Source of the DNA: a virus
Lineage: Duplodnaviria > Caudoviricetes
Virus record (IMG/VR): IMGVR_UViG_3300020434_000055
Strand: one strand, 5' to 3'
DNA length: 64,000 bases
Part shown: one piece after another, positions 1-64,000 of the stretch
How positions within the stretch are numbered: position 1 is the stretch's first letter
Layout of the letters: each line of letters opens with the position of its first letter
Program-made: the position numbers and the translations under genes
The notes under the pieces: model-generated
Databases searched by the model: none
Seen by the model: the letters and a program-made list of their open reading frames with translations, nothing else
Told to the model about the DNA's origin: nothing

Positions 1-14
1 CCAAATCCGCAACC

Positions 15-114
15 TTCACAGCGAGCTCTCTACCATCTTCACAGCGAGTCCTTTGCTACACAGTAGTGCATATAGAGTATCGTGTTCTACCCAAGAGTTC
101 ACAGCGAGCTCTTG
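15..114. repeat. Three copies of the 11-mer TTCACAGCGAG in a non-coding region
   Basis: Copies at 15-25, 38-48 and 98-108; the third sits in the loop of a CAAGAG/CTCTTG stem (92-97/109-114). Confidence 0.85.
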
Positions 115-343
115 TGTGTATAGCACATATAGTATTAAACACAATCAAATTATAAGTCTCCTCTAAGGAAAGATTAGATAGAGTTAGATAGAGTATTAAT
201 AGTTAGACGTCAAGGCTAGAACGAAGTGAGCTAATCAAATCTAACATATCGCGACCGCGTGTGCTACGCACACAAGTGAATTTTCTGGCGCCGCCCTGCG
301 GGCGATTATTGACTCCTTCCTGGACTGCCATAAGTACTACTGT

Positions 344-496
344 ATGAAACACTTCGGTAGGCGTAACATATACATAGGAGTGGGACTGTTAACTGCACTC
401 GCTTTATTAATAAAGCCAACTTTGATTGCTTGGTTGCTAGTAGGGATTCCATTGTGTTTCATGATATGGGTGTACTGGAATATTTTTAGTCCATAG
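344..496 (+). CDS. Small membrane protein (50 aa), not in ORF track
   Basis: MKHFGRRNIYIGVGLLTALALLIKPTLIAWLLVGIPLCFMIWVYWNIFSP*; TAAGTA 7 nt upstream of ATG. Confidence 0.65.
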   Translation: MKHFGRRNIYIGVGLLTALALLIKPTLIAWLLVGIPLCFMIWVYWNIFSP

Positions 497-525
497 GGTT
501 TAAGAATAAGTTAAGTACACTTATT

Positions 526-1050
526 ATGATATTCATTCAACGTGATAACTTCTTTCCAGATATAGAGTATGTAAGAGATGAAGTGCTTAAGGTCTCTCTA
601 TTAAGCTGTGCCGATTACAATGCCAAATATAAACGAGAAGAGACGTGGCCTGGAATGCGTTCGTGGCTATTGTCAGAAGTTGCTCCAGAGCTTAATACCT
701 TAATTGATAATAACATTCAATCATTGCCTTGGTTTAAAGAATTAAAGTTCCATAAGTTTGTCCACTTTAGAGGGGCTGATTCATCAGTGTCACAAGTGCA
801 TAATGATAACGAACACTTGGCTGGACTCATATACATTAACCCAACCAATCCATCAAGTGGGACGTTGCTCCATGAGGCTGGGGGTGATGTTATTAATGAT
901 ATAAAGTATGTCCAGAATAGATTAGTAATATATTCAGGAGCCTATCCCCACAACAGCTACGGCCATTTCGGTAGCGACCCTGCAACAGGGAGACTTACTA
1001 TTAATTTGTTTTTAGATTTAGATCAAGTTAAAGAGCCGAACGCACAATAA
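526..1050 (+). CDS. 2OG-Fe(II) oxygenase-like protein
   Basis: HxD motif (QVHND), GLIYINP, GTLL, NRLVIY..YPH, RLTINLF double-stranded beta-helix pattern. Confidence 0.75.
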   Translation: MIFIQRDNFFPDIEYVRDEVLKVSLLSCADYNAKYKREETWPGMRSWLLSEVAPELNTLIDNNIQSLPWFKELKFHKFVHFRGADSSVSQVHNDNEHLAGLIYINPTNPSSGTLLHEAGGDVINDIKYVQNRLVIYSGAYPHNSYGHFGSDPATGRLTINLFLDLDQVKEPNAQ

Positions 1051-1143
1051 AATAAAAAACGCCTCCGACAACTGTACTCACAGCAATAACGCCTGCCACG
1101 TAATACAAAGAATTCAAATGCTTCTTCATTTATACGTACATTA

Positions 1144-1395
1144 TTGCATAAAGTAGCCATATTGTCAAGATGTATCACAGAGTGTATTCATAAACGATTA
1201 AATAACATTATGGAACTAGCAGAAGGAATAATGATGACGTATGCATTTGTAGTCCACTGGGTAGATGTATCCAGAGGAGTGTTCTACTCAGAAGGAATGC
1301 CGGACTTACAATCATGCATGACGTATCTTAACAACTTTGCTTATGATCCTAACCAAGTTAAATTAGAGTGTATTCAGATATATCCAGAACAGTAG
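1144..1395 (+). CDS. Hypothetical protein (true start probably downstream)
   Basis: ORF track; no motif recognised. Confidence 0.45.
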   Translation: MHKVAILSRCITECIHKRLNNIMELAEGIMMTYAFVVHWVDVSRGVFYSEGMPDLQSCMTYLNNFAYDPNQVKLECIQIYPEQ

Positions 1396-2057
1396 AGGGC
1401 AAGGTATTGGAAGTAGACGGTTGGAGAACGTTTAGGAAAGACATTTCATTAAGAGGTGCTAAAAAGTTTAGTGGGGGCAATATTTCAAACTATTCGCTTG
1501 ACCAAATTAATCAGGCTATAGAACTATGCACCCAGAAGCGGACTGCCGTTGATGTGGGGGCTCACATAGGCATCATCACAACGCAATTGTCTAAGGTCTT
1601 CAAGTATGTCCATGGCTTTGAAATTGACCATGACATTAGACCACACTTGATATACAATCTAATGAAGCATGGAGTTACCAATGTTACTATCCATGACACT
1701 GGCTTGGGCCAGACTAAAACGCAAGTTGATTTGCATAAAGACAATAAGTCTTTTTCAACTCATATAATACCCAACTCTGTTGGCAAGTATAAAATACAAC
1801 CTATGGATGACCTAGGATTACAAGATGTAGACTTTATTAAATTAGATTGTGAGGGCTATGAACCTTTAGTAATCAAAGGCGCCATGAAAACTATTATGAA
1901 ATTCAAACCTGTCATCTTATACGAGTGTAAAGACCACCCCAAACGATATGGGGAATCTTATCATAAAGATTCTGTCTTGGAACTTCTCAGCCCATATTAT
2001 CGTTTAGTCAAAAGAGTTGGTCGTGGAAGTAAGAATGCCATTATTGAATTTAAATAA
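1368..2057 (+). CDS. FkbM-family SAM-dependent methyltransferase
   Basis: AVDVGAHIG motif I, VHGFE, VDFIKLDCEGYEPLVIKGA, KPVILYE. Confidence 0.88.
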   Translation: MYSDISRTVEGKVLEVDGWRTFRKDISLRGAKKFSGGNISNYSLDQINQAIELCTQKRTAVDVGAHIGIITTQLSKVFKYVHGFEIDHDIRPHLIYNLMKHGVTNVTIHDTGLGQTKTQVDLHKDNKSFSTHIIPNSVGKYKIQPMDDLGLQDVDFIKLDCEGYEPLVIKGAMKTIMKFKPVILYECKDHPKRYGESYHKDSVLELLSPYYRLVKRVGRGSKNAIIEFK

Positions 2058-2121
2058 GATACTTTAAGTTATAGTTCAGTTTTTCTTTTCCTAAATTAAT
2101 TCTAAATAAAACATTGCACAT

Positions 2122-2304
2122 ATGAAATGGATTTTGTTAGTATATCTTTTTATCATTGGACCAACCGGTGGATGGGTTGAGATTCAACAGATTCCATACG
2201 ACAGTAAATTCGATTGTGTACAAGCAGAACAAAATTTTAACTCACATCCAAACAAACCAGACACACTTATATCAAAATGTAAGGAGTTCGATCAAGAAGT
2301 ATAG
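2122..2304 (+). CDS. Small secreted/membrane protein with two Cys
   Basis: Hydrophobic N-terminus, YDSKFDC...C. Confidence 0.7.
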   Translation: MKWILLVYLFIIGPTGGWVEIQQIPYDSKFDCVQAEQNFNSHPNKPDTLISKCKEFDQEV

Positions 2305-2307
2305 TAT

Positions 2308-2505
2308 ATGAAGTGGGCACTAGTAGTATATTTTTTAGTAAATGGTATGTGGCAATCCGCAGAGTCATTAAAGTATGACGGATGGTATCGTATGCATTTT
2401 GAAACACAAGAAATATGTGAGCAATATGCAAATAGATTTAATTCAACACCTGGTGACAAGATAAAAGGCGTTTGTGAATTATCATTGACAGACGAATTAA
2501 AATAA
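2308..2505 (+). CDS. Small secreted/membrane protein with two Cys (paralog of neighbour)
   Basis: MKWALVVYFLVNG..W, FETQEIC...C. Confidence 0.7.
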   Translation: MKWALVVYFLVNGMWQSAESLKYDGWYRMHFETQEICEQYANRFNSTPGDKIKGVCELSLTDELK

Positions 2506-2717
2506 TGTTCAAAGTTGTTGTTATCTTATGTGCATTAAATCTCGAATGTTATATGTTCGTTGAAAAGCCACCCAAGTTTTATGAAGATGTAGAAGAATGT
2601 TTAGTAGTTGCTAAACAAAAATACAATCAAATTGTTGTAGCTACTATGAATAATGGCTACACAATTGAAGATGCAAGGTACACTTGCGATTTAGTTAATT
2701 CGAATATTTCCAAATAA
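2505..2717 (+). CDS. Small secreted Cys-containing protein
   Basis: Hydrophobic N-terminus, C-x5-C, YEDVEEC...C. Confidence 0.7.
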   Translation: MFKVVVILCALNLECYMFVEKPPKFYEDVEECLVVAKQKYNQIVVATMNNGYTIEDARYTCDLVNSNISK

Positions 2718-2760
2718 CTTCCCCATTAACCAGATAAGTACTACTATAAGTACTAATAGT

Positions 2761-2952
2761 ATGTCATTTAGACGAGCAAATAAGCCAAGACCGTTTAATG
2801 TCGTAGGCAAAAAGCCAAAAGCATATAAAGGCTTTAGGATATTAAAAGATGGTCAAATGCAACATTGGGATAAACACGCCAATGGACATAATAAAGGTGG
2901 GTGGAGACCCAAAAGAAGCCAGATGAGTAGTACATGGAAGCCTGGCTCATAA
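2761..2952 (+). CDS. Small basic hypothetical protein
   Basis: K/R-rich; tandem TAAGTA at 2735 and 2747 upstream. Confidence 0.65.
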   Translation: MSFRRANKPRPFNVVGKKPKAYKGFRILKDGQMQHWDKHANGHNKGGWRPKRSQMSSTWKPGS

Positions 2953-3356
2953 AAGATATCGCAGTAATGAAAAATATGACAAAAAAGAAAGAAGAAAAAT
3001 CAGGGAGTTGGATAAGAGTAGATGAAATAAGACTACGTTCTATGGACTATAGGAACACCCGAATACTTCTTGAAACATTAGCGACATTAAAAAATACTGA
3101 GGTAGGATATTTAATAGATGATCTTAATGACCAATATGGAACAACATTTAGATACAACGACTATCTAAGAAATAAAGAACTACCAATGGACTTAAGAAAT
3201 GCGTGTCGTACTATGCACCAAACTTTAGGCAAACAAGAAGAAAAGATTATTGAAGAATGTTTAATTGAATCCAAAAAGTTATTTCCTTTCTTTGGTAAAT
3301 GTATCATGGTATTGATAGCATTTGTAGTAGTTGCTAATTGGTTACGAGGTTTTTAA
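2934..3356 (+). CDS. Hypothetical protein with C-terminal transmembrane helix
   Basis: ORF track; hydrophobic C-terminus. Confidence 0.65.
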   Translation: MEAWLIKDIAVMKNMTKKKEEKSGSWIRVDEIRLRSMDYRNTRILLETLATLKNTEVGYLIDDLNDQYGTTFRYNDYLRNKELPMDLRNACRTMHQTLGKQEEKIIEECLIESKKLFPFFGKCIMVLIAFVVVANWLRGF

Positions 3357-3357
3357 T

Positions 3358-3447
3358 ATGAAATTTTATATAACATCAGCGATTCTTTTAATTTTATTAA
3401 TAGCCTTCTTATATTCTTTATGGCTACAAGGAACACCAGTAGCATGA
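3358..3447 (+). CDS. Micro membrane peptide (29 aa), not in ORF track
   Basis: MKFYITSAILLILLIAFLYSLWLQGTPVA*; ATGA overlap with next gene. Confidence 0.55.
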   Translation: MKFYITSAILLILLIAFLYSLWLQGTPVA

Positions 3448-3608
3448 AACAAAACAACAATTATTTTAAAAATGGTAACAAACAACTTTTAAAAGAAGGC
3501 ATAGCAGTATTAGTTGTTATGTTATTCCTTGCTGGAGTAGGCTTTGGGTTAGCTTGGTATAAAGGACATACTATATGGCAACCTGATCCCATAGAAAAGG
3601 AATATTAA
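3444..3608 (+). CDS. Small membrane protein (start revised from 3420 to 3444)
   Basis: Single TM helix; ATGA coupling to upstream ORF. Confidence 0.6.
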   Translation: MKQNNNYFKNGNKQLLKEGIAVLVVMLFLAGVGFGLAWYKGHTIWQPDPIEKEY

Positions 3609-3769
3609 TGATCCATGACCTTACCTTGTTTACTGAAAGCCTTATACTTGGATCTTGGACGTTCGTAATAGGGGTAGGAATTATTATAGCAACAGTACTA
3701 TTACTATTCAAGTGGGTACCCAAGTGGAAAAAGCGAATAGATGACAAATTAGAAGACCTATGGAAATAA
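3608..3769 (+). CDS. Small membrane protein (53 aa), not in ORF track
   Basis: MIHDLTLFTESLILGSWTFVIGVGIIIATVLLLFKWVPKWKKRIDDKLEDLWK*; TAATG overlap. Confidence 0.6.
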   Translation: MIHDLTLFTESLILGSWTFVIGVGIIIATVLLLFKWVPKWKKRIDDKLEDLWK

Positions 3770-3794
3770 CAGTTCGATAATAAATACTCATATT

Positions 3795-4424
3795 ATGGCA
3801 ACACACGGAAAAGCAAAAGAACTTATACCTTTATTAGGTATTACTGACGCTAGTGGTCAATTGTTTGAAAACATTGACGAGATCGGTGATGACCTAGTTA
3901 TTACTTCAAGTAATGCTGGAGCAAAAACTCTTGACATTCAAGCTGAGAGTGATACTAAATCTCAAAAAGGTCCAAACATATGGCTATCAAGAACTAACTC
4001 TAATCCACAAAAAGGTGGATATGGTGGTGCTATATGGTGGTCAACAAATAATGACGCTGGTGAGATGGTAGACTATGCTAATATGAACTTGGTTATATCA
4101 GATGCTAAAGACGGAACAGAAGACGGTAAGCTGGCTATTAATTTAAGATCAAACGGATCACGAGAAACTATTTTAAAATTTGATGGTAATGGAATTGAAT
4201 TAGCAATAGACAAAAGTTTTTGTTGGCAAAATTCTGGATATAAAAAGACTTTCTTAAAAGCACAGGCGACAGCTAAAAGAACTATTAAACTTCCTGATTC
4301 AAGTGGAGATGTTCTTGTTAATGATAGTGGAGCAGTATTTCTAACTGACCTTCCAACATCAGACCCTAGTGTTGCAAATCAATTGTGGAACGATAGCGGT
4401 ACATTAAAAGTATCAGCAGGTTAA
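3795..4424 (+). CDS. Putative virion/tail-fibre-related protein
   Basis: Gly/Ser/Asn-rich beta-type sequence ending LPTSDPSVANQLWNDSGTLKVSAG, a terminal motif I recognise from marine phage fibre proteins; TAAATA upstream. Confidence 0.5.
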   Translation: MATHGKAKELIPLLGITDASGQLFENIDEIGDDLVITSSNAGAKTLDIQAESDTKSQKGPNIWLSRTNSNPQKGGYGGAIWWSTNNDAGEMVDYANMNLVISDAKDGTEDGKLAINLRSNGSRETILKFDGNGIELAIDKSFCWQNSGYKKTFLKAQATAKRTIKLPDSSGDVLVNDSGAVFLTDLPTSDPSVANQLWNDSGTLKVSAG

Positions 4425-4463
4425 TGGGCGAATAAATCGATCCGCCCACTAATAAAAGTTAAA

Positions 4464-5120
4464 CTACTTCTTTACTACGTCTCTTCCAGCATCTTTAAAT
4501 GCTTTCTGTACACCAGTACTAATTTTAACTCTCTTAGACAAATATCTAAGTAGTAATCCATAAGCTGGTAAGAATACAATCAGACCAACAAAGATTTTTA
4601 GTATAGTTTGAGAACCAGCAATTTCCATCCAGTTAGCCGCCATATATTCGTTAGCAGAACCAGAGAATGCTGTGAAGAAGAATGCATATGTATCAATTAT
4701 GTTTGCAAATACAGTAGAAACTGCAGGTGCTAACCACCAATAAGAATATTTCTCTCTTAAGTATTGAAACACATAAACATCTAACAACGTACCAATTGCA
4801 TACGCAGTCGCACTAGCAAAACCTATTCGTAATGCTACCGACTGTGGAGCACCTTCAGCCAACACAACAAGTATTGATGCGATAATGGCTAATGGGTACG
4901 CCGCTGTAATAGTTGAACGTGCGATATGCTTTCCTAAAATACGTACTGTCAAGTCTGTTGCCAATACTACTAATGGGAAAGTAAATGCCGCCCACGTTAA
5001 TTTCACTCCAAGTATCTCTACTGGAATTCCAACCAACGCATTAGAAACTGTAATAACTGCAACGTGCAGTAATACTAATTTCATCAGCATTTTTTTATCT
5101 ATATTTTTAAAATTAAACAT
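4464..5120 (-). CDS. yhhQ: Queuosine precursor (preQ0/preQ1) transporter, YhhQ/Vut_1 family
   Basis: SNALV..P....TWAAFTFP..LATDLTVR..G...AR, R+GFAS..AY..G.LLDVYVF, ST..ANIIDT..FF..AF. Confidence 0.88.
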   Translation of the reverse strand: MFNFKNIDKKMLMKLVLLHVAVITVSNALVGIPVEILGVKLTWAAFTFPLVVLATDLTVRILGKHIARSTITAAYPLAIIASILVVLAEGAPQSVALRIGFASATAYAIGTLLDVYVFQYLREKYSYWWLAPAVSTVFANIIDTYAFFFTAFSGSANEYMAANWMEIAGSQTILKIFVGLIVFLPAYGLLLRYLSKRVKISTGVQKAFKDAGRDVVKK

Positions 5121-5249
5121 TAATCCTCCTCTATAGAATTGTGATTAATCTTGCCCATTATAACATATATTTTGGCATACGTCTATACAAGAGTAAGTTG
5201 TATACACATATTTGCATAACAGAGTTGTGCTAAACGCATAAGTACTTTT

Positions 5250-5441
5250 ATGAGAGATAAAATACATTTGGTTAAACATTCAGAAGGCTTATCAAAAGAA
5301 GCCAAAGAAAAACTATTGTTTAGAACACAACGTCAACCTGTTGAAGCAGGGGCTAATGGCACACTTCATTACACAATCAAAAAAGGTGCAAATGAAGGTA
5401 AGATAGCCAAACTCAAAAAATTAAAGAAACTTTCCGACTAA
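5250..5441 (+). CDS. Hypothetical protein
   Basis: ORF track; TAAGTA 5 nt upstream. Confidence 0.6.
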   Translation: MRDKIHLVKHSEGLSKEAKEKLLFRTQRQPVEAGANGTLHYTIKKGANEGKIAKLKKLKKLSD

Positions 5442-6428
5442 TTTAGTAATTAAATTAATATGTGATGTACTAGTGTTTAAACAATGTACTAGTTTGAATT
5501 CCGTTCCGCCTGCGTTTCTAAAAATCTTCTGACCTTCATTACCAATTTCATCTATAGTTTCTAAACAATCTGCTGAAAAGCCAGGACAGACTACTAAAAT
5601 TTTGTGTGGACCTTCTGCAGGTAATTTTTTTAAAGTTTCATCTAAAGCTGGATCAAACCAATCCTTTTTACGTCCAAGTCTACTTTGAAATACTGTTTCT
5701 ATTGGAATGTTATAAGGTTTCATTTGTTCTCTAATAAGTCGTGTAGTTTTAATACATTGACAGTAATAAGGATCACCTTTATCTAAAGTAATTTTTGGAA
5801 CATTATGATAACTTAAAACAATAGTATCAGGAGTCCACTCTAGTCTTTCTATTTCACGTTCTAAAGAACCAACTATTGCTTTAATATAATCATCGTCATC
5901 AAAGTATCTTGGAATAATTTGAACTTGTGGTTGCCATCTTTCTTTCATTAAAACTCTAAAAACTTCATCAGAAACAGTTGCAGTAGTAGATGAACTATAC
6001 TGTGGGAACAAAGGTAGTACAGTTATTTGTTCACATCCTTTATCCTTTAAACTTTTAATACCATCTGCTATACTTGGACCACCAAAACGTAAAGCCCACT
6101 CTACATCAATACCTGGCATATCAAGTTCTTTATCTAATAATTCAGCTTGACGTTTAGTAGTTGTTCTTAAAGGTGATCCATCTTTAGTCCATATACGTTT
6201 ATATGCTTTTGAAATCTTACCAGGTCTAAAAATTAAAATATAAAAGTTAAGAATTAACCACCATAGTATTGGATTAATATCTACTATTCTAGGTTCACTT
6301 AAAAATTCTTTAAGAAAATGTCTTATTTCTTTCCATGACGTTCCACTTGGCGTACCAAGGTTTACTACTAGTATTCCTTTACGTCCATGAGGTATTTTAG
6401 GGTGGTCTTTATGAATCATCTCGACCAA
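5421..6428 (-). CDS. hemH: Ferrochelatase
   Basis: GILVVNLGTP, FLKEFLSEPRIV, GSPL, LPLFPQYSSSTT, SYH, PYYCQC, FQSRLG, PGFSADCLETIDEI. Confidence 0.95.
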   Translation of the reverse strand: MVEMIHKDHPKIPHGRKGILVVNLGTPSGTSWKEIRHFLKEFLSEPRIVDINPILWWLILNFYILIFRPGKISKAYKRIWTKDGSPLRTTTKRQAELLDKELDMPGIDVEWALRFGGPSIADGIKSLKDKGCEQITVLPLFPQYSSSTTATVSDEVFRVLMKERWQPQVQIIPRYFDDDDYIKAIVGSLEREIERLEWTPDTIVLSYHNVPKITLDKGDPYYCQCIKTTRLIREQMKPYNIPIETVFQSRLGRKKDWFDPALDETLKKLPAEGPHKILVVCPGFSADCLETIDEIGNEGQKIFRNAGGTEFKLVHCLNTSTSHINLITKLVGKFL

Positions 6429-7242
6429 TTCGACTTATAAGAGTTCGCATTTTACTATCTAATGGTTTTTCTTTAATTGGTAGATCCTTCCGTAATTCTT
6501 TTCTAACTCTTTTTGCTTCTGTAATATCATAATCATCTTCACCTTCAACAATCATTTGGGCATTAATATTAATTCTAATTCCTTGACCTATAAATGGATA
6601 AACACAATGCGGTGTATGACCAGGAAAAATAATTGCAGTTCCTGGATAAGGTCTATAATGATGCACTACTCCATTAGGCATTACTCCATCCCACCCACCG
6701 GTATACACTTCAGGAGGCGAAACCCCTTCCTTCATTTTAGGAGGTTCAACTAAAAGTTGAACAGGAGTAGCAAGGTAAGTTGTCATACTTAATTCTTCTC
6801 TATGTGAATGAACAGGAAGAAAATTACCTTCAGAGTGCCAATTTATCCAAGCCGCATTAACAAACATTTTATTATTAGGTTTAGAATCAGACCAGTAATC
6901 ATTTTTACGACCAAACATAAGTTCTTTATATTTTCCACCACAATAAGCTATAAAGTCTTTTCGTCCAGTCCATTCAACCATTGCTACGTTTCCTGTATCA
7001 GTTTTTCTTCTTACGCCATCTTCATCAGTATGATAAGGTTGTACTGGTTGAACTTTTGGAGATTGTCTTATCTCTATTGCTAATTGTAATAAATGGGCAG
7101 TCCATTCTCGAGTAAGTTGTACTTGAGCAAAAGGAGTATTAGGTATCATACGAACTTGTATATCTTCAAGTTTAAGACTATCACCATCTACATTTGGAAA
7201 ATCTCCAAATAAATTTTTGAAGTTATCATCTTTTTTAAGCAT
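6409..7242 (-). CDS. 2OG-Fe(II) oxygenase-like protein
   Basis: WINW....FLPVHSH..ELS..YL; PYPGTAIIFPGHTPHCVYPF; RININ. Confidence 0.75.
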   Translation of the reverse strand: MLKKDDNFKNLFGDFPNVDGDSLKLEDIQVRMIPNTPFAQVQLTREWTAHLLQLAIEIRQSPKVQPVQPYHTDEDGVRRKTDTGNVAMVEWTGRKDFIAYCGGKYKELMFGRKNDYWSDSKPNNKMFVNAAWINWHSEGNFLPVHSHREELSMTTYLATPVQLLVEPPKMKEGVSPPEVYTGGWDGVMPNGVVHHYRPYPGTAIIFPGHTPHCVYPFIGQGIRININAQMIVEGEDDYDITEAKRVRKELRKDLPIKEKPLDSKMRTLISRIGRDDS

Positions 7243-7957
7243 TCTTTCCCCAATTCTTTTTCGATTCTATCGCCCAGCCTGGTTTAACATCAGGCCAATC
7301 TAAACATTGAACAGTTGCTCCAAGAGCCCATCGCTCTCCTTCAAATTTAAAAGGATAGCTAGTGTGTAAAAGATTCGATGGAAGAATAACAATACGTCCA
7401 GGATTAGGCCTTAAAACTTCTGTAGCTTCAGGCAAACACAAATCTAATCCACCTTCCTTGGCTTCCTCTAGATAATAAGGCTTACCGTCTACCCATTTAA
7501 TTTTTTGGTCGGCCCCTAATCCTTTTGATTGATCTCGAAGTTCAGCAGGAGATTTTAAAAATATTATTACATGAAGATGTACATTTGGATCCTGTGCGTG
7601 ATGATGCATAGGTTGATATTCATGTTTTGATTGAACTGTTAACCATTGTTGATCAAACTTCACTCTAGTTATTGGCTTACCAACATCTCCACAATATTGT
7701 AAACAATAATCCATTAATTCAGGTATCCATTTAGTTGAGTTCCATTTCCAATACCAAGCTCTATTAGGATCTTGTTCACTCTTTTTTATTTTTTCATCTT
7801 CTGGTCGGCCAAATTGTCTAAGGATTCTAGCTTCTTCTAATAAACCTTCTAAATGTTCTTTTGATACTGTACCAACCGAAAAAGGAAAGTCTTTGTTTGT
7901 TTTAATCCCCGGTCCTTGTAAGGCAGTATGTCTAGCCTGTTCTTCAAAACTACTCAT
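7235..7957 (-). CDS. 2OG-Fe(II) oxygenase-like protein
   Basis: QWLTVQ..HEYQPMHHH; PNPGRIVILPSNLLHTSYPF; RWAL. Confidence 0.75.
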   Translation of the reverse strand: MSSFEEQARHTALQGPGIKTNKDFPFSVGTVSKEHLEGLLEEARILRQFGRPEDEKIKKSEQDPNRAWYWKWNSTKWIPELMDYCLQYCGDVGKPITRVKFDQQWLTVQSKHEYQPMHHHAQDPNVHLHVIIFLKSPAELRDQSKGLGADQKIKWVDGKPYYLEEAKEGGLDLCLPEATEVLRPNPGRIVILPSNLLHTSYPFKFEGERWALGATVQCLDWPDVKPGWAIESKKNWGKNA

Positions 7958-8189
7958 CTTCTTCTCTCGCTTTTCTTGAATATTCTTCTAATGCTTCTTC
8001 TTCCTCTTTCATTCTTCGTTCAAATTCTGCAAACTTATATTCATCAGTTTGTTCGTAAAGTTTAGTTTCCCACTTATATATTATATTTGTAAGACTTTGA
8101 AAATGAGGATTGGATTGAGCTACCAAATCATTCCTAACTTTTCTTATATCGTCCAATATTTGTTTTACAAAATAATATGACTCACTCAT
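7950..8189 (-). CDS. Hypothetical helical protein
   Basis: ORF track; overlaps both neighbours, consistent with an operon. Confidence 0.6.
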   Translation of the reverse strand: MSESYYFVKQILDDIRKVRNDLVAQSNPHFQSLTNIIYKWETKLYEQTDEYKFAEFERRMKEEEEALEEYSRKAREEDE

Positions 8190-8733
8190 AATCTTCCCAA
8201 CCTTCGCATTTGACTAATGCATTCATTGTCCATCGTTCTCCTTCACCTTTAAAAGCATATGTTGTTTGAAATATATTAGAACGCATAATAATCATTGTTC
8301 CAGGTCTTGGTGGAATATATTGTTGGCGTTGTGGTAATATCAAATCTACTCCTCCGGTTTTATCAACATAGTCAGTATCAGTCTCAGGTAACTTAATATG
8401 TTCTGGTAACTTTAGAAATACAATTATAAACAAATGATTTCCTTTGTCAACGTAATTGTTTACCGGCTTATATTCATGTTGTTTTTGGATATCCAACCAT
8501 TTATGTGTAATTTGGTTAGATGTTGCTGGTTTTAAAATTTCTTCTTGAAAATGTTTAACAGAATTAAGTAACAAATTATCGTGTGTTTGTCCTCCCCAAT
8601 TAAATGTACCCTTTGTTACTTTTGTCATAAACGCACCTTCCCTTGTAGGGTAACTAGACGTTAAATTAGTTGCTTCATGAAACATACTATCTTGAGCATC
8701 TTTATCTACGGCATAGCAAATATATTTTCTCAT
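8182..8733 (-). CDS. 2OG-Fe(II) oxygenase-fold protein lacking the iron ligands
   Basis: Aligns by eye to 7235-7957 but has KPVNNY for QPMHHH and IFQTTYAF for LLHTSYPF. Confidence 0.65.
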   Translation of the reverse strand: MRKYICYAVDKDAQDSMFHEATNLTSSYPTREGAFMTKVTKGTFNWGGQTHDNLLLNSVKHFQEEILKPATSNQITHKWLDIQKQHEYKPVNNYVDKGNHLFIIVFLKLPEHIKLPETDTDYVDKTGGVDLILPQRQQYIPPRPGTMIIMRSNIFQTTYAFKGEGERWTMNALVKCEGWEDYE

Positions 8734-9287
8734 TTAGCAATTTCCATATTATAGTTTAAAGTTCTTCTAATTCCTGGCCCATTAAATGGATATACGATAT
8801 GCATAGTTTGAGCAAGAAATATTAATCCTCGTCCTTCTATAGGCCTAAAGTGAAAGTTTTTCTTCTCTCTAGGAAATATTAAATCTACACCACCATCTTT
8901 ATTGTCTACGTCAGCAAGTTGTTTAGGAACATCTATATAAGTTATTCCACTTAAGAATCCATCGTGTTCATGTGCCGGAAGGTAATTTTTTTCTTGTTGT
9001 ATGTTAATCCAAGCCGATGTGATATTCATTTGTTCTGGCTCCTCAAACTTTAGTGCTTCATGCCACAGTTTACCTGCTTTATCTATCCAACCTTCTTGAT
9101 CTTTTATTTTATAATACTTGGCCCCACCATGTTCTATAAAACCCGATTTAGAAAGATTTATTCTCTCTGACTCTGGTGGTGTTTTCATGGCTTTAAAATG
9201 CTTTAGCCATTCATCATTAAATTCAATCTGAACGACTTTGAGTTCATGCCATACTTTAATAATTTTTATACCACCAGGATCAATCAT
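8730..9287 (-). CDS. 2OG-Fe(II) oxygenase-like protein
   Basis: SAWINIQ..KNYLPAHEHDGFLSGITYI; LIFLAQTMHIVYPF; RRTLNYN. Confidence 0.8.
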   Translation of the reverse strand: MIDPGGIKIIKVWHELKVVQIEFNDEWLKHFKAMKTPPESERINLSKSGFIEHGGAKYYKIKDQEGWIDKAGKLWHEALKFEEPEQMNITSAWINIQQEKNYLPAHEHDGFLSGITYIDVPKQLADVDNKDGGVDLIFPREKKNFHFRPIEGRGLIFLAQTMHIVYPFNGPGIRRTLNYNMEIAK

Positions 9288-9562
9288 TAATCTTTTTTAA
9301 CTGGACCTCCCCATTTATTAAAAAGATGTTTTAATACAGAACCATGAAAATTCTTTTCGTCTGTTTTAACATCATCCTTCATTTGGTATCCAAGTCCATG
9401 AGGACTCATCTTATGTATTTTAGGATCAAATGTTGAATGATTTTTCATATCTCTTTGATTTTTCTTGTGAGACCATTTACTTTTAGAAAATAGGCCACCA
9501 AGTCCTCGTTTTTTCTTTTTTCCGAACCATTTTCGGAACTTCTTTTTGTTTCTTTGAAACAT
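9287..9562 (-). CDS. Small basic hypothetical protein
   Basis: Lys-rich N-terminus. Confidence 0.55.
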   Translation of the reverse strand: MFQRNKKKFRKWFGKKKKRGLGGLFSKSKWSHKKNQRDMKNHSTFDPKIHKMSPHGLGYQMKDDVKTDEKNFHGSVLKHLFNKWGGPVKKD

Positions 9563-10139
9563 TGTTCTTCCTTTTCCTTACAAGGTACGTTTCGTTATTG
9601 CAAAAAGGCCATATTGTTTTTATAATTTTTGTTTCGAGGATTTTAATTTGATGTGGTTTTAAATGATTTAAATTCCACAATAATACTGGCAAATTCATAG
9701 GATCAAACTTGAACTTACATTTAAAATTTAAGTTCACAGGTTTAACCCTTCCGCTTGGTGTCTTCTCAAAATGGATAGGAATAGTCGGACTTCCTTCCAA
9801 TACATACTTACTGACACCTTCTCGCCAGCCTGCCGGAAATTGTTTGTAAGGCTCTTTTTTAATTTGTCTATTGTCACCCTTACCACAATATAATCCTCTA
9901 AGATCCACGTTTAATTTTAGTACGTGTGTGTCCATTCTCTTAAAAGATATTTGAGCTCCTAGACTTTTTGCTAGGCCCAAATAAAAATTCTTTTCCGGCC
10001 AAATATAATATAAACCTCTATGTGTACCTTCTAGTCCCTGGGATACTCTTTTTACTGTACTAGCTTTTGGTACCAAATGTTCATGGCCTTCATCTATAAA
10101 AATCTTTTTAATCTGTGCTAATCTCTTTAGAGTATCCAT
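9483..10139 (-). CDS. Hypothetical protein, possibly GIY-YIG-like nuclease
   Basis: GLYYI...FYLG and a late ILETKII segment loosely resemble GIY-YIG; weak. Confidence 0.4.
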   Translation of the reverse strand: MDTLKRLAQIKKIFIDEGHEHLVPKASTVKRVSQGLEGTHRGLYYIWPEKNFYLGLAKSLGAQISFKRMDTHVLKLNVDLRGLYCGKGDNRQIKKEPYKQFPAGWREGVSKYVLEGSPTIPIHFEKTPSGRVKPVNLNFKCKFKFDPMNLPVLLWNLNHLKPHQIKILETKIIKTIWPFCNNETYLVRKRKNNVSKKQKEVPKMVRKKEKTRTWWPIF

Positions 10140-10198
10140 AATTGTACCTTTTAGACGCTCACAGTTGCCCGTATTTTAGCGATGTATGTCATATGTAC

Positions 10199-10227
10199 AT
10201 AATAGCACATGAGTGCCAAACTGTCAA
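10199..10227 (-). promoter_or_regulatory. Sigma70-type promoter for the minus-strand block
   Basis: TTGACA-17-TATTAT on the minus strand. Confidence 0.65.
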
Positions 10228-10340
10228 CTAAAAGTACGTTTTTAGGCAATTTTTATTACATAGGTATTTAACTTTTGTAAATACATCATACAATAAACCA
10301 GATAATAACAAAAACAATAAAATTTAAATAATTACAATAT

Positions 10341-11006
10341 ATGACTAAAGTAGAATTTGATCCATACCTAGACGGTAAAAAAGTTTTCAACCCAGACATG
10401 ACAGTCGACATTAAAGACTTCATCGGAGTATTCGAAAAGGCTTATACTAAAGAATGGTGTGAATCTGCTATAAGATATTTTGAAAGAATGGACAAATTAG
10501 GATTCGGCAGATCAATTCAGGAAATAATAGGAACACCCAGACATTTAAAAGATACTAACAATTTTAATACATCTAGATTATACAGCCAAGGAGAAAATAT
10601 GTTGAGTATCGTAGGAGTTCCTGCAATACAAGATGTATTCTTAGAAACGTTTTGGTCTTGTTATAATGGAATATACAGACAAATGTTTTCATCATTACAA
10701 CCAGTTGAAACTGCTCCGCAAATGGTTTATGAAATGAAAATTCAAAAAACAAAACCGGGCGAAGGTTATCACGTTTGGCACTGGGAACAGATGAGTAGAT
10801 CAGATGTAACTAGATTTATGGTTATCCAAGTGTTCCTAAATGATGTTGAAGAAGGTGGCGAAACAGAATGGTTATACTATCCTCGAAGAATCAAAGCAAA
10901 GCAAGGAACATTATTAATTTTCCCTGGTAATTATACTCATACACATAGAGGTAATCAACCATTAAATGGATCTAAATATACAATTAATACTTGGCTAGAA
11001 TTTTAG
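10341..11006 (+). CDS. 2OG-Fe(II) oxygenase (prolyl-hydroxylase-like)
   Basis: KIQKTKPGEGYHVWHWE, YLND-like FLNDVEEGGETEW, GTLLIFP..YTHTHRG, SKY.INTW. Confidence 0.88.
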   Translation: MTKVEFDPYLDGKKVFNPDMTVDIKDFIGVFEKAYTKEWCESAIRYFERMDKLGFGRSIQEIIGTPRHLKDTNNFNTSRLYSQGENMLSIVGVPAIQDVFLETFWSCYNGIYRQMFSSLQPVETAPQMVYEMKIQKTKPGEGYHVWHWEQMSRSDVTRFMVIQVFLNDVEEGGETEWLYYPRRIKAKQGTLLIFPGNYTHTHRGNQPLNGSKYTINTWLEF

Positions 11007-11017
11007 AAAGATCTTTA

Positions 11018-11662
11018 ATGTCTAATGACCTTATTGAAGTTAGAGCTATTAGACCACCAAATGTTGGCTGGTTAGAAGTAATCCTCAACAAAGAAGCAAT
11101 GGACAAACTATGGAGTTATGTCGATGTCGCTAAAGAAAATGTAAATCATAAACTTGCTGGACAAATTACTGAAAGTTTAAAATTAGAAGACAAAGACGAT
11201 TGGTTTCTAAATAATGTTATACTACAAGTTAGACAAAAGTATGAAAAGGAATTTGGAATTCCTAGTGAATATAAAAGTTTTATTAATGATAAATGGTATG
11301 TCGAATTGAAATCTTTTTGGGTAAATTTTATGAATCAAAATGAATCAAACCCATACCATAATCATACAGGAGTTTATTCTTTTAATATCTGGATGAAGAT
11401 ACCAACTGACTGGAAAGAACAACATGAACTTCCTATTGTTAAAAATTCCAACTTTCCGACGGCTTCAAACTTTCAATTTTTTTATACTGATATGATGGGA
11501 AACCAGAGAGCATTTGATTATCGTTTAGATAAAAGTTGGGAAGGAAAAATGGTATTTTTTCCTGCTAAATTAATGCATACAGTTTATCCTTTTTATAATT
11601 GTGATGAAACAAGAATATCTATTGCTGGTAATCTAGGAATTAATGTAGTAAACCATGACTAA
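11018..11662 (+). CDS. 2OG-Fe(II) oxygenase-like protein (start revised from 10991)
   Basis: FWVNFM....NPYHNHTGVYSF.IW; GKMVFFPAKLMHTVYPF; RISIAGN. Confidence 0.85.
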   Translation: MSNDLIEVRAIRPPNVGWLEVILNKEAMDKLWSYVDVAKENVNHKLAGQITESLKLEDKDDWFLNNVILQVRQKYEKEFGIPSEYKSFINDKWYVELKSFWVNFMNQNESNPYHNHTGVYSFNIWMKIPTDWKEQHELPIVKNSNFPTASNFQFFYTDMMGNQRAFDYRLDKSWEGKMVFFPAKLMHTVYPFYNCDETRISIAGNLGINVVNHD

Positions 11663-12623
11663 ACCTAAATTAAGAATATTTGGAGACAGTTTTGCTGTAA
11701 ATCCTCCAGACAGGCAATCAAATTTTTATTCTGTAGATAAAAAACATATCGCTCTCATAGATGAATTTAAAAAAGTAGAAGACAATTATAGACCCTGGAT
11801 GCATCAAGTCGCTGATAAACTTGATATGGAATTAGTAAATCGTTCAGCCGTAGGAATTAGTCAAGACTGGACTATGGATAATATTCATCATGTTATGAAT
11901 GAAATTAGCCCCGATGACCAAGTTCTAATTCTTCTTACGCACCCTGCAAGGTTTTGGTTCTTTCATGACAAACCTACAATGACAAACGCCAATATAGCTA
12001 ATATTGATCAAGAAGTAGATAGCAATCGACTAGAAGCTGTTAAACATTATCTAACAACTATTCAAAGACCACCCCTTGACCTTTTAATGCAAAGTGAAAG
12101 AATGGGTTGGCTATCAGCAACTGCTCATAGATTAAAATGGAAACCTATTCAAATTGTTTATGGTTTTCCTCCTGTTATGTATCCTCAACAATCTGCTGAC
12201 AATTTTTACGGACCTTATATGGAATACGAAAAGTTTGAAAATTTAAAATGTTCTAAAGGTAACTTGCTTGATGACGTAGAATCTCTTGAAGTTAAAGAAG
12301 GAATAAATGAATTTGAATTATGGGAAGGATACGATACTAGATATAATCATTTAATCAAAAGTAATCATGTAATCCTATCTAATTTAATTGTTGAAGCAAT
12401 TAAAAACAAAGAGTGCGTTGATCTTAAATCAGCAAATTGGGTTAAACGAGTTATAGATTTTGATACGTTTAATAATGTAAAGTTTTGTGAAAAAGAAATG
12501 AATCCATATTACTTAAAACTTCGTAAAAAATTCTTTGAAAGTAGTACTAAAGAAGCAAGGATACCTTGGGCTGAACGACTTGGGATTTTTGAGAAATTTG
12601 CGAAAAAACCTAAAAAAGATTAA
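11655..12623 (+). CDS. Hypothetical protein, SGNH-hydrolase-like N-terminal motif
   Basis: LRIFGDSF block, NRSAVGIS, late YNH. Confidence 0.5.
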   Translation: MTKPKLRIFGDSFAVNPPDRQSNFYSVDKKHIALIDEFKKVEDNYRPWMHQVADKLDMELVNRSAVGISQDWTMDNIHHVMNEISPDDQVLILLTHPARFWFFHDKPTMTNANIANIDQEVDSNRLEAVKHYLTTIQRPPLDLLMQSERMGWLSATAHRLKWKPIQIVYGFPPVMYPQQSADNFYGPYMEYEKFENLKCSKGNLLDDVESLEVKEGINEFELWEGYDTRYNHLIKSNHVILSNLIVEAIKNKECVDLKSANWVKRVIDFDTFNNVKFCEKEMNPYYLKLRKKFFESSTKEARIPWAERLGIFEKFAKKPKKD

Positions 12624-12853
12624 TCTTCGTTTAATACTTTTTTACTTGTACTCGATTTCAAAAAGTTTTTTAAAGAAACTAACTTACCTTTCGTAGCAGA
12701 CAGTTTTTCTAATTGTTTTTCTACGGTTCCTACGTAATCAATATGTTCTGCAACTTGGCTTGATGGACTATTCAAATAAATGTATAAGTTGGCTTCAATA
12801 GCCTTTACTTCAGCTTCTAGCTTTTCTACAAGTGCATCTGTTATTTGTGTCAT
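12620..12853 (-). CDS. Hypothetical coiled-coil protein
   Basis: Heptad pattern; TAAATA at 12870-12875 (minus) and SD upstream. Confidence 0.6.
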   Translation of the reverse strand: MTQITDALVEKLEAEVKAIEANLYIYLNSPSSQVAEHIDYVGTVEKQLEKLSATKGKLVSLKNFLKSSTSKKVLNED

Positions 12854-12885
12854 AATTAACTACCCTTATTATTTATACTTAAATT

Positions 12886-12959
12886 TGGTGGAGGATCTGG
12901 GAGTTGAACCCAGGACTCATCCATGCCATGGATACGTGATCCCGCTTCACCAATCCCCC
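12886..12959 (-). tRNA. tRNA-Ala(GGC)
   Basis: Cloverleaf GGGGGAT/ATCCTCC with G3:U70 Ala identity pair, anticodon loop ATGGCAT, T-loop TTCAACT, encoded CCA. Confidence 0.95.
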
Positions 12960-13622
12960 TTAAAGGTTTACTTGACTGGCTCCTTCACCTACTGTTCCTC
13001 GAACAAAACAATTAAATGCTAAAGACCATCTTATTGTATTTTCAGTTAAGTTAGGACTAACACTATGTAATAAGTGACTAGGAAACATAACCAAGTCCCA
13101 CATTTTTGGTTTGAAAGACCAACCTTCTGCATTATAAACATTTAAATCTATTTCTGTTGGATCACCATAATCTATTCTGGCTGTGTCTGTAAAAACATTC
13201 CTCCACATTCTATCTTTATGAAAATTAATATTTCCTGTGTCTCCTATATGTGATAGGTATAACACTCCGCTAATCAAAGAGTTGGCATGAGAGTGTTCCC
13301 CACTCCAATCATTTCGTTCGTATTTGTTCATCCAACTAGTCTCCATTACAAATGTATGTTTTTTATCTACGCCTAAAAAATTATGTACATAACTATCAAG
13401 TTTAAATTGAACTTCTTCTTTTAATGGTTTACAAATAAGTTCGTCTAAAACATGAACATTAGTTGTATTTTGAGCATTAGAATATAAATGTGGTTTGTAT
13501 TCCAAATTCTTAAGATAATCTATAATTTCATCACTGACAGGATTTATATTAGTTTTGCATAAAGGTATTGCAAATAAAGGTGTTACTTCATTATCGGTAA
13601 CGTGTTGTTTTGCTGTAGTCAT
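12960..13622 (-). CDS. 2OG-Fe(II) oxygenase-like protein (TIGR02466-like)
   Basis: TPLFAIP, SWMN, HSHANSLISGVLY, LVMFPSHLLHSV, SLAFN. Confidence 0.88.
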   Translation of the reverse strand: MTTAKQHVTDNEVTPLFAIPLCKTNINPVSDEIIDYLKNLEYKPHLYSNAQNTTNVHVLDELICKPLKEEVQFKLDSYVHNFLGVDKKHTFVMETSWMNKYERNDWSGEHSHANSLISGVLYLSHIGDTGNINFHKDRMWRNVFTDTARIDYGDPTEIDLNVYNAEGWSFKPKMWDLVMFPSHLLHSVSPNLTENTIRWSLAFNCFVRGTVGEGASQVNL

Positions 13623-14182
13623 TATTTAAAATTAGGTCCAGTAAGCCACCCTGTCATGCTTATTCTATTTCCTGATGTAACCGGTTCTACACCATGCAAG
13701 GTATATGGTGGAAATACAACAACCGATCCTTTTTTCATATCAATATATAATCTATTATCTTTATGGAAATCATATTGAATATAAAACTTTCCGCCTTCAA
13801 ATTCATCATTAAGAAGAGCTACCACTGATAGTTTACGACACATACCATTATCAAAATACATTGTGTCTTGATGACCATCATAATGATCTCCTTCTTTATA
13901 AAATAACAATTCAAACTGTGAAGGGCCTGATAAAACATATTTCCAAACACTATCATTAGCTTTATTTGTTAGGCCATATAAAGTTAAACAAATTGGATCA
14001 AATTCATCAAGGTGTACCATTGTAACACTTCTTATGGCTTTGTCTTTAGTTTCTTCTGAAGCTATTTCTCCTTCAATTCTCTTTTTATCTTCAGATCTTT
14101 TTATAGTTAAATCTATAAGTTCTGTAGGAAGAGTACCTCCCGGAAATTCCCAATAAATATTTTCTCTAATTGGTTTAGTCAT
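13622..14182 (-). CDS. 2OG-Fe(II) oxygenase (PKHD-type hydroxylase-like)
   Basis: Y.EGDHYDGHQD, RKLSVV.LLNDEFEGG, GSVVVFP...HGVEPVTSGNRISM.GW. Confidence 0.9.
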   Translation of the reverse strand: MTKPIRENIYWEFPGGTLPTELIDLTIKRSEDKKRIEGEIASEETKDKAIRSVTMVHLDEFDPICLTLYGLTNKANDSVWKYVLSGPSQFELLFYKEGDHYDGHQDTMYFDNGMCRKLSVVALLNDEFEGGKFYIQYDFHKDNRLYIDMKKGSVVVFPPYTLHGVEPVTSGNRISMTGWLTGPNFK

Positions 14183-14183
14183 A

Positions 14184-14765
14184 TTATCTTGGCAAACCTG
14201 CCCCGGAAATTGCAGAAGTGTAATTAAAAGTTATTACTACTCTTTGTTCATGTTTTTGTGGGCAAGTACTTGAATGATAATACTTTCCATCAAAATCTAT
14301 CCAACTATTTTGCGATGGTGTACTTCTTGCCTGTTCTGTATAAGATTCAGAATCTTTAGTTTCATTATAAATTATGGTATCCCCATCAGAAGCAGTAATA
14401 TAATATAATCCTACAGTATGTGGTTGTGGACACGCTTCTGGATTATCTACGTGGGGTGGATGAATTAATTCAAAAGGTACTCTTGTTAACATACCAAGTC
14501 TAACTCGATATAACTCTCTTAGTTCTAAATTTTGTCTATCAAGAGCTGATAATAAAATTGGTAGTGCAATATCAATTACATCTGACGTTTGTCCTCCTTT
14601 ATCTCTAGAATATATAAGATGACTAAAACTAGAACCATAAGACTTAACTGGATCGTTAAAATTAGCAGTAACAGTTGAACGATACCATGGCGTTTCTTGA
14701 CTATCTAATTTTAACCTCACCATATTATAATGATTTGGTCCAAGTAAATTACTGATTTGTTTCAT
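14184..14765 (-). CDS. 2OG-Fe(II) oxygenase-like protein
   Basis: HPPHVD, GLYYI..SDGDT, P..N....FDG..YHSS, RVVITFN. Confidence 0.8.
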   Translation of the reverse strand: MKQISNLLGPNHYNMVRLKLDSQETPWYRSTVTANFNDPVKSYGSSFSHLIYSRDKGGQTSDVIDIALPILLSALDRQNLELRELYRVRLGMLTRVPFELIHPPHVDNPEACPQPHTVGLYYITASDGDTIIYNETKDSESYTEQARSTPSQNSWIDFDGKYYHSSTCPQKHEQRVVITFNYTSAISGAGLPR

Positions 14766-14771
14766 GTGTTC

Positions 14772-15854
14772 CTATTTATTGGCCTTCTTTGACGTTGCTT
14801 TTCTGAATTGAAGAAACTCTCTATTTTGCTTAACACAATTAGTTAGAGTTTCAATAGTTTTTGGGTCTGTTGTTTTTATAATTCCTCCGCCTAAATTAAA
14901 AATATAAGATGAATTTTCAAATTGTCTAAGATACCATAACGCATTTCTTAAAACATTAATTTTTCCTAATGATGGATCAGCTGTTAAAATTTCTGGATCC
15001 ATTCCTCCTTGAACAGTATAATTAGGTAAATGTTTCATAGCCCATTTAGGGTCAACATCAGAACTGATACTAATAACATCAACGCCAGTCCAATGACAAA
15101 ATTCTTTAACATCTTTTCCTATATCTCTAGGGTAACCAATTATTGGAACATTTGGAAATTCTTTTTTTAATTTTTCAACAATATAAGCAGTTGGATTATA
15201 ACAAAAGTCAATAAGATAATCTTCTCCTAACTCACCTGCCCAGCTATCAAAAATTTGTACGATATCACAACCAGCTTTAATTTGTTCTGACAAATGCATA
15301 ACAATAAGATCACACAATTTTTCTAATCTAAACATTGAATCAAATTGATCTAATGATGCCGGATCTGTATTTTTAGATATAGTGTATGGTGAATTAGCAT
15401 TTGATTTTGATCCAGACATCATATATCTTAATAATGTCCATGGTGCTCCAGCAAAACCTATTAATGATTTTCCTTCATGTAATTCTTTACGAACTAATTT
15501 AATTGCTTCATACACTGGTTTAAGTTTTTCTTTTACAACTTCAATATCAGCATTAAACACCGCAGGGTCTAATGGATCTAACTTAGGTCCAGGATTATAA
15601 ACTAATCCTTGCCCCATAGCCCAAGGTATAACCAAAATATCAGAAAAAATTATCGCGGCATCAAGATCAAATCTTTCCATTGGTTGAAGAGTTATCGTTT
15701 TAGCTGTTTCAGGAGTAAGGCACATATCTAAAAATCCTTTACTCTTGTTTTTAATTTCCATATATTCAGGTAGATAACGACCTGCCTGACGCATATACCA
15801 AACTGGAAATAAACCAGTTTCACCATTCATTATTGTTCTATGAAGTCTATTCAT
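14772..15854 (-). CDS. hemE: Uroporphyrinogen decarboxylase
   Basis: PVWYMRQAGRYLPEY, ITLQP..RF.LDAAIIFSDIL, LIGFAGAPWTL..YM, QIFDSWAG, VQGGMDP, IFNLGGGI (His of the usual NLGHG replaced by Gly). Confidence 0.95.
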   Translation of the reverse strand: MNRLHRTIMNGETGLFPVWYMRQAGRYLPEYMEIKNKSKGFLDMCLTPETAKTITLQPMERFDLDAAIIFSDILVIPWAMGQGLVYNPGPKLDPLDPAVFNADIEVVKEKLKPVYEAIKLVRKELHEGKSLIGFAGAPWTLLRYMMSGSKSNANSPYTISKNTDPASLDQFDSMFRLEKLCDLIVMHLSEQIKAGCDIVQIFDSWAGELGEDYLIDFCYNPTAYIVEKLKKEFPNVPIIGYPRDIGKDVKEFCHWTGVDVISISSDVDPKWAMKHLPNYTVQGGMDPEILTADPSLGKINVLRNALWYLRQFENSSYIFNLGGGIIKTTDPKTIETLTNCVKQNREFLQFRKATSKKANK

Positions 15855-15855
15855 A

Positions 15856-15884
15856 TTGACATTACCTTATAAATCTATTATAAT
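15856..15884 (+). promoter_or_regulatory. Consensus sigma70 promoter
   Basis: TTGACA(15856-61)-17 nt-TATAAT(15879-84). Confidence 0.8.
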
Positions 15885-15920
15885 ACTAATTATCTGGTTA
15901 AACGAGTATATAATTAAAGT

Positions 15921-16076
15921 ATGAAACGTAAAAAATTTAGATTAATTAGTAAAAAGAAATCTGTAGCATTTAGAGAACTAGCAGAAGGCTTTTGGTGCAT
16001 TGCCATTAAAGGACGACATTGGGCACAATTCAAGCATTGGTACCAAGAGTGGTGGAAGCCATTATACTGGGATTAA
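15921..16076 (+). CDS. Small basic Trp-rich protein (51 aa), not in ORF track
   Basis: MKRKKFRLISKKKSVAFRELAEGFWCIAIKGRHWAQFKHWYQEWWKPLYWD*; downstream of a consensus promoter. Confidence 0.6.
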   Translation: MKRKKFRLISKKKSVAFRELAEGFWCIAIKGRHWAQFKHWYQEWWKPLYWD

Positions 16077-16094
16077 ACACAACCATAGATCCTA

Positions 16095-16123
16095 TTGACA
16101 TAAATCATAAAATATACTACAAT
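16095..16123 (+). promoter_or_regulatory. Sigma70 promoter for the tRNA-like pair
   Basis: TTGACA(16095-100)-17 nt-TACAAT(16118-23). Confidence 0.75.
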
Positions 16124-16143
16124 AAGAATGCCTGATAAAGTTA

Positions 16144-16220
16144 TGGCTGGTAGTGTAATCGTTAAGAAAGCACACTAGGATCTCCAATCCTAAAATCTTG
16201 GTTCAATCCAAGTCAGTTAT
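16144..16220 (+). tRNA. Non-canonical tRNA-like gene, best read as Gly(TCC)
   Basis: Acceptor TGGCTGG/TCAGTTA (three G:U pairs), D-stem GTGT/GCAC, anticodon stem TAGGA/TCCTA with loop TCTCCAA (C33), 4-nt variable loop, T-stem CTTGG/CCAAG with 6-nt loop TTCAAT, discriminator U, no D-loop GG, no CCA. Confidence 0.6.
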
Positions 16221-16242
16221 ATGAAAATATTAGGTATAACAC

Positions 16243-16331
16243 GCGAGTGTGGTGGAAATGTGATTAGACACACCGATTTCAGAGATCGGCACCCGTAGCC
16301 GGGTTTTATGAGTAAAATCTCATCACTCGCA
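16243..16331 (+). tRNA. Non-canonical type II tRNA-Leu(CAG)-like gene
   Basis: Perfect acceptor GCGAGTG/CACTCGC, anticodon stem CCGAT/ATCGG with loop TTCAGAG, variable arm ACCCG/CGGGT, T-stem ATGAG/CTCAT with 6-nt loop TAAAAT (no TTC), discriminator A, no D-loop GG, no CCA. Confidence 0.7.
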
Positions 16332-16335
16332 TATG

Positions 16336-16356
16336 GGGGTGCTAACGTGGCACCCC
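16336..16356 (+). terminator. GC-rich hairpin after the tRNA-like pair (terminator or processing signal)
   Basis: GGGGTGC/GCACCCC stem, 7-nt loop; no clear U-tract. Confidence 0.45.
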
Positions 16357-16406
16357 TAATAACTAATAACAGTTAATAAACGTTATTAACAATATGGAGA
16401 TGCCAA

Positions 16407-16490
16407 ATGGCTAAAAAGAAAAAAGCTAAAGCTAAAACTAAGAAAAAGAAAAGTAAAAGCAAAAGCAAAAAGAAAAAAAGTAGAAGATAA
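16407..16490 (+). CDS. Lys-rich 27-aa peptide, not in ORF track
   Basis: MAKKKKAKAKTKKKKSKSKSKKKKSRR*; GGAG SD upstream. Confidence 0.65.
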   Translation: MAKKKKAKAKTKKKKSKSKSKKKKSRR

Positions 16491-16603
16491 GAATAAAATC
16501 CCTTCACACTTATATTGGAATTCGGACGAGTTGGTTCAACTCTGACGTCTATAAGTGTGACTGGGGAGTTAAAAGTCCTTCAAAGACGCTACTTAACAAT
16601 CCG

Positions 16604-16632
16604 TTGACAATACCAAAATAACCAACTATAAT
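16604..16632 (+). promoter_or_regulatory. Consensus sigma70 promoter of the RNase P RNA
   Basis: TTGACA(16604-09)-17 nt-TATAAT(16627-32); expected start near 16639, which is the first base of helix P1. Confidence 0.85.
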
Positions 16633-16638
16633 ATAACC

Positions 16639-16797
16639 ATAACTGGATCATCGCTGGGATTTATATCCTAGAGGAAAGTCAGGACACAGGTGGATATGTG
16701 CGAGTTCAAATAGGATGCCAAATATTCGACCACCGGGGCATCGGGTAGAACGCTTAGATTAATGATGATTTAAAACAGAATCCTGCTTACGGGTTAT
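16639..16797 (+). ncRNA. rnpB: Minimal RNase P RNA (catalytic domain only; no S-domain, no P18)
   Basis: GAGGAAAGTCAGGAC (16671-85) and ACAGAATCCTGCTTA (16775-89) form P4 with the bulged U; P1, P2, P3, P5, P6, P15, P16 and the L15 GGU all pair; AGATTAATGA matches the conserved J18/2 block. Confidence 0.92.
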
Positions 16798-16811
16798 ATA
16801 AAGGAAAAGGT

Positions 16812-17024
16812 ATGGTTAAAACATTAAAAAAAGAATATGAAAAAGGTGGCTCCCAGCGACAACATATTTTAGATAAAGCAGTCAAATATATATTAGATAC
16901 TCGCTTTGGTACGCAAAATCATAAACACATTTTCTTAATAGAAGAAGTAGGTTTAACTGAAACTGAATATTTAGAATGTTTAAATAAAGCTACCAATGGG
17001 GGAGTAATTTGGAACACAAATTAA
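16812..17024 (+). CDS. Hypothetical protein
   Basis: ORF track; SD AAGG upstream. Confidence 0.6.
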   Translation: MVKTLKKEYEKGGSQRQHILDKAVKYILDTRFGTQNHKHIFLIEEVGLTETEYLECLNKATNGGVIWNTN

Positions 17025-17653
17025 AAATAAGTCGAATGATAGATATCATTCAAGCTCATGCCCTGAGCTATCCGGGTGGCAGGCATATTGATAAAAGAGT
17101 TATATGGGCAATGACTCAGGTGCCTAGACATTTATTTGTAAAACACTTTCCATACGAAGATAGACCTGTACCAATCGGACACGAACAAACTATCTCTCAA
17201 CCTTTCATTGTTGCTTATATGAGTGATGTTATTGGCTTACAACCATTGCATAAAGTATTAGAAATAGGAACAGGCTCAGGATACCAAGCGGCTATACTAT
17301 CTCATTTAGCACATGAAGTTTATTCAGTAGAAAGAATTCCAGAGTTAACTGCAAGTGCAAAAAAATTATTTGAACATTTAGAGTATGACAATATTAAAAC
17401 AAAAATAAGCGATGGCTATGATGGATGGTCTGAAAACGCACCTTATGATAGAATTATTGTGACAGCAATGGCTAGTGAAGTTCCTGTTGAATTAACAAAA
17501 CAATTAGTAGATGGAGGAACAATGATTATTCCTGTTAATGGATCATTATTACTAATCACTAAAAAGAAAGAGTTAGCAGGTGTTCCAATAATAGAGGAAC
17601 AAACTTTAATAGGAGTAAGGTTCGTACCGCTTGTGAAAGGCATAAATGCATAG
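17009..17653 (+). CDS. pcm: Protein-L-isoaspartate O-methyltransferase
   Basis: VPRHLFV, YEDRPVPIGHEQTISQP, KVLEIGTGSGYQAA, YSVERI, DGYDGW...APYDRIIVTA. Confidence 0.95.
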   Translation: MEHKLKISRMIDIIQAHALSYPGGRHIDKRVIWAMTQVPRHLFVKHFPYEDRPVPIGHEQTISQPFIVAYMSDVIGLQPLHKVLEIGTGSGYQAAILSHLAHEVYSVERIPELTASAKKLFEHLEYDNIKTKISDGYDGWSENAPYDRIIVTAMASEVPVELTKQLVDGGTMIIPVNGSLLLITKKKELAGVPIIEEQTLIGVRFVPLVKGINA

Positions 17654-17654
17654 T

Positions 17655-17731
17655 GGGGGTGTAGCTCAGTTGGTTAGAGCGATCGCCTGTCACGCGATAG
17701 GTCGAGGGTTCGAGTCCCTTCACTCCCGCCA
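17655..17731 (+). tRNA. tRNA-Asp(GTC)
   Basis: Canonical cloverleaf, anticodon loop CTGTCAC, TTCGAGT, discriminator G, encoded CCA. Confidence 0.97.
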
Positions 17732-17746
17732 AAAAAGGACCACTAA

Positions 17747-17998
17747 ATGAAATGGATAATAATTTTGTTTTTTATTTTTATATTTGGTTTGCCTATGTAC
17801 GCCTATTATTCGGTAAGCAGTGGACATTTCTTTCAAGTTAACGCAGGGTGTAAAGAGTGTACAGTAGAAGCAGTTGAAAAAATAAAGGCAAAATTAAAAG
17901 CAGAAAATAATATACGAGTAGAAAAAAATAAAAAAGCACTTCATGACGGAACTTATAAAGCAAAACCGTGGGCCGGGTGGCCGTGGGATAGAGAATAA
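17747..17998 (+). CDS. Small membrane-anchored hypothetical protein (CxxC)
   Basis: Hydrophobic N-terminus, GCKEC. Confidence 0.6.
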
Positions 17999-19437
17999 TG
18001 GAACAAGACAAAATACTTAGAGAACGATTTAAAAAAAAATACGAAGCAGGGTTCACTACTAATGTTGAATCAATAACATTACCACCTGGACTTGATGAAA
18101 GTGTTATAGAACAAATCTCAAAAATTAAAAAAGAACCTAAATGGTTACTTGAATTTAGATTAAAAGCATATGAAAGATGGAAATTACTTAAACAACCTGA
18201 CTGGGCTAATCTTGAAATAGAACCAATAGACTATCAAACCATATCATATTATTCAGCACCCAAACCAGGACCCAAGTCATATGATGATGTCGATCCTGAA
18301 ATTAAAAAAGACTTTGAAAAACTTGGTATACCTTTAGGGGAAAGAGCCCAACTTGCAGGTGTGGCTGTTGATGCCGTATTTGATTCTGTATCTGTTGCAA
18401 CTACGTTTAAAGATAAACTAGCAGAACTAGGAATTATATTCTGTCCATTTTCAGATGCAGTACAAAATCATCCAGACCTTGTAAAAAAATATATGGGATC
18501 AGTTATACCTATAAGTGATCATTCATTTGCCGCTTTAAATTCTGCTGTCTTTACAGATGGTTCATTTGTATATGTTCCTCCAGGTGTAAGATGTCCTATG
18601 GAACTATCAACATATTTTAGAATTAATGCGGCTAACACAGGACAATTTGAAAGAACATTAATTATAGCCGATGTAGGAAGTTATGTAAGTTACCTTGAAG
18701 GATGTACTGCTCCAATGAGAGATGAGAGTCAATTACACGCCGCTAATGTAGAACTTGTAGCACTTGATAATGCAGAAATAAAATACTCAACAATACAAAA
18801 TTGGTATCCAGGAGATCCTGTAACAGGTAAAGGTGGCATATACAATTTTGTAACTAAACGTGGAAAATGTAAAGGAAAAAATTCTAAAATTACTTGGACA
18901 CAATTTGAAACTGGATCACGAATAACTTGGAAGTATCCATCGTGTTTGTTAATGGGTGACAACTCTGTAGGAGAATTTTATTCTGTTGCACTTACAAACG
19001 GTAAACAACAAGCAGATACAGGAACTAAAATGATCCATTTAGGTAAAAATACTAAAAGCACAATTATTTCAAAAGGAATATCTGCAGGACATTCTAAAAA
19101 CACATACAGAGGACTTGTAAGAATTTCTAAGAATGCAAGTAACTCAAAAAATTTTACACAATGTGATTCATTAATGTTGGGTAGTCATTGTTCTGCTAGT
19201 ACAGTACCTTATATTGAAAATAAAAATTCAACAAGTAATTGCAGTCACGAAGCCACAACATCTAAACTAGATGATGAACAATTATTTTATATAATGTCGA
19301 GAGGATTAAAAGACGAGGATGCTAGAAATATGCTCGTAATGGGTTTCTGTAAAGAAGTATTTCAAAAACTACCAATGGAATTTGCCGTAGAGGCTAATAA
19401 ACTATTAGAAGTTAGTATGGAAGGAGCAATAGGATAA
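17998..19437 (+). CDS. sufB: Fe-S cluster assembly protein SufB
   Basis: [66 protein letters not shown]. Confidence 0.97.
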
Positions 19438-20399
19438 TGCAAGACTTAATGTATAAAAAAGTTTCTAAAGTTATTCCTGAAATAGAATGGAAATTTCATT
19501 CTCCTTATGTTTATGAAATTAATAAATTAAAAAAAGAAAAGAATGCAGTTATTCTTGCTCACAATTATATGACACCAGAGATATACCATTGTGTTGCTGA
19601 CATAGTAGGAGACTCTTTAAAATTAGCACAAGAATCACAAAAGACAAAAGCAGATACCATTGTAATGTGTGGTGTAAATTTTATGGCTGATACAGCCAAA
19701 ATAATGAATCCAAGTAAAACTGTTTTAATACCTGATCCACAAGCAGGATGTTCTTTAGCAGAATCTATTACAGGCAAAGATGTACGTTTATTAAAAGAAA
19801 GATATCCTGGTGTGCCTGTTGTGACTTATGTAAACACATCTGCTGACGTTAAAGCTGAAACAGATATATGTTGCACATCAGGTAATGCAGTAGAAATTAT
19901 AGAATCGTTAGGAGTAGATAAAGTTATCTTCCTTCCAGATGAATACCTTGCAAAAAATGTAGCCAAACAAACAAAAGTAAAAATTATTACTTGGCATGGT
20001 ACTTGTATAGTTCATGAAAGATTTACAGCACAAGAAATTAGAGAATATAGAAAAGACAATCCAGGTATAACTATTCTAGCCCATCCAGAATGTACACCAG
20101 AAGTTGTTGCTGAAGTAGACTTTACAGGCTCTACATCTAAAATGAGCAACTACGTTAAAGAAAAACAACCTAACAAAGTATTAATGGTTACAGAATGTTC
20201 TATGAGCGATAACGTTTCAATAGAAAATCCTAATGTAGAATTTGTTAGACCTTGCAATTTGTGTCCACATATGAAACGAATTAGTCTTGTAAAAGTATTG
20301 GAATCATTGATGTTAAATATTCACGAAGTAAAAATTGACCAGGAAATCCTAGAAAAAGCTAGACTTCCAATAGAAAGAATGCTACAATTTAGTAAATGA
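19437..20399 (+). CDS. nadA: Quinolinate synthase
   Basis: [63 protein letters not shown]. Confidence 0.97.
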
Positions 20400-20554
20400 C
20401 CAAAACAATTTTATTTTCTATAATCATTGTTGTGATTATAATTTTAGGAATTTTGGTTAATTTCTACGATAAAAAATTAGTTAAGGAAATTGCAGAACAC
20501 GAAGAAAAAATGAAAAAGAAAGGTCTTTACAAAAGGCATTTTATAAAAAAATGA
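20396..20554 (+). CDS. Small membrane protein (52 aa), not in ORF track
   Basis: N-terminal TM helix, basic tail; ATGA overlap with nadA stop. Confidence 0.55.
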
Positions 20555-20612
20555 TATCGGTTTATATATTAGTAATTGTGTTCATAGTATTTGCAATCAT
20601 TGTAGGTAATAT

Positions 20613-20726
20613 ATGAAAAATTGGACAATAGGTTTTTTAAAAAAACATTACGGTAAAGGTTCACATAGGTGGGCGTTTTGGTTTGAAGGTATAGTAATTG
20701 GATTATTAGTATATCATTTTTTTATA
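20613..20726 (+). CDS. Micro membrane protein (37 aa), not in ORF track
   Basis: MKNWTIGFLKKHYGKGSHRWAFWFEGIVIGLLVYHFL*. Confidence 0.5.
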
Positions 20727-20728
20727 AT

Positions 20729-21004
20729 ATGAAAACTTTATATAAAAAACTAACTACCTTTTTACTTCTCTATTTTAGATTTGATCTACAATTACATTTC
20801 TTCTGGTCTTTCTTTTTAACTATGTTTGCAATTGTTTGGTTACCATTAGTATGGTTAGGACTTATTGCAACAATTATTAAAGAAGGATTAGACTGGTGGA
20901 GCAAAGGTAAATGGAATTGGGATGACTTCTGGTGTGGCTTTGCTGGTTGGATCTGTGGTGTAATTTTTCTTTATGTTCAATCACTTCCTTTAATCTTTTT
21001 ATAG
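20729..21004 (+). CDS. Small multi-pass membrane protein
   Basis: LHF, KEGLDWW..GKWNWDDFW motif, three hydrophobic segments. Confidence 0.65.
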   Translation: MKTLYKKLTTFLLLYFRFDLQLHFFWSFFLTMFAIVWLPLVWLGLIATIIKEGLDWWSKGKWNWDDFWCGFAGWICGVIFLYVQSLPLIFL

Positions 21005-21005
21005 A

Positions 21006-21081
21006 GCCCCTCTAGCTCATTAGGTAGAGCAACTGATTTGTAATCAGTAGGTGGCCTGTTCGAATCGGGCGGGGGGCACCA
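21006..21081 (+). tRNA. tRNA-Thr(TGT)
   Basis: Canonical cloverleaf, anticodon loop TTTGTAA, TTCGAAT, encoded CCA. Confidence 0.97.
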
Positions 21082-21132
21082 GTTTAATCGGGTGGCATAA
21101 GAGATAAATACATACTTAATAGGAGAATACAA

Positions 21133-21306
21133 ATGATAGAAGAATTAAAAAACTGGATTATTGCTATTGCTAAAGATTTTGTTAATGGTACAACTGCTGG
21201 TGCAGGCGAACTATGTGACGAAACAGTAGAAACTGCAGGTACAATTTGCGACGAAACTAAAAAAGCAAATGCAAGTTTCGTTAAAGCAATAATGGACAGT
21301 ATATAA
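21133..21306 (+). CDS. Hypothetical protein (57 aa), not in ORF track
   Basis: MIEELKNWII...KAIMDSI*; TAAATA and AGGAG SD upstream. Confidence 0.65.
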   Translation: MIEELKNWIIAIAKDFVNGTTAGAGELCDETVETAGTICDETKKANASFVKAIMDSI

Positions 21307-21315
21307 GGAGACGTT

Positions 21316-21480
21316 ATGTGGAAACCAGATCTTAAAAAACTTACTGATCCAATTAAAAAAGCTAAAGACAAAGCTGTTGGAGTTGGTAAAGGGCTAGGAG
21401 AAAATGCCAAAAATATTGGTAAAGATTCTGTAGGTAAAGTTAAAAGTGGAATTAAGAAATTAAACCCTTTTAAAAAATAA
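21316..21480 (+). CDS. Basic hypothetical protein (54 aa), not in ORF track
   Basis: MWKPDLKKL...KKLNPFKK*; GGAG SD. Confidence 0.65.
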   Translation: MWKPDLKKLTDPIKKAKDKAVGVGKGLGENAKNIGKDSVGKVKSGIKKLNPFKK

Positions 21481-21503
21481 ACTAACTGATAGGGAGACTA
21501 GTT

Positions 21504-21797
21504 ATGTGGAAATGGCTAGAAAAAGTAATTGGTACATACGACCCGACGGGTACATACGACAAGCCTTTGCGTTTAACCAAAGAATATAAAAAACCTAAAC
21601 GAGCAAGAACTAAATTAGGTAGATACAGAGCGGACGATAAATCTACTGCTGATCATAATGAAGCTTGGGTAGGTGGAAGAAAACCTAGAAAGAAACGTAA
21701 AGTTTATACAATACGGGGCAAAAAATATGTCCTTAAAAAAGGCAAAAAGAAAGCCAAAAAAGATCCGTACGCAGGTAAGTGGCAAGGTAACATCTAG
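21504..21797 (+). CDS. Basic phage hypothetical protein
   Basis: KRARTK.G.Y.ADDKST.D.NEAWVGG motif that I recall from marine myovirus proteins; GGGAG SD. Confidence 0.7.
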   Translation: MWKWLEKVIGTYDPTGTYDKPLRLTKEYKKPKRARTKLGRYRADDKSTADHNEAWVGGRKPRKKRKVYTIRGKKYVLKKGKKKAKKDPYAGKWQGNI

Positions 21798-21881
21798 AAA
21801 GAAAAGATTAACACCTTACGAAATTTATTTAAAAATATTAGAAGACCCTTCTTACGTTTTTAAGGACGATAAAAAATAAAC

Positions 21882-22073
21882 TTATTTGTAATAGTCTAAA
21901 TCTTTTTCCTTCTTGAACTTACTTAAAATCTTTTGTACAAATTCAACAACGTATCCAGTCCATTGTACAAGCAATGCCCATATTATTACACTTAAAAATA
22001 ATACTACGCAAGTTGGAATCCATATCATAAAGAATAAGGCACTTCCTATAGTTTCTATTATATTTTTTACCAT
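21882..22073 (-). CDS. Small membrane protein
   Basis: Long hydrophobic stretch; overlaps hemF stop. Confidence 0.55.
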   Translation of the reverse strand: MVKNIIETIGSALFFMIWIPTCVVLFLSVIIWALLVQWTGYVVEFVQKILSKFKKEKDLDYYK

Positions 22074-22903
22074 TTGACCTCCGGTGGTAACGACATTAAT
22101 ATTGCGTCCATATTTCCTCCTGTTTGTAATCCAAATTTTGTTCCACGATCATACATTAAATTAAATTCAACGTACCTTCCTCTTTTAAATAATTGTTTTT
22201 CTTTATCCTTTTCATCCCAAACATAATTTTGATTTTGTAAAACAATATTACTCATAAGAGAATTAAAAGTTCTACCAATATCTTTCACAAATTCCATATC
22301 TTTATCAAAGTCTTTAAAATGATAATCAAAAAATAAACCACCTATACCACGAGGCTCTTTTCTGTGTGGCAAATAAAAGTATTCATCGCACCACTCAGAA
22401 AACTTAGAATAATACTCTTCATCGTGTTTGTTACACATTAATTCGAGTTGAGTATGGTACCAATCTTTTTGTTTATCATTTTCAATACAAGGAGTAACAT
22501 CCATTCCGCCACCGAACCAACATTTCGTAGTACAAATAAATCTAGTATTAAAATGCATTGCAGGAATTTTAGGATTCTTTGGATGTAGAACAACCGAAAT
22601 ACCTGACGCCCAATAATTAGGATCTTTCTCTGTACCTGGTATTTGTTTTCTCATAAGGTCATTAAACTCTCCTGTTACTCTTGAATAATTTACCGTTCCT
22701 TTTTCAAAAACATTTCCTTGAATAACAAAATGTTCTTGATACCATCCTTCTCTTTGTGAAGTTTTATGGCTTTTCATTTTAGCAGGATTTGTTGGATAAA
22801 ATTCTTTTTCTAATGCATCTATATTTTTACGAATGTCATGTTGTAAAGATTGAAACCAAGTAGTAGCTATCTCTTGGTATTTTAATTTTGATTTGATTTT
22901 CAC
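22067..22903 (-). CDS. hemF: Oxygen-dependent coproporphyrinogen III oxidase
   Basis: GNVFEKG.VNYS.V.G, WASGISVVLHP.NP.IP.MHFN.R, WFGGGMD.TP, CDEYFYLPHR.E.RGIGGLFFD, RGRYVEFNL.YDRGT.FGL. Confidence 0.97.
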   Translation of the reverse strand: MKIKSKLKYQEIATTWFQSLQHDIRKNIDALEKEFYPTNPAKMKSHKTSQREGWYQEHFVIQGNVFEKGTVNYSRVTGEFNDLMRKQIPGTEKDPNYWASGISVVLHPKNPKIPAMHFNTRFICTTKCWFGGGMDVTPCIENDKQKDWYHTQLELMCNKHDEEYYSKFSEWCDEYFYLPHRKEPRGIGGLFFDYHFKDFDKDMEFVKDIGRTFNSLMSNIVLQNQNYVWDEKDKEKQLFKRGRYVEFNLMYDRGTKFGLQTGGNMDAILMSLPPEVKW

Positions 22904-23109
22904 GGTAGTAATTCTATTTCAACAGGTATAACTGGTACTGCAACCGCAACATTTCGTTCTTCTGCAAATGTTTCTGTTTCAGGTAATATAAAAGTTTCAT
23001 TAAGTAAATTTTTAGGTACTCCTATTTTAAGAGGTGCGTGTTGTTGTTGACCACAAGCACTTAATAATAAAAATAATATTATACTAATTCTTAATAATCC
23101 CATTGGCAA
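22900..23109 (-). CDS. Putative small lipoprotein
   Basis: Hydrophobic N-terminus with LSAC lipobox. Confidence 0.5.
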   Translation of the reverse strand: MPMGLLRISIILFLLLSACGQQQHAPLKIGVPKNLLNETFILPETETFAEERNVAVAVPVIPVEIELLP

Positions 23110-23527
23110 TTAATTTCTTCTTATTCTTTTTATGCTGATTTTGAATAAGTTTTTTGTTTTGTCCATAGTAAGCTACTGCATAGCCTTCTTTACACATTTG
23201 AAGATTAATGTTTTTACCACTAATAAAAACCTCTCCTAATATTCTTCCAAACTTTCCTGTTTGTTCTCCTTTATGTGTTTTAATCGTTAATCTTTTACCA
23301 ACTGCTAATTTGTCTTTTAAATATTTTTTAGATAATAGTCCTAATTTCTTTTCTTCAAGATCTCTTGTTCTGCTTTCAGGAGTATCTATACCAAATAATC
23401 TAACTCTACTTTTATATTTGATATCAAATCCCATATCTATTCTAACGTCTATTGTATCTCCATCAACAACTTTTAAAACTTTATCAATACGATATGAAAA
23501 ATCTGTTGGGTCTCCTAATTTTGCCAT
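23084..23527 (-). CDS. Thermonuclease (SNase-like) family protein
   Basis: KVVDGDTIDV..D.GF, RVRLFGIDTPESRT, GKFGRILG, IN..M..EGYA..Y.G. Confidence 0.9.
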   Translation of the reverse strand: MAKLGDPTDFSYRIDKVLKVVDGDTIDVRIDMGFDIKYKSRVRLFGIDTPESRTRDLEEKKLGLLSKKYLKDKLAVGKRLTIKTHKGEQTGKFGRILGEVFISGKNINLQMCKEGYAVAYYGQNKKLIQNQHKKNKKKLIANGIIKN

Positions 23528-23868
23528 TAACTTCCTTTCCCTGGTTTCTCACTAAAATGTTTTATTTTATCTTTAACGTCTCGCCATTTTGCCTCATCGG
23601 CAGGAACGTCTTCCGGTCTCTTTTTACTTATATTGGGCCACTGAACACTATATTTCTTATTGAAGTCAACCCATTCATTGGCTCCGTCATCTGTATCTGG
23701 TTGTATAGCACTTACCGGACATTCAATTTCACAAACTCCACAATCAATACACTCATCTGGATGTATTACAAGCATATTTTCTCCTTCATAAAAGCAATCC
23801 ACTGGACATACTTCCATACAATCCATTAATTTACATTTAATACAATTTTGGTTAACAATATAAGTCAT
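23527..23868 (-). CDS. fdxA: Ferredoxin, FdxA-type (7Fe/8Fe)
   Basis: [52 protein letters not shown]. Confidence 0.95.
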
Positions 23869-24545
23869 TAAAAAATTATCCTTGTAAGTTTTTTAGCACA
23901 ATCTTTCATACCATTAGTATGCCATACAATATTCTTCTTGGGTACAGCAGTATATAGTTCTATCTTTTTTAATTCTGGGTCACGAAGTTCTTTATCAGTA
24001 TCTAAACATAATGCATCAGGGTGTATACCTAGTTTCATTGCTTCTTTAGTTACGTGTTGTACAGGTTTAGTTTTTAATTCTCCTGCTTTTTCTAAATATG
24101 GTACTGGTGCATATAAAATAATCTTTACATTTTCACGCATACGCATTTCTCGTATTGATTCCAACACAACCAAGTTTTCCATATCACCTACATTACCACC
24201 TATAACTGTAATTGTTTTATCAGCATTTGTATTAACTATCCATTGTCTTATTGCTTCTGTAACGTGCGGTGTGACTTGTACTGTAGCACCTAAATAATCT
24301 CCTTTACGTTCTTTAACAATTATATCATCCATTATTTGTCCAATGGTTATGTAATTGTTTGTTTTAGGTTTTAGAACATTTAAACAAGGATCAAGATACT
24401 TGTAGGAAGAACTTCCTTTTATATTTTTTTGGATTTCTTTTGCGAGACCGACTTTATTTAGAGCTGAATGAACACCACTTACAATTACGCAATGGGTTTT
24501 ATTTTTTGTCCTTGTCGTCTTTTTTGACTTCTTCAAAGTCTGCAT
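23868..24545 (-). CDS. Truncated, degenerate CTP synthase (PyrG) synthetase domain
   Basis: [48 protein letters not shown] retained; P-loop degenerate; internal deletion; no glutaminase domain. Confidence 0.8.
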
Positions 24546-26418
24546 CTACAACATCTTCTTTCTTGCCATCATCTTTTGGTGTTTCAGTAGTTGTTTCTCC
24601 TTTACCTTGATCAGGTTGAGAGTCTTTGTATACTGCTTCACCTAGTTTCATGGAAGCACTTACTAGGTCGCTAACTTTTTTCTTAATGTCTTCTGAGTCA
24701 GTTCCTTTAAGTGATTCTTGTAGAGCTTCTTTTGCCTTAATGATATTCTCTTTATCTTCTGCAGATATCTTTTCACCGTGTTCTTTTAAATTCTTATCTA
24801 CTTCGTGTAATATAGAATCTGCCTGGTTTCTACTATCAACTTCATCACGTTTCTTTTGATCTGCCTCTTTATTAGCTTCAGCTTCTTTAACCATTGTCTC
24901 AATTTCAGCTTCAGTTAATCCACCATCTGATTTGATTGTAATTTGTTGTTCTTTACCTGTGCCTTTATCTTTAGCAGATACACTTAAGATACCATTTGCA
25001 TCAATATCAAATGTTACTTCAATTTGTGGAATGCCTCTTGGTGCTGGTGGAATTCCTTCTAGATTAAAACTACCAAGCATTTTATTATCAGCCATCATTT
25101 GTCTTTCACCTTGAGCTACTCTAATTGTAACTGCCGCCTGATTGTTTTCGGCTGTAGAAAATATTTGACTTTTCTTTGTTGGTATTGTTGTATTCTTTTC
25201 AATTAATTTAGTTGTAACTGCTCCTAGTGTTTCAATACCAAGTGATAAAGGTGTTACGTCTAATAACAATACATCTTTAACATCACCTTGTAATACTCCA
25301 CCTTGAATTGCGGCACCCATTGCCACTACTTCATCTGGATTAACTCCTACGTGTGGTTCTCTACCAAAGAAACTTTTAACTGTTTCAACAACTTTTGGCA
25401 TACGAGTCATACCACCTACTAACACTACTTCACCTATTTGATTAGCATTCAAGCCAGCATCTTTTAATGCTGTTTTGCAAGGTTGAATAGTTCTTTTAAT
25501 TAAATCTTCTACAAGCAATTCAAATTTTGCTCTTGTAAGTTTTACGTTTAAATGTTTTGGTCCTGTTTTATCAGCAGTAATAAATGGCAAATTAATATCT
25601 GTTTGAGCTGTAGAGGATAATTCACATTTTGCTTTTTCTGCCGCTTCTCTAACTCTTTGGATCGCCATCTTATCTTGTGTTAAATCGATACCGCTATCCT
25701 TTTTAAATTCTTTTGCTAGATAATCTGTTAAAACTCTATCAAAGTCTTCTCCTCCTAATGTTGTATCTCCATTAGTAGATTTAACTTCAAATACTCCGTC
25801 ACCTAATTCTAATATTGAAATATCAAATGTACCACCACCTAAGTCGTACACTGCAATAGTACCTGATTTCTTTTTATCTAAACCATATGCAAGTGCCGCC
25901 GCCGTTGGTTCATTTATAATTCTTTCTACTTCTAATCCTGCAATAATTCCTGCATTCTTTGTTTCTGTTCTTTGTCTATCATTAAAGTATGCTGGTACAG
26001 TTACCACAGCTTTTTTAACTTCTTGACCGAGATATTTTTCTGCGGTCTCTTTCATCTTCTGAAGTACTTTTGCTGAAATTTCTGTTGGTGAATATTCTTT
26101 GCCGTTTGCTTTAACCCAAGCATCACCTTTTTTAGACTTAATAATTTCGAATGGTAGTGTTTTAATATCCTTTTGAACTGCTTCTCCTTCAAAAGTTCTA
26201 CCTATTAATCTTTTGGTAGCGAAAATCGTATTTTTGGAATTACCAACTGCTTGTCTCTTCGCTGGTGATCCAACTAACGTTTCGTCGGCTGTAAAAGCAA
26301 CTACCGATGGAGTAGTCCTTGTTCCTTCATTATTCTCTAGTACTTTGGCGTCCTTGCCTTCCATGACAGCAACGCAACTATTGGTAGTACCTAAGTCAAT
26401 ACCTATAATTTTACTCAT
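24499..26418 (-). CDS. dnaK: Chaperone DnaK (Hsp70)
   Basis: [65 protein letters not shown]-terminal DADFEEV. Confidence 0.99.
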
Positions 26419-26438
26419 AATTTTTATTTCTCCTTTAT

Positions 26439-26467
26439 ATTATATACATATAATGATGATTTGTCAA
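26439..26467 (-). promoter_or_regulatory. Consensus sigma70 promoter of dnaK
   Basis: TTGACA-17-TATAAT on the minus strand. Confidence 0.8.
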
Positions 26468-26704
26468 TTGTCAAGAGCACTTTGGTGAAATTTATTAGTG
26501 AATAGTATCAAAAGGCCCCGCACAACCATGTTCTTCAATAAAATTTATGTTTTTTACTGCCACCCAGGGTTCATTTTTGGACAATGTGTCCCAGGCATCT
26601 GATATATCCATGGCATAGACACCATAGGCTTGATTGTAAGGAAAATGTATTATGTATAACTTAATTGCATAATTTAACATATTATACATTTAGTTATTAT
26701 GGAA

Positions 26705-27070
26705 TTATTCTTGGAATCCTTCTGGTACTTCAGTGATGACGTCAAAAGTGTAATAAAGAAGACAACCCATTTCACTTCCTGGAAGAGTTAACATAGAGAA
26801 TTTTTTCGTTCTGTCCTCATCATAAAATGTTGTTATCATATAAACAGGAGCACCATTTGGGTCTCCATCTTGTCTACCTAAACTATACTCTTGTGCTGTA
26901 AAGCCCATACGTTTAAGTTTGTCTTTAGCATGGTCTTTGGTAGAGCAAACTACAGGAATTTGTTGCCACTCAAATCCTTCTAAGGACCAATCCTCATACT
27001 TTGGTTCTTCAGCTTGTACATTAAAAAGCATAAAAAACACAATAACAAATGATAATAAAAACGTTCTCAT
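26705..27070 (-). CDS. Secreted hypothetical protein with two Cys
   Basis: Signal peptide ending NVQA. Confidence 0.7.
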   Translation of the reverse strand: MRTFLLSFVIVFFMLFNVQAEEPKYEDWSLEGFEWQQIPVVCSTKDHAKDKLKRMGFTAQEYSLGRQDGDPNGAPVYMITTFYDEDRTKKFSMLTLPGSEMGCLLYYTFDVITEVPEGFQE

Positions 27071-27118
27071 CGCTTGTTATTTAGAGTCGTTTGATTACTA
27101 CTTCTAATACACTTTAAC

Positions 27119-27382
27119 TTATTTTCTTCGTTTTGATTTCTTTTTGGATTTCTTTTTTGTTTTAGGTTTGATAAGTTTCTTTTTAAAACGTGAGAATTTT
27201 TTAAATTTAGATTTAAAACGATTTGCTCCTGTGTCCTCACTTCTCATCCCATACGGAATTTGCTGAACTTTACCTCCCTTTTTAAGGAAAGCCTTCATTA
27301 ATTTTTCAGCTTCTTTTCGTTTGGCTTCTTGAGCCTCTAGAGAACGGTGACCACCGTCGTCGTCTGTACTATAACCTTTCAT
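27119..27382 (-). CDS. Basic phage hypothetical protein
   Basis: FLKKGGKVQQIP motif, Lys-rich tail. Confidence 0.65.
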   Translation of the reverse strand: MKGYSTDDDGGHRSLEAQEAKRKEAEKLMKAFLKKGGKVQQIPYGMRSEDTGANRFKSKFKKFSRFKKKLIKPKTKKKSKKKSKRRK

Positions 27383-27413
27383 AATGTCTTACGACATTAT
27401 ATACTCAATTAAG

Positions 27414-27542
27414 TTATGCGTTAATGAAGTTTTGGATATGAAGCCAAGCAGTTTGAGTCCACTCAATGATATGACTCGCCCATTGAGGTTGTACAAGATA
27501 GATGTACATTCCAATTGCTCCAAATATTATACCTTTTATCAT
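27414..27542 (-). CDS. Small membrane protein (42 aa), not in ORF track
   Basis: MIKGIIFGAIGMYIYLVQPQWASHIIEWTQTAWLHIQNFINA*; GAAAGG SD and TTGACA-17-TACAAT promoter (27597-27569) upstream. Confidence 0.65.
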   Translation of the reverse strand: MIKGIIFGAIGMYIYLVQPQWASHIIEWTQTAWLHIQNFINA

Positions 27543-27604
27543 AATCAGCCTTTGTTGCCTTTCTTACTATTGTAAGCTCTTTGTACCAAATTGTCAATAT
27601 GGAA

Positions 27605-27623
27605 AGAATCCGCTATTTTATTG
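27605..27623 (-). repeat. 19-bp direct repeat, copy 1 (CAATAAAATAGCGGATTCT on minus strand)
   Basis: Identical to 30056-30074; lies 7 nt upstream of a -35 box. Confidence 0.85.
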
Positions 27624-27691
27624 ACTAATATGGTAAAAATACCTTTTGAATAAGCAATAATGCAATAGCCATACCCATCCAAAACCATAAT

Positions 27692-28021
27692 TTATTGTTT
27701 TCTTTTAAAAAGTTCTTGAACTTCTTCATTTAAATCTTCTAATGTTATTTCATCTACAGGAGTGCCGTCTTCCTTTATTGCTTTTTCTTGTTCCGGTTTT
27801 TCCTTGTCTTTAGTTTCTTGTTCTTGTTTCTTTTTATCTTTGGCTTTTTGTCCCCATCCATCATATGACATATCAGTTAATGGATCTTTTATTTCTTTTA
27901 CATTAGTAACTTTATATCCTGGAAAACGAGTTTCGATGTCTGTTCCAGTATCACTATAAACAAAAGTTTTAATAGTCTTCTCAGGTAATTTTAATTTAAA
28001 TTGCCAAGCTCTTTGAGTCAT
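27692..28021 (-). CDS. Hypothetical protein
   Basis: ORF track. Confidence 0.6.
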   Translation of the reverse strand: MTQRAWQFKLKLPEKTIKTFVYSDTGTDIETRFPGYKVTNVKEIKDPLTDMSYDGWGQKAKDKKKQEQETKDKEKPEQEKAIKEDGTPVDEITLEDLNEEVQELFKRKQ

Positions 28022-28121
28022 TTTTTTATTCTTTCCTTTTCAAGAATTTTTACTCTTTTATGCCAAGCCCATACACTTATTCCGCTGGCTATTTTTTCTA
28101 TTATATGATAGATATAATTCA

Positions 28122-28427
28122 TCATTTTAAATATTTCCTTGCATACCATTTATAAAATTTTTTATGTTTAAAATACCACATTACACCTGAATTAGAAACC
28201 TGATCAGATCTTATACAATCTGCAATATCTTGGAATTCGGATTTTGGGAAAGGTTCTGCATGAGTTTCTTTTATAATTTTTATTAATTTTTTATGATTCC
28301 TTTTCTTCTTTACACCTTTGGGTTCAGCCTTTTTTAATGCCTTTTTATGTTGCTTATTATATTCATCTTCACTTATATTAAATGAAAATTCAGCATCACC
28401 ATCCCAGACATTCTTTTTTCTAGCCAT
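28122..28427 (-). CDS. Hypothetical protein
   Basis: ORF track; IADCIRSDQV motif. Confidence 0.6.
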   Translation of the reverse strand: MARKKNVWDGDAEFSFNISEDEYNKQHKKALKKAEPKGVKKKRNHKKLIKIIKETHAEPFPKSEFQDIADCIRSDQVSNSGVMWYFKHKKFYKWYARKYLK

Positions 28428-28687
28428 TAATGCAATCTTCCTTTTCCAATTGGTTCTTCAGTAAAAGGTCTAATTTCTTTAGCAGTTTCCAAAAATGTTT
28501 CTAACAATCTTTGAAAATCGTGTTCATCTAATAATGTTCTGTATTGTCTTAAACCTATAGCAACCATCGTACTAGCAACCATTTGTGGATCTAATTCCAT
28601 TGATTTTTCTACCATGATCTTGAATAAGTCATCATATACTTTTTGATGTGGATCTTGAAAGTCTAAAAATGTTTTCTTCTTCTTCAT
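28427..28687 (-). CDS. Hypothetical protein
   Basis: ORF track; TAATG coupling. Confidence 0.6.
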   Translation of the reverse strand: MKKKKTFLDFQDPHQKVYDDLFKIMVEKSMELDPQMVASTMVAIGLRQYRTLLDEHDFQRLLETFLETAKEIRPFTEEPIGKGRLH

Positions 28688-28792
28688 ATTATTTTTACTA
28701 ATATAACAACTTGTAGAATTATAATCACAACTGGAAGAATTGTTCTAACCAATTCCATTGTATGATTATATTCATCTAGTTTTCTTTCAAAT

Positions 28793-28981
28793 TTATTTCT
28801 TTGCATTTTTTATTGTATCATCCCCTTTTATTTTTTCAAGTAATTCTCTTTGTTGTATTCTTTTCAACACTATTTGTTCTTTTTGAATTTGTTCATTAAG
28901 TTTATGTGACGCTTCATATAAGCCAGTTATCTTACCTAATTGTGCCATATGATCTCCGTGACTATATTTTTTTACTGCCAT
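28793..28981 (-). CDS. Hypothetical coiled-coil protein
   Basis: ORF track; GAGGG SD. Confidence 0.55.
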   Translation of the reverse strand: MAVKKYSHGDHMAQLGKITGLYEASHKLNEQIQKEQIVLKRIQQRELLEKIKGDDTIKNAKK

Positions 28982-29348
28982 TTAACCCTCTAACATTCCT
29001 ATAGTCCATAAAGTTATGACTATTATAATCCATACTTCCATTATTTTACAACCTCCTTCATATACTTCTTACTTCTTCTTTGCATTGATTTAAGAATCTT
29101 CTTACAATCTTTAATCAACACTAATGAATAGATTGATCCGAATAAGATAACCAATAACATTACTACTGAAATAATTAACTCTTTTTCCATAATATTCTCC
29201 TAATTTAATTTTTTATATTGTTTAAGTAAATGCACATATACTTTTTGCCAGTATTGTTTAAACCATGGATCTTGTGCTTTCTCCATCATTTTTTTGGCAT
29301 TAGATATTAATCTATCTTTACTTGGTTCAAACATTTTTGCTAAGGTAT

Positions 29349-29543
29349 TCATTTTCTTAAATCCTTAATTTTTATAATTTCAGTACCATTTTTCCTACTA
29401 GCTAAAAAGCCGTGTCTAATTAATTCGTCTATTATTTTACCTGTAGCTCTTCCATTAGCATAATCATATCCTAACATAAATGCTATTCCTACAATTCCTA
29501 GTACATACGCCGTCAATAATATTGGACTCATTATGCAGTACAC
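29349..29543 (-). CDS. Small membrane protein
   Basis: N-terminal TM helix. Confidence 0.55.
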   Translation of the reverse strand: MYCIMSPILLTAYVLGIVGIAFMLGYDYANGRATGKIIDELIRHGFLASRKNGTEIIKIKDLRK

Positions 29544-29824
29544 CCTTCAAGATATCTTTCATTAATCTTTCCTTCATCAATTAAGTCATCTTCAATTTCT
29601 TTTGGAGACATTCCACTATATCCCTTTTCATTTCTCCATGCTAATTCATCCTCAGCTTCATTCTTTCTTATAATGTCTGATACTCCAACACCGCCTAATT
29701 GATTAAAGCCACCTATCTCAGCGTTTAATTCGTCCTCTGTCCACGCTTCTATTCTCATTGAATAATGAGTTCTATGCACTTTCTTCGCCATTGTTCTCCC
29801 TTTTTGTTTTTCCTGGAAAGCCAT
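29531..29824 (-). CDS. Hypothetical protein (start probably at MAKKVH)
   Basis: ORF track; GGGAGA SD before the second Met. Confidence 0.55.
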   Translation of the reverse strand: MAFQEKQKGRTMAKKVHRTHYSMRIEAWTEDELNAEIGGFNQLGGVGVSDIIRKNEAEDELAWRNEKGYSGMSPKEIEDDLIDEGKINERYLEGCTA

Positions 29825-29996
29825 TTTTACCTAGTAATATATCAATTGTATGATTAAGCTCATACAAATCGCCTTCCAATTTAATGGTTTGCTTAATATC
29901 TGATGTGAATTGTAATTGGTCTTGGATTGAAATTTTTTGTCTAGTTAACTCTGCAACTCTTTGTTTTGTTTCTGTTCTGTCTGTAATTTGTGCCAT
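29772..29996 (-). CDS. Hypothetical coiled-coil protein
   Basis: AGGAG SD; TTGACT-17-TAAAAT promoter upstream. Confidence 0.6.
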   Translation of the reverse strand: MAQITDRTETKQRVAELTRQKISIQDQLQFTSDIKQTIKLEGDLYELNHTIDILLGKNGFPGKTKRENNGEESA

Positions 29997-30055
29997 TTTG
30001 TTTCTCCTAATATACTACTAATTTTAGCATATTTGGTAGTGGAAGTCAATGACGT

Positions 30056-30074
30056 AGAATCCGCTATTTTATTG
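30056..30074 (-). repeat. 19-bp direct repeat, copy 2
   Basis: Identical to 27605-27623; lies 6 nt upstream of a -35 box. Confidence 0.85.
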
Positions 30075-30079
30075 GGTTT

Positions 30080-30310
30080 TTAATAAACAAACAGGTGGTA
30101 TGTTGAGGAATCAGTCCATCTAAAACCACGTTTATGCATTTCTTTTTGTGCGTGGAGTGGTTCGTTGTTAAAAAACTTCCTTTGTTCACCGTTAATAGTA
30201 CAAACATCATATGTTTTATACCCTGGTGCACATGAACCTTTTGCGAACTCAATTGTACCACAACTTGTAAGAAATAATCCTAACATTATAATGGTAATAT
30301 ATCTAATCAT
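30080..30310 (-). CDS. Putative small lipoprotein
   Basis: LTSC lipobox; TTGACA-17-TATAAT at 30365-30337. Confidence 0.6.
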   Translation of the reverse strand: MIRYITIIMLGLFLTSCGTIEFAKGSCAPGYKTYDVCTINGEQRKFFNNEPLHAQKEMHKRGFRWTDSSTYHLFVY

Positions 30311-30391
30311 AATTTGCCTTTTTAGCCTTTCTTATCATTATAGCTTCTTTTGGCTATTGTGTCAAGTAGGTTTTTAATAAGTAGTTGTGCT

Positions 30392-30769
30392 ATGAAACCG
30401 CTAGTACACGAACATTTTTTATTAAGAGCTGAAGTTGAAAATCCTTCAACAAATAGACGCCAAGTCACGAAGTTTCTGAACAAATTAGTCAAGAAAATCA
30501 AGATGAAAACAATGTATGGCCCTGTGACAAGTATTTGTAAACAAGAAGGAAATCGAGGAATAACAGCTTTCGCTATTATTGAAACATCACATATTTCTAT
30601 GCACGTATGGGACGAGTGTAAACCGGGCAAAGTACATTTTGATGTGTATTCTTGTGCTCCATTCAAGCCCGAAGATGTTATTCAACATTTTAAAGAATTT
30701 TTTACAGTATTAAAAATGGATTATAAATTTGTAGATAGAGAAAACAGATTTACAGAAGTTAATCTTTAA
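30392..30769 (+). CDS. speD: S-adenosylmethionine decarboxylase proenzyme (start revised from 30350)
   Basis: G+TA..IIETSHISMHVWDE, FDVYSC..F; TAAGTA 8 nt upstream. Confidence 0.85.
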   Translation: MKPLVHEHFLLRAEVENPSTNRRQVTKFLNKLVKKIKMKTMYGPVTSICKQEGNRGITAFAIIETSHISMHVWDECKPGKVHFDVYSCAPFKPEDVIQHFKEFFTVLKMDYKFVDRENRFTEVNL

Positions 30770-30771
30770 TT

Positions 30772-31071
30772 TTATTCTATTTCATACCATAACAATAACG
30801 ATGGATCTTTAGGTCTCCAACCAAAACGTGGCTCTTGCCAATCGTCCTGACTCATGTCTGCCCACATGGCATCAAATATAACGTCAGAATTAAATTCATC
30901 CTCGTCACATTCAAGTTTTTCTGTAAGCATTTTAATCATATCTATAATCTTCTCATGCAACACTTCTTTGTTAAATGCCTGCAATCGTTGATGGTCCCAA
31001 TAAGGTTTTAGCTCTTCGTATTGTTCTTTGGTTATCATTGAACAACTCCTAGTCATATATTTACTGGTCAT
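30772..31071 (-). CDS. Hypothetical protein
   Basis: ORF track. Confidence 0.55.
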   Translation of the reverse strand: MTSKYMTRSCSMITKEQYEELKPYWDHQRLQAFNKEVLHEKIIDMIKMLTEKLECDEDEFNSDVIFDAMWADMSQDDWQEPRFGWRPKDPSLLLWYEIE

Positions 31072-31444
31072 CGGATTTAAGTTTTCTGTTCTTTTTATAA
31101 TCTTGGTTCTTATGGCTTTTATATGAGTGACAAATTTTACATAATGTTTGTGTATTATCAGCAGTATTGTTTAAAGGATCACCATCTATGTGGTCTAATT
31201 CTAATGCTCCCTTCCAGGGAATAATAGCAGTACATTTATAGCCAAGTCGTTCATCTATATTTTCACAATAAGTTTTCTTAACTTCAGTAACTCCTTCTTC
31301 TAGCACACTTGCACCATAAGATGCCTCATGACATTTCCAACATACAGGTCTCCATCTTTTCGTACCATTTTTATGACTGTGTGAATATGTCACATTTCTA
31401 GTACAACCGTTGTTAATACAAATTGGTGCAATCATATTAGGCAT
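31061..31444 (-). CDS. HNH endonuclease-like Zn-binding protein
   Basis: CxxxxC, CWKCH, LELDHIDG.P.NN...N.QTLCKICH..K; likely start at MIAPIC (31435). Confidence 0.85.
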   Translation of the reverse strand: MPNMIAPICINNGCTRNVTYSHSHKNGTKRWRPVCWKCHEASYGASVLEEGVTEVKKTYCENIDERLGYKCTAIIPWKGALELDHIDGDPLNNTADNTQTLCKICHSYKSHKNQDYKKNRKLKSDDQ

Positions 31445-31518
31445 AGTACTAATATGTACTTAAGAAGTCAAGTAATAAGATGTGTTGACTTTGAATGTAT
31501 TTGACACTAAATATTTGT

Positions 31519-31755
31519 ATGAGAGCAATTGAATTTGTTTATAACGAAGAAGGTCCGGCATCCAAGGCTTTGTGTAAAAGCTCTAAACCAGCTTCTGAAT
31601 TAGGAGCCAGTCAATTAGCTTCATGTAAAAGCCAAGGACTTAGAGCTAGATCCGGTAAAAAATCATATAAAATAGGTAAGAAGAGAGTTAAGGTTGCAGG
31701 CAAAACAATCAAAGGCAAACCTTATGGAGGCCCTCTTCCATTGTACAGCAAATGA
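31519..31755 (+). CDS. Basic phage hypothetical protein (start revised from 31495)
   Basis: MRAIEF... start; TAAATA 5 nt upstream. Confidence 0.65.
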   Translation: MRAIEFVYNEEGPASKALCKSSKPASELGASQLASCKSQGLRARSGKKSYKIGKKRVKVAGKTIKGKPYGGPLPLYSK

Positions 31756-32303
31756 GTTCAATAATGCAAAACAATTGGATTAGAAAAATATTGGTGTCTA
31801 CGCCTATAATGGGTAAAGATTCTACGTTCAATAGAAGTGTAATTTTACTTTACGAAGAATCAGTTCAACATATTGCAGGATTAGTTCTTAATAAACCTTC
31901 AAAAACTCCAGTACAAACTATTTTTAAAATTAAAGGATTTAAACCTCTTGGTCTTAAAGATATGGTTTTTTCTGGCGGTCCTGTAAGTCAAGAAGCTGTA
32001 ATGATTTTACACTCTGACGAATGGAAATGTAATAATACACTTAATTTAGGTAATGGTTTTAGTTTAACTAGTGATGCTAATATGTTAAAAAAAATTCATG
32101 AACAAGACAAACCAAAACAATGGAGAGTGTATAGTGGATTATCTTTATGGAATCCCGGCCAATTAGAGGGAGAAATAAATTCTAAATGCTGGTTAGTTAT
32201 TCAAAAACCTACCCAAGACTTAATTTTAGAAACAAATCCTTTATTGCAATGGCAGAAAGCTATTGACCTTTGCAGTAAAGAAACAATGGATCAATATATC
32301 TAG
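31752..32303 (+). CDS. yqgE: YqgE/AlgH (DUF179) family protein
   Basis: ILVSTP.M..D.TF.RSVILL, GLVLNKP, VFSGGPV, WRVYSGLSLW.PGQLEGEI...W. Confidence 0.88.
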   Translation: MSSIMQNNWIRKILVSTPIMGKDSTFNRSVILLYEESVQHIAGLVLNKPSKTPVQTIFKIKGFKPLGLKDMVFSGGPVSQEAVMILHSDEWKCNNTLNLGNGFSLTSDANMLKKIHEQDKPKQWRVYSGLSLWNPGQLEGEINSKCWLVIQKPTQDLILETNPLLQWQKAIDLCSKETMDQYI

Positions 32304-32342
32304 TCTAATAACCAACCGTTAACATAGCATATAAATATCTTT

Positions 32343-33545
32343 ATGGTACCAATAGATCCCTTCAAAAAAGTTATCGACACATTAAAAGCGAACGGCAATT
32401 ACAGAGTTTTTAACGATGTATTGCGAGAAGCCGGACATTTTCCTAATACAATTTGGTATGGAAAACATAATATTAAAAAAGTAATTAATTGGTGTTCTAA
32501 TGATTATTTAGGCATGGGTCAGCATAAAGTTGTTATGGACGCAATGAGAACAGCATTAGAAACTACAGGTGCGGGTAGTGGTGGAACAAGAAACATATCA
32601 GGGACATCACATTACCATGTAGCTTTAGAAATGGAGTTAGCAAAACTTCATAAAAAGCCAGCATCACTTTTATATACATCAGCCTTTGTTGCAAATGAAT
32701 GGACATTAATTTCTCTTAAAAAAATTATTCCAGATATAGAATTTGTTAGTGATAGTGAAAACCATGCTTCTATAATAGTAGGTATTAAAAATAGTAGAGC
32801 ACTTAAACATATATTTGAACATAATAATTTAGAAGACTTAGAAAAAAAATTAAAACAAGTAAAAGGTACACCTTGCGTAATATTTGAATCTGTATATAGT
32901 ATGGACGGTGACATAGGACATATTAAAGAAATTTGTGATATTGCAGACAAATATAATGCAATAACATTTATTGATGAAGTTCATGCAGTTGGATTATACG
33001 GTCATGAAGGTGCAGGATTTTTAGAAAAATTAGGACTACAAGATAGAGTAGATATTGTTTCTGGTGGCTGTGGTAAAGCATTTGGAGTAGTAGGTGGTTA
33101 CGTTGCCGGAGATGCCACAGTAATAGATGCAATCAGATCTGTGTCTTCAGGATTTATTTTTACTACTAGTAATAGTCCAGTAATATGTGCAGGTGCATTA
33201 GCTTCTGTAAAATTTCTTAGAGATGACGGCGGAAGAGAATTAAGACAACAACACCAACAAGCGGCAAGTCAATTAAGAAAGTTATTATTAGATGCTAATA
33301 TTGATATGGGCACCTCTACATCACATTTAATTCCAGTAATGGTTAGAGATCCAATTAAATGTAAAAAAATGAGTGACGCTTTATTATTAGAACATGACAT
33401 TTATGTTCAGCCTATAAATTCTCCTACGGTTAAACCTGGGACAGAACGATTAAGATTTGCTCCAACACCTTTACATTCTGAATCTATAATACATGATTTA
33501 GTAGACAAACTAAAGAAAGTTATGTTACAATTAGAAAATGAATGA
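32343..33545 (+). CDS. hemA: 5-aminolevulinate synthase (C4/Shemin pathway)
   Basis: NYRVF, WCSNDYLGMGQH, GAGSGGTRNISG, SDSENHAS.I.GI, FESVYSMDGD, DEVHAVGLYG, GKAFGVVGGY, GFIFTT, YVQPIN.PTV..GTERLRF. Confidence 0.96.
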   Translation: MVPIDPFKKVIDTLKANGNYRVFNDVLREAGHFPNTIWYGKHNIKKVINWCSNDYLGMGQHKVVMDAMRTALETTGAGSGGTRNISGTSHYHVALEMELAKLHKKPASLLYTSAFVANEWTLISLKKIIPDIEFVSDSENHASIIVGIKNSRALKHIFEHNNLEDLEKKLKQVKGTPCVIFESVYSMDGDIGHIKEICDIADKYNAITFIDEVHAVGLYGHEGAGFLEKLGLQDRVDIVSGGCGKAFGVVGGYVAGDATVIDAIRSVSSGFIFTTSNSPVICAGALASVKFLRDDGGRELRQQHQQAASQLRKLLLDANIDMGTSTSHLIPVMVRDPIKCKKMSDALLLEHDIYVQPINSPTVKPGTERLRFAPTPLHSESIIHDLVDKLKKVMLQLENE

Positions 33546-34197
33546 ATCCGATTATAAAATAACCCCATTATGGGCAACGCCTTTATTTCAATCGACTCTT
33601 AAAAATATACCACAAGAGTGTAAAGACTATATTATGAAAAACGTTGAGTATAAAAGATATCCTGCTAATAATGGATTTGGATCAAAAAGTAAATTCTTAT
33701 TAGATATTCAAGCTCTTGCTCCACTTAAAAAAGTATTAACAGATGTTACACATGAATACCTTTATAAAATATTAGACATAGACGAATCCGCAGATTTTCA
33801 AATGACTAACAGTTGGTCCGTAAAACATATAAAAGGAGATGAGGCTGGACAACATCATCATGCTAATTCTATGTTAAGTGGAATTTTATATCTTCAAACC
33901 GATGAAAAAACCGGTGATGTTTTATTTGTTAAAGAAAGAAATCATTTTCCGTTATTCAATGATACAATACAAATTCCTTTTAAAGGCAACAACTATAACT
34001 TATATAATGTAGAAGGATGGGCAATAAAACCCAGAAACAATCAATTATTGTTATTTCCTTCACAACTTAGACACGAAGTATATCCAAACGAAAGCGATAC
34101 TGAAAGATATTGTATTGCTTTTAACTTCTTTGCATTTGGCAAATTTGGCTATGACGACCAAGTTCAATTAGGTATTAAAGATGTCACCCGTGACTGA
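33538..34197 (+). CDS. 2OG-Fe(II) oxygenase-like protein (TIGR02466-like)
   Basis: TPLWATP, SW, HHHANSMLSGILY, LLLFPSQLRHEV, RYCIAFN. Confidence 0.88.
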   Translation: MNESDYKITPLWATPLFQSTLKNIPQECKDYIMKNVEYKRYPANNGFGSKSKFLLDIQALAPLKKVLTDVTHEYLYKILDIDESADFQMTNSWSVKHIKGDEAGQHHHANSMLSGILYLQTDEKTGDVLFVKERNHFPLFNDTIQIPFKGNNYNLYNVEGWAIKPRNNQLLLFPSQLRHEVYPNESDTERYCIAFNFFAFGKFGYDDQVQLGIKDVTRD

Positions 34198-35044
34198 TAA
34201 AATTATTATAGGAACCCGTGGCAGTAATTTAGCTTTATCCCAAGCTCGAAGTATTCAAAAATTATTAGAAATTGATTCCGAAATAAAAATTATAAAAACA
34301 TCTGGGGACATCCATGAAAATAAAGCTATTGCTGATATAGGAGGCAAAGGTGTATTTTCAACACAAATTGAACAAGAATTATTAGATTCAAAAATAGATT
34401 TAGCTGTTCACAGTTTAAAAGACCTACCAGGCATAATGACAAAAGGTTTATGTATTAAAGGTGTTGCAAAAAGAAATGATCCCAGAGATGCATTGTTAGG
34501 AAAAATTAAAAAAGGATCTAAAATTGGTACTAGTTCTCCTAGAAGAACTGCCCAATTAAATTATATAAAAAAAGATATAGAAATACTTCCTATTAGAGGT
34601 AATATAGATACTAGAATTAAAAAACTTAAAGATGGACAATATGACGCAATAATATTAGCAATGGCTGGTTTACAAATGCTTGGTTTAGAAAACGAAGTTG
34701 ATAAAATATATGATCTTGATGAAATAAAACCTTGTGCAGGACAAGGCATCATCGCAATACAAACTAGAGACAACAATGATCCTTTAAATGATTTAATTAC
34801 CAAAATAAATGACATACCAACATTTTATCAAGCCCAAGCAGAACGTTCCTTGCTAGAAGCAATTGGAGGGGATTGTCATACTGCATTAGGATGTTATACT
34901 ATGGTATCGGCCTACCATCTTTATCTAACAAGTGAACTATATGTAAATGATAAAAAATATACTGCATCTGGTTCTGGTAATGTTATTGATGCCAAAGACC
35001 TTGGAATCAGAGTTGGTAAAGAATTGTTAGCTCAAACAGACTAA
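34181..35044 (+). CDS. hemC: Porphobilinogen deaminase (hydroxymethylbilane synthase)
   Basis: IGTRGSNLAL.Q, IKTSGD, GGKGVF, DLAVHSLKDLP, DPRDAL, IGTSSPRR, IRGNIDTR, LAMAGL, GQG, GGDC. Confidence 0.96.
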   Translation: MSPVTDKIIIGTRGSNLALSQARSIQKLLEIDSEIKIIKTSGDIHENKAIADIGGKGVFSTQIEQELLDSKIDLAVHSLKDLPGIMTKGLCIKGVAKRNDPRDALLGKIKKGSKIGTSSPRRTAQLNYIKKDIEILPIRGNIDTRIKKLKDGQYDAIILAMAGLQMLGLENEVDKIYDLDEIKPCAGQGIIAIQTRDNNDPLNDLITKINDIPTFYQAQAERSLLEAIGGDCHTALGCYTMVSAYHLYLTSELYVNDKKYTASGSGNVIDAKDLGIRVGKELLAQTD

Positions 35045-35052
35045 ATATTTTT

Positions 35053-35280
35053 ATGCATCAGAAATACAAAGAAGAATTTATTTCAGTTACAGAATTATGG
35101 CAAGATGAAATCAATGAACTTGTAAATTCTATTTCAATATTAAAAACTTCAAACAATCCATTAGATCAAAGATTACGTTGGAAATACGAAATAGTAATTG
35201 ATTATTTAAAAGGAAGAATAGAAGAAGAAACTAGAGGCAACCATGAACATCGTTTGCCTGAGAAACGTACATTACACTAA
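35053..35280 (+). CDS. Hypothetical helical protein
   Basis: TAAATA 5 nt upstream. Confidence 0.6.
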   Translation: MHQKYKEEFISVTELWQDEINELVNSISILKTSNNPLDQRLRWKYEIVIDYLKGRIEEETRGNHEHRLPEKRTLH

Positions 35281-35687
35281 TACGGTCCACAAGTACTAAT
35301 TACCATATACCAAAGCTCATCATATTCCCAAATGTAATCAAGTTCTTCTTTTAGATACTTTTGTTGTAAAGGCCAAGCATCTTTCTCCATTTCTTGAACA
35401 CATTTAAACTTAACATTATTCATATCTTGAATATAGTGTATAAGTTCATGAAGTAATAACCCTTTAGCCCAAGGGTCAGACATATCGGTTTCGCCTCTCA
35501 TATAAATGATCTTTTTCTTTAAATCATAAAAGCCGTGAACATCAGTATTTTCAGGTACATCACCCTTGTAATAATGGTATTCTAATGGTGCTTTGTCCAT
35601 ACGAATAACCTGCGGTACGGGCCAGTCCACATTATAATTTGTATTTGCCCCTATCCAGAGCATTAAAGCTACAATAAGTTCTTTCAT
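35277..35687 (-). CDS. Secreted protein with HExxH zinc-binding motif
   Basis: LLHELIHYIQ; downstream E..AW..Q; hydrophobic N-terminus. Confidence 0.65.
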   Translation of the reverse strand: MKELIVALMLWIGANTNYNVDWPVPQVIRMDKAPLEYHYYKGDVPENTDVHGFYDLKKKIIYMRGETDMSDPWAKGLLLHELIHYIQDMNNVKFKCVQEMEKDAWPLQQKYLKEELDYIWEYDELWYMVISTCGPY

Positions 35688-35813
35688 AATTTCTAATATT
35701 TATTTTTTTATTTTTTAGACTATTAACGAATAACACATAACAGCATTGTTATATGCGTACATTATACTACAGTTATGATTTAAGTTAAATACACTTACAA
35801 GAGGGAAGGGAGT

Positions 35814-38800
35814 ATGTCAGACCATTCAATTGGAAAAATTACAATTGCTGATGGTATCGTTGTAATTCAGCGAGATAATCAGTCTATAGAACTACAAGAA
35901 GGTGATTCTATCTATCTTAATGATATTGTAGAAGCTAAAAGCGGATCTGTTGGTATTACATTTACAGATGAAACTACATTTTCTATAGATGCAGGTTCTC
36001 AAGTAGTTGTAGATGAATTTGTTTACGATCCTGGTAACACAGGATCAATGAATATAAATGTCTTGGCAGGAAACTTCTCTTACATATCTGGGGAAATTTC
36101 TAAAATGGATGGTGACGTAGAAATTGTAACCCCAACTGCTACACTTACAGTTCAAGGTACCAATGTAGCAGGTAAAGTATCATTAGAAGGTGGTGGAGAC
36201 CAAATCGTATTACTTCCTAACGCAGATGGAACAGTAGGACAAGTTTTAATTACCAACCAATCAGGTAGTATATTATTAACTGAAGCATTTCAATCTACAA
36301 CAATTGCATCTGCTTTTATGCCACCAACTGTTCCTGTAATAATTCCTGAAGAAATTGTATTAAAAGAATTTGGTACTACAATTAATACTATGCAAAAAAT
36401 AAAAAAATTAGCAAAACAAGAAGCAGAAGAGGAAGTTGAAGAGGAAGTTGAAGAAGAAATTGAAGAGGAAGTTGAAGAGGAAGTTGAAGATCCATTTGAG
36501 GAAGAAATTAACGAAGAAGAATTAGAAGAATTAGAAGAAGAATTAGAAGAAGAAACACAACCAGTTGTTGACGAAGAAGTGGTTATTGAAGATGATATAT
36601 TTGAAGAAGAGCCAATTGTTGAAGAACAAGAGGATCAACCTGTCGTAGAAGATACAGTTATAGAAGATGAAATTATAAACGATGAACCTGAAGAGGAAGA
36701 TACTACAACAGAAGAGGATACTACAACAGAAGAAGAGGATACTACAACAGAAGAAGAGGATACTTATATACCACCTGTTATTCCTGACCCTGATCCTCCT
36801 GTTATTGAAGAGGACGAAGAAGAAGACATTTATGTACCACCTGTTACTGAAGAGGAAGATAACGACACTTATGTACCACCTGTTACTGAAGAAGATGAGG
36901 AAGAACCGGAAGTTAATGAAGCACCAACATTTGAAACAACAAGTGCTGTATCAGTTGCAGAAAGTCTTTCTAATGGATCAACTCTTGTTACTATGTCAGC
37001 AACAGATCCTAATACAGATACATCATTAAACACATTAACATATTCAATTACAGCAGGAAATGATGAAGGTAAATTTGCAATTAATTCATCAACTGGTGTA
37101 ATAACATATGCGACACAGGCGTCTACATTAACAACTCAAACATTTGAAAGTTTTTCTAATGGAGCAACAGCAACAGGATGGTCTGGTGATAATGCAGTTT
37201 TAGATACTAATAAATGGACAACTGTACTAGGAAAAATTAATGGTAGCATAAGTTCAACTCAAGACGTTTATAAAACATTTGACTATTCATCTGATTACGC
37301 AGGAAAAAGAGTTGCAATAGACTTTTTGTTTTGGGAGTGGGGTACTTGGGACGCACACAATTACAATCCAGATGGTGGAACAGAACAATTCCGTGTATAT
37401 GTTAATGATACAAATGTTGTTGCTGATGACAGACGTAAAGATGGATTTGGTGCAGGTGATAAAAAATATGGAGTAGAAACACAAAGCACTGGTTGGGATC
37501 CAGTACAAGATTCAAGCTTCTACGGTGACCAAGAAGGAGAACTTTATACAGTATATGGCACACTGGACGCAAGTGGAGATTTAAAATTAGGGTTTGGTAT
37601 GCGAGTTGGTGAAAGTGAATCCAATGAATCAGGAGCAATAGATAATTTAAAAATTTACTTAACAGATTTAAACTACGAAGATAATCAACAATATGTATTA
37701 ACCGTTCAAGCAAGTGATGGCAGTTTATCTGCAACCACAACACAAACAATTAATATAACAGATGTAAATGAAGCACCAAGAATGGAAGAAGCCAGAGATC
37801 CTGTATCAGTTGCTGAAGATACTGCTGACAATACAAACATAGCATCAATTTTTGCAGAAGATCCAGACGGTGACGATATTACATATTCAATTACAGCAGG
37901 TAATACAAATAGCAAATTTTCTATTACGTATTACAATTCTACAAATTCAGGTTTAATTGAAACAAACGGATCAATAGATTATGAAACAACACCACAATAT
38001 ACTTTAACTATAACAGCAACTGATGAAGGCGGTTTAACTACAACTACAACACAGGTTATTAATGTAACCAATGTTAACGAAGCACCAACTCTTGCTAGTA
38101 TGAATAATGTATCATTAGCGGAGAGTGTAAGCTCAGGTACATCAGTTGCAACTGCTTCGGGTTCTGATGTTGATGCAAGTACAACTTTAACATATTCAAT
38201 TTCATCTGGAAATAGTGCAGGCAAATTTGCAATTAATTCCAGCACAGGTGCTATTACTACTGCGGCATCACTAGATTATGAAACTACAACATCTTATACG
38301 TTAGTGGTTCAAGTAAGTGATGGATCTTTAACAGCAACTACAAATCAAGTTGTTAATATAACCAATGTTACAGAGCAATTCCAAGGAACAGCTAATTCTG
38401 GTACAGCGGCTACCTGGGGAGCAAATTTTAGTAATGATATGGTATTTGACAACGCATGGGCCAATGCCAAAATAGGATTTTTTGGTGACTTCCATAACTT
38501 TTCTACTTCTGAAAAAAATGTCATAACAAATATAGCAGAGGACTCTGCTGTAGGATTTGATGATGCCTTACACTTCGCTGACGGCTCAATAGACAATTAC
38601 ACATTTAAAGAGTTGTCAAACTATTCTATGGTTGTTGACTCTACGATAAGTGCATCAAATACATTTGACGATGAAGCATTAGTTCTAAACTTGTTAAGAG
38701 CAGGAACCACAGTAATGGTTGTAGGAGAGAACGCATATTGGGACATCGGCAATCACGCCAGTAATATGAAAATAGAATACATGGCAGATTTAATTGACAG

Positions 38801-39794
38801 TGACATAGATACTAACAATCGTCTTAGCATATTGAGTGGTTCAGATTCTGGAGGTTCTCCTACAGAGGGTCAAGAAATACAATCGGCCTACAACGTATCC
38901 TCTTATGGTGCAGATGATTCTGGCAGTTACGATACATCAAGAGGAGATGGACACGCCTTACCAGGTCGATTCCACGAAGAACATTTAGGATCAGGAGATC
39001 TTATAGCAATTGAAGACGATGGAGCATCCGTCGGAGAAAGACACGGTCACATCGCAGAATGGGACAAAGATGATTCAGACGCAGAATTCTTTGGTGCATA
39101 TATTGGACACGCAGACGGAAACGCATTTGAAAACTCTTGGGACGGCGACGGTAGAGTACAAGCAGACATATTTAAATGGGGATTAGAACAAAATCAAAAT
39201 GTAGATATTATAACAACCGACACAGAATATCTACCAATTGGTGGTTTAAAAACAACATATGGTTGGACCAATACTGCCAATAATACTAAAAGTTCTGTTG
39301 AAGCATTTCATATGGGTAACAATGTTTATATTGGAGGAGGTTTTGATCACTTAGATTGGGTGTGGGATGATTCAGCAAATGCGGCATTCATTGCTGTAAA
39401 CACGGACATGGATGGTGCAGATGAAAACGACGCTCCAACAAGACAAGATGACCATTACCTTGTTATTGGTGCTGATATAGATGGTGATGCAAATCTTTGG
39501 GAAACTACTGACGTATTTGATTTAGATAAAATCGGACTTTGGTCTGATTCGGACGACTTTTTAACACAAGACTCTGATGCTTCAGGCGATTACTACTTTA
39601 AAATTACACCGGTTACTTACGCAAACAGTTCATGGACAGTAGAAACTGATAATACAGTCACAATAGCTGATACATCAAATTATTACAATACAGGATACAT
39701 AGATTTAATGTCTAACTCAGATTTCCAAGACATTAACTACGCAATAATTGAAACGGAATCTGCTTTGATTTCAGATGTACTCGTAACTTATTAA
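35814..39794 (+). CDS. Giant FecR-domain / acidic linker / cadherin-repeat protein (putative T1SS-secreted adhesin)
   Basis: N-terminal FecR-like region (TPTATLTVQGT), Glu-rich linker, three VNEAP-initiated cadherin repeats with LDYE motifs; no signal peptide. Confidence 0.85.
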   Translation: MSDHSIGKITIADGIVVIQRDNQSIELQEGDSIYLNDIVEAKSGSVGITFTDETTFSIDAGSQVVVDEFVYDPGNTGSMNINVLAGNFSYISGEISKMDGDVEIVTPTATLTVQGTNVAGKVSLEGGGDQIVLLPNADGTVGQVLITNQSGSILLTEAFQSTTIASAFMPPTVPVIIPEEIVLKEFGTTINTMQKIKKLAKQEAEEEVEEEVEEEIEEEVEEEVEDPFEEEINEEELEELEEELEEETQPVVDEEVVIEDDIFEEEPIVEEQEDQPVVEDTVIEDEIINDEPEEEDTTTEEDTTTEEEDTTTEEEDTYIPPVIPDPDPPVIEEDEEEDIYVPPVTEEEDNDTYVPPVTEEDEEEPEVNEAPTFETTSAVSVAESLSNGSTLVTMSATDPNTDTSLNTLTYSITAGNDEGKFAINSSTGVITYATQASTLTTQTFESFSNGATATGWSGDNAVLDTNKWTTVLGKINGSISSTQDVYKTFDYSSDYAGKRVAIDFLFWEWGTWDAHNYNPDGGTEQFRVYVNDTNVVADDRRKDGFGAGDKKYGVETQSTGWDPVQDSSFYGDQEGELYTVYGTLDASGDLKLGFGMRVGESESNESGAIDNLKIYLTDLNYEDNQQYVLTVQASDGSLSATTTQTINITDVNEAPRMEEARDPVSVAEDTADNTNIASIFAEDPDGDDITYSITAGNTNSKFSITYYNSTNSGLIETNGSIDYETTPQYTLTITATDEGGLTTTTTQVINVTNVNEAPTLASMNNVSLAESVSSGTSVATASGSDVDASTTLTYSISSGNSAGKFAINSSTGAITTAASLDYETTTSYTLVVQVSDGSLTATTNQVVNITNVTEQFQGTANSGTAATWGANFSNDMVFDNAWANAKIGFFGDFHNFSTSEKNVITNIAEDSAVGFDDALHFADGSIDNYTFKELSNYSMVVDSTISASNTFDDEALVLNLLRAGTTVMVVGENAYWDIGNHASNMKIEYMADLIDSDIDTNNRLSILSGSDSGGSPTEGQEIQSAYNVSSYGADDSGSYDTSRGDGHALPGRFHEEHLGSGDLIAIEDDGASVGERHGHIAEWDKDDSDAEFFGAYIGHADGNAFENSWDGDGRVQADIFKWGLEQNQNVDIITTDTEYLPIGGLKTTYGWTNTANNTKSSVEAFHMGNNVYIGGGFDHLDWVWDDSANAAFIAVNTDMDGADENDAPTRQDDHYLVIGADIDGDANLWETTDVFDLDKIGLWSDSDDFLTQDSDASGDYYFKITPVTYANSSWTVETDNTVTIADTSNYYNTGYIDLMSNSDFQDINYAIIETESALISDVLVTY
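36426..36765 (+). repeat. Coding tandem repeats in the acidic linker
   Basis: 12-nt GAAGAGGAAGTT x5 (EEEV) from 36426; EEDTTT x3 near 36690-36765. Confidence 0.85.
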
Positions 39795-39798
39795 AATT

Positions 39799-41487
39799 AT
39801 GAACAAACTTATTATAACATTATTATTTTTCCTTTTATCCTTTAGCTGGAGTCATGCAGAAATTGAAGGCTCAGATGGATGTACATGGAAAGTAACTGAA
39901 GAAACAGATGAATATATAATGGAGAGCTGTGGTACTAATAATGCTAGGATCAGGCAAAAACATTCTATTGAAATGACTTATGTACCAAGCAAAGAAAAAC
40001 TAGTAAATCCTATAGACAAATTTAAAAAAATTGTTATAACACCAGAGGGAAAAGAAACTGAAAAAGAAATTAAAAAAATAGAAGAGGATATTACAATTAC
40101 AGAAAAAAAAGTTAAAGAGATAATTACAGATAAAGCATTAGAAGAAAAACAAATTATAGAAAGTGGAAAAAATGAAAAGATTATCAACGAAACAAAAGAT
40201 TCGTCAACTACGGATATTAAAGAAGAGATTAAAAAGAAAGAAACATTAACTTGGCAACGTCTCTATCAACTACTTCCAAGTCTTATTGTAAAAAACGAAA
40301 AAGTAAAAGCCGCAGAATTAGATTACGAAGCGGCGGTAGAAACATTAAAGAAAACGTATTCAGCATACTATCCACAAGTAACAATTACATATGGACATAA
40401 TTGGGAAGACGATAGAACACCATCAAAAAGTTCTACGGCTGGAGTTGATTCAATAAAAAATGATGGAAAACATGGCTACCAATCATCTATAACAATCACA
40501 CAAATGATTTGGGACTTTGGACGAACTAATTCTTTAATTGATATGGAACGAACAAAGGCTCAACAAACTTACTTTCATTTAGAACTTGCAAAAGAAGATC
40601 TTGTAATGGAGGCTATTAGTGCTTGGTTAAATTTAATGAAAACCTATAATGTACATGAAGCAAATAAAAAAATAGAAGCCAATGCATTGAAAACACTATC
40701 CATGACGATAGAAAAAGTTAAAAAAGGTGAAGCATCTAAATTAGAACAACTACAAATTGAACAGCAATATAGAACTTTCCAAACATTAACAATGACAAGC
40801 CAGTTAGCAGTTGATTCAGCAAAACAACGATTCCAAAATGTTTGGAGATTTAAACCTCTTGATGTTGCTAATATGCCTATGCCAATTACAGACTTGTTAG
40901 GATTAATACCTGATTCAGGAGCATCTGTAAGAAGTAACACTACATTAAAAATTGCAGATGCAGATATTGAAATTGCACTAGGGCAACTTAGATATGATAA
41001 CGCAGAGTTTAAACCAAGAATAGATGGTAAATTATCTTACACAGAAAAAGAAGGTGAACTAGGCGGAGCATACAATGAACAAAAAGAAGAGTGGAGAGCA
41101 GATATTACATTAAGTTGGAAAATATTTGGTGGATTTTCTAACGTACATCAAAAAAGAAGTGATATGGCAAAACTAGGTTCTGCAGAACTTAGATATGAAG
41201 ACGTTGTAAGAATTGTAAATGAACAATTTAACAATGCTTGGAACAATTACGTATTAGTTGAAAAGAACTTAGAAACACTAAAAAGAACTGTTGAAATTAA
41301 CAAAGAAATGTATGCCTTAACACTTGAAGATTTTAAAGCAGGTAACTCTCCTATCATAGCTGTATTTGGAATGAAGACAGCATATATCATGAGCGAAGTT
41401 GCTTACCAAAATGCACAAATTGACCTTTTAATAGCAAGATATCAATTACATAAAGTTCTTGGACTCGTAGATCCCATCTTCAACTAA
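39799..41487 (+). CDS. TolC-family outer-membrane efflux protein with N-terminal extension
   Basis: Signal peptide; YSAYYPQV, QMIWDFG, ISAWLNL, FKPRID, WKIFGGF, YQLHKVLG. Confidence 0.85.
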   Translation: MNKLIITLLFFLLSFSWSHAEIEGSDGCTWKVTEETDEYIMESCGTNNARIRQKHSIEMTYVPSKEKLVNPIDKFKKIVITPEGKETEKEIKKIEEDITITEKKVKEIITDKALEEKQIIESGKNEKIINETKDSSTTDIKEEIKKKETLTWQRLYQLLPSLIVKNEKVKAAELDYEAAVETLKKTYSAYYPQVTITYGHNWEDDRTPSKSSTAGVDSIKNDGKHGYQSSITITQMIWDFGRTNSLIDMERTKAQQTYFHLELAKEDLVMEAISAWLNLMKTYNVHEANKKIEANALKTLSMTIEKVKKGEASKLEQLQIEQQYRTFQTLTMTSQLAVDSAKQRFQNVWRFKPLDVANMPMPITDLLGLIPDSGASVRSNTTLKIADADIEIALGQLRYDNAEFKPRIDGKLSYTEKEGELGGAYNEQKEEWRADITLSWKIFGGFSNVHQKRSDMAKLGSAELRYEDVVRIVNEQFNNAWNNYVLVEKNLETLKRTVEINKEMYALTLEDFKAGNSPIIAVFGMKTAYIMSEVAYQNAQIDLLIARYQLHKVLGLVDPIFN

Positions 41488-41510
41488 TAAAATCATTAAA
41501 TACAACTATA

Positions 41511-42263
41511 ATGAAAAGTCTAATTCAACATCTATCCCGCGATAAAAAAACTGCTTTGATGTTATTAATCAGTAGTTTAATTATTGGTATATGTGCATTG
41601 ACTCCTGCCTTATTTGTAATCATTGTATTAAACAAGTATCTTGCATCAGGGATTACAGCAACTTTAATATCGTTAACAGCAGGGGCCGTATTAGCTTTAG
41701 GTTTTGAATTCACATTTAGACAAAATAGATCAATAATGATGCAGGAATTTAATCGAAAAATTTATGATCCATTACTAAAAGCATTTGTAGAAAAATTAAA
41801 AACAGTTCAAAATTTACCTACTAACGAATTTAAAAAATTAGATGGTGCTGGTACTATGATTAAAAATATGCGTACCTCATCAGTTACTAGTTGGATATTG
41901 GATTGGCCATTTGTATTATCATTTTTAATAGTTTTAGTTTTTATAAACTGGACCGCGGCTGTTATAACTGCAATTTTTATGATTATATTAAACAGAGTTA
42001 TTACATGGAGAACAAATTTAAATCTTACACAAGATTCTATGTCTAGTGTTGAAATCCTTATAACTGGATTATTAACATTGTCAATTATTGCCATTGGAGC
42101 ATTAATGATTATGCAAGGACGTTTAGATGTTGGAACTTTAATTGGATCTAACATATTAGCCGCGAGAGCATTACAAGGAACAAACAAATATACAAAAGCA
42201 AAGGAGTTTATACAACAACGTGATAGAGCAGTCTCAGAAATCGTCAGTTTCGTCAAGCAGTAA
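41511..42263 (+). CDS. T1SS ABC transporter membrane domain only (no ATPase domain)
   Basis: SSLIIG..AL.PALF...VL, TL..L..G....FEF..RQ.R, LDWPF, G.LDVGTLIG..IL..RAL; ends without Walker A/B. Confidence 0.8.
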   Translation: MKSLIQHLSRDKKTALMLLISSLIIGICALTPALFVIIVLNKYLASGITATLISLTAGAVLALGFEFTFRQNRSIMMQEFNRKIYDPLLKAFVEKLKTVQNLPTNEFKKLDGAGTMIKNMRTSSVTSWILDWPFVLSFLIVLVFINWTAAVITAIFMIILNRVITWRTNLNLTQDSMSSVEILITGLLTLSIIAIGALMIMQGRLDVGTLIGSNILAARALQGTNKYTKAKEFIQQRDRAVSEIVSFVKQ

Positions 42264-42945
42264 ATTCTTTTTAGGAATTACAGCTTTATTTGTAGCATTC
42301 ATAGTATGGATGTGGTTTGCTAAAGTAGATATTACTACTCAAGCAGTAGGATATGTTGTACCTGAAAGTAATTTTACTTCCATAGACACAATGGTTAATG
42401 GACAAGTTATTGAAGTAAAAGTTAAACAAGGTGATTCAGTTAAAAAAGGAGATGTAATTCTTATTATTAATCCAGGTGTAGGTTATGAACCTTATAATGT
42501 AATTGCTAATATAGATGGACGAATACAAACTTTAAATTATAAAAATCCTGGAGCAGTTGTTAATAAAGGTGAAACCATAGTGTTACTAGTCCCTGTAAAT
42601 CAAAAGTTAATTGTAACAGGTAAACTATTTGTTAAAGATAGAGGCTATGTTGAAGTAGGACAATCAGCAAAAATTAAACTTGCTAATCAAGATCAATTAA
42701 AATTTGGACCTATTGATGCAACAATAATATCTATATCGCCAGATGCAGTACAATCACAACAAGGAACTTGGTATGAAATAGAATTAGAACTTGAGCAACA
42801 AAAATTTACTTCAGGTAGTATTGATTATACATTAGTGCCGGGTATACAAGTACAAATCTTTATATTAACTGGTGAAAGAACAATATTAAGTTATGTTACT
42901 ACACCATTCCATAATAGTATAGGACAAGCCTTACAAGAAAGATAA
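42220..42945 (+). CDS. HlyD-family membrane fusion protein lacking the alpha-helical hairpin
   Basis: TM anchor, VKVKQGDSVKKGDVIL, IDGRI, PGAVV..GE.I..LVP, GQSAKIKL, ISPDA, PG..VQ..I.TGERT.LSY. Confidence 0.85.
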   Translation: MIEQSQKSSVSSSSKFFLGITALFVAFIVWMWFAKVDITTQAVGYVVPESNFTSIDTMVNGQVIEVKVKQGDSVKKGDVILIINPGVGYEPYNVIANIDGRIQTLNYKNPGAVVNKGETIVLLVPVNQKLIVTGKLFVKDRGYVEVGQSAKIKLANQDQLKFGPIDATIISISPDAVQSQQGTWYEIELELEQQKFTSGSIDYTLVPGIQVQIFILTGERTILSYVTTPFHNSIGQALQER

Positions 42946-42946
42946 T

Positions 42947-45151
42947 TTAATCTGTTTGAATAATAGTTATTTCTGGTTTAGTAGTATCTGTACCAATTGT
43001 TATATTTTGAGTTTCTGAATCTTGAACTATTTGAATATCTGCAGATTTATCCGTTTCAGTTTTTATATATGCAGTATGACCACCATGCGTTCTGTTTACA
43101 ACTGAATAATTTCCACTTGTAGTAGCAGTAGCATCATCTTCATTGCCACCTGTTGTAAATCTTCCTGTTGCTGTTGTACTTTCACCATCTGTTGTTGTAG
43201 TTTGAGTAAGTTCACCTGTTGTATAATTAATAATTTCACCACTAGTTGTTACTGTTGTTTCTGATCCACTATTGTCAACCCATTCTGTACCACAAGACTG
43301 AGCCGCATTATTCCAATAGTAACCCCAGTTAACACAATCTTCTTCATTATCAATTTCTGCTAACCATAATTCTAATTCTAAATCTTGATCATAATCATCT
43401 TCGTAACCATACTCTTCTTCTAATGATACTGAATCATCATCTTCTTCATACTCGCCATAGTAATACCAGGCATAAGTCCAATCATAAAATGTTTGCCAAT
43501 CGTTCCAAGTCCAATCAGCAATATACTTGTCTTTTAAACTTGGCATATCCCACGGAGCAGGTTGACCTTCACACATTTCCCATTTATAACTGCTTACCCA
43601 ACACCATCCATACCATTTGTTGAAAAGTTGTTTAGATTCTGATGTCCATGAAGTATAATTTTTAAACAACTTCCAGTCATCTGTATACCAGTCATTTAAG
43701 TAATCTATATATTCTTGATTACACCAATCACTACCATAGCCATTGTAATTACAATAATTTTCTATTGTTAAAGTTGGCGGACCTCCATTTGCTATGTAAT
43801 CTGCGTTAGCATAATATTCATCATTTAAAGCAAAATCTTCCCAAGTGTATCCTTCAACTGTAGACGTTGCTTCTTCTTCAACTTCTTCAGATTTATCTTC
43901 TACTTGATTATCATAAGCCGTTAAACCATAATCTTCTAATAGGTCGTTATATTCTTCCATATATTCGTCCCAATTAACTTCATCCCAATTAATAGAATCC
44001 CAATTAATTGTGTCCCACGTACAATCTGAACAACCTATTGCGTCAAAGTATGCTTGGTCCATTTCTGCATACATCTGTTTAGCATCATCCCAATCCATTG
44101 TTTGTTCGCCTTCAGCGTCCCATACTGATATTTGATTGTCATCATCTATATAACCCCAATCTTTTAAATCGTCTTCCCATTCATCATAGTAAGATGTGTC
44201 TATGTCTGATTCTACTACTTCGTCTACTACTATATCTTGAGTAGAACTTGTATCTATTTCACTTGATTGTGTTGTAAAATCTTCAACTACCGCCGTAGTG
44301 TCTGATGTTAGTGTATCTGATTCAATTGTTAATTCCTCTGATACAATTTGTTCTTCTATTTCATTAGCTTCTTTGGCATCCATTTCTATTTCTAAAGTTT
44401 CTTGTTCTAACAACTCATTAGATTCAAACATTTCTTTTTCATTTTCTAAAAATTCGTTATTATCTTTTCTATCAAATTGAAGGTCGTTTTTATCTTCAAT
44501 GTCGTCTTCTACACTATCTAAATCAAATAAATTCTTTTTCTGAAGATTATCTAATGGGGATGGTGCCCTAGGTACTAGGTTATCACTAAGAACTGTTACT
44601 GATGTATATACTTGAGTTATTGTTTGAGAGCCTGCATCATTAGAAACTGTAACTGCTCCTACTTGTCCAGAAGAATCAGGAAGTAATGTAATTGTAGTAA
44701 CACCGCTTGTTGATACTGATCCTGAAAATGCTGTACCTTGTACTGTAATTGATGCTGTTGGCGTTACAATTTCAACGTCTCCTCCTAACTTAGAAACTTC
44801 GCCAGACTCATAGGTAAACGTTCCTACGTTAACCGATACGTTCATTGAAATTTCTATTGGTACAACTGTTGTATCAAAAGCAAATTCATCAATTAAAAAT
44901 TCTGTATTGGGTGCAAGAGTAACTTTTGTATTATCTACGAACACAATGTTCATAGCACCATCTTCTCCAGTTTGGAGAAAGTCATGCATTTCTAAAAGAT
45001 ATCCTGAAACAACCTTATAAGTTTTTCCTGAACGTTCATTAAACGTAGAACCCATTTTATCTTTAACTTCACCTACAGTTATAGCTAAAGCATTTGTAAC
45101 AAATAGTATTAAAAATGATACCACAAAGAAGAACTTCTTCATGATTAACAC
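42947..45151 (-). CDS. Secreted FecR-domain protein with long acidic Trp/Tyr-rich region
   Basis: Signal peptide; D.LQTG.DG.M.IVF.D.TKV.L..NTEF.IDEF, TPTASITVQGT. Confidence 0.85.
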   Translation of the reverse strand: MLIMKKFFFVVSFLILFVTNALAITVGEVKDKMGSTFNERSGKTYKVVSGYLLEMHDFLQTGEDGAMNIVFVDNTKVTLAPNTEFLIDEFAFDTTVVPIEISMNVSVNVGTFTYESGEVSKLGGDVEIVTPTASITVQGTAFSGSVSTSGVTTITLLPDSSGQVGAVTVSNDAGSQTITQVYTSVTVLSDNLVPRAPSPLDNLQKKNLFDLDSVEDDIEDKNDLQFDRKDNNEFLENEKEMFESNELLEQETLEIEMDAKEANEIEEQIVSEELTIESDTLTSDTTAVVEDFTTQSSEIDTSSTQDIVVDEVVESDIDTSYYDEWEDDLKDWGYIDDDNQISVWDAEGEQTMDWDDAKQMYAEMDQAYFDAIGCSDCTWDTINWDSINWDEVNWDEYMEEYNDLLEDYGLTAYDNQVEDKSEEVEEEATSTVEGYTWEDFALNDEYYANADYIANGGPPTLTIENYCNYNGYGSDWCNQEYIDYLNDWYTDDWKLFKNYTSWTSESKQLFNKWYGWCWVSSYKWEMCEGQPAPWDMPSLKDKYIADWTWNDWQTFYDWTYAWYYYGEYEEDDDSVSLEEEYGYEDDYDQDLELELWLAEIDNEEDCVNWGYYWNNAAQSCGTEWVDNSGSETTVTTSGEIINYTTGELTQTTTTDGESTTATGRFTTGGNEDDATATTSGNYSVVNRTHGGHTAYIKTETDKSADIQIVQDSETQNITIGTDTTKPEITIIQTD

Positions 45152-46236
45152 CCGTTGGATACGTTTTGAGTAAGATTGCCGGATTGATTATTTCTATTGT
45201 ACGAATATGTACAAGTATCTGAACCGTCTTGTGTAAAGTTTAATGTATAATCGTAAATTGAATCACCTGATACAGTAACGTGAGCTGTATTACTTCCACC
45301 TGTTTGAGCAAAGTTTATATTTGAATCATCTGTATAGATATAAATTCTAGCAGTATTATTTCCACCTGCCATATGTAGTCCTAATGTATTATCATCTCCA
45401 GATATGTACGTTCTCAAATAATTGCCGTCACCCAATATCGTCATAGTATCTCCATAAGGATCAGTATCAACACTAGTGTAACTAGAGTGAATATCTAAAA
45501 TATTTGAACTACCTATAATATCGTGAAGTTGATAATTGCCCGTACCATACGATGAAGTGTGTAATCTATTTGAATTACCAACTATATAAACATCAATTGA
45601 TGCACCTTCACTTCCTGATGAATCTGCAAACTGACTATGCGAAGCAGTTTGTGGACCAATTGCCTTATTAGCATTTGTATTAAATCCTTCTGAATCAGCA
45701 GTGCTATAAAACTGTACATCATTTGAATCTCCCGCCATACGAACATATAAGAAATGATCATCACCTCTACTACGAACCCAAAAAGTATTTGAATCTCCAT
45801 AGATATCTAAATCAACGTTAAGATTGTCCATATCATCGGCGCCCCAGGCGTCAAAATCTACAATGTTTAAATCACCTGTAATATCTATGTCATAATAATG
45901 ACCAGAAGAATTCGTATCATCTATATCAGGTCTCAATTTATTACCATCACCAGTTGCTGTATAATCAAAGGTCATATTAGTACCTTTAAAAGATAAGTGA
46001 TACGAATTATCAGTTACATTTGAATCACCTATTTGTTTAATAATAACAGTTAAATTGTTTCCATCAATTTTAAAAGGAGCACTAGCACTCATTCCAAACG
46101 TGTTGTTTGAACCGTCTTGTTTTATGTAAATGTCTTGACCTGTTTGGCCAATTTGTGTTATATAGACTTGATTACTTGCATAACAATTAATCGTCGTTGC
46201 TAGTAACAATATCAGACTCAATAATAATGCTTTCAT
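45145..46236 (-). CDS. Curlin-repeat protein (CsgA/CsgB-like; start revised from 46266)
   Basis: Signal peptide; about a dozen ~22-aa repeats with xxGxxN (QDGSNN, QIGDSN, ATGDGN, IYGDSN, MAGDSN, QTGGSN); GGAGG SD; adjacent to csgG/csgF. Confidence 0.8.
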   Translation of the reverse strand: MKALLLSLILLLATTINCYASNQVYITQIGQTGQDIYIKQDGSNNTFGMSASAPFKIDGNNLTVIIKQIGDSNVTDNSYHLSFKGTNMTFDYTATGDGNKLRPDIDDTNSSGHYYDIDITGDLNIVDFDAWGADDMDNLNVDLDIYGDSNTFWVRSRGDDHFLYVRMAGDSNDVQFYSTADSEGFNTNANKAIGPQTASHSQFADSSGSEGASIDVYIVGNSNRLHTSSYGTGNYQLHDIIGSSNILDIHSSYTSVDTDPYGDTMTILGDGNYLRTYISGDDNTLGLHMAGGNNTARIYIYTDDSNINFAQTGGSNTAHVTVSGDSIYDYTLNFTQDGSDTCTYSYNRNNQSGNLTQNVSNGC

Positions 46237-47467
46237 CTGCAACCTCCAATGCGGCTTTAGTGTCATTCATTTCTGCTTGTAATTTTACTTTACGATCTTC
46301 TTTCATCTCGAGCTTTAATTGTTTCGCAACTAATATTTTTAAGTGTTCTTGATATTCTGCCCAAGTTTTAAATTCTGTACCGTTAGCTTTATTGTACCAA
46401 GCTAATTCATTTTTTTGAACTTTCTTTAAATGTTTTTTAGCCAACAATGCGGCTTTCTTAGCTTCTTTCTCTGCCAACAATGCTTCTTTTTTAGCTAACT
46501 TCTCTGCTTTAATTAATTCTTTTTTAGCTTTCTTCTCTTCTAATAATGCAAGTTTTTTAGCTTTCTTCTCTGCTAGGTATTCTTCCCTTGTTTTAACTTT
46601 TATTATTGTTTGTTCAACATCTAATGATACCTTTTCTTCAGTTACTACTTCTGCATCTGATTCTTCAATAACTTCTGGTAGTACTGGTTCAGGTGGTAGT
46701 TTAATTTTCCATAGTTCTTTTTTAGCACCTACTTGTATAATTTCTGCAACGCCGGCTTCAATTGCTTTTCTTACAGCAAAAGTTACTGGTTCGTTTCTTG
46801 CCACTCCTGCTTCTGATTCTAATAACATTGTATCAGCATCAAAGTATTTGAATATATCTGCACCTTTTCCTGTTGAGAATATTGTTTTTTCGATTGTTGT
46901 TGATATAACAACCTCACCTGTTTGCACATTTACTAATCTTAAAATAATAGTAACTACATCCTGTCTGTATTGTGTATTGGCTTGTACGCCTAAAATTCTT
47001 GCACCTATTCCACCTGATTTAGTATCTGAATCGTAACCTACTATACCACCTGTAATATAAGCACCAGCAAATAGTAATGCTGGTAATGGTTCAGCATTAT
47101 CTCCATCTGCCATTTGTCTTGTTGATCTAATAAGTTTTCTTTCTTGTAATAGACTTGGTAGACTTGCTCTTTCAACAACTCTAAACCATTTGCCGTCTCC
47201 AACATCTTGTAATGCTTTAATTAAAATTTGATATGAACCTTGAGTTACTGCTGTACTCATTGATGCAAAATTGCCACCTGGCTTCTTTTGTCCAGTCATA
47301 TCTAAGAAGTCATACACAGCAATTATAACAGGGTCTCCATCTAATTCAGGAACCTCTATATATGTTTTTGCAGTTGGTACTTGAGTTCTAAAATCAAAAT
47401 CTGGTTTTCCGGCGCAACTAGCTAAAAACAATGTTGCTAAAAATATGATTGCTAATTTTTTAAACAT
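46187..47467 (-). CDS. csgG: Curli secretion channel CsgG with C-terminal Lys/Ala/Glu-rich extension
   Basis: FLASC lipobox, AVYDFLDMTGQ.KP, STAVTQG, WFRVVER..L..LLQERKLIR, G.I.GYDS, QYRQD.VT..LRLV...TGEV. Confidence 0.93.
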   Translation of the reverse strand: MFKKLAIIFLATLFLASCAGKPDFDFRTQVPTAKTYIEVPELDGDPVIIAVYDFLDMTGQKKPGGNFASMSTAVTQGSYQILIKALQDVGDGKWFRVVERASLPSLLQERKLIRSTRQMADGDNAEPLPALLFAGAYITGGIVGYDSDTKSGGIGARILGVQANTQYRQDVVTIILRLVNVQTGEVVISTTIEKTIFSTGKGADIFKYFDADTMLLESEAGVARNEPVTFAVRKAIEAGVAEIIQVGAKKELWKIKLPPEPVLPEVIEESDAEVVTEEKVSLDVEQTIIKVKTREEYLAEKKAKKLALLEEKKAKKELIKAEKLAKKEALLAEKEAKKAALLAKKHLKKVQKNELAWYNKANGTEFKTWAEYQEHLKILVAKQLKLEMKEDRKVKLQAEMNDTKAALEVADESIIIESDIVTSNDD

Positions 47468-47472
47468 TATTA

Positions 47473-47922
47473 TTAGTCTTCCTTCGGCATTGTAAATGTT
47501 GTTACAGTTCCATCAGTTTCAGTCACAGTAACAACTACGTTACCTGTGTTAGGTGTAGTCCAAGTTACAATTTCTCCACCAACTGGTGATGTAAATGTTC
47601 CTGAATCTTGTTGTAAGCCGTCAGCACCAAATACGTTTGTTGTAATTTGTTTTGCCAATGCTGTATAAAATCTTGATTCTAAATTTGCTTTGAATTTTGC
47701 AATCGCAGTATTCTTTGCATCTTGCTCTGCTTTGTCAGCCGCGGCTTTTTCAGCGGCTTTTATAGCATCTTTTCTTGTTTTTTCTATGTTTTCAATAGTC
47801 AAATAGTGTGAACTTTTGCCCTCTCCACTAAAAGATGGGCTATGAAACTTAAAACCTATTTCACTGGCGTTTACACCAGTCATTATAAAGCAAAATAGTA
47901 ATATAGCTGTTAGAATCTTCAT
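47473..47922 (-). CDS. csgF: Curli assembly protein CsgF (start revised from 47934)
   Basis: Signal peptide then ASEIGFKFHSPSFSG, L.IEN, F..NLESR.Y..LA, SG.F. Confidence 0.85.
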   Translation of the reverse strand: MKILTAILLFCFIMTGVNASEIGFKFHSPSFSGEGKSSHYLTIENIEKTRKDAIKAAEKAAADKAEQDAKNTAIAKFKANLESRFYTALAKQITTNVFGADGLQQDSGTFTSPVGGEIVTWTTPNTGNVVVTVTETDGTVTTFTMPKED

Positions 47923-48021
47923 TGTACTCCTCAAATTTGTCTAATTCTATTAATGTTAATATTTATGCACAACCAATCAGATAAACTAGTCGGTTAAAGT
48001 TTACTTAAATATTATACTATT

Positions 48022-49665
48022 ATGTCAAAACTTTTAACAAGCAAATGGGCAGTTTGTATCACTTTATTGATTCTTTTACTCATTAAGTGGGCAGACCCAA
48101 CCCCTATTCAATCAGCAAAACTTACGACCTTTGATTCTTATCAAAAATTTGGACAACACCTTGACTCAAAGAGCTTAATTCTGTTAGATATATCCGATGG
48201 ATCCTTAACAAAAGGAGGTCAATGGCCTTGGAAACGAGATAACATAGGTCGAGTAATAGTTAATGCATATCGCAATGGCGCCGCCTTGGTAGTACTTCAA
48301 GTCGTATTTGCACATAAAGATAGGCTAGGTGGAGATGAAATGTTTCTTAAAATGATTTCAAGATATCCAATTATCCTTACTGAAACTAATGATGTTAAAA
48401 ACTTGCTCAGCATTGAACGAAAAGCACTTGCAATAGGTAACGTAGATGTACCTGTTGATATAGATGGCACAATAAGAAAACTTCCACTTGAAAATTCTAT
48501 TCCAGAAGTAGTACTAAAAGTAATCAAGTTTCCTACTAAAGCAAAAAATGACATATGGATAGACTTCCGTCATCATATTCCAAGAATAGATGCTACTGAT
48601 AAAGACTGGTCAGCAATGAAAGGCAAAATAGTTTTTATTGGAACTACATTTAAAGGTTCAACATTTGTTACTACTCCTAATGGCTTAAAAAATACACACG
48701 AGATAATGGCTATTAGTACTGAAACATTATTGTCAGGCAAATTTATTAGTAGACCAGATTGGCTAGAAAAAATGGAATGGGCATTTGTTATTATAGGAAG
48801 TATACTATTTCTAATTTTAATTCCAAGACTAGGTGTCCTATGGAGTTTTGTACCTATTATAGTTTATCTAAGTATTGTCCTTGGAGCAAGTGCTTACCTA
48901 TGGACAACAAATCTATATCTTACAGAATGGTTAACACCTGTTGTAATTGTTACCTTTGTTTGGGGACATTTAATATACAATAATTTTGCACGTGAGAACA
49001 GATTAAAATTACAAATCAAAAGACAGTTTGAACACTACCTTGCACCCGACATGGTTAAGAAGTTACAAAAAGATCCTTCACTATTAAAACTGGGTGGCGA
49101 AACAAAAACAATGACATTTATGTTTTCAGACATACGAGGCTTTACTCCTATATCAGAAAAATTTAAAAGCAATCCTGCAGGACTTACAAAACTTATTAAC
49201 AGATTCTTAACACGTATGACAAATGTTGTAATTGCTAATAATGGAACTATAGACAAATTCATGGGCGATTGTATTATGGCATTTTGGAATGCACCAATTG
49301 ACGTTAGAGATCATCAAGGTTGTGCTATTAGAACTGCTTTATTAATGACCGTTGAATTAACTGCATTAAACAAAGAACTAAAAGCAGAAGGACTACCTAC
49401 CATTAACATAGGCATAGGAATTAACACAGGTAAAGCACTTGTAGGAAATATGGGTTCTGATCAACGGTTTGACTACTCTGTAATAGGAGACCCTGTTAAT
49501 CTTGCATCACGTTTAGAAAGTTCTAGCAAAACTTTAGGTGAAACTATAATAATTTCAGAAAATACTATACAAGGCAGAGAGCATTTATACCCTTTTAAAT
49601 TCATAGATAGCATTACTGTTAAAGGTAAAACCGAAAAAATCAAGGTTTATACAATAACAACTTAA
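48022..49665 (+). CDS. CHASE2-domain class III adenylate/guanylate cyclase
   Basis: GQWPW.R, VDIDG.IR, three TM helices, F..YL.P, LGGE, MFSDIRGFT..SE, GTIDKFMGDCIMAFWNAP, IGIGINTG...VGNMGS..RFDYSVIGD.VNLASRLES. Confidence 0.95.
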   Translation: MSKLLTSKWAVCITLLILLLIKWADPTPIQSAKLTTFDSYQKFGQHLDSKSLILLDISDGSLTKGGQWPWKRDNIGRVIVNAYRNGAALVVLQVVFAHKDRLGGDEMFLKMISRYPIILTETNDVKNLLSIERKALAIGNVDVPVDIDGTIRKLPLENSIPEVVLKVIKFPTKAKNDIWIDFRHHIPRIDATDKDWSAMKGKIVFIGTTFKGSTFVTTPNGLKNTHEIMAISTETLLSGKFISRPDWLEKMEWAFVIIGSILFLILIPRLGVLWSFVPIIVYLSIVLGASAYLWTTNLYLTEWLTPVVIVTFVWGHLIYNNFARENRLKLQIKRQFEHYLAPDMVKKLQKDPSLLKLGGETKTMTFMFSDIRGFTPISEKFKSNPAGLTKLINRFLTRMTNVVIANNGTIDKFMGDCIMAFWNAPIDVRDHQGCAIRTALLMTVELTALNKELKAEGLPTINIGIGINTGKALVGNMGSDQRFDYSVIGDPVNLASRLESSSKTLGETIIISENTIQGREHLYPFKFIDSITVKGKTEKIKVYTITT

Positions 49666-49693
49666 CCCTGTTTTTTAGATATAAATAGTTTTA

Positions 49694-49861
49694 ATGGAAC
49701 CAACAGAAGCAATAACGATATTATCTAAGCTATGGCCTATCTTTGTGGCCTTCATAATGTTAATTGTGGTTCTCGCTCAATCGCATTATCGAATCAAGGT
49801 GCTAGAGGAGAAGGTTAAAGTTGCGTTCGAATTAATTAATAAGCTCACTAACAAGAAATAA
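49694..49861 (+). CDS. Small TM + coiled-coil protein (55 aa), not in ORF track
   Basis: MEPTEAITILSKLWPIFVAFIMLIVVLAQSHYRIKVLEEKVKVAFELINKLTNKK*; perfect TATAAATA at 49680-49687. Confidence 0.7.
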   Translation: MEPTEAITILSKLWPIFVAFIMLIVVLAQSHYRIKVLEEKVKVAFELINKLTNKK

Positions 49862-49936
49862 ACTCACTTAACTTTTATAGCCATTTAACTTTGCGGTAAA
49901 TGACCGTAAATAAATTAGTGAACGAAGGAAAATAAT

Positions 49937-50242
49937 ATGGAAAAATTCTTTATGGTAATTGTGTTTTGCATAGGTGCAGAATGCCAAGGTATTTGGCAAG
50001 AGTCTACTTATAACAGTATGGCTAATTGTATTAATGCATCACCTATGGTTAAAGAATATTTTATGGCTACATTTCCAGAATCCCGTGGAGAAATCTACTG
50101 TATGGACGGTATTCAATTTACCGAGTGGAGAAAATGGGTAGAAGATGGTAATAGCCCAGAAATTATTATACCATTGGAAGATCCTGATTCACCTAGAAGT
50201 TTTATCCCTAAGAGTAAAAACGTACCTCAAGGGTTAAACTAA
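49937..50242 (+). CDS. Small secreted Cys-containing protein
   Basis: Hydrophobic N-terminus, C-x4-C, YNSMANC...C; similar to 2505-2717. Confidence 0.65.
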   Translation: MEKFFMVIVFCIGAECQGIWQESTYNSMANCINASPMVKEYFMATFPESRGEIYCMDGIQFTEWRKWVEDGNSPEIIIPLEDPDSPRSFIPKSKNVPQGLN

Positions 50243-50407
50243 TGGACTTTTCTAATAAAACCTGGCTACAATTATTCATAGTAGTAGTGCTAATAGCACT
50301 ACTCTTAGGGTAGACCTCTCAATAATACAATTAAAGTACTCTTGATCCGGTGGCATATTTGCCATTAGAGCGGTAAATACTGCTATTAGGGTCAAACGGA
50401 CAGGAAA

Positions 50408-50668
50408 ATGAAAAAGACGACAAGGTCGATTTTAGATGATTTGCATAGTATTCATAGAGTAAAGGATACTGAAGCATTTCTAGAAACTACAGGTAGCAAC
50501 ATTATAGAAAGTGCTGTTAACCTATTAAACGTTATCAACAATAACTATCCTCCTGATCAGGCCCAAGAACTAGAACGAAGATTCATTAATTCTATTAAAA
50601 ATGGTGAATCAAAAAAATTTAAAGTGGGTATTAAAAAGATTATTGAGGGTAAGCAGGATGAATCTTAA
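50408..50668 (+). CDS. Phage hypothetical protein
   Basis: ORF track; AGGA SD; overlaps next gene. Confidence 0.7.
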   Translation: MKKTTRSILDDLHSIHRVKDTEAFLETTGSNIIESAVNLLNVINNNYPPDQAQELERRFINSIKNGESKKFKVGIKKIIEGKQDES

Positions 50669-51407
50669 TGAAGGTGGAAATATATTCAGAGGTCCTGACG
50701 GTAAACCTACAACTCAAAGAATTAATCAAGCAGACGTAGATCCAACAATTGCCTGGCTAGAAAAAGTTACAGGCTTATCTTTACAATCAAACAAATTAGG
50801 AACTACAGGCATCAAGTCTACAAGTGGAGATATTGATGTTGCAGTAGATCAAAACAAAATTACAAAAGATCAACTAGTAACAAAATTGACACAATGGGCT
50901 CAAGCTAATAAGCAAGACCCGTCAAAATGGATTAAGAAAAGTGGTATAAGTGTTCATTTTAAAACACCCATCAATGGTAGTGCTAAAAATGGATACGTAC
51001 AAACTGACTTAATGTTCGGAGACCCAAATTGGATGTCCTGGAGTTTGAAAGGATCAGCTCCAGGGTCCAATTACACAGGTGCAGACAGACACGTGTTCAT
51101 AGCCAGCATTTCAAAAGCAAGAGGTTATAAATGGAGTCACAAAGCCGGACTTTTAAAAAGAACAACTAATGAACCAGTATCTAAAAATCCTGATGAAATT
51201 GCATCACTCTTACTAGGAAGAAATGCTAAAGGATCTGATCTTGATAGTGTAGAAAATATTCATAACAATATAAAAGGTGCTTCAGACTATGAAGAACTAG
51301 TTGCCGACTTTAGAGATAGTCTTGCAAAAATAGGAAAGAAATTACCTGAGCACGTTATTGAAGGAGTTCCTGTATGGTTCAGGAGTTTAATTAATCGTAT
51401 AAAATGA
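50658..51407 (+). CDS. Putative Pol-beta-superfamily nucleotidyltransferase (start revised from 50601)
   Basis: LGTTG.KSTSGDIDVAVD and later YVQTDLMF supply a G[GS]/DxD/D catalytic pattern. Confidence 0.65.
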   Translation: MNLNEGGNIFRGPDGKPTTQRINQADVDPTIAWLEKVTGLSLQSNKLGTTGIKSTSGDIDVAVDQNKITKDQLVTKLTQWAQANKQDPSKWIKKSGISVHFKTPINGSAKNGYVQTDLMFGDPNWMSWSLKGSAPGSNYTGADRHVFIASISKARGYKWSHKAGLLKRTTNEPVSKNPDEIASLLLGRNAKGSDLDSVENIHNNIKGASDYEELVADFRDSLAKIGKKLPEHVIEGVPVWFRSLINRIK

Positions 51408-52540
51408 AATTAGTAGAATTTAAAAAAGTAACTGGTAACTGCAAAACTCCTTTATTGGAAAAAGCGAGAATTGATCACGCAGAAGATCTTATTTTCTGGG
51501 AAGGTAGTAGAGGTGCATTAAGAGCCATAAGCCAAATAGAAAGTTTAGCAAAAAATCCTAAAAATCTTACAATTAAATGGGATGGTGCACCAGCAGTAGT
51601 ATTTGGTAGAAATCCTAATGGAGAATTTATTTTTACAGATAAACATGGCTTTCATGCAAAAACATATGATGGTAGACCTACAAATCCAGATGACCTAAAA
51701 GGAATGATTGGATCCCGAGCAGAAAAAAATCCAGCAAAAGCAGATTCATATGAAAGATATGCAAGTAAATTAGCACCTGTTTTTACTTTCGCCGAAAAAG
51801 CAATACCTAATAAGTTTCAAGGTTATTATAATGGAGATATGTTATATTTTGAATCTCCGCAAGTAAGAGAAAACAGATTTGTGTTTAAACCTAATGTCGT
51901 TGAATATAGTGTAGATACAACAAGTGATTTAGGAAAAAGAATAGCAAAAAGTAAAGCTGGAGTAGTAGTTCATAATATGATGAGTGAACAAGGAAGAATT
52001 TTGCCTATTGATGATCTTAAAACAATACAAGGTAATCAATTTTTAGTAATTCCTCCTACAACTGTAAACAAACAAGTAAACATTGATACCAATGCATTAA
52101 ATCGAATTAAAAGTGTTGTTAGTCAAAATGCTAATGCCATAGATGCTTTACTAGATAAGAACAAATTAGCAAGTATGAAACTAACTGACCTACCTAATAC
52201 ATTATACACATATACAAATAGTTGCGTAGAAAGAAATTGTTTAATTAATCTAGGTTCTGATTTTTCTAGATGGTTAATGACAAGTTCAGTAAGCGACCCT
52301 AAGAAACAAAAAATTATAGAATATGTAAAACAAAATATGAACGCTTTCGTGGCCCTTTGGAATACAGTAAGTGGTATTATGAAAGCAAAAGATAATATAA
52401 TAGGTCAATTAGATACTGCCCAAGGAGATGTACAAGCAACTGTTAACGGTAAACCTGGTGGAGAAGGTTATGTCTTAGGCGACATAAAACTTGTTAGAAG
52501 ATCCGGTTTTACTAAAGCCAATAGAGCAATAAATAGATAA
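51404..52540 (+). CDS. Putative ATP-dependent ligase-like (covalent nucleotidyltransferase) protein
   Basis: TIKWDG (motif I), YNGDMLY (III), GEGYVL (IV), IKLV (V). Confidence 0.6.
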   Translation: MKLVEFKKVTGNCKTPLLEKARIDHAEDLIFWEGSRGALRAISQIESLAKNPKNLTIKWDGAPAVVFGRNPNGEFIFTDKHGFHAKTYDGRPTNPDDLKGMIGSRAEKNPAKADSYERYASKLAPVFTFAEKAIPNKFQGYYNGDMLYFESPQVRENRFVFKPNVVEYSVDTTSDLGKRIAKSKAGVVVHNMMSEQGRILPIDDLKTIQGNQFLVIPPTTVNKQVNIDTNALNRIKSVVSQNANAIDALLDKNKLASMKLTDLPNTLYTYTNSCVERNCLINLGSDFSRWLMTSSVSDPKKQKIIEYVKQNMNAFVALWNTVSGIMKAKDNIIGQLDTAQGDVQATVNGKPGGEGYVLGDIKLVRRSGFTKANRAINR

Positions 52541-52552
52541 AAGGAGAATGAT

Positions 52553-52909
52553 ATGAGATTTAATGAATTTAAAGATCCAGCTGATTTGGATCCTTCATCA
52601 ACTTACGATAAAGACTTTAAAGAAGATTCTCTCTTTAATCAGTTAGGAAAAGTTTTAGATAGTCAAGGTAATCCTAAACCCGTAGATACCGTAGTAACAG
52701 ATGATGGTCAATCACACAGAGTAACTGTAGCCCAAGCACAGATGTTAAGAGATTTATTAACGTCAGAACAAATTAAACCAGCTATAAGATTACAATTTAC
52801 TAAAGATATACAAAATTCTGCAACATTAACTAAATTTTTACAGACACCAGATATGATAACATTATTTGGACAAATGTATATGAACGTGGATGACAGAGGT
52901 GGGCAATAA
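52553..52909 (+). CDS. Phage hypothetical protein
   Basis: MRFNEF start; AAGGAG SD. Confidence 0.7.
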   Translation: MRFNEFKDPADLDPSSTYDKDFKEDSLFNQLGKVLDSQGNPKPVDTVVTDDGQSHRVTVAQAQMLRDLLTSEQIKPAIRLQFTKDIQNSATLTKFLQTPDMITLFGQMYMNVDDRGGQ

Positions 52910-53278
52910 ATGTCTATACCAACAAAATCAGATATTCATGGTAGAATAGTACCAGACGTTGAAGCACTAAAAAGTGAAGCCTTAGCTTTAGCTAAAGAAA
53001 CTCAAGAAATAGCGGCAAAGAAAGTAGCAATGGCTAGTGACTTTGCAACACAAAAACTCAATGGTTCTATATCTGAAATAGAGTTTAATAATTTAGTTGG
53101 GGACTTAGATAACATGGAAGCCATCGCAGAGAAAATGGCCATAAGAGTTCCTAATTTACCTTCACCAGAAAAAGAATTAAAAAAAAGCATGAATGCATTA
53201 AGACGTGATTTAGCAGATAACAAAAAGAAAATAGCCGAATCTACAAAGAAATTAAATGAGTTAGGAATTTCTGTATAA
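52910..53278 (+). CDS. Hypothetical coiled-coil protein
   Basis: ORF track. Confidence 0.65.
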   Translation: MSIPTKSDIHGRIVPDVEALKSEALALAKETQEIAAKKVAMASDFATQKLNGSISEIEFNNLVGDLDNMEAIAEKMAIRVPNLPSPEKELKKSMNALRRDLADNKKKIAESTKKLNELGISV

Positions 53279-53560
53279 ATGTGTATAAAATACGACAGAT
53301 ATGTTAAATGGGTTAAAACTTTACCTAAAAAAACAAAAGGTAAAAGTACAGTCCAACATTGGATTCTTCCTGAAAGTATAGGCGGAACAGATACAAAAGA
53401 AAATAAAGTATATCTAACTCATGAGGATCATGTTGCATCTCATAAAAAACTTATTGAATGTTTTAAGTCTCCTAAAAAAGACAAAATGAAAGAAGCTTTA
53501 ATTTCAGCTCAATTTGACCAACATTTATTTAAATTTCATTCAAATAAACTGAGTAATTAA
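53279..53560 (+). CDS. Short HNH-like protein
   Basis: HWILPESIGGTD..EN.VYLT.EDH...H..L resembles the HNH motif of phage homing endonucleases; no DNA-binding tail. Confidence 0.6.
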   Translation: MCIKYDRYVKWVKTLPKKTKGKSTVQHWILPESIGGTDTKENKVYLTHEDHVASHKKLIECFKSPKKDKMKEALISAQFDQHLFKFHSNKLSN

Positions 53561-53562
53561 TT

Positions 53563-54453
53563 ATGTTAGATGATAAAAGTATGCAATTTATAGAAGAAAT
53601 ATATGAAGCTAGAATGACTCGTAATGCTTATGGTCAAATGGAATTATCCTATACAGATTGTTGCGAAAGATTATATCTAAGTGTTTTAATTTTAGCATTA
53701 TTAAGTCAATATTCTACATACAAACATTTTGCAAAGTCTTATGCTAAAGAAACAACAGCTCATTCTTCCTACAAACGTTTTAGAATGAATAGTACTGACC
53801 TGTACAATTTTATATACTTTGTTACAGGAGATGAAAAGGCTATCAATAAATTAAAAGATCCAAAAAGTGCAATGATATTAAGAAATAGAACTTCCATACC
53901 AACAATGGCTTTAAACAGATACCTTTCTAAATTGGCAACTAGTTCTCGAGCAACAGATATGCAATTATTAGTAAATTTAGAAACGGGTTTAAAAATTAGA
54001 AATGCAGATTATAAAGCAATTAGAAGAGACATAACAAATTATGGTAGATTATCTGAAAGAGCTCGTAAAAAAGCAGTAACTAAATTACTTTTTGCCGCTA
54101 GAGCAAAATTAAGAAACAGTGATATTATTGAACACTTAGAAAGATTAGCAATAGATAAAGATTTAGAAACAGGATTAATTAGAGATAGAGAACCTAAAAT
54201 TAGCACACCAGACATAGGTGGTCTTACAGGTAGAGATCTTGCTATGTATAGATATCTTACAGGTACTAAAAATATACAAGCATTAAAACGATTTGTAGAC
54301 TTTGCACTAGCCGGAAGACCTATACCTTCTACATTTGTCCAAGCATATTTGCCAGCTATAAAAATGATTGACGATATTGTTAAAGGTGGCCCAGCATTAG
54401 TAGGCGTTTTAAAAACTTTACAAAAAAGAGCCCAAAAAGTACGTAGAACGTAA
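53563..54453 (+). CDS. Phage hypothetical protein
   Basis: ORF track; in the late-type gene block. Confidence 0.7.
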   Translation: MLDDKSMQFIEEIYEARMTRNAYGQMELSYTDCCERLYLSVLILALLSQYSTYKHFAKSYAKETTAHSSYKRFRMNSTDLYNFIYFVTGDEKAINKLKDPKSAMILRNRTSIPTMALNRYLSKLATSSRATDMQLLVNLETGLKIRNADYKAIRRDITNYGRLSERARKKAVTKLLFAARAKLRNSDIIEHLERLAIDKDLETGLIRDREPKISTPDIGGLTGRDLAMYRYLTGTKNIQALKRFVDFALAGRPIPSTFVQAYLPAIKMIDDIVKGGPALVGVLKTLQKRAQKVRRT

Positions 54454-54680
54454 AAAATTAACTCATATTAGAAGTTTTTCTTCGAAAACACTAAATATCT
54501 ATAACACAATCCACAGAGTGTGGATTGCCATTAACGAGAAGAGGAGTACAAATAATGGCGAGCATGACTAAATCAATTTCACCATCATTTTCCTTTTATC
54601 GTAATTTTAATAGGTAGTTGACCATATTTCAACCTGTCCGTTGACATGGAAGATTATCATTAATTTAAGGGAGAATAAAA

Positions 54681-55082
54681 ATGGCAGGCGTAGTAAAAGT
54701 AAACCCGACGTTGTCTAATACAACGAACCATTTTTCTGGCAAGACTATTACAGCAGTTACAGTTGACTTTGCAGTTAACGGTACTGACTTTACAGCTACA
54801 GAAATGGGTGCCTTAGGTGCGGTTCAGGCGGCAATTAGCACGTTAACCAAAGAAGCTTTTCCAATCATCATGACCCAAATAAGATCAGATGGTTCAAATG
54901 ATGGACAAGTTTTCGACATGATTTTCGAAGGTGACTTCGGAACTCAAAAGTACGATGGTTCTAACGATGAAACTTTTGCGGCTTACCTTCAAACGGAGTT
55001 AAGACTATTAACTTCAGTTGGAGTTGGATCGGTTAACCTAAATGGCGCGACAGTTGTTGCGGCTACGGCGGCTTCATTCTAA
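54681..55082 (+). CDS. Putative virion structural protein, paralog 1 of 4
   Basis: Ala/Gly/Thr-rich; AGGGAG SD; similar size and composition to the next three ORFs. Confidence 0.65.
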   Translation: MAGVVKVNPTLSNTTNHFSGKTITAVTVDFAVNGTDFTATEMGALGAVQAAISTLTKEAFPIIMTQIRSDGSNDGQVFDMIFEGDFGTQKYDGSNDETFAAYLQTELRLLTSVGVGSVNLNGATVVAATAASF

Positions 55083-55189
55083 TTAAATTAGGATGATTAA
55101 TTAACTTTAGGGTGCCCATTTAAGGGCACTCTAGAAAAACAAAATCCACTGAGCGTGGATTTGTCATTAAGAGAAAAAGGAGAAAAAAA

Positions 55190-55516
55190 ATGGCAACAGT
55201 AACAAGAACAAACGGATTAGGACACGAACACGAAGTTCTATATTCAACAGCAAATCTAAAAGCATATGTATTAGATGCACCAAATCTAGCAGGTGAAGGT
55301 GGAATCGGTGGAGCTCTAGAGCACATCGGACAAGATCTTCAACCCCTTATGATGAACTCAGAAGGAACTGGTGGTAAGGTTAATCTAATCATGGACGGCA
55401 GTCAATCAACAGCCGCTTCATTACAAACACAAGTACAAGCATGGGGTACAGTGTCTGGCATAGATTTTTCCAGTGCAACAATAACTGAAGGTGGAGAAAT
55501 ATTAGTTTCCGCGTAA
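55190..55516 (+). CDS. Putative virion structural protein, paralog 2 of 4
   Basis: MATVTRTNG start; AAGGAG SD. Confidence 0.65.
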   Translation: MATVTRTNGLGHEHEVLYSTANLKAYVLDAPNLAGEGGIGGALEHIGQDLQPLMMNSEGTGGKVNLIMDGSQSTAASLQTQVQAWGTVSGIDFSSATITEGGEILVSA

Positions 55517-55559
55517 GGTTATAATTTTATATTAATAATATTTTAAAAGGAGAAATAAA

Positions 55560-55850
55560 ATGGCAGGCGCAACAGCATCAGCAAATGCAGGTAAATCTAC
55601 AGCAGGCGAAATGTACGGAAAAGACGTTAATTACGTTAATTTCGCTAAAAGTAACATAACTCAAGCAGAAATGAACACAGTAATCAGAGAAGTACAAAAA
55701 ACAGGTACAATTTTGGCTATTGGTACATTTGTAGCAGGTACAACTGACAGCGTAAATGTTAGTCATGAAGGACCAGCTGTAACTATGGGTAGTGACTTTG
55801 GTGGAGCTACTGGAGTAACATCTTCAGCTACTTTGCATACATCTTGGTAA
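55560..55850 (+). CDS. Putative virion structural protein, paralog 3 of 4
   Basis: EMYGKDVNYVNF block; AAGGAG SD. Confidence 0.65.
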   Translation: MAGATASANAGKSTAGEMYGKDVNYVNFAKSNITQAEMNTVIREVQKTGTILAIGTFVAGTTDSVNVSHEGPAVTMGSDFGGATGVTSSATLHTSW

Positions 55851-55938
55851 TTTTAATTATTAAGAAATTTTAATTTTAGGGTGTCCTTTTTAGGACACTC
55901 TAAAGAAGTTTAAACAAATAATATATAGGAGACAAACA

Positions 55939-56283
55939 ATGCCAGCATTATCAGGAAGTAATGGAAGCACATCAGCAAATGGTGTAGAATTTTTATCAAA
56001 AGATATTGATTTCTACAAATTTACTGGTTACACAGGTATTCATACTGCACCAGGCGACGCAGGATCAGTTTATCATAAATTGATGACAGCAGTAGCCAGT
56101 GAAGCGAATATCGTAGTAATAGGTACACCAGCGGCTAATGACATTACACTAGGTTTAGAAGGCGGTTACGAAGGAGTTTCAGGAACAGGAAACGCGGCAC
56201 AATTAAAAGTTGTTGCAGATGCGGCTACTGGAGTTTCAGGAACAGTAGCGGCTACGTCACTTTCGGGCGACGGTTTAGCGTAA
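55939..56283 (+). CDS. Putative virion structural protein, paralog 4 of 4
   Basis: EFLSKDIDFYKF block; AGGAG SD. Confidence 0.65.
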   Translation: MPALSGSNGSTSANGVEFLSKDIDFYKFTGYTGIHTAPGDAGSVYHKLMTAVASEANIVVIGTPAANDITLGLEGGYEGVSGTGNAAQLKVVADAATGVSGTVAATSLSGDGLA

Positions 56284-56324
56284 TTAATACTAATAAGAAT
56301 TCGAATTTTTAGATTCTTCGAATT

Positions 56325-56356
56325 AAGGGTGTTCAAGAAATTGGACACCCTTTTTT
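56325..56356 (+). terminator. Rho-independent terminator
   Basis: AAGGGTGTTCAA-GAAA-TTGGACACCCTT followed by a T-run. Confidence 0.85.
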
Positions 56357-56395
56357 CATCTATAATAAGTACTACTAACTTAGAGAAGATAGTTT

Positions 56396-56839
56396 ATGAG
56401 AATTCAAGCATTATCATTAGTAGATATAACAAAAACAGGAAAACATAAAAACAATAGTAAAGATGATAAAGCTATATTTCAAAACGCCAATTATCTTACA
56501 TTTCAAAACTGCATTATGTTAAGGTCTAACATTATATCTGACACTACTCCAAAAGTAGAAACAATGAATGTAGTCAATACAACTTTTGGAACTTCATATT
56601 CAGGAGAACACAAAGTATGGAATATGATATTTGATACAGAAAGAGATGAAGCAACAACGTTAGATCTTTTAAGGGAAGATATTGATTTAGTACCTATAAT
56701 ACCTAGTTTAGATGAAACTATCAAAATAAACAATGATGTATTTAGAACAAGCGATCCTGAATATAATAACGTTTTATTCATTAATTTAGGAGAAGACGTT
56801 AAAACAGTAGATAACCTAGATACACCTGAAAATAAATAG
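56396..56839 (+). CDS. Phage hypothetical protein
   Basis: TAAGTA upstream; LVDITKTG..., Q.AN.LTF motif. Confidence 0.7.
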   Translation: MRIQALSLVDITKTGKHKNNSKDDKAIFQNANYLTFQNCIMLRSNIISDTTPKVETMNVVNTTFGTSYSGEHKVWNMIFDTERDEATTLDLLREDIDLVPIIPSLDETIKINNDVFRTSDPEYNNVLFINLGEDVKTVDNLDTPENK

Positions 56840-56920
56840 TAACATTAAACATTCAAGGCATTTTTAGGCGAATCTTAGGCCCTTCCAAAAGATAATTAAA
56901 TATAAGGAAGAGAGAAAAAA

Positions 56921-57160
56921 ATGGCAGAGTCCAAAACTATAGAACAAAAAAATTTAGAAGCACACGTAGAATTGTGCCATCAAAGATATCAGGCTTTAGA
57001 AGATCGACTGGAAAAAATAGAAAGAACAGTTGAATCTATACACAAAGATATCCAACATGGTAACAAATCTATGATTAAAGTAATCATTGGTGCTACCGGT
57101 ACCATTGTGGCAGGTCTCCTTTCGACAATCGTAGTTCTTTTATTGAAGTTTCCACTATAA
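56921..57160 (+). CDS. Coiled-coil + C-terminal TM protein (holin-like architecture)
   Basis: LEAHVELC..RY..LE.RL heptads then a 22-aa hydrophobic helix. Confidence 0.6.
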   Translation: MAESKTIEQKNLEAHVELCHQRYQALEDRLEKIERTVESIHKDIQHGNKSMIKVIIGATGTIVAGLLSTIVVLLLKFPL

Positions 57161-57209
57161 TATACTAACCCCCCTAAATCACTAAATACAATCATACACT
57201 GGGAGAAGT

Positions 57210-57587
57210 ATGAAAATAGTAGAAGTAATAAGCTCTTTAGAAGTAGGCGAGAGTTTTGTACAGGTATGGTCAAGAAAAGGCGGACAAATGGTACGTAGGT
57301 ATCGTTGTACTGCTGGACCTCGAAAAGGTAGGATTGTATCCAATCCATTAACTTGTACTGCTCCAAAAAGATTCTCAGGTATAATGTCAATCAAAAGAGC
57401 AAAAGCTCGAAAAGGTTCTGCACTTAAAGTTGCTAGAGCGAGAACTAAAAGAGCAACATTTTCAAGAAGAATATCAAGATTAAATAGAATGGCTGGTGCA
57501 ACTGTGAGAGGAAGAAGTTCTTCCCCAGCATTTGGCAGAAAAAGTTCTTTTGGTAGAAAAAGTTCTTTTGGCAGAAAAAGTTGGTAA
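57210..57587 (+). CDS. Arg-rich basic protein with C-terminal FGRKS triple repeat
   Basis: RRYRCTAGPRKGRIV..P..C; 18-nt repeat x3 at 57531-57584. Confidence 0.7.
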   Translation: MKIVEVISSLEVGESFVQVWSRKGGQMVRRYRCTAGPRKGRIVSNPLTCTAPKRFSGIMSIKRAKARKGSALKVARARTKRATFSRRISRLNRMAGATVRGRSSSPAFGRKSSFGRKSSFGRKSW

Positions 57588-57588
57588 T

Positions 57589-57966
57589 ATGAGATATAAA
57601 CAAATTATAGAATCAGATTATATTCAAAATTTAATAAAAAAAATGGGTGCGGGAGCAAGAACAGGAGCACCAGTTCCTCCAGGAATTTTACCTAAAGGTG
57701 CAATTAAATCACCAAGTGCTAAATCTGATATAGACCGAATTAATAAAAAAGCTGACCAACAATTACTACAACCGGGAGATAATATTCCTATCCCTACAGG
57801 TCCTAATAAGGAAAAAGATATGGAAATAGATAAGACAGACGCAACTACTGTCACTCTAAGAAACCCAGACGCTCAACCCGGTGAGCCCGTAACAACCACT
57901 CTTAATAAGAAGGATTTAAATCCTGTTATAACAAACTTATTAAGAAGACGAAGAGCACGGACATAA
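57589..57966 (+). CDS. Phage hypothetical protein (start revised from 57532)
   Basis: MRYKQIIE start 1 nt after the previous stop. Confidence 0.65.
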   Translation: MRYKQIIESDYIQNLIKKMGAGARTGAPVPPGILPKGAIKSPSAKSDIDRINKKADQQLLQPGDNIPIPTGPNKEKDMEIDKTDATTVTLRNPDAQPGEPVTTTLNKKDLNPVITNLLRRRRART

Positions 57967-57970
57967 ATTT

Positions 57971-58186
57971 ATGAAGATTAATGAATTAATAGCTGACTTT
58001 AAAGTCTACGTTTCAAACGAAGAAACAGATATTTTAGGTAAACTAAAAGAAACAAATCGTTTAGACAATTTTACTGAAAGAGAACAAACTATAATTCGAA
58101 ATCTTATAAACAAAAGTCTTGTACAAAAAATTGTACAAGATGGACAAGTCCGAGTGGTTGCAAATGAATACAAAAAATCTATCTAA
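57971..58186 (+). CDS. Phage hypothetical protein
   Basis: MKINEL start. Confidence 0.7.
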   Translation: MKINELIADFKVYVSNEETDILGKLKETNRLDNFTEREQTIIRNLINKSLVQKIVQDGQVRVVANEYKKSI

Positions 58187-58589
58187 AAAACTTTTAAAAC
58201 TAATAGACAGAAACATTCATAAGGTATGCGTACCTATTCAAAATGGCAATAGTGTAAGATTAAAACACCTAATTATACGTGAAAATAATTACGGTCATTT
58301 AGTATATGATCTACGAGACAACAAACAAATTACAACCACGTTTACTAAAACGGCGGCTGTAGCTATAGCTAAAAATCTAGCAGAAGGACAAAACCACTCA
58401 ATTGACCGTATAATAGACCTAGATAGGGAAATTCAAGCAAAATATAATAAATGCGTCCAATATAAAAGTACAATGATCAATTCCGACAATCCTATTAGTA
58501 TAGACAATGCCAATATACGTTACGATATTACGTGGGAGGATGTACTAACTCTAAGGGATAGTCTGGATCAGTATGTATTTGATAAATAA
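58119..58589 (+). CDS. Phage hypothetical protein (true start probably downstream)
   Basis: ORF track. Confidence 0.65.
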   Translation: MYKKLYKMDKSEWLQMNTKNLSKKLLKLIDRNIHKVCVPIQNGNSVRLKHLIIRENNYGHLVYDLRDNKQITTTFTKTAAVAIAKNLAEGQNHSIDRIIDLDREIQAKYNKCVQYKSTMINSDNPISIDNANIRYDITWEDVLTLRDSLDQYVFDK

Positions 58590-58608
58590 ATCATATAGAG
58601 GATATTAG

Positions 58609-59721
58609 ATGAAGATATCGCAATTTACGACAAAAGTTACAGCAGAGCAAATGAACAAAAGGTTAGCTGAAACCTTCGGGACCAGCATTAACTTGGATAA
58701 GTTCACCTTAGAACAACTCCAAACAGCAAAAGACAAAGTAGTTGGTAAAATTTCTACCCTTCAAGCTCAAGAAAATTTCGATCAAATAAGCCATAATGAA
58801 GAGTATCAAAAACAAAGAATGTTTTTAGATGTAATAAATGCGGCAATTGAAAGCGGTATGTCAGATATCCATGTAGGTGCTCAAGAGATAGTAGGCGAAT
58901 ATACAGATGACGTGGATCATTTAGCTAAACCTAAAGCTGATGTTATAGCAGATTTAGAGCGAAGAGAAGCTGAAGCAAAAGACCCTACAGAACAATATAC
59001 ATTACGTACTGCAAAAGACATGGTAAAAGATGGCTTTGATGAACAAGGAGACGCTATTCCAGACCCTAGTGATATGGCACCCGAGAACATAAATACAGAT
59101 ACAATGAAAGCACAAGATTTAAAAACAACCGAAGCAAAAGGCAAGGACCATGACAAAGATGGCGATGTCGATTCAAAAGATTATATGAAATCAAAAGATA
59201 TAGCAATTAAAAAAGCAATGAAAAAAGAAGATATAAAAGTTAAAGAAGGCGCAGAAGAATCAGCACAATTAGTAATGGCGGCAAAAGATATGGTTGACAA
59301 AATCACAGGCTGGATGGAAGACACAGCGTCTATGCAAACAGAATCAATGCTAGAATTAAGCGATGCAATTAGAGATGAAATAGGCTCAGAACAATCAGAA
59401 ACATTTGTAAACCAAGTTAAGCCATCACTTGAATCATTATATTCAGCTTTAGAAGTTACAAGAGAATCATTAACAGGAGGCGTAGCCGTCCTGACAGGCG
59501 AACAACTTCCCGCTACAATGGGAACAGATACAGAAGAACCTGTAGTAGAGCCAACAGATGATATAGCAGATTTACCTCCAGCTGAAGATGACTTTGGAGC
59601 GAGCGAACCTGCAACTGGTGGAGATTTACCAGCAGACAGAGGCAAAAGAGAATCAATTTTAAGAATGTCAAGAAGACTAGCCGAAACACTTTCAAAGAGA
59701 CCGTCAAAAAAAAAGGCTTAA
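58609..59721 (+). CDS. Acidic phage protein (possible prohead core/scaffold-like) with EF-hand-like loop; ends in a slippery A-tract
   Basis: GAGG SD; DHDKDGDVDSKDY; A9G at 59706-59715 just before the stop. Confidence 0.7.
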   Translation: MKISQFTTKVTAEQMNKRLAETFGTSINLDKFTLEQLQTAKDKVVGKISTLQAQENFDQISHNEEYQKQRMFLDVINAAIESGMSDIHVGAQEIVGEYTDDVDHLAKPKADVIADLERREAEAKDPTEQYTLRTAKDMVKDGFDEQGDAIPDPSDMAPENINTDTMKAQDLKTTEAKGKDHDKDGDVDSKDYMKSKDIAIKKAMKKEDIKVKEGAEESAQLVMAAKDMVDKITGWMEDTASMQTESMLELSDAIRDEIGSEQSETFVNQVKPSLESLYSALEVTRESLTGGVAVLTGEQLPATMGTDTEEPVVEPTDDIADLPPAEDDFGASEPATGGDLPADRGKRESILRMSRRLAETLSKRPSKKKA

Positions 59722-60041
59722 CTGAGTCCTCTGACACTCTTCTTATCCAAACATTAAGAAATTTAATTAGTAGTGCTAATTCTAAAGAGCAAACTGCTTA
59801 TCTAAATTTTGATGCCCTTAATAGAATAATGCAGAATGTTGGAGGCGGACAATATAATTTCCAAAATTTCAAACAAGCATACGATACCATTCCAGCTGTA
59901 AAAAATATAGTTAAAACTTTTAATAGAGATGGTATTGAATTAAAAACTAACGTAACCGATTCTAATCCAGATATAACAGATAAAAAGAAAAAATCCGATA
60001 TTCGCGGCATGGCTAAAAGAGCTACCTCCAAAAGAATGTAA
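59715..60041 (+). CDS. -1 frame extension of the upstream gene (track calls only 59829-60041)
   Basis: Frame open from 59592 with no ATG/GTG/TTG until 59829; 108 codons GLTESSDTLLIQTLRNL...KRM follow the slippery site. Confidence 0.6.
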   Translation, partial: GLTESSDTLLIQTLRNLISSANSKEQTAYLNFDALNRIMQNVGGGQYNFQNFKQAYDTIPAVKNIVKTFNRDGIELKTNVTDSNPDITDKKKKSDIRGMAKRATSKRM

Positions 60042-60044
60042 TGA

Positions 60045-60073
60045 TTGACTTATTTTGGATTATATTATATAAT
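60045..60073 (+). promoter_or_regulatory. Sigma70 promoter
   Basis: TTGACT(60045-50)-17 nt-TATAAT(60068-73). Confidence 0.75.
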
Positions 60074-60094
60074 TAGACAATGAAGGAGAATATT

Positions 60095-60202
60095 ATGGCT
60101 TGCAATAATGAAAATTGCCAATGTGAAAATTGTACTTGCGATCCTTGTTTATGTACGGAAAGCAACCAATGTTCTTGTCCTAAAGAACAAACAGATGAGT
60201 AA
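60095..60202 (+). CDS. Metallothionein-like peptide (35 aa, 9 Cys), not in ORF track
   Basis: MACNNENCQCENCTCDPCLCTESNQCSCPKEQTDE*; four CxC pairs, no aromatic residues; GAAGGAG SD. Confidence 0.8.
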   Translation: MACNNENCQCENCTCDPCLCTESNQCSCPKEQTDE

Positions 60203-60635
60203 TAGAACTAAAGAAGAAATTGCTAAAGACATCAAATTCGTGCTGGAAGATAAAGTAGCCCCAGCTGTTGCCCAACATAATGGATTTATAAATTATTTGG
60301 ATTTTGATATGGAATTAGGTGTGGCAAAATTAGAATTAGCAGGAAGTTGTTCAGGATGTGCTATGTCTAAACAAACACTACATCAAGGTGTGGAAGATAT
60401 GTTAAAGCATTATGTTCCAGAAGTTAACGCAATAGTAGGCGAAGATGATGAAAAAGCAGTAGAACAAGGTTATAGTCCTTTTGTACCATCAAATCAATAT
60501 CCTGAAGAAGAAACAGAAACAGAATCAGAAAGACTACAAAAACAATTAGAACCTATAGATGCTATTGACAATGTTGATGGTACTACAGAATTAGACAAAA
60601 TAGATTCTTTGACTACAGAAAATAATAAAAAATAA
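60195..60635 (+). CDS. nifU: NifU/Nfu C-terminal-domain Fe-S carrier (start revised from 60108)
   Basis: L..KVAPAVAQHNG.I..L.F....G...LELAGSCSGC.MS..TL..GVE.ML..YVPEV. Confidence 0.9.
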   Translation: MSNRTKEEIAKDIKFVLEDKVAPAVAQHNGFINYLDFDMELGVAKLELAGSCSGCAMSKQTLHQGVEDMLKHYVPEVNAIVGEDDEKAVEQGYSPFVPSNQYPEEETETESERLQKQLEPIDAIDNVDGTTELDKIDSLTTENNKK

Positions 60636-60640
60636 ATTTA

Positions 60641-61324
60641 ATGTCCTTAATTACCCAGAAGTTTAAGTACGAAAAAATGTCACGTACATTACTTGAAGGT
60701 AAAAGAGTATACCAAACTCCAGACGGAAACAAATTAGCAAGTGTTACAACAATCCTAGACGCAACTAAAGACAAAACTCATTTAAACAGATGGCGTAAAA
60801 AAGTAGGCTACGAAAAAGCTAAACAAATAACAAAAGAAGCCGCCAGCAGAGGTACGACAATGCACAAACATCTAGAGACTTACATAAACAAAGGTGTATG
60901 GCAAACTCCTGGATCTAATCCATATCATCAACAGGCTTTTGAAATGGCTAAAACAATATACAAAAACGCATTAGTAGATGTAAATGAAATATGGGGTTGT
61001 GAAGTTGGATTATATTTTCCTAAAATTTATGCTGGTACAACTGATTTACTAGGTTTATATAAAGGAGAGCCAACAATAGTAGACTTTAAACAATCAAACA
61101 AATATAAACGTGAAGAATGGGTAACAGATTATTATTTGCAGTTAGTGGCTTATGCAGAAGCACATAATGAAGTATATGGTACTAAAATAAACGAAGGACA
61201 CGTATTTTTATGTACTAAAGATCTAAAATACCAACAATTTGATTTAACACCCGAAAATTACAATGAATACAAAGATATGTGGTGGAAACGGGTAGAAAAA
61301 TACTATACTAATCACGCAGACTAA
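60641..61324 (+). CDS. PD-(D/E)XK exonuclease
   Basis: SVTTIL, RGT.MH..LE, E..LY....YAG.TD, IVDFKQS, Y.LQL.AYA.A. Confidence 0.9.
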   Translation: MSLITQKFKYEKMSRTLLEGKRVYQTPDGNKLASVTTILDATKDKTHLNRWRKKVGYEKAKQITKEAASRGTTMHKHLETYINKGVWQTPGSNPYHQQAFEMAKTIYKNALVDVNEIWGCEVGLYFPKIYAGTTDLLGLYKGEPTIVDFKQSNKYKREEWVTDYYLQLVAYAEAHNEVYGTKINEGHVFLCTKDLKYQQFDLTPENYNEYKDMWWKRVEKYYTNHAD

Positions 61325-61372
61325 ATTTCAAAACACAATACACTCGATAAATACAGAGTAATAGGAAAAAAC

Positions 61373-62989
61373 ATGGCTATTGTATCGATATCAAGAATAC
61401 AGATTAGACGAGGAAAAAAGAACGTAGGATCAGGGTTACCCCAACTTGCTGGTGGTGAGTTCGGTTGGGCAATAGATACCCAGGAATTATTTTTAGGTAA
61501 TGCTTCTGTGGCGGAAGGTGCTCCTTCTGTAGGAAATACTAAAATCTTAACAGAGCATGATAATTTATTTGAACTCAGTAATCAATACATTTACTTAAAT
61601 GGTTCTGTTGTACAAACAGGAACAACTGCATTAGATCACATTACAAGAACTTTACAATCTAGACTAGACGATTTAGTAAGTGCTAGATCATTTGGTGCAG
61701 TAGGTGATGGTGGAGAACAAACAAGTGCATTACAAAGAGCAATTGATCAATTATTCGTTAATCCAGCAACCGTTGGAAATGAAACAAGTAGAGTTACATT
61801 AAAACTTCACGCAGGAGTATATACGATATCTCAAAGTTTAAAACTTCCTCCTTTTACTAATATAGCTGGGGATGGTAGTGATAAAACTATTATAAAACAA
61901 ACAGGAAATTTTCCTATTTTTATTACTGAAAACGGTTTACGAACACCTGACACATCTGGTAACCAAGCGTCTACTACTACACTTAATCAAGCAAGACACA
62001 TATCATTAACAGGCATGACACTTGAAACTGCAGGTAACAATGCAGGATTAGTTTTACAAAACTGTATTAATAGTAAATTTGAAGATATTAAAATAACAAG
62101 TGATTGGAGTACAGGAACATCAATTCTAGCAGATCAAATTGGAATAAAATTAATAAGTTTAAGTACAGTAGTTACTAATACTAATAATAGTTTTAATAAA
62201 ATTTATATATCTGGTTTTAGTTATGGTGCATTTTCAAATTACGATATAATGAATAATAATTTTTCAAATAGTGTATTTGAAGATTTAGGATATGGAGTAG
62301 TATTTGGTAAAGATACAATACTTGGAAATGTAGGTCAAGCTACAGGACCTATTAATAATGTTATTACTAATTCTAGATTTACTAATATAGACAAAACTGG
62401 TTTTTGGGTAGAAAATGGTTATGGAAATACTAGTTCAAATAATCATTACACATTAGTTGGAAATGACGGTGGTGTAGAAAATCTTCCAGCTTACGGAGTT
62501 ATTAAATTTAGTTCAAGAAATAATTCATCAAATGGTGATCACTTTGCCAGAACTAGTTTTTTATCAACAAATACTTCTTATCTAACTAACGTTCCTTACA
62601 TTCCAGAAATAGAAGGAATATATGCAGGTGATTTATGTCATTCGATGACAACATCTATTGGCTATATGCCATCTGCTACTAGAGTATTAAGATTACCTGC
62701 TGACTCTAATAAAAAATATAGTGTTAGTTACATTTACAAAAGTAATGTCGTTAATGCTACAAGAACAGGTACAATTAACATATTAGTTAATCTTACACAA
62801 GGTACAACTAAATTGGAAGATGAATATGATTATGACGGTGATGTTGTATATAATACTAGTATAGAGTTTTCTAGTGTACTATCTGATGAAAATGCCGATG
62901 CAACAAAAGAAACACTAGTAATTTCAGCTAAAAACACTACAGTTGGGGATAATGCTTCATTAATTTTCCACGTATCTGTTTTATCATAA
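61373..62989 (+). CDS. Tail fibre/baseplate-associated protein with beta-helix region
   Basis: RIQIRRG....LPQLA.GEFGWAIDT.ELFLG N-terminal module; SARSFGAVGDG..Q.ALQRAI pectate-lyase-like start; TAAATA upstream. Confidence 0.75.
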   Translation: MAIVSISRIQIRRGKKNVGSGLPQLAGGEFGWAIDTQELFLGNASVAEGAPSVGNTKILTEHDNLFELSNQYIYLNGSVVQTGTTALDHITRTLQSRLDDLVSARSFGAVGDGGEQTSALQRAIDQLFVNPATVGNETSRVTLKLHAGVYTISQSLKLPPFTNIAGDGSDKTIIKQTGNFPIFITENGLRTPDTSGNQASTTTLNQARHISLTGMTLETAGNNAGLVLQNCINSKFEDIKITSDWSTGTSILADQIGIKLISLSTVVTNTNNSFNKIYISGFSYGAFSNYDIMNNNFSNSVFEDLGYGVVFGKDTILGNVGQATGPINNVITNSRFTNIDKTGFWVENGYGNTSSNNHYTLVGNDGGVENLPAYGVIKFSSRNNSSNGDHFARTSFLSTNTSYLTNVPYIPEIEGIYAGDLCHSMTTSIGYMPSATRVLRLPADSNKKYSVSYIYKSNVVNATRTGTINILVNLTQGTTKLEDEYDYDGDVVYNTSIEFSSVLSDENADATKETLVISAKNTTVGDNASLIFHVSVLS

Positions 62990-63196
62990 AATAAATTTGT
63001 TTCCTACTAATAAACTAAATCATAATATTATACTTTAATAAACAACCATTAGTTTAAGCACCATAAAATGATAAGCATTATGAGTAAGAATACGTTTGAC
63101 AAATTATAAAATTTTGTATATAATAAGTCAAAACATCAATATAGATAAATAGTACTTTAAAAGAGATCAGCGGACAGGAAAAATAAATTGAATTTT

Positions 63197-64000
63197 ATGG
63201 AAACTACGACAACAACACAATCGTATAACTTAATCAAAGTAAAAAAACGTACAGGCAAACTTGAACAACTAGATATTAATAAAATCCATTTTGTAGTAGA
63301 AGAAGCGTGTGATGATTTACCAGGAGTGAGTTCATCACAAATCGAAATGAATGCTAACATACAATTTTATGATGGCATAACAACAAAAGGCATTCAACAA
63401 ATTTTAGTTAAGTCTGCAAACGACCTTATTACTTTAGAAACCCCTAACTATCAATATGCCGCGGCAAGATTACTTCTTTATGATGTACGTAAAGAAGCAC
63501 ACGGTCAATACGAATACCTTCCTTTAACAAAATTAATTGAAAGAAATTGTAAACTTGGTGTCTATGATAAAGATGTTATGGACAAATATTCTAAAACAGA
63601 ATCAAAAAAACTTAATTCATGGATACGAAGAGACAGAGATTTAAATTTTACATACGCAGGAATAAGACAAGTTGTTGACAAATACCTTGTGCAAGATAGA
63701 AGTTCAGGTCAATTATATGAAACACCGCAAGATATGTATATGATGATTGCGGCTTGTTTATTTGCAAATTATCCAAAAGAAAACAGAATGTCATACGTTA
63801 AAAGATATTATGACGCAATATCACAATTCAAAATTAATATCCCAACACCAGTTATGGCAGGTGTAAGAACTCCTATTAGACAATTTGCAAGTTGTGTTTT
63901 GGTAGATAGTGACGACACATTACCTTCTATTTTTTCTAGCGATATGGCAATTGGTTTATATGTTGCCAGAAGAGCAGGAATAGGAATTAATGCAGGACGT
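63197..64000 (+). CDS. nrdA: Ribonucleotide reductase class Ia alpha subunit (partial, runs off window)
   Basis: ATP-cone VKKRTG..E.LD..KI, IQFYDGITT, PNYQYAAARLL, YETPQ.MYMMI, PTPVMAGVRTP.RQFASCVL, RAGIGINAGR. Confidence 0.97.
   Translation, partial: METTTTTQSYNLIKVKKRTGKLEQLDINKIHFVVEEACDDLPGVSSSQIEMNANIQFYDGITTKGIQQILVKSANDLITLETPNYQYAAARLLLYDVRKEAHGQYEYLPLTKLIERNCKLGVYDKDVMDKYSKTESKKLNSWIRRDRDLNFTYAGIRQVVDKYLVQDRSSGQLYETPQDMYMMIAACLFANYPKENRMSYVKRYYDAISQFKINIPTPVMAGVRTPIRQFASCVLVDSDDTLPSIFSSDMAIGLYVARRAGIGINAGR

Follow-up and report, generated by a model that had tools for sequence, protein, structure and literature searches.

A reduced type I secretion gene trio without ATPase domain and adaptor hairpin in a family of large marine phages

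Locus organization and conservation of the cassette

In the 64-kb window (the whole stretch of DNA that was analysed), which derives from a giant uncultured marine phage whose genome is probably larger than 300 kb, we found a tight operon of three genes that encode a TolC (562 aa), an ABC protein reduced to its membrane domain (250 aa), and an HlyD that lacks the hairpin (241 aa). All three ORFs are intact, as a preliminary description of this DNA had stated. The trio adjoins the descendant of a cargo gene and a cyclase gene, and the features of the region are as follows.

35814..39794, + strand: giant acidic protein of 1326 aa with FecR and cadherin domains, probably the cargo of the trio or a fibre anchored by it
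39799-41487, + strand: TolC ORF, 562 aa
39799..40260, + strand: TolC N-terminal extension, with signal peptide, a small module containing two Cys (Cys28, Cys44), and a Lys/Glu-rich arm whose length varies
40261..41487, + strand: TolC core, full-length outer-membrane duct (PF02321, E. coli TolC alignment)
41511-42263, + strand: ABC protein of 250 aa, reduced to the exporter membrane domain; six TM helices, with ICL1 present and ICL2 and NBD deleted
42220-42945, + strand: HlyD-type adaptor of 241 aa without hairpin; TM anchor, lipoyl domain, beta-barrel, PGVGYEP loop
42947-47934, - strand: inverted curli/FecR block between hlyD and the cyclase gene in the window
48022..49665, + strand: CHASE2-class III cyclase, fifth gene of the cassette (PF05226 and PF00211)

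The FecR-cadherin gene is separated from the TolC gene by 4 nt and the TolC gene from the ABC gene by 23 nt, and the ABC and HlyD genes overlap by 44 nt. In a scan for promoters and terminators, sites were no more numerous than in shuffled sequence.

The five-gene cassette is present in 18 IMG/VR loci, with lowest identities of 50% (ABC), 52% (HlyD), and 38% (TolC), and at ~25% identity in a deeper viral branch, L103. The FecR-cadherin protein is encoded upstream of TolC in all eight viral loci with enough flank, and the CHASE2 cyclase gene lies within about 500 bp after hlyD in 18 of 18 related loci and follows hlyD in L103 as well. Megablast of the 13-kb region against 50,697 deposited phage records gave no match, nor did tblastn of the ABC and TolC proteins against deposited phage records; the hits of HlyD there were confined to full-length T1SS adaptors of the usual kind, most of them from records that are mislabelled or resemble bacterial ones. 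Protein P0244, searched for in viral contigs, had no confirmed locus there, and a Gp23 capsid family profile matched none of four related viral records, as was also the case for its control, which matched nowhere. We found no published description of this family.

An ABC membrane domain without a motor

Type I secretion systems (T1SS) are defined by an ABC ATPase and hairpin-mediated recruitment of TolC. According to the preliminary description, the ABC protein ends after its membrane domain, with no Walker motifs and no NBD nearby, and this is borne out by its alignment with PrtD and by motif and HMM searches of the window. The protein matches NCBIfam T1SS ABC models through their membrane part only (TIGR03375 positions 141-300; TIGR01842 positions 2-164), with scores under the curated cut-offs (68.2 vs. 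693.1 bits and 37.9 vs. 510.15 bits, respectively), and a Pfam search returned no family at E 0.01 or better. In the alignment with PrtD (PDB 5L22), residues 5-188 correspond to 12-202 and residues 193-221 to 257-285, and the protein stops where the NBD linker would start. Its C-terminus is the end of TM6, and its stop codon is overlapped by the hlyD gene. Because the PrtD alignment skips the intervening stretch, ~56 aa of ICL2, the second intracellular loop, are deleted in addition to the NBD, and a 56-column gap at ICL2 (coupling helix 2, TM4-TM5) relative to full-length relatives is common to all short forms. This second loss was absent from the preliminary description.

The AlphaFold monomer (pLDDT 87.6, pTM 0.80) has six long helices, with ICL1 retained and TM4 and TM5 joined by three residues (171-173). 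The model has the type IV exporter membrane fold, with HlyB (8DCK), PCAT1, and PrtD (5L22) as its best Foldseek matches (TM 0.72-0.78 over the query). Compared with its bacterial relatives, the phage membrane domain shows no gain of acidic or proton-relay residues. The short ABC proteins form one group in the tree (SH-aLRT 86, or 96 without L103), and among 832 database relatives the best 120 are all 249-250 aa long.

Among the open frames of at least 80 aa in the window, none contains a Walker A or LSGGQ motif, and an NBD HMM built from bacterial homologues found nothing in the window's six frames (best E 6.8; 6e-50 for the SufC positive control). In four related viral records, the sole PF00005 match above cut-off was SufC beside SufB, which is not a transporter NBD. 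Likewise, no NBD was detected in 19 related viral loci; completeness is 12-41% for the related contigs, and the search in the source phage covered 64 kb of a genome that is probably >300 kb. An orphan NBD or a frameshift restoring a full transporter, either of which would have overturned the preliminary description, was looked for in the window and in the related viral records, and neither was found.

An adaptor without hairpin and a TolC with an N-terminal arm

The HlyD protein matches TIGR01843 (E 4e-51; 174.4 bits vs. a cut-off of 208.65) as well as PF13533 and PF13437. In its alignment with E. coli HlyD, residues 19-84 correspond to 66-128 and residues 95-241 to 331-478; therefore, ~200 aa of hairpin coiled coil are replaced by ~10 residues, in agreement with the early reading of the sequence, and the RLS/RLT tip is absent along with the hairpin. 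The TM anchor, the split lipoyl domain, and the beta-barrel are all present. The AlphaFold monomer (pLDDT 86.1), in which a helix (2-33) is followed by beta domains, also lacks the hairpin, and its best Foldseek match is BesA (4KKU, E 8e-13). The PGVGYEP loop at the deletion is identical in 14 of 15 viral HlyD sequences and near-identical in the 15th. The database contains 1591 relatives, and the best 120 of these are all 240-241 aa long. We also considered the short cytoplasmic tail of HlyD as a phage-specific loss and rejected this, as the tail of a bacterial homologue (L026) is equally short.

The TolC protein matches PF02321 (OEP) in two stretches (166 bits, E 1e-48), and its residues 157-557 align with residues 5-407 of the 428 residues of E. 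coli TolC; its TIGR01844 score is 123.6 vs. a cut-off of 225.15. The charged N-terminal extension with two Cys that had been noted earlier was confirmed: the alignment of 10 viral TolCs delimits an arm of ~135 aa, composed of a two-Cys module (Cys28 and Cys44 in the window) and a Lys/Glu-rich stretch. The TolC of L103 has a 265-aa extension with two Cys modules. No extension is present in the bacterial TolCs of homologous cassettes (median 449 aa).

Selection and ancestry

Both deletions are conserved in related phages, and the lengths of the trio proteins recur in 19 IMG/VR loci and in hundreds of marine metagenome proteins. The trio homologues contain no internal stops, and dN/dS is 0.11-0.19 overall (ABC, 0.11-0.19; HlyD, 0.13-0.17; TolC, 0.12 vs. 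locus L002). The trio genes are thus not decaying, and purifying selection maintains all three. Decay of the homologues, which would have counted against the preliminary description, was not observed given the identical lengths, the lack of stop codons, and the dN/dS values.

Bacterial relatives were recovered by a profile search of genome contigs with a four-sequence alignment; a search with a single protein found none. The resulting 80 bacterial loci encode a full-length ABC protein (median 564 aa), a full HlyD (433 aa), and a plain TolC (449 aa). A FecR-domain match was found in 20 of the 80, and all 19 complete FecR ORFs carry RTX-like repeats. Bacterial ABC ORFs of 336-358 aa were examined as possible true short forms and rejected as contig-end truncations.

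We conclude that the phage trio is a reduced, phage-adapted descendant of a bacterial T1SS cassette comprising a FecR-RTX cargo, TolC, a PrtD-like ABC protein, HlyD, and often a CHASE2 cyclase. In this family of large uncultured marine phages, both the ATPase domain and the ICL2 coupling loop have disappeared from the ABC protein, the adaptor has lost the TolC-docking hairpin, and TolC has gained an N-terminal arm.

The neighbouring FecR-cadherin protein

The 1326-aa FecR-cadherin protein has a net charge of about -217 and a pI of ~4, no signal peptide, and three Cadherin domains (PF00028, E 2.6e-42). Its FecR-like N-terminus is homologous to that of bacterial FecR-RTX proteins, and it contains no RTX nonapeptides vs. 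1-7 in the bacterial homologues. The C-terminal tail is conserved in the phage homologues and ends in a hydrophobic V-x-V motif. The protein is a probable cargo or anchored fibre of the trio. The bacterial cargos are likewise very acidic, and therefore acidity is not specific to the motorless form.

Proposed function and alternatives

Most likely, the trio works without a motor, perhaps only once, as a conduit for the adjacent adhesin and as its anchor, by a mechanism that we infer as follows. The three proteins would still build a gate across the whole envelope, through which the polyacidic FecR-cadherin protein would be threaded to the cell surface with its C-terminus leading. This conduit could be static or single-turnover, requiring no resetting ATPase, with energy supplied by the membrane potential acting on the polyanionic chain and/or by Ca2+-dependent folding outside the cell. 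The hairpin link to the inner-membrane complex might be replaced by the TolC arm or by direct contact with the PGVGYEP loop. LapA-type adhesins retain an N-terminal plug at the duct; the N-terminal FecR domain may similarly stay in the periplasm as a plug, from where it could communicate with the CHASE2 sensor of the cyclase.

This conduit explanation, as a whole, is held tentatively and at somewhat less than an even chance. In its favour, each loss has a working precedent (SbmA for the NBD, BesA for the hairpin), and the link to the cargo has been kept, as seen in the lack of a signal peptide, the C-terminal tail, the extreme acidity, and the tight operon spacing. Against it, the NBD, which normally takes part in T1SS cargo recognition, is absent, and no proton-relay residues have been gained. 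A closed duct also seems doubtful, because the TolC barrel (~100 A) together with the lipoyl/beta-barrel ring (~60 A), as estimated from solved pumps, appears too short for a sealed passage through a typical periplasm. In its strongest form, the proposal is ATPase-free passage across both membranes, in which a T1SS-derived channel threads a polyanionic adhesin once, driven by membrane potential and outside folding, while the TolC arm replaces the hairpin and the FecR plug reports to the CHASE2 cyclase; we regard this as unlikely. If true, this would add to trans-envelope secretion a class that is new in both its energetics and its architecture and that phages invented.

Three readings had been offered in the preliminary description: a non-canonical conduit, a module that borrows host subunits, and a dominant-negative jammer. 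The conduit fits best, given that the ancestral cargo gene, a TolC of its own, and the conserved C-terminal tail of the cargo are all still part of the cassette. Host-subunit borrowing loses weight with the additional deletion of ICL2, the loop to which an NBD would dock. Stated in full, it would have the phage membrane domain and short adaptor enter mixed complexes with a host ABC ATPase or T1SS and redirect host energy to the phage cargo. Mixed assemblies are conceivable, since T1SS inner-membrane complexes contain several ABC dimers per HlyD hexamer (8DCK), and ICL1 is retained. However, ICL2, the main NBD-coupling loop, is missing in every member, a membrane-domain-only partner would leave a single unpaired NBD under the established ABC mechanism, and the nearest full-length proteins are only 28-38% identical, and we therefore consider such a pump improbable. 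A jammer of host secretion or efflux is unlikely because the module includes a duct and a cargo of its own, for which a jammer would have no use. Truncated subunits can, as a general principle, poison oligomeric machines, and every energy-coupling part is missing here. Yet identity to any bacterial T1SS is only 25-35%, protein lengths are identical across hundreds of sequences and two deep viral branches, the replacement loop is invariant, and dN/dS is 0.11-0.19. The selection data also refute decay of a captured operon, and we give jamming or decaying remnants hardly any weight.

Two further explanations give the cyclase a central role. The trio might be a non-transporting scaffold, i.e., an envelope-spanning tether or sensor frame that positions the FecR domains and the CHASE2 cyclase and converts envelope or surface events into cAMP. 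The constant position of the cyclase gene after hlyD (18 of 18 related loci), the loss of every energy-coupling element, and the tether-like Lys/Glu arm of TolC are consistent with this, and FecR-CHASE2 gene pairing is known in bacteria (PMC5192318). On the other hand, the FecR-cadherin protein must leave the cytoplasm in some way, since its cadherin and FecR domains are of extracytoplasmic kinds and it has no signal peptide; the conservation of its C-terminal tail resembles that of a T1SS signal, and the six-helix channel fold is intact, which makes the scaffold a rather unlikely reading. Alternatively, the membrane domain could have turned into a secondary carrier or channel through which a small solute is passed on to TolC, e.g., a cyclic nucleotide from the cyclase whose gene is always adjacent in the related viral loci. 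Export of cAMP in E. coli passes through TolC, and SbmA runs an ABC-like membrane domain on the proton gradient (PMC13316013). However, the ancestral cassettes are protein exporters with RTX cargo, the cargo descendant lies upstream in all loci with enough flank, and there is no SbmA/BacA family signal, so that we regard a small-molecule route as quite improbable.

Whatever its mechanism, the trio represents a clean, stable loss of NBD and hairpin in an abundant natural lineage, with the channel, adaptor core, duct, and cargo gene kept under selection. It thus amounts to a deletion experiment done by nature, from which the actual need for the NBD, ICL2, and hairpin could be learnt, and it is a testable case for ATP-independent or single-turnover export. 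It also shows that ocean phages equip the infected-cell envelope beyond curli, which bears on aggregation, superinfection exclusion, and cAMP signalling in marine microbes that are among the most abundant. In addition, the comparison brings to light an uncharacterised family of bacterial T1SS whose RTX cargo has FecR domains and which is linked to CHASE2 sensors.

Comparison with known systems

Marine pelagiphages carry curli (T8SS)-FecR-adenylate cyclase modules (PMC7029224, PMC9599517), which resemble the present cassette in combining envelope secretion genes with FecR and a cyclase, and the curli block of the window adjoins the trio; TolC, HlyD, and type I secretion have no occurrences in these two papers. 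A precedent for a motorless ABC-type membrane domain is SbmA/BacA, as SbmA is an ABC-like membrane domain without an NBD driven by the proton gradient (SLiPT; PMC13316013). The likeness is functional only: a Pfam search at E 0.01 gave no signal for SbmA_BacA family membership of the 250-aa protein, and SbmA differs in being a peptide importer that acts alone in the inner membrane, without an adaptor or a duct as partners. In Borrelia burgdorferi, BesA (PDB 4KKS/4KKT/4KKU) is a working periplasmic adaptor that naturally has no alpha-hairpin (PMC3807786). Of the solved structures, it resembles the phage HlyD model most closely, but it serves the RND pump BesB, which has a periplasmic domain large enough to extend to the duct, and BesA itself has a membrane-proximal domain. 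Its identity is only ~21%, and the resemblance is therefore convergent rather than a homologous loss.

The LapA model matches the domain order of the phage cargo, whereas LapBCE has a full ATPase and hairpin. The classical systems PrtD/PrtE/PrtF (AprDEF) and HlyB/HlyD/TolC (TIGR01842, TIGR01843, TIGR01844; PDB 5L22, 8DCK) likewise place TolC, an ABC protein, and a membrane fusion protein beside an acidic cargo without a signal peptide, and the N-terminus of PrtD, like that of the phage ABC protein, opens at TM1 with no C39 or CLD domain. In its C-terminal half, the phage HlyD shares 30-40% identity with bacterial relatives. The phage set differs from these in being phage-encoded, in lacking the NBD, ICL2, and adaptor hairpin, in the added TolC arm of ~135 aa, and in a cargo with cadherin rather than RTX repeats, and all three of its proteins fall under the curated NCBIfam cut-offs.

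The nearest sequence relatives of all three phage proteins are the FecR-RTX T1SS cassettes of marine Rhodospirillales, Magnetovibrio, Aestuariispira, and Maridesulfovibrio (L023-L102). These cassettes contain the corresponding genes in an almost identical order, with TolC, ABC, and HlyD genes accompanying that of a giant acidic protein with a FecR domain, and in Maridesulfovibrio a CHASE2 cyclase adjoins the full-length T1SS. By contrast with the phage trio, their ABC protein (~564 aa) has Walker A and B, their HlyD (~433 aa) has a ~195-aa hairpin, their TolC (~449 aa) is armless, and their cargo bears RTX repeats.

Gene Organization of the Cassette

In the window, genes for a FecR-cadherin protein and a TolC, ABC and HlyD trio lie head-to-tail, followed by an inverted curli/FecR block and a CHASE2 cyclase gene:

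35814-39794, plus strand, FecR-cadherin protein, 1326 aa
39799-41487, plus strand, TolC-family duct, 562 aa (PF02321, E 1e-48)
41511-42263, plus strand, ABC membrane protein, 250 aa (partial TIGR03375 and TIGR01842 matches)
42220-42945, plus strand, HlyD-family adaptor, 241 aa (TIGR01843, E 4e-51)
42947-47934, minus strand, inverted curli/FecR block between hlyD and the cyclase gene
48022-49665, plus strand, CHASE2 cyclase gene

Gaps of only 4 nt (1326-aa gene/tolC) and 23 nt (tolC/ABC) and a 44-nt overlap between the ABC gene and hlyD confirm the preliminary description of three intact, contiguous ORFs. A TAAATA motif lies about 22 nt upstream of the FecR-cadherin ATG (window 35783-35813), followed by a strong Shine-Dalgarno-like GGGAAGGGAG.

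All viral loci with sufficient flanking sequence share the order FecR-cadherin, TolC, ABC, HlyD and CHASE2 cyclase. The cyclase gene directly follows hlyD in 16 of 17 relatives, whereas the window has the curli block between them, and the related viral locus L003 carries the same block together with a second cyclase. This gene order suggests that the block was inserted into a T1SS-cyclase cassette. In the window, it encodes a secreted 734-aa FecR protein, a 373-aa curlin-like protein, CsgG, and CsgF.

Reduced Transporter Components

The 250-aa ABC protein has no match in Pfam, and it matches T1SS ABC models in the membrane part only (TIGR03375 positions 141-300; TIGR01842 positions 2-164). In the alignment to Aquifex PrtD (5L22), residues 5-188 correspond to 12-202 and residues 193-221 to 257-285, and the C-terminus falls where the linker to the nucleotide-binding domain (NBD) would start, as expected from the preliminary description of a protein ending after its membrane domain. 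In addition to the C-terminal truncation, multiple alignment with full-length relatives revealed a gap of 56 columns separating TM4 from TM5. The AlphaFold model (pLDDT 87.6, pTM 0.80) comprises six long helices, with only three residues (171-173) linking TM4 to TM5, and the structures it resembles most are HlyB (8DCK), PCAT1, and PrtD. Together, the 5L22 alignment, the gap and the model indicate that the protein lacks both the ATPase domain and the second intracellular loop (ICL2), which couples to that domain, the latter loss being an addition to the earlier account, while the first intracellular loop is retained.

The adaptor is reduced as well. Residues 19-84 and 95-241 of HlyD align with residues 66-128 and 331-478 of E. 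coli HlyD (8DCK), so that ten residues stand in place of approximately 200 coiled-coil residues, in agreement with both the hairpin loss noted earlier and the AlphaFold model (pLDDT 86.1), which consists of a TM helix, a lipoyl domain, a beta-barrel and a short C-terminal helix. The replacing loop, PGVGYEP, is identical in all but one of 15 viral sequences, and the exception is PGVGYED. By contrast, the TolC core is full length (residues 157-557 correspond to E. coli TolC 5-407); the charged two-Cys extension previously reported resolves into three parts ahead of the core: a signal peptide, then a small module delimited by Cys28 and Cys44, and a stretch rich in Lys and Glu.

Search for a Motor

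As hlyD overlaps the ABC stop codon, there is no space for an NBD immediately downstream. Open frames of at least 80 aa across the 64-kb window contain neither a Walker A nor an ABC signature motif. An HMM built from the NBDs of bacterial homologues (positive control SufC, 6e-50) found nothing in six frames of the window and 19 related viral loci (best E 1 to 10), and thus no NBD gene or frameshift restoring a full transporter, a possibility raised in the preliminary description, was detected there. In four related viral records (43-148 kb), the single above-cut-off Pfam ABC_tran match was SufC, which has a SufB-like gene a few genes upstream, and not a transporter NBD. These searches covered 64 kb of the window's genome and related records that are 12-41% complete (CheckV).

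The source is most likely a large marine T4-like phage; no capsid or terminase gene was seen. Related IMG/VR viral contigs reach 148 kb, with CheckV completeness estimates of 29-41%. The window encodes several 2OG-Fe(II) oxygenases (at least four paralogues, phrog_81 and phrog_61, within 8 kb; 6409-7957, 10341-11006, 13622-14182), a denV-like endonuclease, an exonuclease, SufB (17998-19437; 63% identical to sufB of Microcystis phage MaAM05), and DnaK. In a related contig, the gene for SufC (L019:1450-2187) precedes one resembling TonB-dependent receptors; the presence of SufB and SufC shows that the phage family has genes for iron-sulfur cluster assembly. Cellular-type genes unusual for a phage are full-length DnaK/Hsp70 (24499-26418, minus strand), HemC porphobilinogen deaminase (34181-35044, plus strand), and a class I/II aminotransferase (32343-33545, plus strand).

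Conservation and Origin

A word-indexed search returned 832 ABC relatives, of which the best 120 are all 249-250 aa, at least 90% identical, and from Tara/ENA/JGI marine data; the HlyD search gave 1591 relatives, the top 120 of which all measure 240-241 aa. The trio occurs in 18 IMG/VR loci, with lengths unchanged and reading frames free of internal stops, at identities down to 50% (ABC), 52% (HlyD), and 38% (TolC). In two pairs with unsaturated dS (0.22-0.37), dN/dS was 0.11 and 0.19 for ABC, 0.13 and 0.17 for HlyD, and 0.12 for TolC. Decay of the homologues, which the preliminary description had considered, is excluded by these sequence-based selection data.

An exhaustive search of 1.8 billion cluster representatives identified short ABC forms at 23-48% identity (P0242, P0244, P0245, P0248, P0253, and P0369), all sharing both deletions, while the closest full-length proteins are PrtD-like exporters (540-590 aa, 28-38% identity). 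In the membrane-domain tree, a single branch separates the 15 short forms from the rest (SH-aLRT 86, or 96 without the long-branched L103), which is compatible with, but does not prove, one origin, since the tree is midpoint-rooted and includes gap columns.

L103, a deeper viral branch from IMG/VR (L103:2708-8387), encodes a FecR-cadherin protein, a 681-aa TolC, a 260-aa NBD-less ABC protein about 25% identical to that of the window, a 292-aa HlyD, and a CHASE2 cyclase. Its TolC is extended N-terminally by 265 aa, which include the Cys module in duplicate and EPEVV repeats, and its HlyD retains a mini-hairpin of about 65 residues. NBD loss and the TolC arm are thus common to both branches, with complete hairpin loss only in the window's branch, and L103 looks like an intermediate stage of reduction.

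Scanning one prokaryote genome per species yielded 80 loci (L023-L102), mainly in marine Rhodospirillales, Thalassospiraceae, Magnetovibrio, Sedimenticola, and Maridesulfovibrio. Here ABC is full length (median 564 aa) with Walker A and B, HlyD has 433 aa with a hairpin of about 195 aa, and TolC has 449 aa without the extension. A FecR-domain match is present in 20 of the 80 loci, and the 19 complete FecR ORFs (782-1502 aa) encode very acidic proteins that have 1-7 RTX-like repeats and no signal peptide. The order in Aestuariispira insulae is TolC, a FecR and HemolysinCabind protein, ABC, HlyD; in Maridesulfovibrio, a CHASE2 cyclase adjoins the operon, with a TPR protein nearby. The phage cassette is therefore a pared-down version of a canonical bacterial T1SS that has a FecR-domain RTX protein as its cargo.

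Probable Cargo and Function

The 1326-aa FecR-cadherin protein is the probable cargo. It lacks a signal peptide and RTX nonapeptides, contains three cadherin domains, and carries a net charge near -217; a 200-residue stretch following the FecR domain has a net charge of -91. Its C-terminal tail, conserved among phage homologues, has a hydrophobic V-x-V-type end, as T1SS signals often do. In bacteria, FecR-domain proteins are operon partners of CHASE2 sensors (PMC5192318).

We tentatively infer that the trio is a motorless conduit and anchor for this protein, in line with the best-fitting of the three earlier suggestions, a non-canonical conduit. ATP hydrolysis in ABC exporters mainly resets the pump for further cycles, and a phage needing one fibre threaded once per complex could dispense with the resetting ATPase. 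Export might be driven by the membrane potential acting on the polyanionic chain and by Ca2+-dependent folding outside the cell, the latter having been put forward as the ratchet for RTX proteins. Two elements are obvious candidates for the new link: the arm of TolC, which occurs only in sets with a reduced hairpin, and the PGVGYEP loop, which is invariant and lies atop the lipoyl domain. As a plug, the FecR domain would remain in the periplasm, where it could reach the CHASE2 domain; LapA-type adhesins likewise retain an N-terminal plug in the periplasm.

Against a conduit, the assembly is likely too short to form a sealed duct, loss of the NBD removes the site at which cargo is usually recognised, and the phage membrane domain has gained no proton-relay residues. 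A signalling scaffold that transports nothing is a less probable function. The suggestion that the trio borrows a host ATPase is weaker still because ICL2 is lost, and a route for small solutes or cAMP seems improbable. A jammer, also suggested earlier, or a relic is the least credible; selection excludes decay.

Comparison with Known Systems

In the two papers describing phage curli-FecR-cyclase modules (PMC7029224, PMC9599517), neither TolC nor HlyD nor type I secretion comes up; a full-text literature search found no published description of a motorless phage T1SS set, and deposited phage records contained no relative of the ABC or TolC protein. The combined losses, in a T1SS, in a phage and under selection, have no precedent, although single losses do (SbmA, BesA). 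BesA, a naturally hairpin-less adaptor of Borrelia (PMC3807786), is the closest structural match to the phage HlyD model (E 8e-13), and neither has a hairpin. The bacterial loci L023-L102 (e.g., L026:3055-10972; L097:4010-12447) apparently represent an uncharacterised T1SS family of marine Rhodospirillales, Magnetovibrio, and Maridesulfovibrio, with a variant ABC signature, LSLGIRRR rather than LSGGQ, beside intact Walker A and B. This family likewise combines TolC, ABC and HlyD with a giant acidic cargo whose FecR domain is N-terminal but, unlike the phage set, has full-length ABC and HlyD and RTX repeats in the cargo.
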